Of a DNA stretch of 64,000 nt, positions 1 through 64,000 are shown in pieces. The DNA is from Prorocentrum cordatum (Eukaryota), in assembly GCA_963575745.1 (NCBI GenBank), contig CAUYUJ010000037.1, positions 558,001 through 622,000 of the forward strand, written 5' to 3'. Numbering within the stretch: position 1 is the stretch's first letter; each line of letters begins with the position of its first letter. The translations under genes were made by a program, and so were the position numbers. The notes below the pieces were generated by a model, which was given only the letters and a program-made list of their open reading frames with translations, ran no database searches and was not told the origin of the DNA.

Positions 1-679
1 CTAGATTTTGAGGCCCAGAAGGGGCCCTCCTCCTGAGGGTCGATGGAAGTGGCGCGACTCCAGGGGGGGGTAGGGGGGGACACATAATAATGTAACATGA
101 TACAATATGTAGGAATTATGCAAGCATTGGACACATTGGATCCATTGCATTACAGCATCCGCGGACCTGCCTCCGGCAACACGTCACTTCCGGACGTGGA
201 TTCTCTAGGCTTACGCCACATCCGCCGACCCCTTTAAGGGGGGTTGGGTGTGTGGGGGTCTGTTTTGAGCACATGTGTGGTCCCGCGGGTCACGGTATAG
301 TCAGGTGGTCGAGGCGCTGCGGCGGCGACCCAGCAGCGGACGTTCGAGGTGGAGCGTCGCCGGTGGCCAATAATATATTTGGTGCTCGGCGTTTTTTTTG
401 TCTTTTTCTGTTTTGGGGGGCGCCTGGTTCTTTTCGCGGGGGCGTCCTGGCAGCATTGATGGAGAGCTTCTGGGGGCCTCATGCTGTTTCTGTGGGGGCC
501 CGCGGCTTTACATTGCCGTTTGGATCCTGCGGTAGGGCCGTCCCAGAGCTTTCTTGGAGGCATCTTGGGCCGCGTGGGTGCCATCTTTGGCGTCTTCGAA
601 CGATCATTTGGCGGCTCGGGGTTCTGGTGAGTTGTCGTGGGGGCCCTTTGGGAGTTGCCGAGGCTGGACCCCACTTGAA

Positions 680-3600
680 AACTGGAGTGGATTATGTGAT
701 CAAAGAGGGATGGGCGAGCTATTCGTGGGTGCCGTTCCCGGATGTTCCGGAGTTGGAAACTCTGAGGCACACGTGGGTGCTGGTGCGGAACGAGCGCCCG
801 AGGAACCCGAGTTTTCATGGAGCGCCGCAGCCGAAGCACGGAGCGGGGCAGGAGGATAGGAACGGGCTCTTGTTGATGGTCTATTTTCGGGCGTTCGCAC
901 TGCGTGACGACGTCGAATGTGGAGTGCCGCACCTGCAGGACTTCCGCGGGGCGCAGGGGTCGTGGGCGGAGGCGTCATTGGATTGGTTAAAGAAAGGCAT
1001 GCCATGTGAAGAAACAAAGAGGCACGTGCAGAACTACATGGGCGCGGTGGATATGCGACCAGTCACGGACGAAGATCTAGTGAAACACGAGGACGAGCTT
1101 TACAGCTATGAAGAACTGGATCCGAGAATTGTCGACGCGGCGACAAGGCGAAAGACGCATGTGGGAGGCGCGTCCATGGAGAAAAAGGACAGGCGGATAA
1201 ATGTAGATGCGGAGTGCGAAAGGGAGAAGAGCCGGGAGGCCATGGCCAGGGGCGACGCCGTGCGGGGCGCGAGCACTGGTCGGATGAACGGAAAGCGCAA
1301 GAAGCGCGGAGGGGGCGGCGTGTTGAGGTGGGACGACGCGGAAGTGAAGAAAGTGCAAGCGGTGGCCGCGGCGTCGAAGGCCGCAGAAGGCAGCGGCGCG
1401 GGTGGAGAGGAAGGTGCCCCAGAGGTGGTGGCGGCCAAGAAAGCAACAGCGTCAAGCGTGCGGAGATGGAGGCAAGGGCTTGCGGAGAACGGGTTGAACG
1501 CGGGACAGCGTAGCGTCGTTGAGAGGGTGGCAGATCGCGCGTCGGCGCAAGAATTCGGGGGGTCCGCGAGCGGCAAGAAAACAGGGCAGAGTGGTCTTGA
1601 TATGCAGCCCCTCGCGTGGACGTTGCATGGCGGCCCAGGGGCTGGGAAGAGTTTCGTCATAGACAAGATCCGGAAGGAGCTGTTCGAAAAGAGCTGGAGT
1701 GGACGCACGGCGTAGATTTGCAGGCGGCAGCGTTGCAGGCTACAAACGCGCCAGCTCTCGACGGGAATACGATTCACAGTGCATTTGGGCTCGGTGTGAA
1801 CAAAACGAAGGAGAAGGACGCGGCGGGCAATGCCAACGCAGAGACGAAGAAGAAAACGAAGAAAGAGCAAGCGGCGCAGCATATGTCACAGTGGAAGTGG
1901 CTGATTGTGGACGAGGTGAGCATGGTGAGCGCAAACTTCATCGCGGAACTCGATTCGCATCTGCGGACGTGCATGTCAGCTGCGAGTGGCACGAAAGTAG
2001 GGACAGACGGTGTGGACAGGCCGTTCGGGGGCATCAACGTGTTGTTCTGCGGAGACTTTTATCAGTTAGAGCCTCCCTCGGGAACGGCCATCAATGCGCT
2101 GCCCACATCGTATCTGGAAAAGCAAGAAAGTACGCGCCGGGTGCCGCGGAGGACCACGGTCAGCATATCTTCCGGGGAAGGGGAGGCGCAGGGGCAGCGC
2201 AAGGAATGACAGGGCTGACAGAGCGCAAGTGCGCGGACGGCCGACGGACGCGCCAGGATCGCGGGCGAACGGCGCGTCGCAATGCGGAAACTCGCAGCGT
2301 CGAGATAAATCAGAGGAAATTGGCAGAGACAATAACATGGAATGCGCGGTGTGCACAGTGGAGCGAGGGAAGAGGAAACTCGCGGCGACGTCGCCGGTAG
2401 ACCCGCGATTTCGGGAAGAGAAATTCGTGGAAGCCGTGGCGATCTATGCCAATCAGGACATTCGGTGCCACGTCGGGAAGCAAAGTGCTGTGCAGTGGGC
2501 GACGGAACACGGAAAGCAATTGCTATGGGTCGCGGCGAGAGATCGCCCGTGCCATGGGGGGGGGCAGAGACGCCCGTGCACCGTGGAGGACAGGATACGG
2601 TGGCTAGGTTATCACGACAAGGAGTGCGTGAGCTTGCTGGGGTGGCTGCCGTTGGCTAAGGGGATGCCCGTGGCCTTAGGAGATCACTTGGACAGGTCGA
2701 AGAAGCAGCTGCTGCGGGGAAGCCACGCGACGATTCATGGGCGGGGCTTGCACGAGGGCGAAGTCGTGGGAGACGAAGAAGAAGTGTTGTCGCACTTGCC
2801 AAGAGTCATAGTGTTGGACTTCCACACGAAGAAATGGCACTTGCCCGGGTGGGGGCCGGGACTGTATCCAATTGTTCCATCGAAGGGGCGCCAGTGGTTC
2901 TTGGGCGGGCATCGGAAGCACCCGGCGTTGGGGGTGAAGCGCACGCAGTTCATGATTACGCCAGCGTTAGCAATCACAGCGCACGCCGCGCAAGGGCGGA
3001 CGTTGGGCGCAGTGATAGCGGATCTGGAAGGAGGGCGCGGCGTAAGTTGGATGTCCAGTTACGCGGCGATTACCCAGGTGAGGAGACGGAAGAACTTACT
3101 TATCTTCAGGCCTTTCGACAGGAAGCCGCACAACGAGGGGGGGGTGCCCGGCGCGCAGATGCCGTTGCAGGTGCTACGCGGCGACGCTGTGGATTGGGGG
3201 GAGTGGGGGGCGAAGCTGATGCCGCGCGATCAGCGCGGGCGTTGCCGACGTCGGCTGCTAATGGCGGCGTTCACGAAGTACGAGTTCCAGCGGAAGGAGA
3301 GACTGGCCTTCTGTAAAGAGTGCACGGAAGAGATGAAGAGCCTGGACGAGAAATGGTGCAAAACGTGTGACACGTGGGCAACGAAGACTCACGGCGACGA
3401 AGGCGCACGGAGGGGCGACGATGAGGGCGCGGCGAGGGTTCGCGATGGGGACGACGCCAAAAAAGTTCGGACCATGTACTGTGTCAAATGCAGCAATGTG
3501 AAGGGGCAGCAGAAGTCGCGCCGTGCCAACGCCAAGTGGGCCGAGAGCGCGGGCAAAGTGCGCTGTTCGAATGACGGCTGTCCGTCGCTATTGCCAGAGG

Positions 3601-4160
3601 AGGCGGACATGTTGGTAGCTCAAAAGAAGCACAAAGCAGCAGGGGAGAGGCTCTGTCAGAGGTGCGCGGAAGAACGAGAGAGGACGACGCGCGAGCCGAA
3701 TAACAGGAAACGCAAGGTGCGTTGCTCGAACGAGAAATGTCTGTCGCTTTTCCAAGAGGAGGCAGATATGTCCGATGCACAGCAGAAGCACAAAGCAGCG
3801 GGGGAGAGGCTGTGTCAGAGGTGCGCGGAAGAACGTCAGAGGACGACGCTCGAGTCGAATAATAGGAACGGAAAGCCGAGGTGGATGCGAAACCGCTGAC
3901 GTGCGCGGCGTGCGGAGGAGCGTTCTCAGACACGAAACATTTGAAACAGACGCAAAAGGAACATCATCGAAAGGCGACATAACTCAAAGTCGTGTGCGGA
4001 GACTGCACAACACGCGGGTTCACCGCGCGCAGTTGCCAGGCGTATCAGTGCAGCGGCGCATGCAAGAGAAGACTGCCGAAGTCGGCGTTCCCCGATCCGC
4101 ACAATGTCCCGCGCGACGCAAAGAAGGGCACCCCGAAGTGCAAGACATGCAAATGATGGC
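680..4160 (+). pseudogene. Frameshifted PIF1-family (SF1B) DNA helicase, Helitron-like, with C-terminal Cys-rich Zn-finger-like repeats
   Basis: PIF1 motifs in order across three frames. ORF 252..1715: Walker A LHGGPGAGKS. ORF 1616..2209: GNTIHSAFG, Walker B LIVDEVSMVS, RPFGGINVLFCGDFYQLEPP. ORF 2094..3899: PLAKGMPVAL, RTQFMITPALAITAHAAQGRTL, SYAAITQVR. No HUH/Rep domain recognised. Confidence 0.85.
3555..3872 (+). repeat. 159-bp tandem duplication encoding a 53-aa CxxxxC...CxxC unit
   Basis: KVRCSNDGC...LCQRCAEERERTT at 3555-3713 and KVRCSNEKC...LCQRCAEERQRTT at 3714-3872. Confidence 0.9.
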
Positions 4161-4919
4161 CAATCGGGCGCGCGTGCTGGGGAGAAAAAGGAGGACGGGG
4201 AGAGAAGGGCGGGGGGTGAGGCGGAAAATGGGGGGGAGAAGCATCGAAGAGGGCGAGGTGAAGCGGGGCAGGAAGAGGAGGAGGGGGACGACGAGGAGGT
4301 GGGGGAGGAAGAGGAGGGGAGGGGGCACTGAGATGAGGCTCTCGGTTATGGGTTGTGGGGTAGAGGCTTGTGGTATGTGTATGGGGATGGAGGAGGCCGG
4401 GGAGGAGGAGGAGGGGGACACGGAGACAAGGTTCTGGGTCATGGGTTATGGGTTAGAGGCTTCAAGTATGTGTATAGGGATCTCGCGGCACGCCTCTCGG
4501 GGGCCCCTGGAACGCAGTGATGAAGCCACTTGGGGGCCGATTCGGAGCTTCTGGGGGGCTTCCACGAAGGCGTTGCAGCGCGTCTGGCAGCGCGCGAATG
4601 CTGTGGACAGTAGGGAGGAACAAAGCAGGAGGGGGAGACGACGGGGGAGGAGAAGGAGGAGGAGCAGGAGGGGGAGGAGGAAGAAGACGACGAGGACAAG
4701 TGAGAATCTTGTCGTGGATCCTGAGAGGGGTTTTTCTCGAATGGCCTGAGGCCCGTCCCGCCAATCCCGCCACCATGCCTGGGTTGTGAGTCAGAGGCCT
4801 CTGGAGTGTTCTTTGGGATCTCGTGGTCGGTCTCTCGGAGACCTCAAGTGTCAAGTGGTACCAACCAAGTACCACGCGAGGTGCGTCGTCCGTATGCCTC
4901 AAGTGGTACCGCCCGCACT

Positions 4920-5623
4920 TTGGAGACCGTTTGGGGGCAGTTTTGGGGCCTCTTGGGGCCTGTTTTGGGCCTCTTGGGGCATGCTTGGGGCTTTTTGGGG
5001 GCCTCTTGGGGGGCCAGTTTGGGCTTCCCGGGGGCGTCTGGGGGCCGAGGGCTCGAAATGAGTTTTTTTCCCCCCCTCTTGGCGCCCTCTTGGGCCCGTC
5101 TTGGGGCCCTCTTGGGCCGTCTTGGGCGCCTCTTGGGCCGTCTTGGGGCCCTCTTGGGCCGTCTTGGGGCCATCTTGGAGGCCTCTTGGGCCGTCTTCGG
5201 GCTGTCTTCGGGGCCTCCGGGGCCGTCTTGGGGCGTCGGGAAGCGGAAAACGCGAAAGCCCAAAATTCATTGAAAAACAATTGAAAAATCAATGTTTTTG
5301 GCTTTTCAGCCCCCCTTGGGAGGCCTTTTGGAGGCTTCTTGGGGCATTTTCGAGGCCTCTTGGCCCGTCTTGGAGCCATCGTGGGCGTCTTTGAGCGTTT
5401 GTTTGGCGTCTTGGGGCCCTCGTGGGCCGTCTTGGAGGCCTCTTGGGGCCTTTTTGGCCCGTCTTTGGGCCCTCTTGGGCCCGGAAGAGCCCCGTGAGTG
5501 GCTCGCGCCGGGCCAGGGGGGGGGTCCGGGGGGGGGTCAAATCTCCGGTTTGGAGTCCCCAGGGGGGGGTTACGGGGGGGGAACAATCTCACACGCTTCG
5601 AGACCCGCAAGGGGTCGGCGGAT
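4920..5623 (+). repeat. CTTGGGGCC/CTTGGGCCGT minisatellite-rich dispersed repeat ending in G-runs and a hairpin
   Basis: Tandem 10-11-bp units such as tcttgggccg/tcttggggccc. Diverged relatives at about 51780-52050 and 53200-53650. Confidence 0.8.
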
Positions 5624-6659
5624 TCGCGATAACGCCCGTTATCGGCCCTGCCCCCCCCCCCCTCCCCCTCCCCTGGTCACGCCACGATTCGCGACAGCGC
5701 CGTGTGGGAATGAGCCATTAGTGACGTGACCCGCCCCCTCCCCCTTCTCCGCCCCACCCCCCCACGGTCACGGGAGGAGGAGACCCACATACGGCCACGG
5801 GGTTGCCCTGGGCCTTGGGCCTCTCTTGGGAGCTTTGTCGGGCCTTCTGCGGGGGTCATCTCGGGGCCGTCTTGGGGCGCTCCTTGGGCGGAGGGCTCCA
5901 GGGAGCACGACCGGGAGTGCGGAGATTTGGACCTCCAGGGAGCTGGCCTGGAGGGAGTTCTTCAGATGCCTCGCGGAAGCTACTTGAGGGGGTCTGTGCC
6001 CATTCAGGGGGTGCTCTCAGGGAACGTCTGCGGTGCACCCGGGGAACTTCCTGGGCGTCTTCAGGCCGTCTGCAGTGGCGGACGCTGCACCATGTCCCCC
6101 AACGGTCCGCTCGGGTTCCCCTTTCGGGTCCCCTCGTGGGGGCGTCGGGGGCCGTGTCGGGGCGATCCTGGGGGCGTCGTGGGTCTCGTGGGCGCTCTTG
6201 TGGCCGAGCGTTTTTGTTGTCGCAGCGAGTGTGGCTCACGGCAGGTGGGCGAGGAGGCGTTTCCCGATGTGCTCTCGTTGGCGGTCAAGGCTTTTCGGGA
6301 GACTCCGCATTTTCGCCGAGTGGGCGGGGGGGGCAGGGGGACTTCGACCTGGGTCACACCTCGTTCGGGCTAGGGCGGGCCGCGCAAGAGGAGGAGGAGG
6401 AGGAGGAGGAGGAGGAGGAGGCAGGAAGAGGCACGCTCAGAACACGACGAACTTCCCGTGCGGCGCTGGCGGCCTCAGGCTCACCACAGATTCGAAGTCA
6501 CCCTGAGGCCCAGCATGCGTGAGAGAGCCGCCTCTTGAGCTGCCTCCCAGGGCCTCCAGGGACGGTTCGATGGAGCCCCAAGAGGGCGGGCAGACACGTG
6601 TCTGGGGCCATCCTCGGAGCATGCTGTGGATTCGGATGCCCGACCGCGGCCCCGCTGGG

Positions 6660-6775
6660 TCGGGACACGCGCGAGACGAGCCCCGAGAGCGCCTGAGGGC
6701 GTCCGGGAATCGGGCGTCGGGACCCTCAAGGGTCCGGGAATCGGGGGTCGGGAATCGGGGGTCGGGACCCTCGAG
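6660..6775. repeat. Short tandem GGGAATCGGGGGTCGGGACCCTC repeats
   Basis: Repeated units visible directly. Confidence 0.6.
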
Positions 6776-7125
6776 CGTTCAGTGCTGCCAGCAAGCTTGA
6801 CACCACGTGACGTGGCTGGCCCCGGCGATGGCTGGATGCACACATCGTGGCTGCATGCCCTTCCGGCGCTCGGCCCTCTGCGGCTGGGTACGCTGGCCCT
6901 CCGCACGTGTACCCAGCGCGTGGCCTCCGCGTGCGTTCCACACGTTCGTCCAGCCGCACGTGTGTTCCGGCGTCCCGGTAGGCCCCCCCCCCCGGGCCTG
7001 AGGGCACTCCACCACGTGCCGTCGGCACGGCGGCGGATACAGGCGCACGCAGGGCCGGTGACTGCCCAGCAGGGGGGGGGGAGGCGTGGGACAGCCGGCG
7101 CGGACACGCTGCCGCGAGGCGTCAG

Positions 7126-7600
7126 GGGGGGGGGGGGATTCTGACCTGCCCAGGATGGGCAACCTGGGCGTGGAGGGGGAGACCACCAACTCGTGGCTCA
7201 ACACGGCCGTCTTCATCGAGGTCTGGCACTGGCTAGTGAAGGACGGGCGCTGGAAGGGCTACGACTGGACGGTAAAAGTTGACCCTGACGCCGTATTCTT
7301 CCCCGAGAGGCTTCGGGATCATGTCAGGCCTTACACGCCTCCAGGGGGTGGGAATTACTACCTCGTCAATTGCAACAAGCGGTACACGGCAGATCCGGAT
7401 GACGAGGTCTTCAAAGAGAAGCTCTTCGGGGCGCTCGAGGTCTTCAGCAAGCAGGCCGTTCAGGCATACCAAGACGGCCACAAGCGTTGTACTGATGAGC
7501 TGAAGTGGCATGGATGGGGCGAAGACTACTACATGCAGAGCTGCCTGAGCTTTCTTGGAGTGCTTCCCGTTGGTGACTTCACCATGGTCGGGGACAAGAG
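7126..7600 (+). CDS. Internal exon of a GT31/Fringe/core-1-galactosyltransferase-like glycosyltransferase (host gene)
   Basis: Within ORF 7086..7874: YDWTVKVDPDAVFFPERLR (DxD motif), LFGALEVFS, WGEDYYMQSCL. Protein-like sequence stops at AAGAG|GT (7600/7601). Acceptor AG near 7118-7125 is approximate. Confidence 0.75.
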
Positions 7601-7910
7601 GTGCCCTTGCGCTGCCGGGATCTCTGGAGCCCCAGTCCCGTCTGCCAGACTGGTCCTCGCCACTCCCCAAGCAGGAAAAGGTGGAGGAGAAGGAGGAAAG
7701 TGGGGAGGGGATCGAGGAGGCGGGTCGATTGTGCTGGACTCTGCTGGAAGAGCACACCAAAGCTCCATGAACACAATTGCGCCCGAAGTCAGATCGGGCA
7801 GCGGCGTGATCAAAGGCCACCAGTCTGACAGAGACAAAGAGTCTTGGGGACCCCAGCCTTCAGCCCCACAGTAGGCGCCAGCAGCCTTCCTAGCAGGTCA
7901 GCTGGGGCAG

Positions 7911-7911
<1 letters not shown>

Positions 7912-7943
<32 letters not shown>
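7912..7943. repeat. (AAC)n microsatellite
   Basis: About 10 perfect AAC units. Confidence 0.95.
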
Positions 7944-8047
7944 CCCTCTGTGTCGCAGCGACGGGAACGGACCACGCAGCGTCGGAGAACTTACCCGGCC
8001 GCGGCCAACCTGATGGTGCACCAGACAGGCTGGAAAAGTATACAGGG

Positions 8048-8262
8048 TTCGTTTCGATTCCTCCGATTCGATTCGATTCGATTTCGATGGCTTCCGACTC
8101 GGATTCGATTCGATTTCGGATTCCGATTTGGATTACTTACTATTTCAGGATGGAGGCCTGCTTGCCTGCCGATTTCCGCCGATTCGACTTCTCCCGACTC
8201 TGCTGCCGATTTCCGCCGACCCTCTTCCTTTCGATCGCCTCTCCGATTTATCGATTCGATTC
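8048..8262. repeat. Degenerate (TTCGA/TTCCGA)n satellite
   Basis: Repeated ttcgat/ttccgat units. Confidence 0.8.
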
Positions 8263-8485
8263 TCGGCGCTCCTTGGATGTCAACACCGGCAAGAACAGGG
8301 TGTGCCCAGACCGGTCAGAAGCGCATTGCTGGCCGCTCCATCCACTGGATCAGGCGCATCCATGCCGGCCGGCTACTCCCTCGCACTTACAGTCGGCCCA
8401 GATTAGTAGGTCGACCCTGCCAATTCAAGGGTACCCTTGTGTCTTGTGTCCCGCGACCCATGCTTCCTACATTCCTGTGGCAATA

Positions 8486-8662
8486 CAGTCAGCGCCCTGA
8501 AGAAGGAACCCTTTTCGTTGGGGAGGGGCTCCGCGTTCCTTAAGTGTTTCACAGCTTGCCTCAGGCTTTCCTTATGTCTTCGACAGGAAGTCGAAGGTTA
8601 ACTTACGGACAAAAAGGGGCCTCGTTCCTCATTGAGGGTTCCTTATGTCAACGCCCCGACTG
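8486..8662. mobile_element. Tc1/mariner-type MITE with TA target-site duplication
   Basis: Left end TA|CAGTCAGCGCCCTGAAGAAGGAACCCT; reverse complement of right end TA|CAGTCGGGGCGTTGACATAAGGAACCCT. CAGT termini plus TA flanks are typical of the superfamily. Confidence 0.7.
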
Positions 8663-8764
8663 TATGGCCCTCGGAGGGGTCTTGTGCCCTCCCGCGTGTC
8701 CCGTCCCCTCGAGTCCGACTGCACGCCGCGCGCCGTCCACGAGCGTGTGCGTTCTTGTGCGCCG

Positions 8765-9345
8765 TGGTCTCGAGCAGCGTGCCGACGCGGGGCCCTCCGG
8801 CGGCGCTCCCGCGGCCCGCCCCCGTGCGGGCTCGGGCGACGCTCGCGAGAGACGCGGGCGACCGTCGCGTTTCCGCGTGTGGCTTCCCGTCCTGCGTCGC
8901 GTTAAAACTCAGGGGAGGAAGAACCGCCCGGACCCGACAATCGGCGTCTACTGAACGGCCCTGGGCGTTTACGACACGGCCCTGTCCTGTTCGATTCCTC
9001 TTCTGGGCGCGTTTACTAAACGGCTTCGCGTGTCGGGGTGGTTATGATTATGGGGGTGGATTCGTTGACCTCGATTAACGCAGTGTTCTCGAGCAGAGCG
9101 CCCACGCATGGCGCTCCTACGGCGCTCTGGCGGCCCGCTGACTGCGGACTGGTGACGCTGGCGAGAGACGCAGGCGACCGCAGTCTGTGCGCGCGTGTTG
9201 TCTTTCTACGCGTGGTGTTTTTACATGGTGTTTTCGAGTAGCGTGCCGACACAGGGGCGCTCCTGCGTTGCTACAGCGGCCCCACTGCGGACCCGGGCGA
9301 CATTCGCGAGGGACGCGGGCGACCGTAGCGTTTGCGCGTGGCGAA
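8765..9345. repeat. Three diverged copies of an approximately 115-bp GC-rich unit
   Basis: tcgagcagcgtgccgac...gcgagagacgcgggcgaccg recurs at about 8769, 9088 and 9233. Confidence 0.75.
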
Positions 9346-10923
9346 ACGATGCCCAAGCATGTATGCCGTCTCTGCTCTTCAGCAGAAGAAGGATGATGAG
9401 GTGCATGGGCAGTAGGGATAAGGATACCGACGATTATGGAAGCGCGGGTGATGTTGTGGAGGAGGAGGAGGAGGAAGTGGAGGAGGAGGAGGAGGAAATG
9501 GAGGAGTTTGTTTTGCTGTGGACGGCTGCACAGACAGGCTGTACGAAGCGTCTGGCAGGCAGGCAAAAAGTGGAACATCGGATGCCCAGAGGAGAGAGGT
9601 TTCAGCCACACCAGCTCCCAGTCGAAGTAGGCCAAGCCGGCAGCACTGGCCAATCACGATGGACTCGAGGCCTTCACGAGCTCCTGCACCCGTTCGTTGA
9701 ACGTGTGCTGCGAGATCGTGCCATCCTCCAGCTGGAACGGCAGCGCCATCGCGTGCTGCGCTTGGTCGCCGAGCACGGGCCGCATCCGCCAGCAAAGGCC
9801 GTCGTCCGAGGGCTGCACCGACAGGCCCCTGCCATCGCTGGAAGCTCCAGCGCCTCCAGGGACCACCTCAGGATCAGCTTCATCAGCTGCGCCGCCGCGG
9901 ACAGGACCACGTGGCAAACCACCAGCGGCAGTCCCAAAGGCGGGTTCGACCACGTTTCTTCCCCCAGGTGTTTGAACAGCACCAGCTCCGTAGAGAAGAT
10001 CACCACCATCGTGCACTCGAGAGCCAGCGACAACATACTGACCATCATCTGCTACTTCTTGAACGGCCTCAAATTCGCCGACGGTCGCCGACGTAATCAA
10101 GTCCTGCTCCAACTTCCGAATGTCCTTCGTCTCCTGCACCCTCTGCTTCTTCTTGAACCGTTTGGCCCTCCGCGTGTCTTTTAACTCAGTCTCGGTGAGG
10201 GGCTTCCGCAGAGATGCCATGCCGCCGGAGGCGGAACTGGCGGGCGTGGCGTCTTCACAGTGGCGTCCTCGGTGTCGACTGTGTCCCCCAACACAGAATC
10301 GTTCTCGACACCGTCAAACCCGAAGGCCGAGGCGGCAGTGTAGGCAAGTTCGGCGTGTTCCCGGTCGAAATCGTCGGCCCAAGACGCACGCTCGGCGTCC
10401 GGCTGTACGGGCCCACAAGTTGAAAGTGGAGGAGGAGAAGGGGGAGCAAGAGAAAGAGGCATAGGGAGGGGAGGAGAATAAGAAAGAGTATGATATCGCG
10501 TATCCCCTTCCTCGCGTTCCTCGGGGTTCCTTTGGTTCCCTGGGTCACAGTGCTCCCGTTTCCTTCCTGCTCCGGAAGGTCAGCATTCCTTGGGTTCCAG
10601 GGTTCCATAGTTTGGTTGCTTGATTGTTGTTGAAGCCACGCCAAGCAATGCTTAGCGACGCATGTGCATGCCAAGCACGCGCAGCAGAGCCAAGCAATGC
10701 AAGGCAATGCAAAGCAATGCCAAGTGACGCCGAGCATTTAGCAACACATACGACGCAAACGCATGACACGAAAACACTCCGCACAACACATCACGCAAAA
10801 GCACCACGCAAAAGCACGACGTGCCATATTACACCCGTCGGCGCACCTTTCCGCTATATGGTTGCATTTGTGTACGCCTACACATATGTGTGTATATATA
10901 TGATACCGGAGAAAAAACCCGAT

Positions 10924-11338
10924 CAGGGCTATAGGGCTAGGGGGCTAAAGGGCTATAGGGCTATTGCGCTATAGGGCTATAGAGCTATAGGGCTACCTAT
11001 ACGAACACCCTTCGGGTGATAAGGAGGTTCGGGGGGGGAGGAACAAACGTCTCACTCGATCGGTCTCACTATCGATCTCACAATCGATCTCACTATCGGT
11101 CTCGCTCGATCGATCTCACTCGGTCGATCTCACAATCGATCTCACTCGATCTATTTCATTCGATCGTTCTCACAATCGAAATGACTATCGATCTCACAGT
11201 CGATCTCACTATCCATCTCACTCTCGATGTCACAATCGATCTCACATTCGGTGTCGTTACCGATCTCGCTATCGATATCACAATCGATATCACAATCAAC
11301 GTCATCATCATCAACATCATCGTCATCAACGTCATCAA

Positions 11339-11374
<36 letters not shown>

Positions 11375-11730
11375 CATCATCATCACCATCATTGGGATAC
11401 CATCATCATCACCTCATCACCATCATCATCAACATAATCGTCATCACCATCATCATCATCATCACCGGGGCACCATCATCGTCACCATCATCATCGTCAA
11501 GATCTTCATCATCATCGGGAAACCATCATCATCATTATCATCATCATCATCGGAACACAACCATCATCATCATCATCATGATCATCATCATCATCATCGC
11601 ATCTTCATCATGAACAACATCGCCAGCATCATCGTCATCTGGACACCATCATCATTACCAACAACATCATCAACATCATCACCATCACCATCGGGACACC
11701 ATCATCATCGCCACCATCATCATCATCGTT

Positions 11731-11771
<41 letters not shown>

Positions 11772-12720
11772 GGGGACACCATCATTATCGAAATCAGCAT
11801 CATCATCGGGCCATCATCATCAAAATCAGCATCATCACCTCATCATCATCCTCATCATCAACATCATCATCCGGAGACTATCACCGTCATCATCATCGTC
11901 ATCATCGGGATACCATCATCATCACCATCATTACCAACAGCATCATCATCAACCTCATCATCATCGGGAAACCAGCATCATCATCAACGTCTCAGCATCA
12001 TCTCATCATCATCAACATTATGAGGGTCGTCAACACCATCATCATTATCGGGACACCCTAATCACCATCATCAGCAACATCATCACCAACATCATCATCA
12101 TCATCGGGACACCATCATCACCACCATCACCATCATCATCACCATCATCATCACCACCATCATCACCATCATCGAGACAGCATCATCATCACCACCATCA
12201 TCATCATCAACATCATAGACATCATCATTATTATCATCATCACCATCATCATCATCATCATCGTCGTCGGGACACCGACGGGACACCAGCGGGACACCGG
12301 CGGGACACCGGCGGGACACCGGCGGGGCACCGCGGGCCACCCGCCCTCGGAAAGGAATCACTTGGTCCGGCCGCGCCTCAGCCGGAGAAGAAGACTTTCT
12401 TCTCGCCCGCCCACGCAGCTTCGCCTCGCCCGCACGCACGGCACGCACGAACACGAAGCCGAAACCGATTTCCCGGTAGGGGGGCTCTCCGTTCCACTTC
12501 GATCTCTTTCCCTCACCTCCGATAGAGTTGCAGGGCTATAGGGCTATTGGGCTATTGGGCTATAGGGCTATAGGGCACCCCCTGGCACCCCCGGACACTC
12601 CCGGGCACGCCCGGGCACCCGGGCACCCGGGCACCCGGGCACCCGGGACCCCCGGGCACCCCCCGGGCCCCCGGGCACCCGGACACCCGGGCACCCCCGG
12701 ACACCCGGGCACCCGGGCGT
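10924..12720. repeat. Composite satellite block: (AGGGCTAT)n, (GATCTCACTATC)n, about 960 bp degenerate (CAT)n, (GGGACACCGGC)n, (AGGGCTAT)n, (CCCGGGCA)n
   Basis: Direct inspection. The His/Ile/Ser-rich ORFs here are translation artefacts of (CAT)n. Confidence 0.9.
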
Positions 12721-13029
12721 TCCGCGAAAATCGGCGGCAAACCTAACCTAACCATATGAATCCGCTAGGACCCCTACAGAGGCAAGCTCTGATTGGGGAG
12801 TATGTATATATATACACAAGAGCGTATAGGAATATGCTATATTCGCGTCATGCATAATATCTCTAGATCCCCCCTCTTCCTCTCTTGCTGTCTTTTGTGT
12901 GCTTGCGTATTAACCTTTCTCTCTCTTTCTCTACCTCCCCCTCTCTCTCCCTCTCTTTCTTTCTGCGCTCGTCCGCCCTTTCGTCTTTGTCACCCCTTTC
13001 GGAGCGGAAGGGGGAGGGGAAGATGAACC

Positions 13030-13190
13030 ATGAGGGAGGAGGAGGAGGAGGAGGAGGAGGAGGAGGGGAGGAGGAGGGGTAGGTGAAGGATGAGGAGGAG
13101 GAGGAGGGGAGGAGGAGGGGTAGGTGAAGGAGGAGGAGGAGGAGGAGGAAGGGGAGGACCATGAGGGAGGAGGGGGCAGGAGAGGACGGA
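13030..13190. repeat. (GGA)n microsatellite
   Basis: Direct inspection. Confidence 0.9.
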
Positions 13191-15235
13191 AGGCGCAGGA
13201 GGGCCTCCTACGCCTCCCCCTCCGCCTCCCTCTTGCTTTGGTTTCGGCAATCCCGATTACTTTCAGAACGTGGCCCGTGGTCGTCCAACTATTGGGGTAA
13301 TTGACTCGCCCGTAAGTTGCCCAACAGTCTCCAGTATTCCGCCGATGACCACTTCATCCCCAGATGAGTTCAGATACCCCTTAAGCATATGCCAGCTTGC
13401 TAATCCTCCCTTCTCCTTCTCCCTCGTTCCTTCTTCCTCTTCCTGCCTCCTCCTCCTCCTCTTCCTGAGCTCCCTGAGCGTGTCGTTCTTCTGACCCGGC
13501 ACTGGAGTGCGAGCGTGAGGTGAGGAATAAATCCCGTCTCAAATGCAACCGCTTGCTGTTGAGGTTGCGGTTGCTTGTAGGTCAGAGCCCATCGAAAGCC
13601 GACGGGCTGGCATCCCCCAAAAACGGGGGAACTGGCTGTCGCGGACCGCTGGCGGTCCCTAGTCGAAGCACGGGGTGTAAAGATAATTGCGCTTCCTGCC
13701 CGTTTTCGGGCTCCGGGGCAAGGCCTTGCTAGGCCGTGTCTAACGCCATTCAGCCATGCACGACAACACAAATGTCCGAGTGGCAGTAGACGCCGCAACA
13801 AGGGAGGGATACAGTTTCCCCCAGTTTCGTATCATCCAGAATCTGCGTTGTTACGGTTTCCGCCCTCGTGTTCTCGAGGGGGGGGTATGATTTGTCCGCC
13901 CGCTCTGGGTGTCACGGAATACCCCCGAGGCGCGGGTAGCAGCCGGCAGCGGGAGACAGCACATGCGAGGCTAATAATCCCATTAAGTGGGATAGCAGAT
14001 TCGAGCGTCTGCCTGCTCCTACGGTAGGCTAGGGGGACAATTTCGTTAGCAGACGGTTGCCCCGCCCTGCTGTCATATATCAGTGCATGATACACATACT
14101 CGAGCCCTGCAAGAAAAAAACATATCAATCAGGGATGCTCGCAGCGCGATGGACTTGCATGCGTTGGCACCAGGCAGGCAGGCCCGGTGCACCTGATGCG
14201 GGTGCCCGTCATGCTGGGGATTGATCCCCTCCAGGTGCACCCTCCATGCTTTGGCATGGCACGCCCCTGCGAACACACACGCCTCAATTCAGCGGCAGGG
14301 ACGCGCGCGGACCCATTTGGGGCCCATCCGCTCCCCTGAGGGGAACAGCTGGGCAGTGGACGGCCCAAGGCTCATCATAATGCGGACCACTGCCGCGGCA
14401 AGTTCGCTTCCCCGACCTGGGATGCCACCCTGTAGGAGCCCTGATTCGACAGGATCGCACGTGGGCATGGGTGAGAAGGTGGCGGCGGCCAGCGAATGCG
14501 ATCGCGAGGTGGAGTATCGATCGGTGCTCCCCACCAGGCACCTTAGTATCGTCGCTGTCCGCCGACCCCCACTTTAGGCCGCGCGGCAGGTCTTTCACAT
14601 CGGTCAGGTGAGTTAGCCTGATCCGCGGCCTAAGGTTACATCCGAGACGATCCTCCTCCTCTTCCTCCCTCCTCGTTCCTCCCTCCTCCTCCTCTTCTCC
14701 TCCTCCTCTTCCTCCTCCTCCTCCTCCTTCATCCTTCCTCCGTACTCCCTCCTCGACCTCCCAATCCTCCCTCCGCGCGCCCTCCTGCCTCCTCGACGCC
14801 ACAATGCAGGGTGGGCCCCTCCTCGCCCCTGGGGCCAGCTGGCGGGCACTGCCGTCACGGGTGTGCGCGGGGTGCGCAGCCGAGGTGCTTCGAGGCGCCC
14901 TGCACCGACACCGGCAAGGCCCCGGGGACTGGCCGAGATCAACCGGGCTCGGCTTGACGTAAGAGTGACCTTTCGCCGCCGGGGCCTTTCGTGCGGGCAC
15001 ACTGGGGCCCAGAGATGGCCGAATGCGATGCAGCAGCAGCGGCTTGCGCGCGAGCCCGCCTCCCCGCGTCCCCCGGAAGTCGCGCGCAAAAGGTTGCTCT
15101 TGCCCGGCGCCGCTCTTACGTGTAGCCTAAGCTGGCGAGAAGCGAGCTGGCGAGAAGGGGCTCGCAGGCAGCGTTCTTGCCGGCGTGCCCGTGGCCCGCC
15201 CCTCCGGCCGCGCGCGGCCACCCGACCCCCGGACT

Positions 15236-15465
15236 CGCTGATGCGAATGCTGGTGGCGGTGATGCTGAGGGTGGTGGCGGTGAGGGTGCTGGCGGTGGCG
15301 GGGATGTCTGCGACGATACGGATGGTGGCGGTGCTGGTGAGGATGCAGATGCCGATGCCGAGGATCTTGATGCTGATGTTGATGCTGATGGCGATGCTGA
15401 TGTCGATGCTGCAGATGTAGATGTCGATGCTGTAGATGCTGATGCTGATGAACTTGTTGATGCCG
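15236..15465. repeat. Degenerate (GAT/GCT/GGT)n low-complexity tract
   Basis: Direct inspection. Confidence 0.8.
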
Positions 15466-16477
15466 CCTGCGCACGGTCGGAGGGGCCCCTTCGCCGGACC
15501 CAGATCTCCGGGGAGGTGACTGTTCTCAACGGGCGTGCTGTTCTCGATTTGGGCCCGTTGTCGGGCCCCGGGGCCATCAGAGATGGATCTGGGGCGAAAA
15601 AGTTGCCCCGGGGAAAGGGTCTGGACCTCCTTGGAGATCCGATGCCCGACCTTTTTTAAACGGCGTCCCCGGAAGTCTTGACCCGCTCCCAGAGGCCGGC
15701 TTCTCGTCCCGAATCATGTTTTCACGGCCCCAGGGCTTGGCGAGGGCCTCCAGAGGCCGACAAATTTCCGGCTTGATTTTTCCAGTGCGTGGAATCTCTG
15801 GGCTGGGGGCGCGCGTCGAGACAAACACATCGGCGGCGGAAAAACACGGGGTCGACTGGCCGACATTCGCGCGTAGGCTTCCCGCGTAGTGTCGCGCGCA
15901 ACTAAGCGCCCTCGTTTCCAATGTAGCGTGCCTTGCTGGCGGCCCGCGCACGCCACCGCGTGAGGCCGCCACGTCATCTCGCGCAAGACCCGTTTCTCTC
16001 CGTCGCTCTCATCGTCGGATGGCCAGGGAGTGGCCCTCTGTGCGGGCCCACAGGGGAAGCCCCCGGGTGCATGCTGCGCGGCGCGCCAGCAGTGGCCTGC
16101 GCGCATGGGCCCTCGGAGGCTCGGAGGTCCCGAGACCCGTGCGCCAGGCGTCGCTCCTGCCCAGTGGCGGCTCTGCTGGCGCGTGGCCAGGTCTCGGAGG
16201 ACGACGAGGTACCGATACCGCTACCATTTGCCCTCGCTTTCCCTTTTTGGGGCCTCATGAGAGGCCCTCGTCATCACCGCAGGGTTCGCTTGAACATTTT
16301 GTTCACAACGCACCCCGTGAGAGGTCCAGGGAGTAGTGGTATGGGTACCTTTTGGTTTCCCCAGGGTCGCCCCCTCACCCGCGCTCCGCATGTAGGGGGA
16401 GTTTCGGGTTCGAGGCTCGAGGCTTCGGGGGCGTGTTCGTCGGTGCTCGGTGAATCTTTCCAGCCTCGGGCTGCGTT

Positions 16478-16582
16478 TTGTATAGTCTGATTGGTTGTAG
16501 ACTGCAGGTTAAGTGGGAGGGGGTGTGGGCTCAGGTAGCCATTTTGGGTCCGTAGCGTTCGGCTCTGGCCGACGCGCGGGTG
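16478..16582 (+). repeat. Split direct repeat A1 (105 bp)
   Basis: Identical by eye to 31737-31841. Confidence 0.95.
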
Positions 16583-16655
16583 TTCCAGGGGGCCGCGGGG
16601 CGGCCATAACCACAGCCGTGCTAGTCCGCGGACTAGGTAGCGCGCCTGTGGTGCC

Positions 16656-19600
16656 ATGGCTGTGGGCTTCCTGGGGGCGCACCTGATGATCTTGGTTACG
16701 GGCGGCGCTCTTACGGTCCAAGGGGCACTTGGCTGGCTGCCGTTCGGGCGCGGGGGACATGAGGTCCCAGCGCCGACGCCGCCAGCCCTGCCCGGGCCGA
16801 CAGCGCCGCCGGCAGGCGGTGGGGGGCGAGGCAAGGGGCGAGGACCGCCCGCCAAGCCCGCGCCTGCAGGGGGAAAGGGGCGAGGGCCGCAGGCCAAGCC
16901 CCCGGGGACGCCGGGCGTCCCACCGCCGCCGCGGTCAGGGTCGACCACAACGACCACGACCGCGGGCATCGGGCGCGTAGGCGAGGGCGAGCCCACAGGC
17001 AGCCCAGCTACGCCGGCATACGGAGGTAACAACGAGCCCACGGGCGCGCCTGGGCAGCCGTCCGCCCCGGGAAACCGGACGGGCGATGGTGAGCCTGACC
17101 TGCCGCGTGGGCCGGACGGGTATTGGGGGTGGAGTGGTTGGGTCCCGCACCTGCCCCATTGGTGGGCTGGCCGGAGCGAACCCCCACCGCCGCCGCCGCC
17201 ACCTACACCGCCCCCGGAGGCAGGGCCGGGTCCCGGTTGGGGCTTCGCAGCCTGGGTCTTCGAGGTCGCGGGCTATGGAGCGTGGGTAAGCTCCCCCGAC
17301 CACCCGGGCACGATCCGCACGAGTGGCGGATGGTTTGGATCCGCCGTCGACCGCCTGGGCGTCAAGATGCTTGGGTATTGGTGGGAGACCGCGGTCTTAT
17401 GCTTTGCCCTAGGCATCTTCACGTTCGTGTTGGGTGCCCTGGCCTTCATCGTCAACACCGCAGCCCAGCCTATGCTGTGGGCTGCCGGGGGACTCCGCTG
17501 GGCGTGGTACCAGATTACCCGGTGCTGCCAGCGACGCGGAGGGGATGGGCCTGGCGCCCATCTTCCCCCACCCCCTCCGACCCCCTTGCTGGTGCGCTGG
17601 CGCGGGCCGGGCTTGGGCGGCGTGGTGGAGACAGAGTTCTACACAAAGGGGGTCCGCGGCCGAGGGACCAATCGGGCGTACAACCACGTGCTGCTGCGTA
17701 AGCACGGGCAGGTGGCCCGCATCAGCTGCAACTTCGCGGACCGGTACCGATTGGACCGCCACGGGCTCAACATCAAGATCGGGCAGGTCCTGGGGTGCAC
17801 CAGTCGCAAGTGGCGGCTGAACCTCGAGGAGACAGGGAATGTGCATCTATGTCGTGCTGTCGAGTGCGCCTCCTGTCCAGTGGCGCATCCCATGCACGTC
17901 GACCAGTACGCGGCCATTGACCACACACAGATCGTGGACTTGGCTGAGCACGGAAGGGCCACGGCCTGCCGAGCAGTCGGCGTGGGACTCCGGAAGGTAT
18001 TCGGGGTCGTCAAGTGGCTGCTTTGCTCACCCTGGTCGGTACTCGGATGGCTGTGCCGGGGCCGGCCGGAGCCCCGCTACATCACCGACGCCACGGGCTA
18101 TCGCCGCCTGGACATCGACTCGGAGAGCGAGGTGGAGGCGGAGGAGCGCCCCTGCCAAGCCGCACAAGTTGGGGTGCAGCTCGCGGGTGGCGCACGCCCC
18201 CTCCAGCCGGAGGGGTGCGGCGACCGAGGGATGCAGGAGGCCACTGTCCTGCTACAGGAGGACGCGGAGGTGTCGGACGTTCCTCGGCCTGGGCATTGTC
18301 TCAATGCACAGGTGCACCTCTGCGCCCACCATGCGCAGAAGTACCGGTCTACCCTGATCGGCCGCAAGTGCAGCCTCCCCACTTGTCTCCGCATGGCGAA
18401 GGGTAGCTGCGGGGGGGGCCCGATGTGCGGGGAACATCTCCGACGGGACGAGGGTCACACCGTGCGCGTCGAGGCGACGGTCCAACCTGGGATCCTCGGG
18501 GGCCTGCGCCGCCGCATGCGGGCGCGGGCTCCAAGCCCCGCCAGGGTGCGCGATTGGACCGCGCACGCTGCCGATGGGGTTGGCATTGCGGCCGAGCCGG
18601 TCTACCCCCCGCCTCTACCTCCCCCCGCTGCACCGCCACCGCCCGCCGTGGCCCCATCTGTCGATGTGGAGCCCACGGGGGCGCAGGCCCTAACCTCGGG
18701 GCCGCAGCCGCGTCGCACACGCTCCGCGGAAGCTAGGGCCAGCGGACGCTCACGGTCTGCCGACCGCGGGGCCCCGGGCGATCGGATCGCCCACCACGGG
18801 TGGCTTCAGGAGCCCCTACTCGTGAAGGTCTGCCCGATACTCCCGGGCGACCCTCGGGGAGCCGAGGAGGCGCACGGCGCGCCCCCGGCGAGTCCTTGGT
18901 TTATTCTATTGGGAGAATGCGAGGGGCTCGACGCACGGGGCACTGGCGGGGACGCCAGACTTATCATCGGGACTAGCCTCGAGGGCGTCAGGGTGGAGGT
19001 CCCAGCCAGCGAGGTCGTACGGCACCCCCCTCCGCTGGAGGACGGGCGCTACCCGATAGATTGGATCAATCGGCTGCTGTACGAGGTCCCCCAAGGGGCT
19101 CGGGAAGTGGGGTTGCGTGTCATCGCCCACCACATCCCGCAGGATCTGCTGGCGATGTTACGCCAGGAGCAGTGGGGCGGTGTGGACGTGGAAAGCGCGA
19201 GCGGCTGGAGGCGGCGCTACCTGACGAACACGGAGCGCCAGCAGCTGCAGCACGACCCTGTACGCACACTCGGCCACCATCGGCGGGGTGGCGCGCAGGG
19301 GGCGCCGCCTGCGCCCGGGATGGAGGGCTTGCCCCGCCCCGCCCCCGTGGCGGCACTGTCGCGCTTAGCGGCGGCCGCCGCCGGCGTGAGCGAGGACGCC
19401 GAGGAGCCCGACCCGCTCGAAATGTTCATGGACTCCTTGCGAGCCGAGGATCTCAAAGGACGGGGGGGCCAAGCGGCGGCTCTCAGTGCATTAGGTATGG
19501 CCGCGGACCTGCTCGGGGTTCCGCTTGATCAGGCGGAGCGGCAGCTGCGGCGGAGGGTCGCACAGGTGGCAGCGGCGGGCCCACTGGGGTCCGACCTAGA

Positions 19601-22600
19601 GCGCGCCCTCGCGGATCTGGAGGATGCGCAGCTGGAAGCGCGCGCGCGGGAGCGTGCTGCGGCCGCCGACAAGGTTCCCCTGCAGGGGAGCCTCTCACGT
19701 GAGGGGTCGCGGAGTCGCTCGGCGCGGGGACGGGATCCCAGCCCGAAGCAGGGACCCCGACGCGAGCTCTTCGGTGCCATGCCCCCCATCCAACCCACGG
19801 GCCCACGACGGGGCTTGCTGGGTGATCGGGACCTGCTGGCACGCGATGGACGCGGGGGGGCCGCCCGTGGGGCCAATCCGCTCCTCGACGGGGCCTCGGT
19901 CCTTGGCCACCTCACTGGCCAGACGCCCCACGGGGGCGGCCTGGGTGGGGAGCGAGCTGGGGGTCCAGACGACGCCGGGGCGGCGGGCGCCCTGGGCGGG
20001 CTTGCAGTCGAGGCCGAAGCCCAGATTATCGAGCGCCTGGATCGCCAGAACCGCCTCACTGAACGCCACGTCCTCGCCGCCGAGCGGCAGGCGCGGGCCA
20101 CCGAGGGCGACAAGAAGGCCCGGGGCACCAGGGCAGGGATCGGTCGGGACGAGGAACTCGATCTTTACATAGCCCGGGGATGCAACACCTTCGTGGTTGA
20201 GGCCTGCGAGGGTATCACGGGGAAGGACTTGTTCGACTCACTCAAGCGCATGTGTGCGCACTCCAAGAGCACGCTCAAGACGATCGGGTTTCCCTGCCTG
20301 GTTACCAACCGTGTGGCACACGGCTACGCGGCGCTCGCCTTCGGGACGGGCCCTCACGACCTGGCGGTGGACGACTGCGTCCCCGCGCGCGACGAGGACT
20401 TCGATGGCTATCGGCTTCCTGTGGACGACAAGCTGGAGCCCCGCCAACGGCCCGCCACCCACATGGCGACCTGGTTCAAGAGGGCCCGGTGCGAGATCCA
20501 GATGTTCGAGTCCATCATAGGGGTCGCACACGGGGCGGAGCGTCGGCGGTCGTTGGGGTTCTTGGAGGCGGCCTTCGAGAGGGACCCATCGGAGTTCCCA
20601 GACCATTGGGTCAAGGATCTGTGGGAAGAGCTCCGAAGCACCTGGGTCGAGGAATTGCGGGAGCTGAGGCGCCGACTCTGTCGAGAGCTCGACACCGAGA
20701 ACCCGAGGAGGGAGGACATCAAGTATATCCTACTCATGCCGGAGAACGGCTACGATTTGCCCCGAACGTTCGACCTCGGGGACCCGAACGCCTACTACCA
20801 GCAGGTGGTCGTGCCCCGGCGCAAGGCCGCACTCACGCGCCTCCTCAATGGGCAGCTGAACGCCCACCTCACGAAGCGACCGCCCAAAGCGGGAGGGAGC
20901 GAGGAAATGGGCGATCCCCGGCCCACGGCGCAGGGGGATGACAGGCCCAAGGCGGGGGCTGGGCCCCAGCCGAAGGCGGGGCCCAAGGCGGGCACCGGGG
21001 CCCCAGCGGGGACAGCCCCCAAGAGGGCGTACCCAGCGGGCAAGGAACTAACACGCCCGGAGCGGACGCGATCCGTGGCGCATGCGCCCCGCAATAAGGA
21101 CAACGTCCCTATCTGCTGGGGGGCCACCACGCACATGGGCTGCTCGCGGAAGGCTTGCGATTGCCCTAACTCCCATGACCCCATCAAGTCAACGCGCGGA
21201 TTGGACTACTCGGTAGTCATGCAGCTCACGAGGCGCGGGGGGCTCCTTGGGACGCCCCGGATCGATCCCAAGCAGGTGGATGGGATGATTGCGCAGCTGC
21301 GCTCGCAAGCCAAGGCAGCCGAGGCCGAGAAGGTTGGCGAGGACACTTCCCCACCTGCTCCCCCTGACTCCCAGAAGGAAAAGGGCCGGGGCCGTGGCGG
21401 CGGCTCGCGAGCAGCGGGCGACCCGGGCCCGGGGCAGGCCCCGGACGACTACACCGCGCTCCAGCTTACCGCGATGGAATCCGACCTCCGGGAAGCGGTT
21501 AAGGGCCCCGACTTCGGATGGCTCGAAGACCACGACCACCCGCGCGCGGCGGCCACTTGGGACGCCCAGCCCGCGGGTGATGGGCCGGAGCTTCGCCTCA
21601 AACTCATGCAGGAGCTCGAAGCCGAGGGCATCTTCGCACCTCTGAAGGGAGCCAGCGAGTACTTGCAGAGCCACGTGCGCGGGCGCGTCTTGGGGGCGCG
21701 CCTGCGCGGGGAGCGGCTTACTCTGGAGCGAGCCCTCGAGGAAGCCGTGGACCGAGGCCATCGGGGTCTCAGCAGCGAGGCAGCCGACCTGCATGAGGCG
21801 CTTAGCTGCGCCGCAGGATACGTCACCGAGGGCGGGGCCGAGGTTGGCCCGGTTGCGTGGGACCCCGGCGGGCTGATAGGCCGCGGGTCCTATACCTTCT
21901 GGGACGGGGACACCCGCATCCAGTGGGACTTCATCGACTATCGGGACCGCCTCGGCCCTACAGAGGAGATGGGCCAGGCGATGGGCCTGGAGGTGGGCGA
22001 CACCGAGGAGCGGCAGTGCCTGCTACTGCACGTAGCTGCGGGGGTGCTCCTGCTACGCGCGGGCGAGGGCACAGGTGAGCCCAGCCCGGACGCGGTGCAG
22101 CAGTTGGCCGCGACGTATCGCCATGCACTATGGGAGGAGGCCCACGAGGCCCTGCGTGCCCTGGGCGACTCCCCGCCGTGGATCACGGCCCTGGAGGCCG
22201 ATGTCCGCTCCTACGTCCACGATGCGGTGCACCCGCACCACGACAAGGACTATCGCTGCCTGGCAGCATGCCCTGTCGCCGACCTCGACGCCGTCACGCT
22301 CCAGGTGCACCGTGTCAACGGCAGTGGGCGCCTATGCGTGGACCACCTAATGGGAACGGGCGTCGGCGCGGAGGATCACGTAATTCCGCTCCTGATCTGG
22401 CGCGGCCATATGCGCGCCTTGCGCCCACGCTCCCACGCGGAGGCGGCGGCCCTAGGCCAGCGCTGGGGGCACGCAGGACGCCTGTCCCGCGAGATCGTAA
22501 GTGTCGGCTGGCGCGAGATGCTCGATGAAGGCCCGGACGTTGAACCCACCGTCCCGGGCAAGAGCGCGCCCTGCACCCACTGCAAGGCAGCGGAAGGTCG

Positions 22601-25600
22601 GGCGGGCCGCGCAGTGGGACGCGCGCCGGCCTCGTTCGGGGAACATCCAGCCGACGTCCAGGCACGCCTCCTGGAGGCGAACGCGATGCCACTTCGACAC
22701 GACCCCGCGTTCGCGTACGGTTTGATCGCCCAGGAGGTGTACGCCGGTTCGGGAAATTGGTCGGCCGCGCTTCGCGCCGAGGGCATCCGGGTGCTGGAAC
22801 CGATCGAATATTACGACGACCCCCTCCGAGAATCCGGCCCACGGCCGGATCATGACACCCTCGACCCAGCGGTCCGCGCGCGCCTACAGGAGGCCGCACG
22901 GACCCCCATGGGCCCCGACGTGGCCAACGTTTGGTGCTGGGGTACCCCGTGTGGCTCGTACACCGACCTCGGGCTCATGGCCCAGCCGGGCGGGACCCCG
23001 CAGGGCACCCGCACGTGGGAGCACCCCGAGGGGGATGGCTCCAAAGAGTTCGAGCGCGTGGGTAACAGCCACACACAGTTCACGTGCGACACCTGCCGCA
23101 TCCTACACGACGCTGGCAAGGAGTTTCTCATCGAGTCCTCCTGCCCCTCGGGCCGCTACCCCAAGATTTGGGACCAGGCCCCGATGCACGAGCTGCGTCG
23201 AGCGACGGGGGCCATGATCGTCCCGATCCACATGTGCGCCTGGGGTAAGGCCCCGTCCGACGCGCCAGAGAGCCGCTATCGCAAGGGCAGCTGGTGGCTC
23301 GTCAGCCCCCGGCTGTACCTGCACGCTCTGTTGTTGGCGCGACGTTGCCCCCGTGACCACCACCACGTCGAGCTGAAGGATCACGTGCCGGGCTCGGGCA
23401 TTAAGCGCACCAAGGAGGCGCAGGTTTGGGCCCCCCGCCTTTGCGCCGCGTGGGCAAAGGTGTTGAAAGGGGCCTATCACCGCTGGTCGGTGAGCCAACT
23501 GCGTCGGCAGTTGGCGCCTATATGGGAGGATGGCCCGGGGGCGTCCCCCAAAATCGCCCGGGCGGAGGCGCCCGGGCGCCTGCAGGGCGTCGACTTCACT
23601 GGAATCGAGCGCCTGCAGGCCTCAGGGGACGGCTCAAAATGCGGTAGGCTTAGCCCAGCCATGCACCGAGCATTGGCGGGGCTTCCTAAGCCCCCATTGG
23701 GCAAGGCACAGGGGGAGGTGAGTGCGGGCAAGACTCGACCCCCTTGCGAGGATCCGGCCAGAGATATCGCGGAGGACCTCGACGGGTGCAGCCCGGCGGA
23801 GCTGGCCACGGTCTACCTGACCTTCTGCACGGAGCACCCTGAGTATGACCCCGAAGCCATGCGGACCCTGGTAGGGCTGGGGGATCAGCTCCTCCAGCGG
23901 ACGGGGTCCCTGAAGGAAGCGGCCGCGCTGCTTAGGCGCGCGCGCCACGAGCGCCTAGGCAACCCCCTTCGGGGCGTCCTGGGGGACAAGGTGCGACGGT
24001 GTTTAAGCCGAGAGCACTTCGAGTACGTCCGGGAGCTAGCGGAAGGGGGAGCCTCCGCGCGGCGGGGCGCGCCGCGGAGGCGCGAGCGAGCCCAACCGTA
24101 CCCCAGCGTGCGAGCCCACATCGACGAGGCCTACCAGAAGGTATGGGCGGATGTGACCTGGGGGATCGTCCTGGTGGCGTCCCAGGCGGCAGAGGGTTTT
24201 CTGACGGAGCTGGTGGAAGCCCCGCTGGGGAGGGTACCGAAGCAGCTACCGGACAGAACCTTATCGTCCGAAGGGCGTATGATCCATGCGATGCTCTCGG
24301 CCAACGCCGCCACACACAAGCGCGACCACCCGCCTGCCGTCCAGCCACGCCATCGGCAAGTGGCGAGGACGGCGGTATGGCATCGCGCGCGCCACCCCGG
24401 AGCGCGCCTCCTCTGCGCCAAGCGGGACGTCTCGCGGGCCTTCAAGTGGTTGGACATCGCCCCGGCGGACGTCGGGGACTTTGGCACCTCGTTACCGGGG
24501 GCCCACGCTGGCATCGAGGGGGACGTCAGGGTCGTTTACCTAGCCATGGTGTTTGGGTGGACGGGAGCCCCAGGCAATTACATGATGCTCGCCCTGGCGG
24601 CGAGGGAGCTCCACGAGAGCTATCGGCCTGGGGAGCCGCACTGGCACGACACCACCCACTTCCACTCGGAGTGGCTCATGGATGACCCTGTGGTGGTGGA
24701 GCCCGACATTGGGGTCCGACCGTGGATGGCCTGCGACGCGTTGGATGCCTCCATACGTGAGGTGTTTGGGTCCGAAGCAGTGAACGTCAGCAAGAGGGAC
24801 GCCGAGGGGGAGCCTTCCACCACGCAGATTATCTGGGGGCTCAGTATGGACTTCGAGCGCGAGCGAGTTGGACTCCCGGAGCCCAAGGCCATGAAGATGC
24901 GCTTCCTATTGGCGGAGCCGGAGCTGAGCTTCGGCTGCCGCATGGTCCGGCTGCGAACCGCGAGGGAGCTAAGTGGGCTCGGCCAGTTCTGCGCCTGCGC
25001 AGCTCCAGCCCTGAGCCTGGAGCTCCCAGCGGTCCACCGAATGCTGTCGGGTGACCCAGGTCAGGCCTACGTCCATCCGCCGGGCGACCCCGAGATGGTA
25101 GAGGCTGCGTGGGACGATTGGCACCAGACCTTGGATTGGCTGCGCGTCTGCTTTGAGATGCCGGTCGAGGGTAACTTCGAGACCTCCTTCGAGGGCCTGC
25201 TAGGCCTTCGCGAGGCCCTCGCACTCCCGGGGGCGCTCGGCAAGCTGCGCTGGCTGGGAGGCGATGCCACCCTGGATCGGATCGGTGCGCTGGACTGGTC
25301 CTCGCGCGAGTACATCGTGGCGGAGGCGGCTCCCTATCTGGAGACGCTCCGCTCCGCCCCTGGGGTCACTTGGCAGGGGGGGGGGGAGATCATCGCGGTG
25401 GTCGAACTCCTCTGTCTGATAGCCTTGGCGGCCGAGAAGGGCCCGGACTGGTTCCAGCTGCTATTGCCGTACGTCACTGACAACAGCAATGTCAGCCGCT
25501 GGCTGCGACGCCGCCGGGCGCGGAACGCGGTGGCGCGCCACCTGCTTCGAGTCCTGGCCATGCTGGAGCTACGGTACAAGTTCCGGGTCCTGGACGGGCT

Positions 25601-28600
25601 TTACTTACGGACTTACCACAACGAGCTGGCCGACTTCATTACTCGTGCCACGGTGGAGGAGGTACGCCAGCGGATGGCGGAGGCCGGATGGACCGAGCTG
25701 TCGCCGGCAGCACCGTGGGGCGAACTGGTGGAGGAGGCCGCCCAGCGCGAGCTGCGGATGCCAGGAGACGACGGGCCCTGGCGCGCGGCTGCACTCCAAG
25801 TCAAAGGAGCCCGGGAGGCCCTACCACGCTACGCCCCTCTGCAGGTCGAGGGGGCGCGGCTGCTGGAGGTGGGAACCGCGTGGCCCCCCTTTGGGGAGGC
25901 ATGGGAGAGCCTCGGTGGGTCGGCGCTGCTAGCGCCGTGGGATGTCGGTGACCGATGGGACCCGGACGACGGGGACCACCCCGAGGACCCCGCTGGGGCC
26001 CCGCGGACCCGCTGGCTGTGCGTGTCACTATCGGAGGACCCCGGTGGACGCGAAGCGACGGGCCTGGAGCGGCTACTGATCACCACTCGGCCACTGGCCG
26101 TGCTGCTCGACGCCCCCGTCAACTACGCTGCAGTGCGACTAGGGGCGCGCTTACGGCGCCTTGGCTATGTGGCACTCTCCCCAGAGACGCGCCTACTGTG
26201 CACGCACTTCGGCGACGTCACGGCACGCGCGCGGGCGGTCCAGGTTTGGGGTTGCGGGGAACGGGTTCGGGCATCGGGCCCCGTACCCCCCCTGGGACAG
26301 CCCTGCGTGGAGCCACGCGGCCTCTGCCAGCTCTGGAAGGAGGCAGGGCGGCCACCGCTGGATGAGCTCCGCCTGGACCTCGACAACGGCACCTTGCTCG
26401 TGGACCCTCGGATCTCGACGACGGGGGATCGCATGATGCCTTGGCCGCGGGGCACATGGCAGCCCGCGGGAGGCGGGCGGGCCCAGCGCGTGGTGATTCA
26501 TGATCCGCGCGGGCCCTGCCATACGGCACGGGCGAAGCCCGACCCGTTGAAGGGCTATGCGAACACCCTGATCCTGGAAGGGTCCGAGGGCGGCTGGACC
26601 GTGCGAGCCCTGCACCCGAAAGAAATCTGGTGCGCCCAGGGGGGCACGGCGGAGCTGTGGGATGCCTTGGGCCTTGGAGGTATGCCGATCGCCGAGCGCA
26701 TGCGGCAGGCCGCTCGTGCACTCCCGCGTCGCACGGCCCGCTGGGTGCTCCAGTGGGCGGAGCGCCTGCTGAGGCAGGCCGTAGAGGCAGCGAGCGCAAG
26801 CGAGGCACCCGGGGCGCGCGCGGGCGTCGGGCCCGATCACGACCGACTCGCTAATGACGAGATGGTTAAGCTGTGGCTAAAGGCCTGGCTTCAGGCCCCC
26901 GATCGCCCAAGCGGGCCATTCGAGGCTGCGCTGGAGGCGGGGAAGACGACGGACGACGCCGCTCGGTTGGCGGACCAGCTCGACCCCCCTGCTACCGCGC
27001 GGTCCACCGCAGCAGGGGTGGACGGGGCAGGCGGGGAGCGGGTCGGGGCGGTGACCTTCGCTGTTCCGGAAGGCGCGGGCATGCCCAGGCCAAGCGCCGT
27101 GGACGGCGTGGGCGGCGCGGCCCCACCCCCGCGCAAGGCCCGTCGGCGTACCCGCAGCGCCCCTGCTCCCGCGCTGGTGAAGCCCGCCGCCTGGCGGTAC
27201 GCCGGCGGGGGCGCCCCGAAAGGGATTCAAGGTGAACTCACCGACACCCGCGAGCTGGATGCGACCGCCACCGAGGCGATGTTGGCCAAGCTTGCCGAAG
27301 GGACGCGGGCCAATTACAGCGCCGGGTGGCGTAACTGGGTACTCTGGCGGAGGCTCCGAGGCCGGAGCCCATACCTGCAGGGGGAGACTCGGGACGCCCG
27401 CCTTACGGATGAGGATGACCTCATCCGGTATGTCGTGTACCTGTACAAGGTGATGAAGAGGCGAGCCACGACCATCCGCCAGCGCCTGTTCGCCATTCGA
27501 TATGCCCACACCCTGGCCGGGTTTGGGGATGTGACCTCCGATCGGCGCCGGCTCTGGACCACGATCGAGGGACTCCGCCGCTGGGACGGAAAGGCGAAAC
27601 GGAAGCTGCCGGCCACGCCCCGGATGTTGCGCTGGCTCCGAGAGTACTTGTTCGCCCACGGGACGGCCACGCGCCGGGAGGCGACCATCCTATGGGCGGC
27701 GCTTATGACGGGGTACTTTTTCATGCTCCGCGCGTCGGAGTATTTGGTCCAAGAGGACCGCTCCTGGAGTATGGGACGGGTGGTGCGTGGGCAGGACGTA
27801 CAGGGGATGCGCGGAGGTACACCCAGCGCAAGGCTCAGCGACTGCGATGAGGTAGTACTGACGATCACGTCGTCCAAGACGGACCAGTTTAACGCAGGTT
27901 GCGTACGCAACCATTACCGTTCGGGGGTGGAGTTGTGTGTCGTGGACGCACTCGCCGACCTCCAGAGGGAGCTGCCGGACCGGTTTGGACGAGGAACCGA
28001 GGCGGGGCTCCCCCTGTTCCGCCGGCCCGATGGCCACCCGATTATGCGGGAGGAGGTGCAGGGGCTCCTCCAACTCGCGGCTGCCGCCTGCGGCGTGGAC
28101 GCAGGCCAGATGGGATCCCACTCCCTGCGCATCGGGGGCGCGACGGCGTTGTACCACGCCTGTCGCGACCTGGAAGCGGTCAAGAGGTTCGGGAGGTGGT
28201 CCACGGACGCCTTCCACGGATACCTCTGGGAGGACCATCGGCGTCAGGCTCCGTTCGCCCGAGGCATGGCGGAGGGCCACGCCTTATTGGCCCCGGACGC
28301 CCGCGGTGACGACGGCGCCGTGACCGGCGCCCGCCCCGACCAGTTGGCCGGGAGCGATCCGCCCCAGTTTGGGAGCGATCTGAGGCCCTCGGAACGCCCG
28401 GCCTGGGCGCCCGGGCGCCCCCCCTGGGCGCGCCCTTCGGCGCGAGCAGGGTCAACTACGGAGGAGGAAGGAGAGGAGGAATTGGTGAGATACGAGCCAG
28501 GGCGAGGAGTTAATGGGCGTGTGGGAAAGCAGCAGGCGGGTCCCACGGGTATTCAGGTCAGGGCGGGGGCTTCGCGTTGTGGGGGTATCCCGGTGGACCT

Positions 28601-30968
28601 CTCGCCCTCGACCCCCCTTTCGCTACCGCTCCCGATCGCCCCAGGCACGCCCACCTCCTCTTGGTCCTCTCATCCGCAGCCATCTCCCACTCCAGAGCGA
28701 GGCGCGCGAGCAGCGCGCGCACCCCAGCCCCGCGCGCCAGCCGCGCCGTCGCCCCGCGCTCCGGCAGCGTGCATCATGGGATTCCTGGTGGGCCTGGTGG
28801 CCCCGGACCAGAGCAAGGCGCGTGGCCATGACTACAGCATCATGGCGGTGAACCCCCTCGGCGTCGTCGTCTCGGGGGCCGCGCTGTCGGACGAGCTCCG
28901 GAGTGCCGCCCACAACATCCTGTACACGGTGGTGAACGAGCTGGACAGCGAGGACCTCGTCGAGATGGTCAACCACGACCACGAAGCAGCCCCGTGCATC
29001 GCGGCGGCTTGCTTGGCCGCGGGGGCGAGCGAGGACCACGGCCAGCTGGTGATCGTCGACGGCAAGCGGGGTGCGTGGGGGGTGGGCGCGGGGCCGAATA
29101 TCAAGGTCCAGCGCCAGGCGGCCAAGCTGGCGCTCGCCTTGGCCCAGTTCCAGGGGCAGCCCATGCCGGAGCTCCGCGAGCTCTGCAAGCACAACAAGGG
29201 GCTGCTCGACATGATGCGCACAGTGGACGCGGAGGCGGTCGTGGAGCTCACCGACGACGACGCCTCGAGCAGGGGCGAGGGGAAGTCGACCCCAGCCCCG
29301 GTCCTCGAGGCGGGAGAGGACGCGGTCACCGCGGCGCTGGCGCGTGCGGCCATCCAGGCTGCCGCGCGGCGCCAGAGCAAAGGCGCTCCAAAGGCGCGCC
29401 CGCGGCCCGCGCGGTCGCCGGGCCAGGAGCGCCTCGCCGAAGAGGTCCGCAAGCGCGAGAGGCGCCCTGCGCCCTTGCGCTCGCCTTCGCGCGCGAGGCG
29501 CCGCGATCGCGAGCGCGATGCGCCTCGCGATCGCGGGCGCAGGGGACAGGAGGAGGAGGCCGTCTTGAAACCCAAGACGGGCGGCGCCCCCCCGAAGGCC
29601 GACATCGTGAAGCGTGAGGCCGTCCTGAAGCCCAAGAGCGGGGGGGCGCCGCCGCGGTCCTTCGAGGTGAAGACCGAGGTGGAGGAGGCGCCAGGCGCGG
29701 GGGACGGGCCGCCCCAGCGCCAGCCGCGCTCGAGGAGCCGCCGTAGGCGCAAGGAGGAGCAGCGCCAGGGCGCCCAGCAGCAGCCCAGTGACCAGCACGA
29801 CGAGGGCGAGTCCATCATCCGCATCGAGCGGGTACCGCACCACGTCGATGCCGAGGTGGTCAGGCAGGTGGTCGTGCCCTTCGGGGTCGTCAAACACATC
29901 GCCTTCCTGTACGACCACCGCCACAAGCGGGAGCCGTGCGTGCTGGTGGAGTTCCAGCGCCGCGCTGACGCAAAGCGCGCGCGGGAGTGCATGAGGTCGA
30001 ACTATCGGTTCTACAAGACGGACCCGTGCACGGTGGTCACGGAGTGGGCGAGCCGGCCTCGCGGCCCTGACCCAGGCAGCGACGGGGAGGATGGGCCGAC
30101 CATCCAGCCGCCTGCCTGCCCGACATGCGCACTCAAGATGCGCTGGAGCTCCTTTGACCCGGGAGACGGTTGGGGTTGCGAGATGTGCCCCGCGGGCGGA
30201 GCTAACAGCGGAGCCCTGCGGTGGCACTGTAAGGGGTGCGACGTGAGCTACTGCGAGGCTTGCCGCGTCGCCTTCGGCAAACCCAAGACGGTGGTGGAGA
30301 AGGCCCGGCGGAGCGGCCACACCGTGCGGGAGGCGCCGGGCCCCAGTGTCGGCCATGGCGAGCGCCCCAGCACGGGTGCCACGGGTGCGGGGGCTGAGGG
30401 GGACCGCCCGCCGGGCGACCTCAGCTGGCCCAAGCGTGAGAGGTCGCCCAGCCGCCACCGGCCCAAGCGCGAGAGGTCGCCCAGCCACAGTCTGGCGCGG
30501 GACCCAGCGTGGGCGCGGCGCGGCGACACCCCGCCCGGCCGCACGCGGCGTAAGACCGGGAAGCACGCTGGGCAGCTTCGCGCTCCTCGCGGCGGCTGGT
30601 ACGAGCAGGAGAAAAAGCGGCGGCGTGCTGCCGCCGCGGAGGCTGCCGCGGGCGGGGGTGGGATCCCAGCCTGGCGTGGCAAGGGCGCGGGCGACAAGGG
30701 CGGCAAGGGCGGCAAGGTCAAGGGCAAGTACTCCGGCAAGGCCGCCAAGGGCTCCAAGAGCGGCGGCAAGGGCGACAAGAGCGGCAAGGGCGGCCACTCC
30801 AAGGGCGACCAGGGCAGCCGCGGCCGGAGTGAGCGCGACTGGCCCAGCGCGGACGGTCGCGCGTCGAGGGGCGGCGATGGCAGCAGCCCCCGGGACCCCA
30901 GTGAGCGCGGCGGAGACCGCAGCGGAGGCGAGAGCCGCGACCGCCGGGGGAACACGCCCTCCATCTAG
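16656..30968 (+). CDS. 4770-aa polyprotein: hydrophobic N-terminus, Gag-like/CCCH, C5-MTase-like, RT, RNase H, degenerate MTase-like, tyrosine recombinase, dsRBD-like motif, RRM, Zn finger, RS/GK-rich tail
   Basis: 14.3-kb uninterrupted ORF. RT: KRDVSRAFKW, MVFGWTGAPGNY, WLMDD. RNase H: GGDAT, VELL, YVTDN, HNELADFITR. YR: FFMLRASEY, SKTDQ, SHSLRIGGATAL, FGRW...GYL. Confidence 0.92.
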   Translation: MAVGFLGAHLMILVTGGALTVQGALGWLPFGRGGHEVPAPTPPALPGPTAPPAGGGGRGKGRGPPAKPAPAGGKGRGPQAKPPGTPGVPPPPRSGSTTTTTTAGIGRVGEGEPTGSPATPAYGGNNEPTGAPGQPSAPGNRTGDGEPDLPRGPDGYWGWSGWVPHLPHWWAGRSEPPPPPPPPTPPPEAGPGPGWGFAAWVFEVAGYGAWVSSPDHPGTIRTSGGWFGSAVDRLGVKMLGYWWETAVLCFALGIFTFVLGALAFIVNTAAQPMLWAAGGLRWAWYQITRCCQRRGGDGPGAHLPPPPPTPLLVRWRGPGLGGVVETEFYTKGVRGRGTNRAYNHVLLRKHGQVARISCNFADRYRLDRHGLNIKIGQVLGCTSRKWRLNLEETGNVHLCRAVECASCPVAHPMHVDQYAAIDHTQIVDLAEHGRATACRAVGVGLRKVFGVVKWLLCSPWSVLGWLCRGRPEPRYITDATGYRRLDIDSESEVEAEERPCQAAQVGVQLAGGARPLQPEGCGDRGMQEATVLLQEDAEVSDVPRPGHCLNAQVHLCAHHAQKYRSTLIGRKCSLPTCLRMAKGSCGGGPMCGEHLRRDEGHTVRVEATVQPGILGGLRRRMRARAPSPARVRDWTAHAADGVGIAAEPVYPPPLPPPAAPPPPAVAPSVDVEPTGAQALTSGPQPRRTRSAEARASGRSRSADRGAPGDRIAHHGWLQEPLLVKVCPILPGDPRGAEEAHGAPPASPWFILLGECEGLDARGTGGDARLIIGTSLEGVRVEVPASEVVRHPPPLEDGRYPIDWINRLLYEVPQGAREVGLRVIAHHIPQDLLAMLRQEQWGGVDVESASGWRRRYLTNTERQQLQHDPVRTLGHHRRGGAQGAPPAPGMEGLPRPAPVAALSRLAAAAAGVSEDAEEPDPLEMFMDSLRAEDLKGRGGQAAALSALGMAADLLGVPLDQAERQLRRRVAQVAAAGPLGSDLERALADLEDAQLEARARERAAAADKVPLQGSLSREGSRSRSARGRDPSPKQGPRRELFGAMPPIQPTGPRRGLLGDRDLLARDGRGGAARGANPLLDGASVLGHLTGQTPHGGGLGGERAGGPDDAGAAGALGGLAVEAEAQIIERLDRQNRLTERHVLAAERQARATEGDKKARGTRAGIGRDEELDLYIARGCNTFVVEACEGITGKDLFDSLKRMCAHSKSTLKTIGFPCLVTNRVAHGYAALAFGTGPHDLAVDDCVPARDEDFDGYRLPVDDKLEPRQRPATHMATWFKRARCEIQMFESIIGVAHGAERRRSLGFLEAAFERDPSEFPDHWVKDLWEELRSTWVEELRELRRRLCRELDTENPRREDIKYILLMPENGYDLPRTFDLGDPNAYYQQVVVPRRKAALTRLLNGQLNAHLTKRPPKAGGSEEMGDPRPTAQGDDRPKAGAGPQPKAGPKAGTGAPAGTAPKRAYPAGKELTRPERTRSVAHAPRNKDNVPICWGATTHMGCSRKACDCPNSHDPIKSTRGLDYSVVMQLTRRGGLLGTPRIDPKQVDGMIAQLRSQAKAAEAEKVGEDTSPPAPPDSQKEKGRGRGGGSRAAGDPGPGQAPDDYTALQLTAMESDLREAVKGPDFGWLEDHDHPRAAATWDAQPAGDGPELRLKLMQELEAEGIFAPLKGASEYLQSHVRGRVLGARLRGERLTLERALEEAVDRGHRGLSSEAADLHEALSCAAGYVTEGGAEVGPVAWDPGGLIGRGSYTFWDGDTRIQWDFIDYRDRLGPTEEMGQAMGLEVGDTEERQCLLLHVAAGVLLLRAGEGTGEPSPDAVQQLAATYRHALWEEAHEALRALGDSPPWITALEADVRSYVHDAVHPHHDKDYRCLAACPVADLDAVTLQVHRVNGSGRLCVDHLMGTGVGAEDHVIPLLIWRGHMRALRPRSHAEAAALGQRWGHAGRLSREIVSVGWREMLDEGPDVEPTVPGKSAPCTHCKAAEGRAGRAVGRAPASFGEHPADVQARLLEANAMPLRHDPAFAYGLIAQEVYAGSGNWSAALRAEGIRVLEPIEYYDDPLRESGPRPDHDTLDPAVRARLQEAARTPMGPDVANVWCWGTPCGSYTDLGLMAQPGGTPQGTRTWEHPEGDGSKEFERVGNSHTQFTCDTCRILHDAGKEFLIESSCPSGRYPKIWDQAPMHELRRATGAMIVPIHMCAWGKAPSDAPESRYRKGSWWLVSPRLYLHALLLARRCPRDHHHVELKDHVPGSGIKRTKEAQVWAPRLCAAWAKVLKGAYHRWSVSQLRRQLAPIWEDGPGASPKIARAEAPGRLQGVDFTGIERLQASGDGSKCGRLSPAMHRALAGLPKPPLGKAQGEVSAGKTRPPCEDPARDIAEDLDGCSPAELATVYLTFCTEHPEYDPEAMRTLVGLGDQLLQRTGSLKEAAALLRRARHERLGNPLRGVLGDKVRRCLSREHFEYVRELAEGGASARRGAPRRRERAQPYPSVRAHIDEAYQKVWADVTWGIVLVASQAAEGFLTELVEAPLGRVPKQLPDRTLSSEGRMIHAMLSANAATHKRDHPPAVQPRHRQVARTAVWHRARHPGARLLCAKRDVSRAFKWLDIAPADVGDFGTSLPGAHAGIEGDVRVVYLAMVFGWTGAPGNYMMLALAARELHESYRPGEPHWHDTTHFHSEWLMDDPVVVEPDIGVRPWMACDALDASIREVFGSEAVNVSKRDAEGEPSTTQIIWGLSMDFERERVGLPEPKAMKMRFLLAEPELSFGCRMVRLRTARELSGLGQFCACAAPALSLELPAVHRMLSGDPGQAYVHPPGDPEMVEAAWDDWHQTLDWLRVCFEMPVEGNFETSFEGLLGLREALALPGALGKLRWLGGDATLDRIGALDWSSREYIVAEAAPYLETLRSAPGVTWQGGGEIIAVVELLCLIALAAEKGPDWFQLLLPYVTDNSNVSRWLRRRRARNAVARHLLRVLAMLELRYKFRVLDGLYLRTYHNELADFITRATVEEVRQRMAEAGWTELSPAAPWGELVEEAAQRELRMPGDDGPWRAAALQVKGAREALPRYAPLQVEGARLLEVGTAWPPFGEAWESLGGSALLAPWDVGDRWDPDDGDHPEDPAGAPRTRWLCVSLSEDPGGREATGLERLLITTRPLAVLLDAPVNYAAVRLGARLRRLGYVALSPETRLLCTHFGDVTARARAVQVWGCGERVRASGPVPPLGQPCVEPRGLCQLWKEAGRPPLDELRLDLDNGTLLVDPRISTTGDRMMPWPRGTWQPAGGGRAQRVVIHDPRGPCHTARAKPDPLKGYANTLILEGSEGGWTVRALHPKEIWCAQGGTAELWDALGLGGMPIAERMRQAARALPRRTARWVLQWAERLLRQAVEAASASEAPGARAGVGPDHDRLANDEMVKLWLKAWLQAPDRPSGPFEAALEAGKTTDDAARLADQLDPPATARSTAAGVDGAGGERVGAVTFAVPEGAGMPRPSAVDGVGGAAPPPRKARRRTRSAPAPALVKPAAWRYAGGGAPKGIQGELTDTRELDATATEAMLAKLAEGTRANYSAGWRNWVLWRRLRGRSPYLQGETRDARLTDEDDLIRYVVYLYKVMKRRATTIRQRLFAIRYAHTLAGFGDVTSDRRRLWTTIEGLRRWDGKAKRKLPATPRMLRWLREYLFAHGTATRREATILWAALMTGYFFMLRASEYLVQEDRSWSMGRVVRGQDVQGMRGGTPSARLSDCDEVVLTITSSKTDQFNAGCVRNHYRSGVELCVVDALADLQRELPDRFGRGTEAGLPLFRRPDGHPIMREEVQGLLQLAAAACGVDAGQMGSHSLRIGGATALYHACRDLEAVKRFGRWSTDAFHGYLWEDHRRQAPFARGMAEGHALLAPDARGDDGAVTGARPDQLAGSDPPQFGSDLRPSERPAWAPGRPPWARPSARAGSTTEEEGEEELVRYEPGRGVNGRVGKQQAGPTGIQVRAGASRCGGIPVDLSPSTPLSLPLPIAPGTPTSSWSSHPQPSPTPERGARAARAPQPRAPAAPSPRAPAACIMGFLVGLVAPDQSKARGHDYSIMAVNPLGVVVSGAALSDELRSAAHNILYTVVNELDSEDLVEMVNHDHEAAPCIAAACLAAGASEDHGQLVIVDGKRGAWGVGAGPNIKVQRQAAKLALALAQFQGQPMPELRELCKHNKGLLDMMRTVDAEAVVELTDDDASSRGEGKSTPAPVLEAGEDAVTAALARAAIQAAARRQSKGAPKARPRPARSPGQERLAEEVRKRERRPAPLRSPSRARRRDRERDAPRDRGRRGQEEEAVLKPKTGGAPPKADIVKREAVLKPKSGGAPPRSFEVKTEVEEAPGAGDGPPQRQPRSRSRRRRKEEQRQGAQQQPSDQHDEGESIIRIERVPHHVDAEVVRQVVVPFGVVKHIAFLYDHRHKREPCVLVEFQRRADAKRARECMRSNYRFYKTDPCTVVTEWASRPRGPDPGSDGEDGPTIQPPACPTCALKMRWSSFDPGDGWGCEMCPAGGANSGALRWHCKGCDVSYCEACRVAFGKPKTVVEKARRSGHTVREAPGPSVGHGERPSTGATGAGAEGDRPPGDLSWPKRERSPSRHRPKRERSPSHSLARDPAWARRGDTPPGRTRRKTGKHAGQLRAPRGGWYEQEKKRRRAAAAEAAAGGGGIPAWRGKGAGDKGGKGGKVKGKYSGKAAKGSKSGGKGDKSGKGGHSKGDQGSRGRSERDWPSADGRASRGGDGSSPRDPSERGGDRSGGESRDRRGNTPSI
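22725..23480 (+). other. C5 cytosine DNA-methyltransferase-like domain 1 within the polyprotein
   Basis: Motif I-like EVYAGSG (22734), motif IV GTPC (Cys at 22950), motif VI-like FLIES, motif VIII-like HMCAWG...RYRK, C-terminal VWAPRLCAAWA. Confidence 0.75.
24200..25650 (+). other. Reverse transcriptase and RNase H domains
   Basis: D-containing motif KRDVSRAF, MVFGW, WLMDD at 24672-24686; RNase H D-E-D-D residues between about 25258 and 25645. Confidence 0.9.
25850..26770 (+). other. Second, degenerate methyltransferase-like domain
   Basis: RLLEVG (motif I-like), AVLLDAP (motif VI position), LLCTHFGDVTARARAVQV (motif VIII-like), VRALHPKEIWCAQG (motif IX-like). No PC motif seen. Confidence 0.55.
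27280..28235 (+). other. Tyrosine recombinase (integrase) with N-terminal core-binding region
   Basis: TRANYSAGW, LRASEY (R), SKTDQ (K), HSLR (H,R), GRW (W), GYL (Y): full R-K-H-R-W-Y set. Confidence 0.93.
29810..30050 (+). other. RRM-like domain
   Basis: RNP2-like IIRIERVP, FGVVKHI, RNP1-like PCVLVEF, helix RADAKRARECM. Confidence 0.75.
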
Positions 30969-31077
30969 GCGCGGAGCTCCCCCCCCCCGTACCCCGACGC
31001 CAGCGCCCGCGGCATCGCGGGCGCGGGCTGACGGCGGCGGCCTGTGAGTGAGTCGGCCCTCCTCTCAGCCCACCGTG

Positions 31078-31211
31078 CGCAGGTGGCGCCTGCGATCCTT
31101 GAGCCTACGGTGCGCAGGTGGCGCCTGCGAGCTTGTTTCTTTTAGCCTACGGTACGCAGGTGGCGCCTGCGATCTCTTTCTTTAGCCTACGGTACGCAGG
31201 TGGCGCCTGCG
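31078..31211 (+). repeat. Four tandem copies of hairpin CGCAGGTGGCGCCTGCG, period 35-42 bp, in the element 3' UTR
   Basis: Copies start at 31078, 31113, 31155 and 31195. Stem CGCAGG/CCTGCG; linkers share agcctacggt. Confidence 0.9.
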
Positions 31212-31527
31212 ATCCTCCCTCTTGGAGGAGTTTAACGCTGCGCGCACGTCGCGTGCTTCCTGGACCCGGCCGTGCTGCGCGTCTTGCGCGCCGTGCGGTC
31301 GGGGCCACACTTGCGCTCTGCGCCCGGCGCCTCGTGCGCCGCCACCCTTTTCGGTTCTTTTGCGCGCATCGCGCACGCGCCGCGCCCGCGCTCTGGGTGC
31401 GCGGGCGCGGAAGGCCTCAAGGTTGCAGGCAAGTGGCCGCGCGCGCGAGGCTCTTGCAGCCTCTGATCCCGCCCTCGCACTCGGGCGGGGCGCCCCCGCG
31501 CGCGCGGCTGCGTCTTTCTTTTCTCAT

Positions 31528-32087
31528 GGCCGAGCGGCCGCAGGCGTGCCAGAGCGCGAGCGCGCGGGCCGTCAGGGCCCACGCGCTCGCGTTGAGCGTG
31601 GGGCCACCAGGGCCCACGCTCGGCGGAGATGCGCGTCGCCACGCTGCCATGAAAATACCTTCGCCCTGTCCTGTCCCTCTCTCGTCCCCTCCTCTCCTCC
31701 TCCTCCTCCGTTGAGTGCACGCGTATCTCACTTAACTTGTATAGTCTGATTGGTTGTAGACTGCAGGTTAAGTGGGAGGGGGTGTGGGCTCAGGTAGCCA
31801 TTTTGGGTCCGTAGCGTTCGGCTCTGGCCGACGCGCGGGTGCCCACCCACCCCGCTTTGCTCCCAGACGCTTGCGTCGGCCGAGCGGCCGCAGGCGTGCC
31901 AGAGCGCGAGCGCGCGGGCCGTCAGGGCCCACGCGCTCGCGTTGAGCGTGGGGCCACCAGGGCCCACGCTCGGCGGAGATGCGCGTCGCCACGCTGCCAT
32001 GAAAATACCATCGCCCTGTCCTGGTCCCTCTCTCGTCCCCTCCTCTCCTCCTCCTCCTCCGTTGAGTGCACGCGTATCTCACTTAAC
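31528..32087 (+). repeat. B1-A2-spacer-B2 terminal repeat block
   Basis: B1 31528-31736, A2 31737-31841, 36-bp spacer, B2 31878-32087. B copies differ by one substitution and one 1-bp indel by eye. Confidence 0.95.
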
Positions 32088-32344
32088 CCAGCAGCTGCGC
32101 CTCTCCGAAAGCGTGCCGGGGGTGCCCGGGTCGTCCCGAAGGCCCACGGGGGAGCTGAGCTGCGGCACAAAAGGGAGGATATGTGTGAGGAGAAGGGGTC
32201 CTGGCAGTGCTTAAAAAGTCTGGGGCTCCCCAGAGCCCTCTCCCGAGGGCCGTCCGCTTGCGGGCTCCCTGGGGCCCTCTCCCGAGGGCCGCCGGGAGGG
32301 CGCCAATCGGTTCGCGGTTCGCGATTCGAGATTCGCGATTCGTA

Positions 32345-33048
32345 CTCCTCCTCTCTCGTCCTCCTCCTCCTCATTCTCCTCCTCCTCCTCCTCCTCGTCC
32401 TCCTGCTCCTCCTCCTGCTCCTCCTCAGCCTCCTCCTCCTCCTGTACGCTGGGCTGCTCCTCCTTCTCCTCCTCATCCTCCTCCTCTTCCTCCTCCTCCC
32501 GTTCTCCTCCTCTCTCCTTCTGCCCTCCTCCTCCTCTTCCTCCTTTTTCTCCTCCTCCGCGTGCACTCGTCCTCCTCATCCTCCTCGTCCTCCTCTTCCT
32601 CATCTTCCTCCTCCTTTACGCTGGGCTCCCCCTCCTCCTGCTCCTCCTCCTCCTCGTCTCCCTCCTCCTATGTGTCATACTCGCCTTGGCCTCATTTGCT
32701 CCTCCTCCACCCCGCCTCCTACTCCACTTTCCTCCTGCCCTCGATGCCCTCCTGCTGCTCTTTAGTTCATGATGATCTCCGCCTGCGACACTGAGCACGC
32801 CGGATCGCCGGCTTCTCTGTGTTTGGTTTGCCGGCGGGGGACGCCGACTTCCGCCAACCGCGGCCTCCTCGTCCTCGGATCACAGGCCTCCTCTTGGCTC
32901 CTCCGCGCAAGCGGCACGATGCAGCACCACGCCGCCGCCTCGTCGGCCGCACGTTTAACCTCGACCTCCTTCTCCTCCTCGTCCTCGCTCATCCTCCGCC
33001 CTCCGCCTCCTCCTCCTCCTCCTCCTCCTCCTCCTCCTCCTCCCCCTC
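32345..33048. repeat. (CCT)n-rich microsatellite tracts
   Basis: Direct inspection, 32345-32760 and 32960-33048. Confidence 0.9.
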
Positions 33049-33050
33049 CA

Positions 33051-33084
33051 TCAAGCAACTGGGGCTCAAGTCCATTTTGGCAAG
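33051..33084 (+). other. Tandem dinoflagellate spliced-leader relics
   Basis: TCAAG-CAACTGGGGCTCAAG-TCCATTTTGGCAAG compared with the relic unit CCATTTTGGCTCAAG. Confidence 0.65.
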
Positions 33085-36000
33085 CAGCCCGCCCCCTGTG
33101 CCTGCACGAGGTGCTTGAGGCACTGCACCCACGCTCTCCCAGGGAGAGCCGCTGGTGTCGACTAAAACAGGAGGGCTTCCGCGCAACATGTCTCGCCCTT
33201 GGTCTCGCTGTGCGTGCAATCGCTGTGAGTACAATAATGTACTGCTGTCGCAAGACCGCATATGCCTGGGATGTAAGCGACAGGCGAAGCTGTACAAACC
33301 GCGCTCTTCCTCTTCCAAGGCCGACGCCGTCAATCTTGATTCTGTCGACCAGCCGAAAAGCGGCAAGGGCAAGGACAATGCTCATCATACCAGTGCAGCT
33401 GCTGCGTCCTCGTTGGACGTCCCTGCCCTTCTCAAACTGGCAGTCAAGGCTACCGTGCATTCTGATTTGAAGAAGTTGCTCCAGGGCGAGGTGGCCAAGC
33501 TCGGGCCTGTGGTGTCGGCGGGGGGGCGACGGCCCCGCCGAGGCGCTTCGGCGCGCCGTGGGGACGTGGAAGGACGCGGACCACAAGCACACCCAGGCGG
33601 TCAGCAACGTCGTGAGGCCCCAGGCCAACCTCGACGTTGCGGTCCAGCGAGAGAAGGCAGCCGCCCTCGTGCCGCCATGGCCCTCGCGGAGGGCGTCGGA
33701 AGGGGACGAGAAGCGCGAGGAGGGCGAGGGGCAGAAGCTCAAGTTCTCCCTCACCTGAGATCGTGCTCTGTTCGGCGGCCTGGATGAGTTAGAATGTGAA
33801 GAGAACGAACGCGCTGATCTGAAGAAGGCCAAGAAGGATCTTGAGCATCTCCAGGACCATCTGACGGGCAAGGAGGCCGAGGTCTCGGTCATGTTCGAGA
33901 AGGCGCGCTCCGTCAAGCAGGCCGTCGCCGAGCGCATGAAGAAGAAGCGCAGGACCGAGGCGAATGTCGCTGCAGGTGACGGCGCGAAGGGCGATCAGGG
34001 CGCCCAGGCCGCTGCCGACGGCGCTGGCGGTGACGCTGGCCACGGTTCCCCAGCCGCGGAGGCGGCGGCGGCGGCCGACACGCCCGTCGGCGATGCAGAC
34101 GAGGAGGAGCTACGGATCGCCGCGGAGAAGATCTCGGCGGTCAAGCTGCTCGCGCAGAAGAACAGTTTGGAGGAGCAGTCGGCGAACACCGCCAAGTCGC
34201 TCGGCAAGGGCAAGGGCGGGAACTCGCTCGACGCCGAGGCCGTCGGCAAGGGCGGCGGCCGCTCGTGACTAGCCACAGCCAGCACGGGCGACGGAGAGCA
34301 GGCGTCGGCCGTGGCGGGCGCGGGCGGGGGCTGCTCAGGGGGCCCGTTTGGGGTGCAGGAGGACAAGCAGCGCGACTTGTCCACATTTTTGTTCGGCAAC
34401 CTCACGCGTATTGGCGAGAAGTCTTGGAAGTCCTTTTCCCGTGGCAAATTCGACGACGTGGGGGTGGTCGAGACTCACGTCGCTGAGTCCGACGTTGCAT
34501 CTTGGGACAAGAAGGCTCGACGTTCGGGCCTCAAACGCTTGGCGAACTCCGCGGGGGGCCGGGAGAAGCGAGTTTCACAGCAGCAGCCGGCGAGGTCCAG
34601 CGAGGGGGGCGAGTGGGTGCTCTGCAAGGGCCATCTGTAGGTGCACACGTTGCGTTCGCAAGCAGGCGCCAGGCCTCTCCGAGCTGCTGGCCATCGGCAT
34701 CTTGACGGATTTCAAGTAGTGATTGTACACATGTGCGGCTACGGCATCGCCATCATCACCTTTACGGGCATCCTTCGGTGGGTTTCAGAGGCCCCAATGA
34801 GGCCAGGTGCAAGTAGCTGGGCTCGCTGCTGAACCTCCCGAGCATTCCGTGGATCGTTATCGGCGACTTCAACTCCAGTGCAGACAGCATTGAGAAGTCG
34901 CAGTTCTTGAAGCGGTTGCATGGGCGCCCCAGCGCGATGCGCGCAGACATCGAGGCCACTTGCAACCAGGGCTCCAGGGGCTCACACATCGACTGTCTCG
35001 TCGTTCCAGAATTAGCGCAGTCTTACACCGCAGCAGTCTTCCCAGCGGCCGCGGCCCCATGGATACCGAGCGCTGGTCTCCCGGTGCGTCTGCGGCGGTC
35101 AGGTCAGCAGCTGCAGGCGCGGGATTTAGATAGCACCGCAAGTTGCCGCAGGCAGTGCGCCCTCGAGTTGCCCCCGCGCCAGGCCCCGAGAGCAGCCGCG
35201 CGAAGGCAGAGAATGGGGGGCGCAGCCGCCGGCGCAGCTCCGCGAGGGAAAAAACAGTTCGATGATTTCTTCAGCGATCTTTTGCAAGCGCCTGAGGTCG
35301 AAGGCAACCCCGACCCCGACGAAGCTCGGAGTGACGCTAGTTTTGAATACCCCAATGGCCTCGAAAGCGAGGACATGGGCGAGGCAGGTTCTGTTTCCGA
35401 GGAGGGCCCGCGGGCCCGCGAGTTTGAGTTTAGACCGACTGCGCAAATAGATGTTGATAAAGGGCCCCCCGCAAAGTCTGGCGATTCCCGGAGCAGCGTC
35501 GACCCTGAAGCTTTGGGCACGGCCCCCCTGGGCCTCAGGTTAGGCGGCCTTGGCAAGGTACAGACCCAGCAATTATGCCCCAAGCCCCCCGGCATCTAAG
35601 TGCAGCGGCATTTCAAACCCCGGCGATTCACCGTCACCCACCCCCCCCCCCCCCCCCCTCCCCCCCCCGAGGCCACGTGGCTGGAGAGTAAGAGGCAGCT
35701 GGGTTTCACCACAGCTGGCGACATTCCCCCCCCCCCCCCTCCCCCCCCCTTTCCTCCGCCCCATAGCTTCTTGGCTCAGCCCGCCTGCCGCAGCGCGGGC
35801 CACTTCTTCATTGCGCGCGTCCTGGGTGAGCACCGTTGAGCTCGCCATTCGCGCGCGCCGCAATGTGCAGGACCCCCCTGGCATCGCGAGGCGCGATGCT
35901 CCCAGGTTTCGCATCGGCGTTGCTCATCGGCAGGAGGGGCGCAGGCAGACTCCCTGAGAGTGACGTCCTGCCAGGATGGTGGACACGAGTTCTCGCGCTG

Positions 36001-39000
36001 TTTGCTGGCCCGACACGACATTATCAACGTGGCAATGGGTATCGTCAACGTCGTCGTTTGCCGGAATCCCTCGGCCAGCGCATCGACGATCGCCAGAGAA
36101 AGCACGTTCGCACACGCTGTTGCGGAACAAAGAACCTTCTTGGAGGAAGTGGCGGCAAGTTGTCCGACGCATCCTGGACGAGACAGATCGATCAGCAGCA
36201 GCTTCAGTTGTATGCGGACCTGTCCTGTAAGATCTCGGCCAGAGCGCAACGGCGCGCCATCGCAGTGGCTATGACAGATTTCAGTCGTTGGATGGAGAAG
36301 GGCGCGGCCTGGGCAAGCTTCACCGCAGTATCCGCCAAGAACCTGCAGTTCGTCAAGAGCTGGAAGTGAACGGGCGGACCCTCCACCAGCCTCTGGACAT
36401 CGTCGACCGCGAGGCTGAGCGGCGGAGGGAGCTGTGGACGCGCGCCGAGCCCGACAGCGGGCCCCTCCTGGAGGCCTTTCGCCAGGCTCGCGAGCGCGCC
36501 GAGTCGGAGCCTCTCTCCGACATTTCAGGAGAGGACATTCGGCGCGCAGCACGGTCCATGGCAGCCGGCGCTGGTCAAGGCGTTGACCGCATGTCGCTTG
36601 TGGACTTTGAACGCCTGCCTCCCGCAGCGCTGGATGATCCTGCCACGCTGCACATGGCCATCGAGTCGGAGATAGCATGGCCGCATCAGATCATGATGAC
36701 CACGGGGAGGCCCCTCCCCAAGAAGACGGAGGGCGACATAATAGTTGGTTGACTTTCTATGTTCAGCAGAATAGGGAGCCGTGCGAGGGAGCCCGAGGTG
36801 ACGCGCTGGTCCGAGGCATCAGCGCCTCACTGGGACGCAGCAGCGCGAGGCAATGCAGCCTTGCGCGAAGGTTTCATCATCGCGCTTGAGGAGGAGGTTG
36901 GGCACCAGCTCGGCATCCCCTCAGGCGTGGGGCTGCTTGACATTGTCGGCTTCTACGACAATGTGCTGTGGGGTACCTGGTGCCGCAGGGACTGGCACTC
37001 GGCTTTCCTGCTGCCGCCCTGCGCCTGGAGGTGCTCCAGTGCGCGGCGCCGAGAAGCCTCGGCCAGAGCAACTCGTGGGCTCTGCCGAGTGAGCCCACTA
37101 GGTCGGTGGTCCATGGGCCGCGCAGTGGCACGAGGTTCGGGCGCATTATGGTGTACTACGTTCTCGACAAAGTATGTTCAGCTCACCCTCGGATGGGCCA
37201 CCGAATATGGGTGGATGGTCTGGCCCAGCGTGCAATCGGGTCTCGAGGCCAGGTCCGCCAGCAGCTCGTATCGAGTTTGAAGGGGACTTGTCAATGTTTG
37301 GTGTCGATGAAAGTACGAGGGGCGAGCAGGGCCTTGCGTTTGTCGGGGCTTCATGTCCGAGCTGAACGGTCTTCTTGATATTTAGGCTCGGACCTCGGGC
37401 GCGGAGGTCGTCGCGTTCGAGCTTCTCGTCGGAAGCGGGCGGCCAAGTATAAAACGACGCGCTCTAATGTGCGGCGCTTTGCCCGTGCAAGGCGAAAGTG
37501 CGTGGTCTGCTCCATGCTTGAGCGCCTGGGAGCTCAGGCGGCGGGCTCGCGCGGTTTCCAGATCCACGGGGTCTCCGGCGTTCGCGCGCAGCAGCACAGG
37601 CAGCGCCTGGCGGCGGCCATCGCCGCGCCTTCCCGCGGGCGATGCCTCGCGACGCTGCTGGCCATCAATTCGCCTGCCGATCCCGCACTGAGGCTGCCCG
37701 AGGAATGCCTTCGCACTTGCTTCAGAGTTTGGCAGAGCGCGCCCTCCATTCGCCCAGGAGCATGTCGCATCTGGCCTTCGCTTTTGGAGAAGTTGCGAGG
37801 GATGCAGCCTGAGCAACGATCTCGCCATATGCGAGGCCCAGTCTCGGCGATCATCAACCTTTTACTCAGTCATGGGCGGGGCCCAGCTTCCGCTACAGAT
37901 TGGACTAGGCCAGCTGAGACCGCTGAGGGAAAGACAGTTGCATGGCATTTGCCCGACAGTGCGTGGGAAGGCTGGCCAGATGCGGACGATCCTGGAAGTT
38001 TAGTTTGCGATGTTCAGTATTCGATGTTACAGAAGTTATGGCGAGATGCAGCTCAGCACGTCTGTGGAGGAGGCATGGAGGATGGCATGGATTGCGGTTC
38101 CCTCCGCCGGCTTCACGCGCAGATGTTGAGCTTAGACAGTGGCAGCAGATTACCAGAGCTTCATGTTACAGTTGCTGCAGGGGCCTCGTGTGCGTCGAGC
38201 AGAAGCAGCTGGTGTTAAGGGAGTCGTATTGGATCACGTGCGTCCGCGATGTGGGGAGAAGAAGAAATGTCAGATTCATCGCATATGGCGTTGCTCGCGC
38301 AACACGGGAGCCCCAGCATATGCGCATTCCGACTGTCTGGTGAAGGAAGCATACGCCAATTGGGAATCAGCTGAATGCTTCTGGCTCCGAGGTTTGTTGC
38401 CGTCGAGCTGGGTCAGCGCCCCTCCACCACCCGAGGCGGAAAGCTGGTTCTCGCCAGGTTGCACCACCAACGATGGGAATGCAACTTGGCTCGGCACAGG
38501 GACACGGCAGCAGCCCTTAAATCGCTTTGAGGATGCTAGTGGCGGCGAATTTTCGAGCGATTCGAGGTTCAGACGGGCGGGCCTCGCAGTCACAGCTGCG
38601 TCCTGCTTCGAGCCTCTCACTGCGGCCGCTACGGCTACAGGGGCTCTGACTGGCCCCCGCCAGTCGGTGCCGCGAGGCGAGTTGCGAGCGCTCCTCTTGG
38701 CTGCAGAGTATTCGACAGGCTCCGTGGTCTACATCACGGACGACCAGAACGTGGCGAATGGCTGGGCCGAGAGGCGCTACCTGCAGCCAGAAGGTGTTGA
38801 TGCAGATATTTGGCACCGTTTGGGTGCGCAGTTCAGGCAAAGATATTCATCCTCATTAGTGGTGTTATTCGTCAACTCACATCTGGGGTCCAGTGACGCC
38901 ATGACCCGACGCTTCCCTTTGTGGATGACCCCCGGGAATACAGTTGCTGACATGATTGCCAATGTTGTTGCCGAGAGGTGCCAAGTCTCTCAGAGTCATG

Positions 39001-39630
39001 TGTATCGTGTTGCGTCGTGGGGGAAGAAGGCTTTCTTGGTCCGATTACGTCTTCTCAGAGCCACGGTCGACACGCTTGGACCGGAGAAGGAGTTGCAGGG
39101 GTCTGGCCCTAGGAAAAAGTCTGCGCCCCCTCCTGTCCCCCCTCCCGCTCCGTCTGTTGCGCAACGGTTCACCGCAGGCCACCGCCTGGCAGAGTTCGGA
39201 CGTCGCTGCCTCTGTTGTTGTAGCTCCGCCACGATAGCCCGTCAGTGGAGGGGCGCGCCCTGTTTCCAGCCGTCGCTGGTCAACGGCGTGGTTTTCGGGG
39301 CACCGCCAGGGGCAAAGCTGCGCATAGCTGGGGGGGGGGGGGCGCATGAAACACATATGATGCGTTCGCATGGTACCCTCAAGCTCTGGTTATGTTCGAG
39401 CTGTGGGTATTTTGCTAGTCAAATGATCAGAGGCCTTGGGCAACCGTGCCCCATGGCCCCGAATTCCAATCGAGCCGAGTATTTATCCAGAATCGAGAAG
39501 GGGCAATGGCCCAAGATTCTGAGTCGGGCCGAGCTCGCTCGTCGGGGCCCCTAGGTCTTCGGGATTCGCTTCGCGTCTGGCCTCGCTCGCTCACTCTTCC
39601 TCCTCCTCCTCCTCCTCCTCCCCCCTCCTC
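33051..39630 (+). mobile_element. Decayed non-LTR retrotransposon (LINE 1 of 2): ORF1, APE endonuclease, RT, RNase H, C-terminal Zn finger
   Basis: ORF1 from ATG 33188 (RCACNRC...CLGC, coiled coil) to 34268. APE: FGNLT, VVETHV, WIVIGDFN, SHIDCLVV. RT: PLPKK, LLDIVGFYDNV, IWVDG. RNase H: EDASGG, VPRGELRA, ITDD, GNTVADMIA. HETH...CSSCG; stop at 39554. Many frameshifts and stops. Confidence 0.88.
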
Positions 39631-39647
39631 CGCTCCGCCGCCGCCCC

Positions 39648-39669
39648 TCCGTAGCCATTTTGGCCCCAG
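39648..39669 (+). other. Near-complete dinoflagellate spliced leader copy
   Basis: TCCGTAGCCATTTTGGCCCCAG matches DCCGTAGCCATTTTGGCTCAAG at 20 of 22 positions. Confidence 0.88.
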
Positions 39670-42600
39670 GCTCATGCATCTGCGGGCTGAGCCCGCATGG
39701 GCAGAAACGGATGCCGCTGTCGCCGCGGCCAGTCCCCAAGTGAATTTTGTGAGCTCCTGCTGGAGCATCAGTCTTTCTCTCGCGGCATCAGTCACTGCCA
39801 GCGCAGTGACATCGCGATGGCGGCGTCGAAGAAGAAGTGGGGCTGGTCGAGGTGCGACGCATGTCAGAACTGGGCCTACGACTACAAAATCAAGGCGAAC
39901 GGCGGCTCCTGCAAGAAGTGCGATTCGGAGGTCGTTCTGTGGGGAGACAAGCAGCAGGCGAGCGGGGCGAAGCCACCGTGGGTCAAGGGCACCCACGCTG
40001 AAGTTGTGCGCAAGCAGCTGGCCACGGCGCTGGCAAAGTTGGGGCCCGACCCAGCCCTGGAAGCTCAGCTTGGCGCCCCCCAGTCCTCCATCGAGAAGAA
40101 TGCGGCACCCGAGGTGCAGGCATTGCCGGAGTCTGCAGTCCTTAAGCAAGCCATTGCGAAGGTCAACGCAGCTAAGGCCAAAATGGAGGGCATCACCAAG
40201 AAGCACCGCGAGGCCGAGGACAACGTCAAGAAGCTGCAATTACAGATGGAGCAGGCGGCTGCAGATGCGCTCGACGCCCAGCGCCTGCACTCTCAGACGC
40301 TCGCAGAGTACACGGCACAAGCAGAACCATATGGCACGCATCAGAAGGCTGAGCAGGCCCCCATCCTACGACCCCTCCCTCTTCGAGGAGGGCGACGATC
40401 TCGAGCAGGAGCAGAAGGGCCAGCTCGCGAAGTTCAGGGCGGCCGCCGACGCGCTCGAGAGCCTGGTCAAGGTCGCGAAGGCGAAGGAGCAGGAGCTCGT
40501 GGCCATGGTCGACCAGGCGGGGCGCACCAAGGCGGAGCACGCCGAGAAGAAGCGCAAAGTCGAGGTTGAAGGGCAGCAAGTTCCTCAGGCAGTTCCACAA
40601 GCTCCCAGGCAGACGGCTGCGGCTGCGACGGAGCCAGACCCCATGTCCCAGAAGGAGAAAAACAAAAAGCTGGGGCCATCGCCAAGATCGTCGAAGAGAA
40701 CAAGGCGAAGGCCAAGGCGGCGGCAGAGGTGGCAGCAGCAGGGAGGCCCAAGCCTCCCGGTGGCAACCAGGCGTCTACTACTGGCGCTGCTTCTGCTGAG
40801 CAGGCACATGTTTAGCACGGTTGGCACGTTGTCGGACCCAGTGAGGCCTCGCCCCAGATGCGACTCGATTGAGAATGGGAGGACGCAACCGTCTCCAGGT
40901 CACGACGGCAAACAGTGCCAGAATACGAACATTTTCTCCAGCAGCATCACGCAGTGGGGCCCCAAGCCCCACAAGTTCATCAACGAGAACATCCAGCTGG
41001 CGGACGTCTTCGCGTTCACGGAGACACACATCCCGTCGTCTGGCATCGCGAAGGTCAAGACGGAGCTTTCCAAGGATGGTTGGAAGGCGTCGGCCACGGC
41101 GGCCACGCCCACGAAGCGCTCAGAGTTCGGGAACAGCGGGGGAGAGCTCCTCATCGCCAAGACGCACTTGGCGACCACCACCTACGACGAGATGAGGGCG
41201 CACCTCGTCTCTAGCGGCAGTCGGGATCCACTTCGAGGGTTCGCGGCCATGAATCTCCACCTCAAAGGGGGCAACATAATCCTGTTGCCCCTGTACCTTT
41301 TGCCGAAGGCGGGCATGCTAGGCAGCAACTTTGAGAAGATCAAGGCCTTATCGACGGTCATTGGTAGCATCGCGGACCCGTGGATCATCATGGCTGATTG
41401 GAATCTTACACCTTCGGCAGTTGAAAAGCCGGGACCCCCTCAGCGTCTTGGAGAGAAGGTTATCCGGCCAAATGTAGAAGCCACTTGGGCAAGGGCAGCC
41501 TCATCGACTTCGCGGTGGCCAGAGAAGATATATTGGCGGGCATTCGCATCGAGGCAGTGGCGACCGTTCTTTGGAGGACACACACTGGGTTGCGCCTCAT
41601 CCTGCCAGGTCGGTCGCAGTTGGCGGCACCGTCGCCGTCAGCTCCCTCGACCGCCCCCAGTTGCACTACCGCCGACGAAGTTACCATATCCAGAGAGCAA
41701 GGGCAGCAAGAAGAGGGAGGCAGCGCGACTTCGGCGACAGGAGCAGCTCCCCGGGTACATGCACGAGGAGTTCGACAACATGGAACCACCACTTGGTTCA
41801 AATGCAGAGAATGTCACCACTCAGTATAACATCGACGAAACATGTTGGCTATCAGCAATCGCCAAAGGCACTCCTCCGATATACACGAGCCAGATGGAAG
41901 AGATTGAGCCACTTCTCTTGCACCATGGTGAGCAGCAAAGTCTCATGGAGCAGGCGATTACTGGAGAGTACGCGGCCTGGGTCACTGCTCTGGAGGAGGC
42001 TATCATCGGCGCAGAAACGTTGGACGCCAAGGAGGCGGACGCTTACCGAGGCAGAGGGGGTGGTTTCGCTATCAGGTGGCAGAGATCGAAAGCGACGCCA
42101 GGCAGATTACACATGAAGTACCAGCCAGCGGAGCTCTGGGCCATCATCGGCACCATCATCACCAAGTACGAGGCCCTCAGAGCCAACGGAACGGACCCCA
42201 GGCAGCAGAAGGAATGCGCTCGGCAGCTTTCCTCTACGCGCTTGCAGTTACGACGCCTGGGATTGGAAAATGTGTCTGGGAAGAAGTACGACAGGGACGA
42301 CGCAGACGAGAGGATGCTGCAGTTACAGTCAGTTGCCAGCCTCACACCATCGGAGCTAGCTGGCATCAAAGGCGAAATTGAGAACCACCTGGCGATCGCA
42401 GTCAGTCGGGGCATGACAATACAGAAGCAGCAGTTCACGAAATGGGCCAAAAAGATGTGGTCGGAGTCGCCTGGGATCTTACACAGGCACCTCAAAGACC
42501 CGACAAAGGTCGTCAACGACCAGTTTCACAACGGCGCTAGCTCGGCGGATCCCGAGGCGCTGATGAAGACATAGGCCCAAATATGGAGGAAGGTATGGAC

Positions 42601-45600
42601 AGATCAGGAAGACACACGAGAATATATCAGGGCAGAGCTGCGCCTCATGCACACTCGGGCGCGCAAGGAGGACCTGGAACCCATCGCGCTTGAGCAGCTC
42701 GACGGAGCGATGGCGGCCACCAGCTCTAACAAGGCTGGTGGAGTGGGTGGGCTAACAACTACATGACATCAAGAGGCTCCCTGCGGAGGCACGGCTGCGG
42801 CTGGTGGAGCTTATCAATATGTGCGAGAAGGCGGGCACGTGGCCCAGGCAATGGCTCGCTGCCCTAGGAGCGGTGGTACCCAAGCCAGCAGGGGAGAACG
42901 TGTCCTGGGAATGTTGCCGCTACCAGTGAAGCTTTGGAGCCGTGCCCGTTCGTCGCCATGCAGTGAGTGGCAGCTCGGCCCTCGCAGCTGGGCTACTGGG
43001 AGCAGTACTAGACGAGTCGGCGTGCGAGATAGGCATCACCAGCCTCGCGACCCTGAAGGACATAGAGAAGTTCTATGACAGCGTCAGCCTGGTCCTCTTG
43101 TTGAGAATAGCTCGCGACTGGGGATATCCAGCAGCGGTAGTCGAATTGGAGGTGTCGGCGTTCGCGGCCCCGAGGCCCATCAACGACAAGGCGGTCTCGA
43201 GCAAGCCGATAGAAGTTAGACGCCCCATAGTTGCTGGATCCCCCAGAGGCATGAGCCCAGCGAAAGTGTTTATATACCCTATTCTCCGGGGGGCCCGCGC
43301 CCCCCACCGAGGGCAGGGTTATGGACGTTCGTCGACGACACGGTCACCAGAACGGAGGGCGCGCACAAAGAGACCCCAGAGAAGCTGATCGAGGTGGCCT
43401 TGGTACTGACACAGGGCATGCGGAAGCAGAGGCTCACTATCTCGGACAAGACAGTTCTCATTGGCACGGACAGGAAGATGGCCAAGGACACCGCGAGGAT
43501 CTTAAGACGGCGTGGCATACCAGTCAAAGCGGCGAACCATACCAAAGACCTCGGGCTTGATGCAGCAGCGTGAAGGAAGCGCTCTGTCCGCGCCCCCAAG
43601 CAGCGCATCGGCAAGGCCACGAAGCGGCTCGGCAGAATCAGGAGGTTGCGGAGATCTACCACACTGGCGAAAGAATCCAAGGGGCTATGGGCCACGGGCG
43701 TTCTACCACAAGCGACCTACGGACATCAGGCGTTCGGAGTGGCCCCAGGTTCCTTGACCAAGTTACGACGTCAATCAGGACAACTAGCAGGAGGGTCCCA
43801 AGGTGGGAAGTGTCTAACCACGACCCTTGCCATCGAGCTATACGACAAGGGGCCTGGTTTGGAGTTGCGCAAGACAGTTGTTTCAGAATGGTTGGCATTG
43901 TGGCAGTTGAATCCATCAATACATCAAAGAGTCAAAATGGCATGGGGAACGATCAGGCACAGACTACTGCAGGCCGGGCGAATGAGATGGGCATACGTCA
44001 AAGGCCCGATTGCCACCTTGCAGGCTACACTCATGGACATCGGTTGGGGCCCCATCAGCGCTACGGAGTGGGATAGACCGCGGCCAGGTGGGCAGCTCCA
44101 GGCTTGGATAATACCCAGCAGTACGGACACGGACTACTCGCAGGACTGGGAGCGCACGGCCATCCTTGGAGATCTCGTCAACGACATGCGCAGCACCTAC
44201 TGGAAGCAGGCGGCCAGTCAAGAAGACGGTCAAGGAGTTCAAATGGATGCTGATGTTTGGAGAATACGCAGAGAGCAAAGATCCAGAGGGTGCTGCGGAT
44301 CAAGCGGCGCTCAACCCCCTAGTCACGGCGGGAGGTCAGTGGACACGAATCCGACGCAGAAAAGAAGGATATGTCATCAGCACGGCCGCCTGCCCACGCT
44401 GCGGACTCAAAGGCGAAACATTATATCATCGTATATGGGAATGCGAAAAGAACACAGGCCACGAGGACTTCGAGAAGACGGACAGCTTGGTGGCACAGGC
44501 GGCAGTTCAGCATGAGTCAATGCCCGCGTTCTGGCTCAGCGGCCCCCCGTCCATCGAGCAGACTACGCCGCAGTTCGACGGGCATCGCATAGGGCTGTTG
44601 AGCATTCGACACCATGCCAGTGGCTTCGCCAACTGTAGATATCTAGGTCGAACTGTTATTTTTGGAGACGGCTCTGGAGGTAAGTTTTCAGACGACCCTA
44701 GGAGGAGAAGGGCGGGGGCCGTGATTGTTGGCTTCCACCTTGGGACTGATGGTTCCTGGACTCTCGGAGAGGCCCTCGGTGCCCCCCTCCTTGGGGAGAA
44801 GCAGTCTGTCCCCAGGGCCGAGCTCCTCGCCTTTTGTCTAGCGCTCGAGAATGTCCCAGCAGAATGCGAATTCACGTTTGTGACGGATCACAAAACAATC
44901 GCCAGGACATGGGCCCGTCGGTTTGCCACCGCTGACCCAGTTGGGGTCAACGAAGGTCTTTGGACCAGGGCCCGCAAGGCGTGTAGTTTGGACCACTTCC
45001 CACCAAGAGGAGGAAACTTTGCAGAATTTAGACACGCCAGAGAAGCTCCTTTTCGTTTCAGGCAATGCCAGCGCTGATTGTTGGGCGGGGGAGGCGTCGG
45101 AGCTGGCGTGGTCGGGAGTGGTGGGGAGGGTCCCTGACACGGATAAGGTAGATGTCGCGGCTGCGCTGATCCGCCAAAGGGCCAGACGTGCCCCAGCGGC
45201 GGCAGTGGAGGCCGAAGTAACGAACAAGGCCGAGGGGAACCCCACAACGAGGGGTCCTCGGGTCCCCAGATTAGTAGCGCTTGCAGCAGCGTCCGAGCAT
45301 ATTTTGGAGCCGTGCGGTTCTAGCCAGAAATACTGGTGGTGCACCATCTGTGAGAGAGTTTTGCCCCGATACAAGGCTCGGGATTTCGCAGCTGCGAAAT
45401 GCTCTGGTTCCCCTGCGGAACCACAGGTTGGAGCCATGGCCCCTCCAGGAGAGAGAGAACAGGCCCTGCCATTCGAGGACAGGGCATGTGTGCTGAATTT
45501 CACCCCTCTCACAGAATTCAGTATGTGGAAAAATGGTTCCTGCACGTTTGTTCGGTGTGTGGACAGTATGTCACGATCACGCCGTCGAACCTCGCCTCAA

Positions 45601-45960
45601 GTTGTGTGGGCAAGAACCGCAATGGCAACGAGAATCTTTCCAGGCTCAGAGGCGGCCTTTTTCCTCGGCGTGAAGGGCCCCCGAAAACCGTTCGGGAGGC
45701 CATCCTGGCCCGAGATGCTGCTGCTTGTTTGACTGCGGACGCCAGCGCCCCGCAGCAGGAAGACCCAGGAGCCGTCCAGCCAGGCCAGGTTGCTGGGCCT
45801 TCGGGGGCCCAGGATGGAGCGGGGGATGGGCCCGCGGCTCCTTCCAGGCCTGGCCAGGGCCAGGCGTCTCGGCCCCCTAAGGCCGAGGCGATCCCAGGGC
45901 TTAAGTCGCCTCCCAGGACAGAGTCCGATATCAAAGAGGTCCAAAAAAGAGGTCCGCTGC
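39648..45960 (+). mobile_element. Decayed non-LTR retrotransposon (LINE 2 of 2), same architecture as LINE 1
   Basis: ORF1 from ATG 39817 (SRCDAC...SCKKC, coiled coil). APE: SSITQW, AFTETHI, WIIMADWN, SLIDFAV. RT: VPKP...RVLGMLP, KDIEKFYDSV, IVAGSP, TFVDD, KDLG. RNase H: FGDGSGG, VPRAELLA, VTDH, GNASADCWA. HPSH...CSVCG. 3' end approximate. Confidence 0.88.
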
Positions 45961-46279
45961 CGCCCCTCTGTTGCCCCTTCGTCCTCCGCCCCTCTTACAT
46001 CTGTTCCTCCTCCTCTCCCCCCAGGAGGGCAGCGCGAGAGCTCGGAGTTGCGAAGCGCGAAGCGCGATCTCAGCTGCCCCCGTCGCCGGGCCCTGGGGCC
46101 GCCAGAAACTCACGGGGACCCAGGGCCCGTTTCCACCAGGCCCGCTCTCCCACATGCCAACCCAGCACGTGCGCGAGCACACGTCACCCTCCCCCCCGTT
46201 CGCCCCCGCCTCGAGATGCCCGCCTCTGGTGGCACGCCGCCGGAGTGTTGAAGTCGACCTCCCGCCAGAGGCTCTGGTG

Positions 46280-46657
46280 CCTGACCCTGCTCCTTCTGCA
46301 CCCCTCCCTCCTCACTCGTCTTTCCGTTCTCGGTCCTCTCTTTTACAATCCTCCATCCCACCTCCATCATCACCCGTCCCTCCTCCCTTCGCCATTCCCC
46401 CCTTCCTCCATCCTCCCTCCTTCCTCCCTCCATCCTCCTTCTCTCCATCCTCATCCCTTCAATGTCATGAATATGATCCTCCCCCTCCATCTCCTCCTCC
46501 CTTCTCCATCTCACTTCTCACTTCTTCTCCCTTCATCTCTACCCCCCTCTCTCATCATCCTCCCTACTTCCTCCCTTCTCCTGCTCTCCCTCCCATCCAA
46601 TCCCGCCGCCTCCCACCCCTCTCACCTCCTTCCTCTTCCCACATCTCTACGTTATCC

Positions 46658-46688
<31 letters not shown>

Positions 46689-46910
46689 TTCTCCTTCCAT
46701 TTCCGCTCAGTTTTATCCCCCTCTCCTTAGAATTTCATCCATCTTACCTCCCCCCTCCTCCCTCCCGTCGTGTCATACCATCCTGTCCTCTGCAATCCCT
46801 TATCATCCATCCCCTTCCATCCTCTTCCCGTTTCATTCATCCCTCCTTTTCTCTTTTCTCCTTGCATCTCTGCCGATGATCTTCTCGCTTTGCCCTTCCC
46901 CCTCCCCCAA
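46280..46910. repeat. Polypyrimidine low-complexity tract
   Basis: CT-rich, includes (CT)n. Confidence 0.85.
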
Positions 46911-47608
46911 GCATGATCAGAAGGCTGCTGTGTTCCGTCACGTGTTTTTGCATACGGAAGGTTCGTGTCGTGCCAGCGCGGAGGTGATCCCGCCGCGGGC
47001 GTTCAAGCTTGAACGCCACCAGTGGCCCAGAATCGGCCAATGTGGAACGATCGGGCGATCAAAAGACCGCCGATCGTTCAAGCTTCAATGATCCACGCGG
47101 TGTCAGAAGCCAACTTCGAGGTCGTCACGACACGAGCTAACAGTGCGTGGCCCTCTCGAACGCGCCTCTTGTAGGCCTTTTGGAGGTCTAGGTATCATGC
47201 TGGTGGGGTTGGCTTCTAGCAGTGCTGCAGTGGCGCGCTCGTTGGGCCCATCTTCGGTCGTCTTGACAGCCTCTTGGGCTTCTTTCAGGAGTGCCTCTTG
47301 AATCATCTCAGGCTGGTACTGGGGGGCTCTTAGGCCGTCTTGGACGCTCTTGCGACGGATGCGGCCACGAACCTGCCGTATGGCTGCTAGAGATGCCCGA
47401 AGATCCACCTTCTGCGCGTGAAGGTGCGGCAGAACGCGCCGCTCAAGCGGCACCATCGGCCCTGCGAGACGCTCCGCGCGCGTCCCGGCGGTGCTTTTGC
47501 TCGGCGGTCCGGGCTCTTCACTCCAAGTGGACACTTGCACAGCGGAGGTGGTTCGCGCAAGTCTTGTGGTGGTAAGGCTTCGGGCTGCGCACAGACAGCC
47601 CCTCCAGA

Positions 47609-47803
47609 TAGTCTTGGCTGGCCTCAACAGTAGCCTCAACAGGCCTCCCGAGTAGCCTGGGGCGGTCTCAACACCCTCCGGCGGCGCCCATGTGTCGCTC
47701 CGCGCCCCAGTGTTGGGGTGTTGAGACCGCCCAGGGCTACTCGGGGGGGCCTGTTGCGGCCGGCCGGACTACTCGGGGGGCCTGCTGAGGCCAGCTAGGA
47801 CTA
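47609..47803. mobile_element. Foldback/MITE-like palindromic element
   Basis: 47637-47676 pairs with 47716-47756 (caacaggcc...gagtagcc...ggcggtctcaacaccc); outer arm 47609-47630 pairs with 47782-47803. Confidence 0.65.
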
Positions 47804-49653
47804 CCGAGGTGCACTGCAGCCAAAGCTCTGAGGTAAGGTGCCAACTCGGTTTCGAAAGGGGCTTTCGGATCGTTCCATGAGTATTCCCCTGGCGTTACCC
47901 CCATCCGGGCGTAGTTCAGTCCCGAAATGGGTTTTGTTCGTTATCTAGTTTTGCTTGTGACGGAACTTTGGCCGTACGTAAGGTCCCAGCGCACGATGTT
48001 GCATCTACTCCCCCCAGGCCCTGACCGCGGCGTGTTTTTTGGGTGTTTTTACTTTTTTATGTGGCTGGTGCGCCATACAGTGTTGCAGCCCCAGGGGTCC
48101 CAGACGCGTGCGGGTTGCAGGCGCGCGCCGCAAACAGCGGGGGCATCCGAGGGAGCGTTGGGACCCAAGGGCGAAGTTCGATATGTTCTGTAGCTATGTG
48201 CCAGTGGGTCTGGGGATGGCGGCTCGGCAGAGGCGGCGACAACAAAGTGCGAGCAAACGCGCGTGCGACCGAGCTAATCTCGCGATTCGCACATGTGCCA
48301 CGCCTGTTTCGGAGCTCCAGCTAGAAACCCGCCCGTTGTCAAAGGTTCATGACCTTGGCGACCTTGGATGGCCCACTACTCTATATCAACGGTTGTGTAG
48401 CTGTGGTGTGCAACCTCTATCAGAGAGCCTTTCATCCAGCGTTTTCCGCGCGTGGCGGGCAGGGTACGCGCGACACCTGGACCCCGGCACCCTGACAACG
48501 CGGCAAACCGCCAGGATGATTCATTCTAGTGGTATGACCATGGGGCCGTTGCATGGGCAGCTTGACATGACCAGGTTGATGGTTGACGGCAGTATCAGGA
48601 CGACGGCAGGACTTTTGTTGGAGCCGTCCGTGTTGCTTGCCGTCTCCCCTAGGGCTTCGAGGTAGGGAAGCAGTGTGAATTCTGTATCGCGGGCGTGCAG
48701 AGCACATGCAAAGCGGATGTTTGGCCATGACTGCTAGCACGTTGGTGCGTGGCAGTGCACGACAAGACGCACTTCCGCACGACACGGCCTACGTATACAC
48801 TTGAAGTCCGCGGGCGCAAGCACGCAGGCGTCGGTCGAGTAACGGGAATGGGCGCTCCAGAGGAGAAACATGGGGCCGGGAAAGAGGACAGGAGGAGGGC
48901 GTGCGGGCAGCGGAGGCCGCACTTGGAACGTGAAGTCCAGAAGCGGGTGCTGGGAGAGCACGGCGAGATGCCGGGCGTGCGCAGAGAGGCAGTCCACGAG
49001 GCCGGCACGCAATTAGAGTCAGGGCCAGGGACACCGAGGTAAAGGTGGAAGCAGCGAAATCAAACCGCCGCACGTGACGGCGAGGAGACCAGGTGAAGAT
49101 TAGAGCCCGGTGCGAAAGGTTGGAACCACCGTGGCGACGAGCATCGCAGCATCGACGGCCAGGGGCGGTAGAAGGCGGTGCTGTGAAACAGGCACGAGGG
49201 CCACACCTTATCCTGTACATTTTTGATACGCGGGCGCGCGAAACGGGTCGAACGCCGGGCGAGCGGGGGCAGGCTATGCCACCGGCTAAGGAAAACAGAG
49301 CAACGAGCAACGCCAGATGCGGGGCGGGAATCAGGCGGCCGAAGTGGCGCGAAGGCAACGCAGAATGGAAGCTCAAGCGCCACACTTACCCAGGAAGGCG
49401 GTGACGGAGGTGGGAAAGCCCATCCGGTTCACCATGGCCTGTACACGCAGCCGTTCTTTTTGGCGGGCGCTGGCATGGCCAAGACAATTTCTCCAGATGG
49501 CCTGGGCGCTCCGGGCGCAGGCAGCACCCGTGCGAGACGTCCCGCACGCGTGAGGAGAAGAAAATGAGGAGGAACGAGACGAGGTCGGGGAGGAGGAGAG
49601 GAGGCGAAGGACGGGCCTGGGAAGGAGGAGAAGGGGAGTGCCCCCCTGCAGAG

Positions 49654-49755
49654 GTTGCGTTCCACGACTTCAAGGACGTCCCGGCGTACTTCAACTGCTG
49701 GGAGCAGTCCCTAGGCCCTGTTGGCGTGCAGGAGTACGCCGAGCACACGGTCTGA
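49654..49755 (+). CDS. Probable terminal exon of the GT31-like gene
   Basis: CTGCAGAG|GTT acceptor, then VAFHDFKDVPAYFNCWEQSLGPVGVQEYAEHTV-stop with GC3-rich codons. The FH-x-x-K motif fits the C-terminal His motif of GT31-like folds. Confidence 0.6.
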   Translation, partial: VAFHDFKDVPAYFNCWEQSLGPVGVQEYAEHTV

Positions 49756-50510
49756 CCTGCGCGCGGGTGCCAATCCCGCGGGCTTGACGACTCTTATCCG
49801 ACCGATTTGCGTGGATCGATGAACGAGCTGGATCGATTAGGGTGGGTCATCAAGCTACATCCAGAGATGTCCAGATAAATCGGGCACAACTCGAAGGAGC
49901 TCGAGCGCAAGTCGGTCGGAGGACAGCAGGAGCCGTTAAGCCCCCAACGAGCTGAGCCTCTTGCCGGCATACCCAGACATGGCGCGTCCTGCAGGAGCCT
50001 GGCCTCGTGGAGCGCCGCTGGCCGTTCGGCGAAAGGTCGCGCCGGCCCGCCTCCAGCAACTCGCGGCAAGCGTATGTCGCGACCTCGGCTTTTTGGTAGC
50101 AGGCCTTCGCCACACGCGCCGATGGGAGTCTTTCGCCACACCTCACTATGAAGGGCACGGGTCCTGAGAGATATGAGTTTGGAAGGTTTTTGGTCGTGTT
50201 TGGGTTCTCGGGGTGCGACGGGCTTTGGCACTGTTGAGAAACACCTGAGAACAGAACACCTTGCTTGCAGTATCAATACGGAGACAGTGGATGTATCTAT
50301 GTAAACACACATATGTCCCTGATCGGTTCATGTGCATATGCATGTATGTATGTATATATACATACAGCAAGGAGGTTACTACTTCAATGTAGCTTCTTAC
50401 CTCCCATAGCCGCATGGGGCAGTTCTTCTACGTTCCCCAAACATGATTGGCACGTAGGGGGTTCTTACTTGTCTCCGAAGGAACTGGACCTGGCTGCCAA
50501 TTCCGCCTCC

Positions 50511-50659
50511 CTGTGGTGGCCCCGTCGCCGCCCGTCGCCACCCCTCGCCTTGGCCTGGCTGCCGGTCCCGCCGCCCCAGTCGCCGCACGTCGCCGCCCTT
50601 CGTCTTGACCCGCTTGTCGGTTCCACCGCCTTGTGGTGGCCCCGTCGCCGCCCGTCGCC
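50511..50659. repeat. Direct repeat TGTGGTGGCCCCGTCGCCGCCCGTCGCC (2 copies)
   Basis: Copies at about 50512 and 50632. Confidence 0.8.
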
Positions 50660-50709
50660 GCCCAGCGTCTGTTTGAACACAGAACGCACCACGTACAGTG
50701 TTTAACCGA

Positions 50710-50890
50710 TTGGCACCGCACAACTCACACCACTTCGTTGCTCCACATAGAGTGATTGACATAGCTTAAACCAGATCGCTCACACCACATAGATTGCACC
50801 ACATGGAGTGCACCACGCAGGTTGCCCGCACCACATGGATCGCACCACTTAGATTTAAGCTCATTGATAACACCACCCAGTTGCACCGCG
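50710..50890 (-). repeat. GTGGTGCAA-type satellite
   Basis: gcaccacat units are the reverse complement of units at 62105-62180 and 63500-63715. Confidence 0.6.
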
Positions 50891-53800
50891 TAGACTGCAA
50901 GAGGCTCTTGTTTGAGATCCACGCTGGCCGACATGGTTTTGTATGTTTTGTTGGTCCACGTCCGTCCGACTCGTGAACTAAGACCACGCTGTGATTTCCC
51001 ACCATCCGGCCCGGGCGCGATCCGTCATAAATGTTTTTATGTGGTAGGCGGTTGCTTGATCCATGCTGGGAATCCTTGGGAAATCAAACAAGGCGGGCCA
51101 CATGCGCGCGCTCTCACGCGCGTGTGAACACACATCTGAAAAATACATGGTTTGTGCTTCAGCATCGTGCTCGTGAAACCCATGTGAAACATATGGGTGT
51201 TCAACCTAATTCTTCAAAGTAATATCAGAGTTGTTTGCGCGCGCGTGCCAATACTCACCAACGCCAGCATCAAGATGCGGATATGAATTCATCAACTTGT
51301 TCGGTCATCTGAGGTGATTCAGCGATCAAGTTGGCAATATGCTCAACGGTCGGACCATATGCGCACGTTACGGCTCTACTTGGCAATATGGGGTTGTTCG
51401 GATGCGATAGGGTCTAGAATGACCACAGTTGTGTGATCGCGTGGGTGGGTGGGTACCATCGCGTTCAGCAACAAGTGGGACTGTGCTACCCCTTACAATG
51501 TAATGTGATCTACGCATATTCAACTTTTCAAAAAAAAAAACCACAAGAGTTATATGTAACCGATTTGCTCTTTCATCTTTACTTTCATGCCACCAAATGT
51601 CTACATTGCCTCATACTCTGGACCAACGGGATCCGCCCCGAGCATTATATTATGTGTGTTTCATCTGTCTCCTTGACCCCACGCCCATCCTGCCCATGAA
51701 ATAAAACTACGCGCTGATCCTCCCCATCCGGCCCTGGCAAGATCTCTTGCAAATGATTTGATTGATTCCGGCCCATCCCGCCACTGAGCTTGGGAGGCCT
51801 TTCGGGTGCTTTTGTTGGGGGAAATATTAGGAGGCCCCTCGGACGCCTTTTGGAGGCAGTTCTGGAGTTTCTGAGGTATCTTTGGGGCACGTTTGGGACT
51901 CATTCGTGCCTGTTGGGGGCCTTTGGGTTTTTTGGGTGGCCTCTGGGGGACCTGTTGCCAATCTCGGGGGTCAACTTGGGGTTGGGAGCTCCGAGTATCA
52001 GTTGGTATTCTCCCTGGTGGGGCTCTTGGGCCGGCGTGGAGCGGTGGAAGTCCGGAGAGGCTAGAGCGCAAAACCGGTCACGAATTCATGGAAGCCCATT
52101 AGCAGTAGCAGTATGGGTGTTTTCTGGCTTCCCCAAATACAGGGGACACGACGTGCCTCAAGGCACGGTGGCCGATGTTATCACGCGGTGGGCAGATCTG
52201 ACCAGCGTCCCGAATCCCCAGTGGCAAGTCCAGTGCGTGCCACATGCGCGCGCTCGCGCTCGAGATGCAGAACAAAGCGTGCGCGTGGAATGAGTTCATG
52301 ACGGAGCCCTGCAAGCACATGTTGACAAACACGTACCCGTCGGTGAGACATCCGAGTATTCGACAGAAAATTTGTGCACGCGACAATGTACATCAACGAC
52401 CGAATCGGGATGCGCGCGTGATCACCTCGATCGAGATGCGCGCATGAGTTCGTCCATTCGACCGGGACGCGCGCATGAGTTCATCATTTCGAACGGCCGT
52501 CCGATTGGATCCCGCGAGCATGTTATGATCGTCAACAAGTCATCGTCGGTCATTTGTGCCACTGTCCCCCGGCAGCAGCGCGGAGGAGCTTTCTAACGCG
52601 ATTGGTTACGATAGATTGCGAAGGAAAAGTGTATGATCGCGCTGCGATGGGATGAGGGGTGGAGCTTTCTGGTAAGGAGGGCGTGTGGGCATGATAGCGC
52701 TCCGCCAGGACCACCCTACTCTGCTCTATATCATCCGCCAGTAACACGTGTTATACATATACCAATTGTTTTCGGATAGCTATGTTCCCCCGCGAGTTGG
52801 CCCGAGCCCCACCGGGCGAGGCCATTTTCTGTGTGTGTGTGGGTGTGTGTGTGTGTTTGCGCATGTTGCATGGGCTCCACGCCCATCACACCCATGAAAC
52901 ATTATCACGCGGTGATTTCCCCGGCCTGCCCAGGCGCGACACTTTGCGAAGCATCCAGTTGCCTGCGGCGAGTCCCGCCACAGGGCCAGCCCATGACGCT
53001 GGGCGGCGACTGTTCGGGGGGCGCACAGGAGCTCGTAGCGTGCGACACCTCGTGTCCCGAGGCTTCCGAGACCCGTCGCATGTGACACGCTCTTCCGCGT
53101 TGTGTCGGAGGTTCTCGAATCGTTGTCGTCGTCTTCCTCGTTTTCGTGCGTCGTGTCTGAGGCTTTTGTGTGCCAGTCTGGGGTGGCCCCGCGGGCCAAA
53201 TCGGACCGCTTTGGTACCCTATTCGGCCGTTCTGGTGCTCGTTTGTGCCGTCTTCGGGCCCTCAGTGCCGTCTGGGCGGTCTCTTACGGCAGTCGCGGGG
53301 CCGTCTCTTGGCAGGCGGGGGGCTCTCTAAGTTTGTCGTGTTGGGTCCTTCCTGAGGTCCTCTTGGGCCAGTGTGGCGCCCCCTTGGGGCTGTCCTGGGC
53401 TGCCTGGGGGCCCTTTGGGCTTGTTTGGAGGTCGCATTGGATGAGTATTGGGCCATTTTGGGGCCGCGTTGGCCGTCTTGGAGGCCTACAGGAACCCAGA
53501 AAAGTAAAGACGCCCGAATATTTGAAAGGCTAAAGGGAAACTGTGTATTTGGCCTCTTCGGGCCCTACTCGGGGTTCGCTCGTGATCCTCTTGGGCCGTC
53601 TTTGGGGCCTTTAAGGCTATCTTGAGGACATTTTGGGCCGCCTTGGGGTCTTCTGCCTTGCCACCGAGGCATATTGAGTCAACTTGGCGGCCTTGGTTGC
53701 CTTCCTCGGCCGCCATCGAAGGTCGGCAGCACGGACCATTGTTTTTCATTGGGGAGGTGAACGTTGCGTTTTTTGCCACGATGGGGTTGTTTAGACGCGA

Positions 53801-54284
53801 TGGGGTTGCAAGGGGTAAGGCTTCATGGTAGGGCGGGTGGATGGGTATGACCGCGTTCCGCAACAAGCTGGTATATATTATGCCAGACTGCTCGATGTTC
53901 AGTTACACCAAACCATAGTGGTTTAGGATAATCCTCCCACTTGGGCCAGACCGAGTCAAGCTCGCTCATTGATAAGAGTACCCAGATGCGCGCATGGGCT
54001 CACCAATTCGCACGGTCTCTTGAGAGGATTCGGCGAACAATGTGGGGAGACATTCACCTACGGGACAAGCGGCGCATATTGCGGCTTGCTGGGTAAGATT
54101 GGACTGTTTTTTTTGCGCGACGGGATCAGAAGGAGCGATCGATGGTTTCTGATTGGGGACTTGGGCTTCTGGGCCCTTTTACACAGTAAATACAGATACT
54201 CCGCATTGAGGACAAGTGACGCCTGAGGACCTGAAGACACTTCTCGCGCGCCTCGAGGCACGGCGGTGGATACCACTACGGCCA

Positions 54285-54470
54285 GAGAACACCAGAGACC
54301 ACGAGCCACGACCAGCGACCACGAGCCAGAGACCACGAGCCACGGCTTCGGGATCCGGGGGCGCACGAGCCACGATCCCGCGAGCCACGGCCAGATACCA
54401 CGAGCCGCGAGCCCCGACCAGAGACCACGAGCCACTACCGGGAACCAAGTCGAGACCACGGCACGAGACC
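54285..54470. repeat. (ACCACGAG/GCCACGA)n heptamer-like tandem repeat
   Basis: Direct inspection. Confidence 0.85.
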
Positions 54471-55589
54471 GCGGGCTGCGGCCTCGGGACTGCGCCAATG
54501 CCCCACGGGGCCTCGAAAAACTTGCACAGGACCCTCACGGACGAACTGTTCAGGGAGAACGGTTCGGGATGAAGAACGGGTCCCAGGGGAAGGCCCCGGG
54601 GTTCAGGACCTGCCTCCTTCATGCCAAGCAGCCGCCAACGCTTCCTTTCCATTCCTCGTCCCTGTTTCTTTGCGGATTCTGCGGAGTCTGCAGAGGGAGG
54701 AGGGAGGGGGGGGGCAGTATGCGTACCGCTGAGGAGCAGTGCCGATTTAAGGTACATTTTTGCGCTGTCCTCAGCGCGCGCTTGATGTCAAGGCACTGCA
54801 CTGCATGGGTGTGGAATTCGTCCGACCGGAGCAAGCGTGGGCGACAGCGCCTGTGAGCCGCTAGACGCCGAACGAAAGGGCCGGCATTAATCACTGACGG
54901 TTCCGAAGTGGATGCAAGGAGGGGGCAGCATGGTATGCTTCCGTCCTGGTCTGTCCACCAAGTGTCAGCAAGCAGCGGGGAGCAGTGGGGCGTCTCCCTG
55001 GTGAGGTGGTGAAGGGGAGGTGGTGAAGGGGATGTCTACGGATGGACGGCCGGGACGCAATTCGAACAGCCGCGCTGTCTCCCGACGCTCAAAGTTGCTC
55101 GGGCTGACGCGCAGGCGATGCGACGTGCACGCGTAGATGGACCGCAGACCCCCGGATCTTTCTCGGCAGCGCGCCGAGGGGGGAGGCGAGAGGGGGCGGC
55201 GGCGGGGCTTCTCAGAAGCCTCCGTCACCGGCCTTCTGGGAAGCCGCCTCTGTCCTCGGGGGAGGCCTGTCAAGCTGCTCAGAAAGCCCGAGGCTTTCCG
55301 AGCCTTCTGAGAACCTTGGGATCCGGCGTTCAGGTCGATCTGTGAAGGTCCCAGGGCCCGAAGCTGGGCGAAAACGCCCAGTGCGGAAAACATGCAGCGC
55401 CCGGATCTCCAGGAAGGCCCGCCCCCTTGAAAGCCAACCCCTCCGAGGGGGACTAAGCGGTACCAACCGCTGGGATCTCTCTGGGGGTGTGTTCTGGCCA
55501 GAAGCTCGAGGAGAATACAGCCGTGGCGACGAGGACTTCCCAGAAGGCTCAGGAAGGCGAAAACGAGGCAAGGGCAGCCGTATCTCTAG

Positions 55590-55771
55590 GCCTCCTAGAT
55601 GGGGTCGGAGCAGATGAGGTCGAAAGGTCGCGCCGTATCGTCGATGCATCGGCGATGCGGCTCGATGTGGAGCCAGATTTTCTCCACGAGGATGTCGCCG
55701 ATGCATCGCCGATGTATTGGCGATGCGGCGCGATCCTCCGACCCCATCTACTCCGACCCCATCTAGGAGGC
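55590..55771. mobile_element. MITE with long inverted repeats, flanked by a CTCTAG direct repeat
   Basis: GCCTCCTAGATGGGGTCGGAG (55590-55610) is the exact reverse complement of 55751-55771; imperfect pairing extends about 70 bp. CTCTAG at 55584-55589 and 55772-55777. Confidence 0.8.
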
Positions 55772-56433
55772 CTCTAGTATCGGTACAGTCAAGGCGCATA
55801 GTGAGGACGAACATTGTTCCAAAGCTACCCTTGCACCCTTGCCACTTGGGCCCATCCTTGGCGACTTTCACTGGCCAGCCCTGTTCGAAAACGCCAGCAT
55901 GGCCCTCCCAGGCCCCTGCATCCATGCCGCGCATCCCTGCTTGCCTCCAGGGTGCCCTGAGTTTCTTGGGTCTCGATGGTCCTGCAGTGGAACACGCGAC
56001 GCTCCCACGCCAAACGTCCATGGACGCCCTGGGGTCTCCGGGTTGGGGTGGTCGGGCCCCTACTGTATGCGACTTGACCGTGCCTCTGCCGCCTCCTGCC
56101 TTCTGCCTTCCCCCCGTCGCGCGCCGCCGCCTCTCCAGGAGTCTGCACACCAGGCCGCCCTGGGGTGCCGGGCTGCCCGCCTTCCGTGGGCACGCCCGCC
56201 GTGTGGCTGCCTGGCCGCGCCGCGGCTCCCAACGCCTCGGGGGCGGCCTGACCGACCCCCAGCAAGCCATCCGCTTCCGTGGCGGCCCCCTCGCCTCACG
56301 AGGGGAGCCTGGAGGACGAGGGTGACGTCACGGGCGGTGCTGTCCACGGCAGGGGTGGGTCGGGCCGCGCCCGAGAAGCGCTTGCGGCCCACCCGAAGGG
56401 TGGCGGCGGGCGGGCGCCGCGGGCGCGCGCTCC

Positions 56434-56735
56434 CGGGCGCGCGAATCTCTTGCGCTCCTCCCGGGGTGCTGCCGGGGGCGGCCCTGGCCTCGGACCCCCT
56501 CGGGCAAGGAACAAGTCACGGCGGGCGCCTGCTGTTGCTGTTTTCGGCCTCTGGGGGCCCTCGCTGGGCCCTGGGGGCCCCGGGGAGCCGTCAAAACGAG
56601 ATCTCCAGGGGCCCATGCTTTGGATAAACAGGAAAGAGAAGAGCACAACAAAAACATGACGTCGGTGGTCTGGCCCCCGGGCGCGCGAATCGTCTTTGCT
56701 CTGCCTCGGGTCTTGCCGGGGGCGGCCCTGGCCCA
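56434..56735. repeat. Two diverged copies of an approximately 57-bp unit
   Basis: ccgggcgcgcgaatc...tgccgggggcggccctggcc at about 56434 and 56677. Confidence 0.7.
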
Positions 56736-57087
56736 AAATCGCAGGAGGAAAAGTCCTGGAGAGTCCTCGTCACCACGGCTGGATTCCCCTTGAAAGTCTG
56801 GTCAACACGCGCCCATGGAGAGGTCCAGGGAGCAGCGGTATCAGTAGGGGGAGGTCCGCGGAGTAACGATGTCGGCACCTTTGGTTCCCCCGGGATCAAT
56901 CCAGGCCCTCCAGATTCCAGACGGAAGCCACTGTGGGGGCCAAGATGGGAGCCTTGCGGGGTCTCCCACGGGGCCCCAGGGGTGGCCCCATAGGGCCCCA
57001 GAGTGGTGCGGGAGTCTGGGGGTGCTGGGCCGTCTGGCAACCTCCAGGACCCCCCTCGTGTCGTGACAAAGAAGGCGTCTTACTTTA

Positions 57088-57239
57088 CAGTCGAAACCGA
57101 TGATAAGGATGGGTAGCCTTCCCGAGGGTACCCTTGCATCCGCGCCTCCTTGGTTCATCCTTCTCTACTGTCGATGGCGCCCACGGGGCGTCAAGGGGCT
57201 TGCATCCTCAACGCGCACCCCGGCTATCAGTTTTGATTG
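57088..57239. mobile_element. Possible old Tc1/mariner-type MITE
   Basis: TACAGTCGAAACCGAT versus reverse-complemented right end TGCAATCAAAACTGAT (12 of 16). Confidence 0.35.
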
Positions 57240-58786
57240 CATTTGTTTGACTCAGGCAGGTTCACTTGTGGGACATTCCCACCCACCCCCTCCCGTTTCA
57301 TTGCGTCTTCAAACATTCGCGCGCAGGGCCAAAAAATGGCGTGCAAGTGCGGCCCGCGTGCTGGAAGTTCAGATTTCTGTTCGGGCCTCGCCACGCCTGC
57401 ACCTCCTTTTTGTAAGCACATCCGCCAGAGCCTAAGGAAAAAACAGCTTCAAACTCGAGACGGGAGGCTATTGCCGATCTTCCTGCTCTCGGGGCCCTCG
57501 TCCGGGCCCCGAGATCGTCAAAATGCGGCTCGGGATCAGACGGCGTTCCCCGGGAAGGGGTCCAGGCTTCTGTTCGTGGGCACATGCCCGCATCCGTGGC
57601 CTTGCGGGCCGGGGCTTCTGGGTCGCGACCCCGCGGACACGGGACGCTTCTTTGCGGATGCCCCGCGCGGAACGTTGCCGTGCGATATTGCGCATCCGCG
57701 GGATCGCGCCCCGGAATCCAGACCGCGAGAGCGCGGATACGGGTATGTTCGCCACTCGTGATCTGTTGGGGCCCATGTTACAAAAAATCTCGGCGTCGGG
57801 GGGGGGCCCTTGGCTTTCTCTACCAGGCACCGCTCCAAGCCAGGCCCAGCCTCGGCCCCAGGGCCGGTGCGCTCGCCCTCGCCATGGCCGGGAGGGCGTG
57901 CGCACAGCACCCCATGGGCCTGGCCAAGGCACGTGCTCGCGCACCCAGACATCGGGGGCGGATGCTTCACTACCACCGCTGTAGACCATGGGCGGCTGAC
58001 CCATGGCAGTGCTCGCCCTCGGCGCCTCGCACAGCAAAGCACCACCAGAGACCAGCTGCCCCTGATAGTGGCGGTCGTGGACAGCAGGCGCACCAAGGCA
58101 CGCTCCGATGCGGTTTGTTCCATCCGCGGCCCCAGGGGCCCGAGAACGGGCACCGGAGGCCGAGAGGAAGGAGAAAGCGCCAGGACAGCAAAGCCATATC
58201 GCCGCAGGTCTGGGCAGATGCAGTCGGCGTCGGCGTGTCCTCCCGTCGGGGATAGGGGCCGCGCGGTTCGTCTCCTCGGCCGCGCCTTCCTGCTGCGCGG
58301 CGACCCCTTGCAGCCCGAGCACGCGCGCCCAAGGAGGAAAAAGTGCGAGAGAGAGAGAGAGTCGGAGGCCCCAAGACGGTTTGGTGACCACACCGCGTGG
58401 CGAGTCGGTGGGGATTCGGGGTCACCGCACGGTTATAGGAATCGGGCCGTTCTGCGAGGGCATCTCGGGCGACTGCTGCCTCCAGGGTCCTGGCACCGTG
58501 TGGTGGCGCTACCTCGCGGAAAGCTCGTCGGGGCTTCCGAGATCACCACGCAGGCCGTCACCCCGAAGGGGGAGGGGGGCGGCGTGGAGCGCAAGGTGTT
58601 GTCATAGTGCTCGGGCTCAGGGTGTTCGGGGACCGGCCACGCGGGCGGGGGGGTTCTCGCGGCGGGCATCGGGTGCTCGGGGTGGGGGGGGGGAGCTGGC
58701 GCTCCAGTGATGGCATTCCCTTCTGCTCCCTCCCCCTCTCCCCCTGGGCAGAGGATCGACGTCAACGGGGGATTGGCGCGGCTGGG

Positions 58787-59820
58787 CAGGAGGGAGGGAG
58801 GAGGAGGGACCGAGGAGGGGAGGAAGAAACAGAAAGAGGGAGGCAGAAGGGAGGGCGAGAGGGGGAGAGGGAGGAGCAGGAGGAGGAGGAGGAGGAGGAA
58901 GAGATCAGGAGGAGGAGGAGGAGGAGGAGGAGGAGGAGGAGGAGGAGGGAGGAGATGGAGGAGGAGGAGGAGGAGGAGGAGGCCAAAGAAGATGCCCGTG
59001 GCCCGAGGACGTCGAGAAGTGGCAGGGCTACCTCGGCGGGGGGGGGCTGGCGGCCCTCGTGCTGGACTGGCCGCCGCCCGGCTGCCTCCTCAGCATCCTC
59101 GTGGTCGTCCTTCTCCCTTCTCCTCCTCGTCCTCCTCCTCCTCCTCCTCCTGCCCTCGTCCTCGCCTCCTCCTCGTCCACCTGCTTGTCCTGCTCCTGCT
59201 CCTCCTCGTCCACCTCCTCCTCCTCCTCCTCCTCCTCCTCCTCCTTCTCCTCCTCCTCCTCCTCCTCCTCCTCCTTCTCCTCCTCCTCTCCTCCTCCTTC
59301 TCCTCCTCCTCCTCCTCCTCCTCCTCCTCTCCTCCTCTCCCTCTCTCCTCCTCCTCCTCCTCCTCCTCCTCCTTCTCCTCCTCCTCCTCATACCTCCTCT
59401 AATGTTTCTTTTTTCTCCTCCTTCTCCTCCTCCTCCTCCTCCTCCTCTCCTTCTCCTCCCACCTACCTCCTCTCCTCTCACCTACCTCCTCTCCTCCTAC
59501 CCTCGTTCTCTCGATCGTCTCTTCCCCTCCTCCCCTCGTCCTTCTAGGCCTGGGCTCTCCAAGGACAGAGAGAGCCTGGCCCTGCCAGCCTCTCCCTCGC
59601 CCGGGGCTCGGGAGGCATGGCGTCCCCATGGTGAGGTCCGCTCCCCCGCCCTCTCGGCCGGGAGAGGCGAGAGCGGCGGCACGGCGGCAGAGCCACCTGC
59701 GTTCCGGTTATGTGCCTCCCTCCGCCTCCCTCTTTCCTCCTCCTCCTCCTCCTCCTCCTCCTCCTCCTCCTCCTCCTCCTCCTTCCGCTTTCTCCTCCTT
59801 GCTCTTCCTCCTTCCTCTTT
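58787..59820. repeat. (GGA)n tract followed by (CCT)n tracts
   Basis: GGA-rich 58787-58982; CCT-rich 59085-59545 and 59735-59820. Confidence 0.92.
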
Positions 59821-62800
59821 CGCACCCCCCCGCCATCCGCCCGCGTGCTCGCGCTCTTCCGCGCGCGGGGGCCATGTCGAGGGGAGAACCTGCTCAGACG
59901 GCCAGGGGCGTTCTCCAGAAGGGGCCGGCCCATTCAGAAAATCGGAACATGGAAAATAAAAAGGGGTTGCCTGTCTTCAAATAGCCAGGATTAGCTCGAT
60001 GCGTTCGCCCAGCGATGAGGATCCGCCAGGCCACAGACGTTCCCACTGGCCCCAGGCCAGATGATCAGCACGCTCGTTCAGAAATTCTCCAGTCTGGGTT
60101 TCCGCCTTCTTGTTGGGGATACTCGGACCAGCCACCTGATCTTGCAGAAAAGCATTGTCTCGCACGCCTTCTCCGGGTGAACGGGGCAGCCTTCTTGAGA
60201 AGGGCGCTCCCAGTTTCAGTCCCTCTTCCTTTGAGGAAGTCCTGCCGCCGCCAAACTGGGCTGCCTCTCCCCTCCACCGCCCGCCTGCGGTGGCGTTCCT
60301 GCTGATGCCTGATGCTCATGAGCGCGGGAACGCGGGAGAAGCTGGAAGGGAGAGTGGCGCTGATGGCCACCGAGCGCCTGTCGTTGTCTGTGCTGTGGTC
60401 CAGAGAGCGTGCCTTCGCCGACAGCGGGCTTATACCGTCGGTTCCCGTTCCTGGCTAGCGGGTTATTCGTTCGATGATGTCTTGCATCTGGCGGGTACGG
60501 TCGACGCTTGTTGCTTGACCAAGACTCAGATCGTGATCGAAGTCGTTGCCGCGGTCTCCATCCTCAGACGAATCCAACTATCCCGCGTCAAAGTACAGAG
60601 AGCATGGTGACTACACGCGTATTGAGTCGTTGAGTTTACACGCTGCGCCGAGCCTGCGTCTCGTGGTTGCCCTTATTGTCCTTCAGGTGCACCGTTCCAC
60701 CACGCACATTATTGCGTTTGCCTCCATGCAGTTCTTGCTCCTTGATTGGGTGCGCACGCGCGTGTACCATCTGAGGAAAAGTCGTTGCAAACAAGGCTTC
60801 TGCAAAAGGGTTGCCGTCGCTTGTTTCTTAATCCATGGTCTCATGCGTGCTGAGCACTGCAGAAATCGAACGATGAACGCGTGTTGAGCCCAATGGATTG
60901 TGCACTGCATGGATGCCGGCTGCCCGCCGCCAGCGGCATTTCACACTTGAATGATCCAGGTCTCCACGTAAGTACTAAAAAGCAAGGGAGCCGCACTCGC
61001 GTTGAATCAGACTTCTGTTTGAAGGGGTCGTAGATGTAGTTGCGCGTTTCTCTCAACCAGCTCTTGTCTTTGAGGGGCGCTGACCTCTTGTCCGAGAGGG
61101 CGGTTGCGCGCTATCCTCTCGGCCTCGATGGCCCCCCCAGGCCCAGCGTACTGCATAAAGGCAGGCACAGATGCGTGCGCGCACGAAGGTACATACATCC
61201 ATGGGAAGGAGATGTTTGTATGCGCGCTGCGTACCCGGTCAATGACAATCCCACATTGTTGTTGAGGGCGAGGTTGTCGGCATGAGTGTTTTGAGATCTT
61301 GATGCGTATACATGTGCGTTGTCGCTTGTCTCTTGCCGTGCCCACCTTCGGAGCTTTCCTTCTCTCCACACGAACTTTTTCACCCCCAGGATGGGGAAGA
61401 ACGCCCTGTCGCAGGAATCAAAGCCGTTCGCCCTGGTTTCTAGCGTTCGCGCTCTTTCTCCTTCTTGCGTTTGCTGATGCAGTACTGTGCCAGCACCCCC
61501 CGAGGACCGACTGGCGCTGGGCCCTCAGGGATTATGGCTGGCTTTCGAGGTGCTGGAGGGGGAGAGTCGCCGGCGGCAGGGAGACGCAGAGTTGGAAGAT
61601 CAGTCCAGTGTCACCGACAGAGCGTTCTGACAAGAGTTGCGCCTCAAATTTTGATGAGTTGCGCCCGCCGGCCTACAAGCGGCAGCAAACGTACAGAACA
61701 AGCGTGCCACTAGAAGCTGCTTCTTCACGCAGAGTTCAGCCACAGGCACCGCTCAACCTATGCACCGAGGTGCCGAAGGCCCCTGTCTAGGGCGGGAGTA
61801 TATCCAGCACCGCCGCCTGGGAGATCGACCTTCGGTGGCCTCGGCAATCGGTAGATCAGAGCGAAGGGGCCGAACGGTCTTGCACTTCCCCTGGGTGCGT
61901 GGCTGAAGTGGGCTTCTTCGGAGTGGATTAACGTCATTCTTGTTGTAATGCTGTCTTGATGTGTTGTGTTGTTGCCGTCGTCCTCTCCCGCGGCCCGACC
62001 GCGACCCCCTCGCGACCCACCCTTGATCCACCTGCGACCCACCCAGAGGACGGAAAGACAACAAGGTTAGCCAACATGGACTCTAAACAGTTGTGTTTCT
62101 AGCAATACATGTGGTGCAACCTACGTGGTGCAATATTTGTTGCGCAATATATGTGGGGCGATATATGCGGTGCAGTTGGTTTTAGCAAACGAGTTGGCAC
62201 ATTCCGTGCTCTTGCTAGCATCCCGCCCACGCACCCGCAATTTGGCTTGCAAAACCCACGCGGTGGCGATTGCGATGCATGCATGGCGTTGGCTGGTGCA
62301 TCTCTGCGGCCGCGCCAAACCAAGCGCGCGCGCGCAGCAGCCAGCCAGTTCGGCGCGACCGATTCGGCCGCGGTGGCGCTGACCGCTGGGCACATCCCAG
62401 CGGGCACTTTACTGTGAGTCGGCTGCTTGGGCGGGCGCGGTAGCACGGCAACGTCGACAACGGTAGACATGATCATGGCACGATGCTGGTGGCGATGTTG
62501 ACAATGACGAAGGCGCGGCCAGTCTGGGCGCCGATGTTGATCACGCCGACGACGATGACGACGTCCTCGCGTCGGTTATGAAAGTTTTGGAAAGAGTTCG
62601 ACGTGCGCGCGCGGCCGACGCGAGAGAGTGGCCCACATGGTGTTATTTGACACGGATCGTGCCCTTCCCCCCAGCACGCGCGCAAGGGCGTGCGAATCAT
62701 GTCGGCATGAGGCGCGAGGGGCCCGCAACAGTTTATGAAAATTGTGGAAAACCATGGTTTTTCCAAGAATTCACAAAGGGCGCGAGCGCACGATTTTTTG

Positions 62801-63499
62801 TTGAAAACGAATGTCGCGAAACCGTGTGTTTTGTGTGTGTGTTTTGGACATTCGGTTTGGGCGCGGCTACGAAACCGAAGGATTCCAGCATGCGCGCGAC
62901 GAGCACGCGCATGTCGTCACACGTTTTACAAAACATAACAATAAAAAAATGTCATCGCGACGGCAGGCGCGCATGGGCGGTCGAACGATTTCAACATGCG
63001 CGCTCGAAACCTGTTTGGTAGTGTGTGTGTGTGTATATGTGTATGTGTGTGGTTGTTGTTGTTGTTTGCTGGGAAAAATGAAACGCATGGTTGTTAGAAA
63101 ATCCACACGAGCGCGCGCGCAAGCTCTCTTCGAAAATCCGCGTTGCGAAACCAAGCGTGTTTATATGTTCCTTGGGCACCCGATATTGAAAATCGCGACG
63201 GAAAACAAATATCGTTGAAGGATTTCGGCCTTCGCTCGCGACGACGCGCGCGTGCGCATTTCGTCTCACGATTTGCAAGGTACTTTTGACAACTTATGGT
63301 GTTTTGTAAGCGGGTGCGCGCGCATAGTATTTTTCTGCAGAGGATGATGGTGGTGGGGGGGGGGCGATACCGCCTGGGCTGAGATGGCACGACTCCAAAT
63401 TTAGGATGGGCAATCGGGCAAACCCACAAGTATATTGCCATACGAAAAGGGGTACTGATAATCCGGGGGGTCGGTTCTCTTTTTAGAAAAAAAGGGTAA

Positions 63500-63828
63500 C
63501 ACATGTGGTGCAGCATTTGTTGTGCGATATATGTTCCATATGTTGCAAGATGTGTTGCGCAATCTATGTGGTGCACTCGATAGTGTAACATGTGATGTGC
63601 AACCTACGTGGTGCAAAACATGCTATGTGAATGACGCTGTGCAGTCTGACCATATATGTGGTGCAGTCGGCGTGTTGCAATATAGGTTGTGCAATATGTG
63701 CGGTGCAATATATACATTCACACACATGTGTATAATATATATATATATATGCATACATACAAACATACATGCATCTACATATTCATATACATACACATAA
63801 ACATAAACAAATACATACACATACGCAC

Positions 63829-63871
<43 letters not shown>

Positions 63872-63883
63872 CGCATTTACATT

Positions 63884-63923
<40 letters not shown>

Positions 63924-63925
63924 CT
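63500..63925. repeat. GTGGTGCAA-type satellite followed by (TACATA)n microsatellite
   Basis: Direct inspection. Confidence 0.9.
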
Positions 63926-64000
63926 TACATAGTATGAAGAAATACCGCCCCCCCCCCAGCCCCGTGTGCCACACCTCCCCGCCACATCTTTGGGACGCTC

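Follow-up and report, generated by a model that had tools for sequence, protein, structure and literature searches.

The window, by which is meant the whole stretch of 64,000 nucleotides that was analysed, contains a tyrosine-recombinase retrotransposon whose long open frame continues well beyond the recombinase into a segment rich in RNA-binding motifs. This raises the question of whether the segment is a genuine part of the element and, if so, what it does. The reading favoured here, with a probability of roughly 0.45, is that its 730 codons represent a real accessory module for RNA binding that is under selection, was acquired by one lineage of the element and acts on the element's own RNA.

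Anatomy of the element

The frame at 16641–30968 on the forward strand is open through 4,775 codons of the standard code, terminates with TAG and is the polyprotein frame of the element. It is enclosed by split direct repeats in the order A ... B-A-B, an arrangement characteristic of DIRS/PAT-type tyrosine-recombinase (YR) retrotransposons. The A copies (A1, 16478–16582; A2, 31737–31841) are 100% identical over 105 nt and the B copies (B1, 31528–31736; B2, 31878–32087) are 99% identical. The 13-nt core of the dinoflagellate spliced leader lies inside A1 (16535–16547), following the consensus in PMC5585692. This is a dinoflagellate retrotransposon of the DIRS/PAT tyrosine-recombinase type, young and multicopy, with 2,382 variant contigs found in one sequencing run.

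16478–16582, forward strand: terminal repeat A1, left end of the element (100% identical to 31737–31841)
23988–25340, forward strand: reverse-transcriptase-like region, LMDD at 24675 (language-model look-alikes)
27318–28295, forward strand: tyrosine recombinase domain, HSLRIGGAT at 28119 (Pfam below cut-off, 46 relatives)
28296–28775, forward strand: low-complexity linker of 160 codons (open in frame, unconserved, lacking a coding signature)
28776–30968, forward strand: cassette, 730 codons from Met plus stop (translation; 97% identical sibling with the same Met start)
31528–32087, forward strand: B1-A2-B2 repeat block, right end of the element (repeat comparison)

Codon periodicity was detected over 17472–28295 (GC1/2/3 of 0.73/0.54/0.80) and is missing in the first ~600 nt of the polyprotein frame. 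The reverse-transcriptase identity of 23988–25340 is a lead only: a Pfam search of this region gave zero matches, and its language-model look-alikes include RVT_1 clusters (21 at 0.9 or above, the best named at 0.94). The recombinase scored 19 bits against Pfam Phage_integrase, under the cut-off of 27.1, and has 46 relatives at 28–56% identity with E-values as low as 2e-113. Comparison with these relatives showed that conservation stops near LLAPDAR, and 38 of the 46 end within 145 residues past the recombinase, so the first-pass annotation was right that YR elements normally end near this domain.

Domains of the cassette

The cassette forms the last part of the polyprotein frame, and the 730 codons counted (28776–30965) agree with the length of about 730 aa first proposed. 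The Met is present, but at 28776 and not at 28777, from which translation gives 10 stops. All of the motifs originally listed were found in the frame from 28776, namely WGVGAGPNIK (29076), RSRSRRRR (29727), the RRM start IIRIERVP (29814), CPTC (30117), WHCKGCDV (30222), two copies of KRERSPS (30432 and 30465) and GKGGK (30702). As had also been stated, the segment 28776–30968 lies within the terminal repeats, being flanked by A1/A2 and B1/B2. Its GC1/2/3 of 0.72/0.58/0.89 gives a strong codon periodicity, with a GC3 above the 0.80 of the polyprotein. The cassette is best explained as a mosaic of host-type nucleic-acid-binding parts, comprising an X domain, an RRM-finger unit and disordered spacers.

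28827–29240, forward strand: X domain, cassette residues 18–155, dsRBD-like fold (homologues, alignment, predicted structure)
29301–29810, forward strand: disordered stretch 1 with RSRSRRRR (composition)
29811–30083, forward strand: RRM with degenerate RNP2 (IIRIERV) and RNP1 (REPCVLVEF) (Pfam, predicted fold)
30117–30263, forward strand: eight-Cys zinc-finger-like domain, CPTC ... GWGCEMC ... WHCKGC ... CEAC (conservation in relatives)
30294–30965, forward strand: disordered stretch 2 with KRERSPS twice, KKRRR and a Gly/Lys-rich tail (motifs, composition)
31067–31214, forward strand: tandem array, a 40-nt unit with palindromic core repeated 3.8 times (repeat search)

The X domain is a member of an unnamed repeat family found in dinoflagellate proteins, in 2–4 copies per protein and about 40 clusters, with Pyrodinium, Symbiodinium and Noctiluca among the sources by their own names. 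An N-terminal RRM_1, or KH plus CCCH, is present in some of them as well. The element's copy scored 98 bits against the family HMM, the alignment of which itself contains this X domain. Where the last helix begins, the family keeps two basic residues almost without exception (K110 and the R112 column), though the element has Gln at the R112 column. The suspected dsRBD was borne out at the level of the predicted fold (pLDDT 72.8, pTM 0.72), with dsRBD proteins making up 45 of the best 50 rows listed in a structural search. The best Z was 5.9 (Loquacious dsRBD3, TRBP2), which is middling by the comparison tool's own scale, and the best match aligned 71 of 72 target residues at an rmsd of 2.8. 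The Dicer-partner dsRBDs of Loquacious, TRBP, RDE-4 and R2D2 fall within the top 11 rows, and Loquacious dsRBD3 and Staufen dsRBD5, both of which are known to bind proteins instead of RNA, are among the best matches. Foldseek with the same model gave zero matches at E≤0.001, and Pfam dsrm matched none of the 23 family members. Alignment and model both place an extra helix between strands 1 and 2; in canonical dsRBDs the loop at this position contacts RNA, whereas in the X domain the helix takes its place.

The RRM was upheld by its Pfam RRM_1 score (22.7 bits, cut-off 20.7) and by a predicted beta-alpha-beta-beta-alpha-beta fold, with block pLDDT values mostly of 84–93 and one of 65; RRMs headed the 456 Foldseek matches of this model at E≤0.001. 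The aromatic residues of RNP1 and RNP2, which in the RRM consensus usually stack on RNA, are absent in all family members aligned, and of the six members covering the site after helix 2, five (all but P0008) share a conserved Tyr-Arg/Lys-Phe motif. The multi-Cys finger is likewise present, its eight Cys residues being conserved among relatives; its score of 16.4 bits against the Pfam ANCHR-like B-box is under the cut-off of 27. Three relatives (P0003, P0004, P0006) conserve finger and RRM as a single unit and two more (P0008, P0009) do so in part, with the finger occurring without the RRM in P0022, P0028, P0030 and P0037. The RRM-finger units of relatives, at 35–44% identity, remain in frame.

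The disordered spacers between the domains are Arg-rich or Gly/Lys-rich, and one includes KKRRR. Disordered stretch 1 (Arg 19%, Ala 15%, Glu 11%, Pro 11%) contains a duplicated AVLKPK.GGAPP, and a 9-nt tandem repeat lies at 30678–30794 within disordered stretch 2. The suggestion of an SR-protein-like cargo was rejected, as just 17 RS/SR dipeptides occur (8 and 9 in the two disordered stretches), with at most 5 per 50 residues. The 40-nt tandem array begins 100 nt 3' of the stop. Its predicted RNA fold of −78.8 kcal/mol (z = −3.27) makes 31067–31214 a candidate structured-RNA element and a possible target of the cassette.

Retention and selection

Sibling copies retain the cassette. The sibling protein P0002 is 97% identical, has the identical Met start and differs in length by in-frame indels only, all in disordered stretch 1. 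Contigs from four sequencing runs covered all 30 bins and ran across the junctions of recombinase and linker, linker and cassette, and cassette and 3'UTR. In one contig an in-frame gap of 93 nt falls within disordered stretch 1. The frame is also kept in fragments at 67–82% identity (P0003, P0007). Four single-base deletions were seen in a minority of contigs of one run and may represent some broken copies or sequencing errors.

Among the 40 best-supported of 201 variant rows, as chosen by the tool, 12 of 21 sites in the cassette were synonymous compared with 21% expected (binomial p=4e-4), and for the folded domains the figure was 6 of 8. Against the one sibling protein compared, P0002, the window copy differs at 1 of 290 folded and 14 of 440 disordered residues (Fisher p=0.007). 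The synonymous enrichment speaks against the neutral evolution that had been raised as the contrary outcome, and these comparisons indicate that purifying selection maintains the cassette.

Origin and expression

Similarity to the cassette was found in none of the 46 recombinase relatives, three of which have a DnaJ domain at the same position. The best reading of this absence among the sampled relatives is a gain specific to one lineage, in which the module would have been added beyond the point at which the polyprotein ancestrally ended. In a tree of sampled sequences the X-domain branch measured 3.03 changes per site and had no supported host sister, so none of the host genes sampled was its recent source.

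The claim of an in-frame fusion stands as regards the frame, which is open over 16641–30968, but the fusion itself is less certain. The linker has a GC1/2/3 of 0.74/0.72/0.72 and no codon periodicity, with both flanks periodic, and it could not be aligned to the tails of the recombinase relatives; its listed variants, from the same 40 best-supported of 201 rows, were 3 synonymous and 5 nonsynonymous. Because these 160 codons lack a coding signature, the cassette may be expressed as a fusion, from an ORF2 of its own, or in both ways. A separate product from its own Met at 28776, with the linker as a chance-open spacer, deserves some weight although it falls short of an even chance. Frame 0 stays open in 7.4% of base-shuffled linkers, GC3 rises from 0.80 in the polyprotein to 0.89 in the cassette, and P0002 (97% identical) and P0007 (67% identical, 63 aa) share the start MGFLVGLVAPD, though this may only reflect the choice of the first Met by gene callers. 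Internal initiation could give rise to such a product, as could trans-splicing of the spliced leader to an AG within the linker; PMC5585692 states that the leader is added to all dinoflagellate mRNAs. On the other hand, the linker has no stop in frame 0 against 3 and 2 in the other frames, the chance of its being both in frame and open is ~2–3%, and the best match to a spliced-leader relic within it was 12/21, the level of shuffles. It should be noted that this alternative concerns expression only and would fit each of the proposed functions.

Possible functions

As an accessory RNA-binding module, whether made as the polyprotein C-terminus, from Met 28776 or both, the cassette would most likely act on the element's own RNA. 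Its targets may be structured or double-stranded regions of the transcript, such as the hairpin array, and by binding them it would help the assembly, protection or nuclear targeting of the reverse-transcribed ribonucleoprotein. The roles first suggested, namely RNA packaging, splicing control or suppression of silencing, are likewise putative. RNA binding is called into question by the lack of aromatic RNP residues in the aligned RRM family, by the X-domain model, with its middling Z, its putative helix in place of the RNA-contact loop and no Pfam dsrm match, and by the protein-binding dsRBDs among the best structural matches.

The first and last of these points, together with the conserved Tyr-Arg/Lys-Phe motif and the chaperone-recruiting DnaJ domain found at the cassette position of related elements, would suit a protein-protein adaptor, in which the degenerate RRM and non-canonical dsRBD recruit host splicing, trans-splicing, export or chromatin factors to the element's complex. 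This is considered unlikely, since the X domain occurs alongside RRM, KH and CCCH in host proteins and the K110 and R112 columns are nearly invariant in its family, the Gln of the element notwithstanding. Proteins with dsRBDs are common among viral suppressors of silencing, and the dsRBD-like domain might similarly sequester element-derived duplex or small RNAs, or mimic a Dicer partner, to protect a many-copy element. The likeness to Dicer-partner dsRBDs, the 2,382 contigs and a 3'UTR predicted to form long duplexes agree with this, yet the idea is equally doubtful: host proteins sharing the X domain resemble ordinary RNA-binding proteins, the canonical RNA-contact loop is replaced, and the RRM-finger half is left unexplained. 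Least probable is a passenger, a piece of a host gene that was picked up by chance and brings the element no benefit. Absence from all 46 relatives, the differing GC3 and the minority frameshifts could be read in this way, but the synonymous excess (p=4e-4), the conservation of folded residues (p=0.007), the long X-domain branch without a supported host sister, and the intact frames of both the fragments and the more distant RRM-finger units all argue against it.

The accessory-module reading implies that this element family acquired host-style parts which have since been kept by selection. In its repeat layout the element is identical to the published SymbioDIRS-Dnmt3 elements, as described in PMC5890265.

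Structure of the host element

The cassette lies in an element whose split direct repeats are ordered A - coding - B - A - B and enclose a single long open frame. Its features are as follows (window positions, + strand):

16478-16582 and 31737-31841, terminal direct repeats A1 and A2, 105 nt, 100% identity
16641-30968, open frame of 4,775 codons (standard code), closed by TAG at 30966-30968
28296-28775, linker between the tyrosine recombinase and the cassette
28776-30968, cassette, the last 730 codons of the frame
28827-29240, X domain (cassette residues ~18-155)
Cassette residues 448-496, eight-Cys finger, 3' of the RRM via a conserved SDGE spacer
31067-31214, tandem array of 3.8 x 40-nt unit with palindromic core CGCAGGTGGCGCCTGCG, 100 nt 3' of the cassette stop
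31528-31736 and 31878-32087, terminal direct repeats B1 and B2, 210-nt unit, 99% identity

De Mendoza et al. (2018; PMC5890265), describing SymbioDIRS-Dnmt3, give this layout as typical of DIRS retrotransposons. Repeat layout and recombinase together place the element among the DIRS/PAT-type retrotransposons, and the near-identity of its A and B repeat copies points to a recent insertion. The G+C content is ~70% across the frame region against ~60% in the flanks, and no other copies or fragments of the element were found in the window.

The recombinase boxes HSLRIGGAT and GRWSTDAFHGYL are both present, with the domain finishing near 28295. Against Pfam Phage_integrase the recombinase scored 19 bits, under the cut-off of 27.1, and a precomputed PF00589 match was found for 3 of its 46 homologues (668-2,128 residues; 28-56% identity, E down to 2e-113). 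Pfam gave no RVT or RNase H match in the element frame. The RT-like region contains an LMDD motif at 24675, and its look-alikes in a language-model search included RVT_1 clusters (0.94, with 21 matches of at least 0.9), which are taken as a lead only. A methyltransferase suspected by eye at ~21000-23000 was rejected, having no Pfam support.

It should also be noted that the first ~200 codons of the frame (16641-17240) are Pro/Gly-rich and show no codon periodicity, with GC1/2/3 of 0.82/0.74/0.75 and 0.72/0.78/0.73. Translation may in fact begin further on, at Met 17367 or Met 17472, preceded by an open untranslated leader.

The cassette and its modules

The first-pass annotation had placed the cassette inside the terminal repeats, which is borne out by the A/B repeat boundaries and by contigs bridging the junctions; the same evidence ruled out the alternative of a host gene lying next to the element. 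All the motifs it had listed were found in frame at their expected places, and the proposed initiating Met exists in frame, its position being 28776, one base off the 28777 that had been reported. When cassette residues 1-520 were used in an exhaustive HMMER search, 37 proteins matched at E<=0.001, and these divide the cassette into modules that can be separated. Searches by sequence against solved structures returned insignificant rows only, both for the cassette (best E 0.15, the RRM of PPIase E) and for the remaining polyprotein. Metagenome contigs scanned with the cassette protein and with an exact 29-nt pattern gave no match, nor did the viral contigs scanned.

X domain

The X domain is present as a single copy in the cassette. 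In dinoflagellate proteins it occurs as 2-4 copies, these proteins having 300-900 residues apart from one gene model of 1,664 residues. Several of these host proteins also contain an N-terminal RRM_1, and one contains KH and CCCH domains. The element's domain scored 98 bits against the family HMM over profile positions 17-138 of 151, a score inflated by the presence of the query in the profile; an independent pairwise match to the host X-repeat protein P0005 gave a phmmer E of 5.7e-16. Pro73, Ala78 and Trp101 are invariant in the family alignment, element copy included. By alignment, then, the element's X domain is a member of an unnamed dinoflagellate family of X-domain repeats. The family has a domain of ~150 residues (P0005, P0010-P0038 and P0090-P0106) and its source names range from Noctiluca to Symbiodinium. 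It is dinoflagellate-wide, unnamed and without a Pfam model, and is a by-product of this analysis that merits its own description.

Pfam families, dsrm included, gave no match to the X domain or to 23 family members (dsrm 0/23 at E<=10), and the X profile found no dsRBD in the Protein Data Bank, where all rows were insignificant. Language-model look-alikes gave no lead for this domain (best 0.89, unnamed clusters). A structure predicted from a 23-sequence alignment (pLDDT 72.8, pTM 0.72) has a helix-strand-(inserted helix)-strand-strand-helix core. Foldseek returned no match for this model at E<=0.001 (best E 0.09). In a second, independent aligner, 45 of the best 50 rows were dsRBD proteins, the best being Loquacious dsRBD3 and TRBP2 (Z 5.9, rmsd 2.8-2.9, 71/72 and 71/76 residues aligned), where a Z of 5.9 (<8) is middling on the aligner's own yardstick. 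Because of this middling score, the X domain is here called a dsRBD-like predicted fold and not a dsRBD family member. The earlier suggestion of a dsRBD-like motif thus gains support from the predicted fold but not from a sequence match to dsrm; the motif on which it was based, WGVGAGPNIKVQRQAAKLALALA, corresponds to strand 3 and the last helix of the X-domain core.

The RNA-contact motifs of a dsRBD include the loop between strands 1 and 2 and the Lys-rich start of helix 2. In the X model a helix (residues 73-81) takes the place of the strand 1-2 loop. Lys and Arg columns at the helix start are near-invariant in the X family, and the element copy has Gln at the Arg column.

RRM and eight-Cys finger

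The RRM (cassette residues ~346-436) scored 22.7 bits against RRM_1 when the cassette was scanned alone (cut-off 20.7) and 19.7 bits, just below that cut-off, in a scan of the whole 4,775-residue protein. Its model is beta-alpha-beta-beta-alpha-beta (E13-17, H25-35, E38-44, E54-59, H62-72, E87-90), with block pLDDT mostly 84-93 and one block at 65, and Foldseek gave 456 matches at E<=0.001 with the top rows all RRM proteins. The RRM proposed in the first-pass annotation is therefore supported by the Pfam score of the cassette alone and by the predicted fold. The RRM consensus has aromatic residues in RNP2 and RNP1. These aromatics are absent from the cassette motifs (RNP2, IIRIERV; RNP1, REPCVLVEF) and from all aligned relatives, which have Cys, Gln, Glu or Leu there.

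The RRM, spacer and finger are collinear in the relatives P0004 (37% identity, E 3e-28) and P0006, and the unit is partly kept in P0008 and P0009. P0003 (82% identity) spans only the RRM end and most of the finger, and the finger occurs without the RRM in P0022, P0028, P0030 and P0037. The first CxxC pair is invariant in 10 aligned sequences, with the remaining six Cys kept wherever the finger is covered. The finger scored 16.4 bits against the Pfam ANCHR-like B-box (cut-off 27), and zf-B_box scored 16.9 bits in P0037 (cut-off 24.1), both below cut-off; the pLDDT of the finger model was about 60-80. The zinc-finger proposal is thus upheld as a conserved eight-Cys unit in relatives but not as a match to the B-box family models.

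Three cassette fragments (P0003, P0007 and P0009, with 82%, 67% and 36% identity) come from a EukProt set source-named Pyramimonas sp. CCMP1952. The label and content of this set may be mismatched, because every other named relative is from a dinoflagellate. The named protein relatives as a whole are from Prorocentrum, Polarella, Symbiodinium, Pyrodinium and Noctiluca.

Disordered stretches

The two remaining stretches of the cassette are disordered: residues 176-345, with 19% Arg, and residues 507-730, with 21% Gly, two copies of KRERSPS, a KKRRR motif and a Gly/Lys-rich tail. In an SR protein the RRM is followed by an RS domain, at least 50 residues long and dense in consecutive RS/SR dipeptides. 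The two stretches contain only 8 and 9 RS/SR dipeptides (at most 5 per 50 residues; Ser 5% and 11%) and so are not RS domains. These counts rule out the identity of the cassette as an SR protein, and the SR-like description was abandoned.

Sibling copies and selection

A sibling cassette protein (P0002; 729 residues, NCBI) lies on a 2,869-bp contig and is 97% identical to the cassette, with the Met shared and all indels in frame. Logan contigs from four runs (one of a metagenome, three labelled by organism) leave none of the 30 bins of 27500-31500 uncovered, with 2,382 contigs in one run. Single contigs span the passage from the recombinase end to the linker (e.g. 28214-28455), from the linker to the cassette (28492-28984, 28652-29276) and from the cassette to the 3'UTR (30395-31052). 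With P0002 and contigs bridging these three junctions, the cassette is retained in sibling copies. Variant sites were classified for 33 positions in 27500-30968, among the best 40 of 201 rows.

Listed variants by region (27500-30968)
Region, synonymous, nonsynonymous
Recombinase, 4, 0
Linker, 3, 5
Cassette, 12, 9

Like changes in the cassette would be expected to be synonymous in 21% of cases, against 12/21 observed among the listed variants (binomial p=4e-4). Of the listed variants that fall in the three folded domains, six were synonymous and two nonsynonymous. The window copy and P0002 differ at 1/290 folded residues versus 14/440 disordered residues (Fisher p=0.007). Against selection stand four single-base deletions, seen in just one run and there in a minority of the contigs.

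Linker and spliced-leader sequences

Whether the cassette is fused to the recombinase or is a separate product (ORF2) is a question independent of its function. Across the 160 codons of the linker no in-frame stop occurs, the other frames having 3 and 2 stops, and shuffled linkers remain open just 7.4% of the time, which argues against a separate ORF. Because the linker is open, ribosomes starting upstream will read on into the cassette. In favour of a separate ORF, no alignment of the linker with the tails of relatives could be made, the variants listed for it look neutral, and it shows no codon periodicity (GC1/2/3 0.74/0.72/0.72), unlike the polyprotein (0.73/0.54/0.80) and the cassette (0.72/0.58/0.89). 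A separate ORF2 is a possibility to be taken seriously, although it is not the one that we favour. P0002 and the 67%-identical fragment P0007 share the same start Met.

Within the linker, a candidate intron occupies 28485-28679 (195 nt, in frame, with a GTGAGA start and a CCGCAG end). In two runs, contigs of a diverged subfamily depart from the window sequence at 28467, with GTAAGAC retained at the same place. A spliced-leader relic in the linker, the expected mark of a captured processed mRNA, was looked for and not found, the best match being 12/21, as in shuffles.

A match to the spliced leader was found in the terminal repeats. A1 (16535-16547) and A2 (31794-31806) hold GTAGCCATTTTGG, a core of 13 nt from the dinoflagellate spliced leader (22 nt), with 15/21 matching over the full motif; exact copies of the core number 3 in the window against 0.01 expected. 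The consensus used is that in PMC5585692. The terminal repeat may carry a relic, or a mimic, of the leader that caps all host mRNAs. Elsewhere in the window, a relic with 2 mismatches (39649-39669) lies inside the start of an open frame at 39419-42571 (1,051 codons, no Pfam match), which looks like a retroposed gene. This relic and the origins of the named protein relatives identify the host genome as that of a dinoflagellate.

Folded as RNA, the tandem array downstream of the cassette (31067-31214) forms long stems (-78.8 kcal/mol, z = -3.27). Outside the element, an open frame at 34817-35596 matches endonuclease/exonuclease/phosphatase weakly, at 16.9 bits with a cut-off of 24.5, and may be left over from a LINE-type element. 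At 11302-12262, within 10925-12720, lies a (TCA)n microsatellite of ~320 units, flanked by tandem arrays of 8-nt (AGGGCTAT), 12-nt and 8-10-nt (CCCGGGCA) units.

Relatives and origin of the cassette

The X domain, the RRM-finger and the whole cassette were sought in the 46 recombinase relatives, proteins of 668-2,128 residues whose gene models may be cut, and none (0/46) showed similarity. As had been expected of tyrosine recombinase elements, most of these relatives (38/46) stop within 145 residues of the recombinase. Longer tails are present in the other eight, with DnaJ in three and a weak Tpt1 match in one. Judged on these proteins, the cassette is not typical of such elements. The DnaJ domains of P0065, P0067 and P0068 lie 45-115 residues past the recombinase and score 40.7-52.3 bits, above cut-off. 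Because related elements carry DnaJ after the recombinase, the comparison suggests that the C-terminal side of the recombinase is a recurrent site of accessory modules in this clade.

A profile search for the X domain in longer proteins found 25, with P0002 the sole element-borne one. In a tree of 98 X domains, the element pair is placed on a branch 3.03 changes per site long and has no supported sister among the host domains. The module was therefore not copied recently from any of the host genes sampled. Third X repeats form their own clade (support 99). Naming a donor from this tree failed, given the 3.03 branch and a link of the element copy to one host repeat that is only weak (70).

Possible function of the cassette

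The best reading, to which a probability of roughly 0.45 is given, is that the cassette is an accessory RNA-binding module acquired and kept by one lineage of these elements. Such a module would target the element's own structured RNA, for example the 40-nt palindromic units 3' of the stop, and would help with assembly, protection or import of the particle. A protein adaptor that does not bind RNA would also fit the RNP motifs, which are degenerate, and the alteration of the dsRBD loop, but this is considered unlikely. Less likely still is that the cassette is a neutral passenger, as the selection tests point the other way.

Action as a suppressor of silencing is judged improbable to about the same degree as the adaptor. 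The same low expectation applies to a broader proposal, in which the cassette would be a counter-defence or RNA-processing hijacker expressed as its own spliced-leader-capped ORF2. Here the X domain would belong to a dsRBD class specific to dinoflagellates and not described before, and would either block silencing of the Dicer type or seize host RNA machinery for the element; the post-recombinase C-terminus would be a general docking site for swapped host modules (the RNA-binding cassette here, DnaJ in relatives).

Comparison with known systems

The genomes of dinoflagellates are very large and rich in repeats, and retroposition has shaped them. An abundant element with its own RNA-binding-type module and a leader core in its terminal repeat bears on expression in a trans-splicing host, and on how such elements might evade silencing.

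The DnaJ-bearing elements (P0065, assigned to Polarella glacialis by NCBI, P0067 and P0068) belong to the same recombinase clade (45-48% identity) and likewise have an accessory domain appended downstream of the recombinase; their cargo, however, is a J domain with no similarity to the cassette. The host X-repeat proteins (P0018, P0020, P0005 and the UniRef-named Noctiluca protein of the P0023 cluster) share the X domain and its association with an RRM and Gly/Lys-rich low complexity. In these the RRM comes first, followed by 2-4 tandem X repeats without the Cys finger, whereas the element has one very divergent X domain (branch 3.03) 5' of the RRM-finger. The predicted alpha-beta-beta-beta-alpha core of the X domain superposes over nearly the whole of the dsRBDs of Dicer partners (Loquacious, TRBP, RDE-4 and R2D2; Z 5.2-5.9), with which it has in common an Ala-Ala-x-x-Ala-Leu helix signature. 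It differs from them in lacking a dsrm match (23/23 members). In the model it also differs by a helix within the loop that joins strands 1 and 2, by additional strands at the N-terminus and by additional helices at the C-terminus.

LINE-1 ORF1p is an RRM-containing RNA chaperone encoded upstream of Pol and has a coiled coil. It is similarly an element-encoded RRM protein, thought to coat or chaperone the RNA of its own element, but belongs to an unrelated element class. The module described here, by contrast, is encoded 3' of the recombinase and joins a degenerate RRM and a Cys finger to a dsRBD-like domain. Retrotransposons are known to acquire host domains such as methyltransferases and chromodomains. 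Uptake of host domains by DIRS/PAT-type elements is already described in PMC5890265, where LINE-1 ORF1p is also mentioned. A literature search of article full texts gave no account of a dsRBD-like domain combined with an RRM and a zinc finger in any tyrosine-recombinase element.

SymbioDIRS-Dnmt3 (PMC5890265) resembles the present element in its dinoflagellate host, its A - coding - B - A - B order, its tyrosine recombinase and RT-like region (a candidate in the present element), and the presence of a host-type domain in the coding region. It differs in that its cargo is a cytosine methyltransferase inside Pol and its recombinase is a separate ORF. In the element described here, where Pfam detected no methyltransferase in the frame, a single frame of 4,775 codons continues through the recombinase into a cassette of RNA-binding type.
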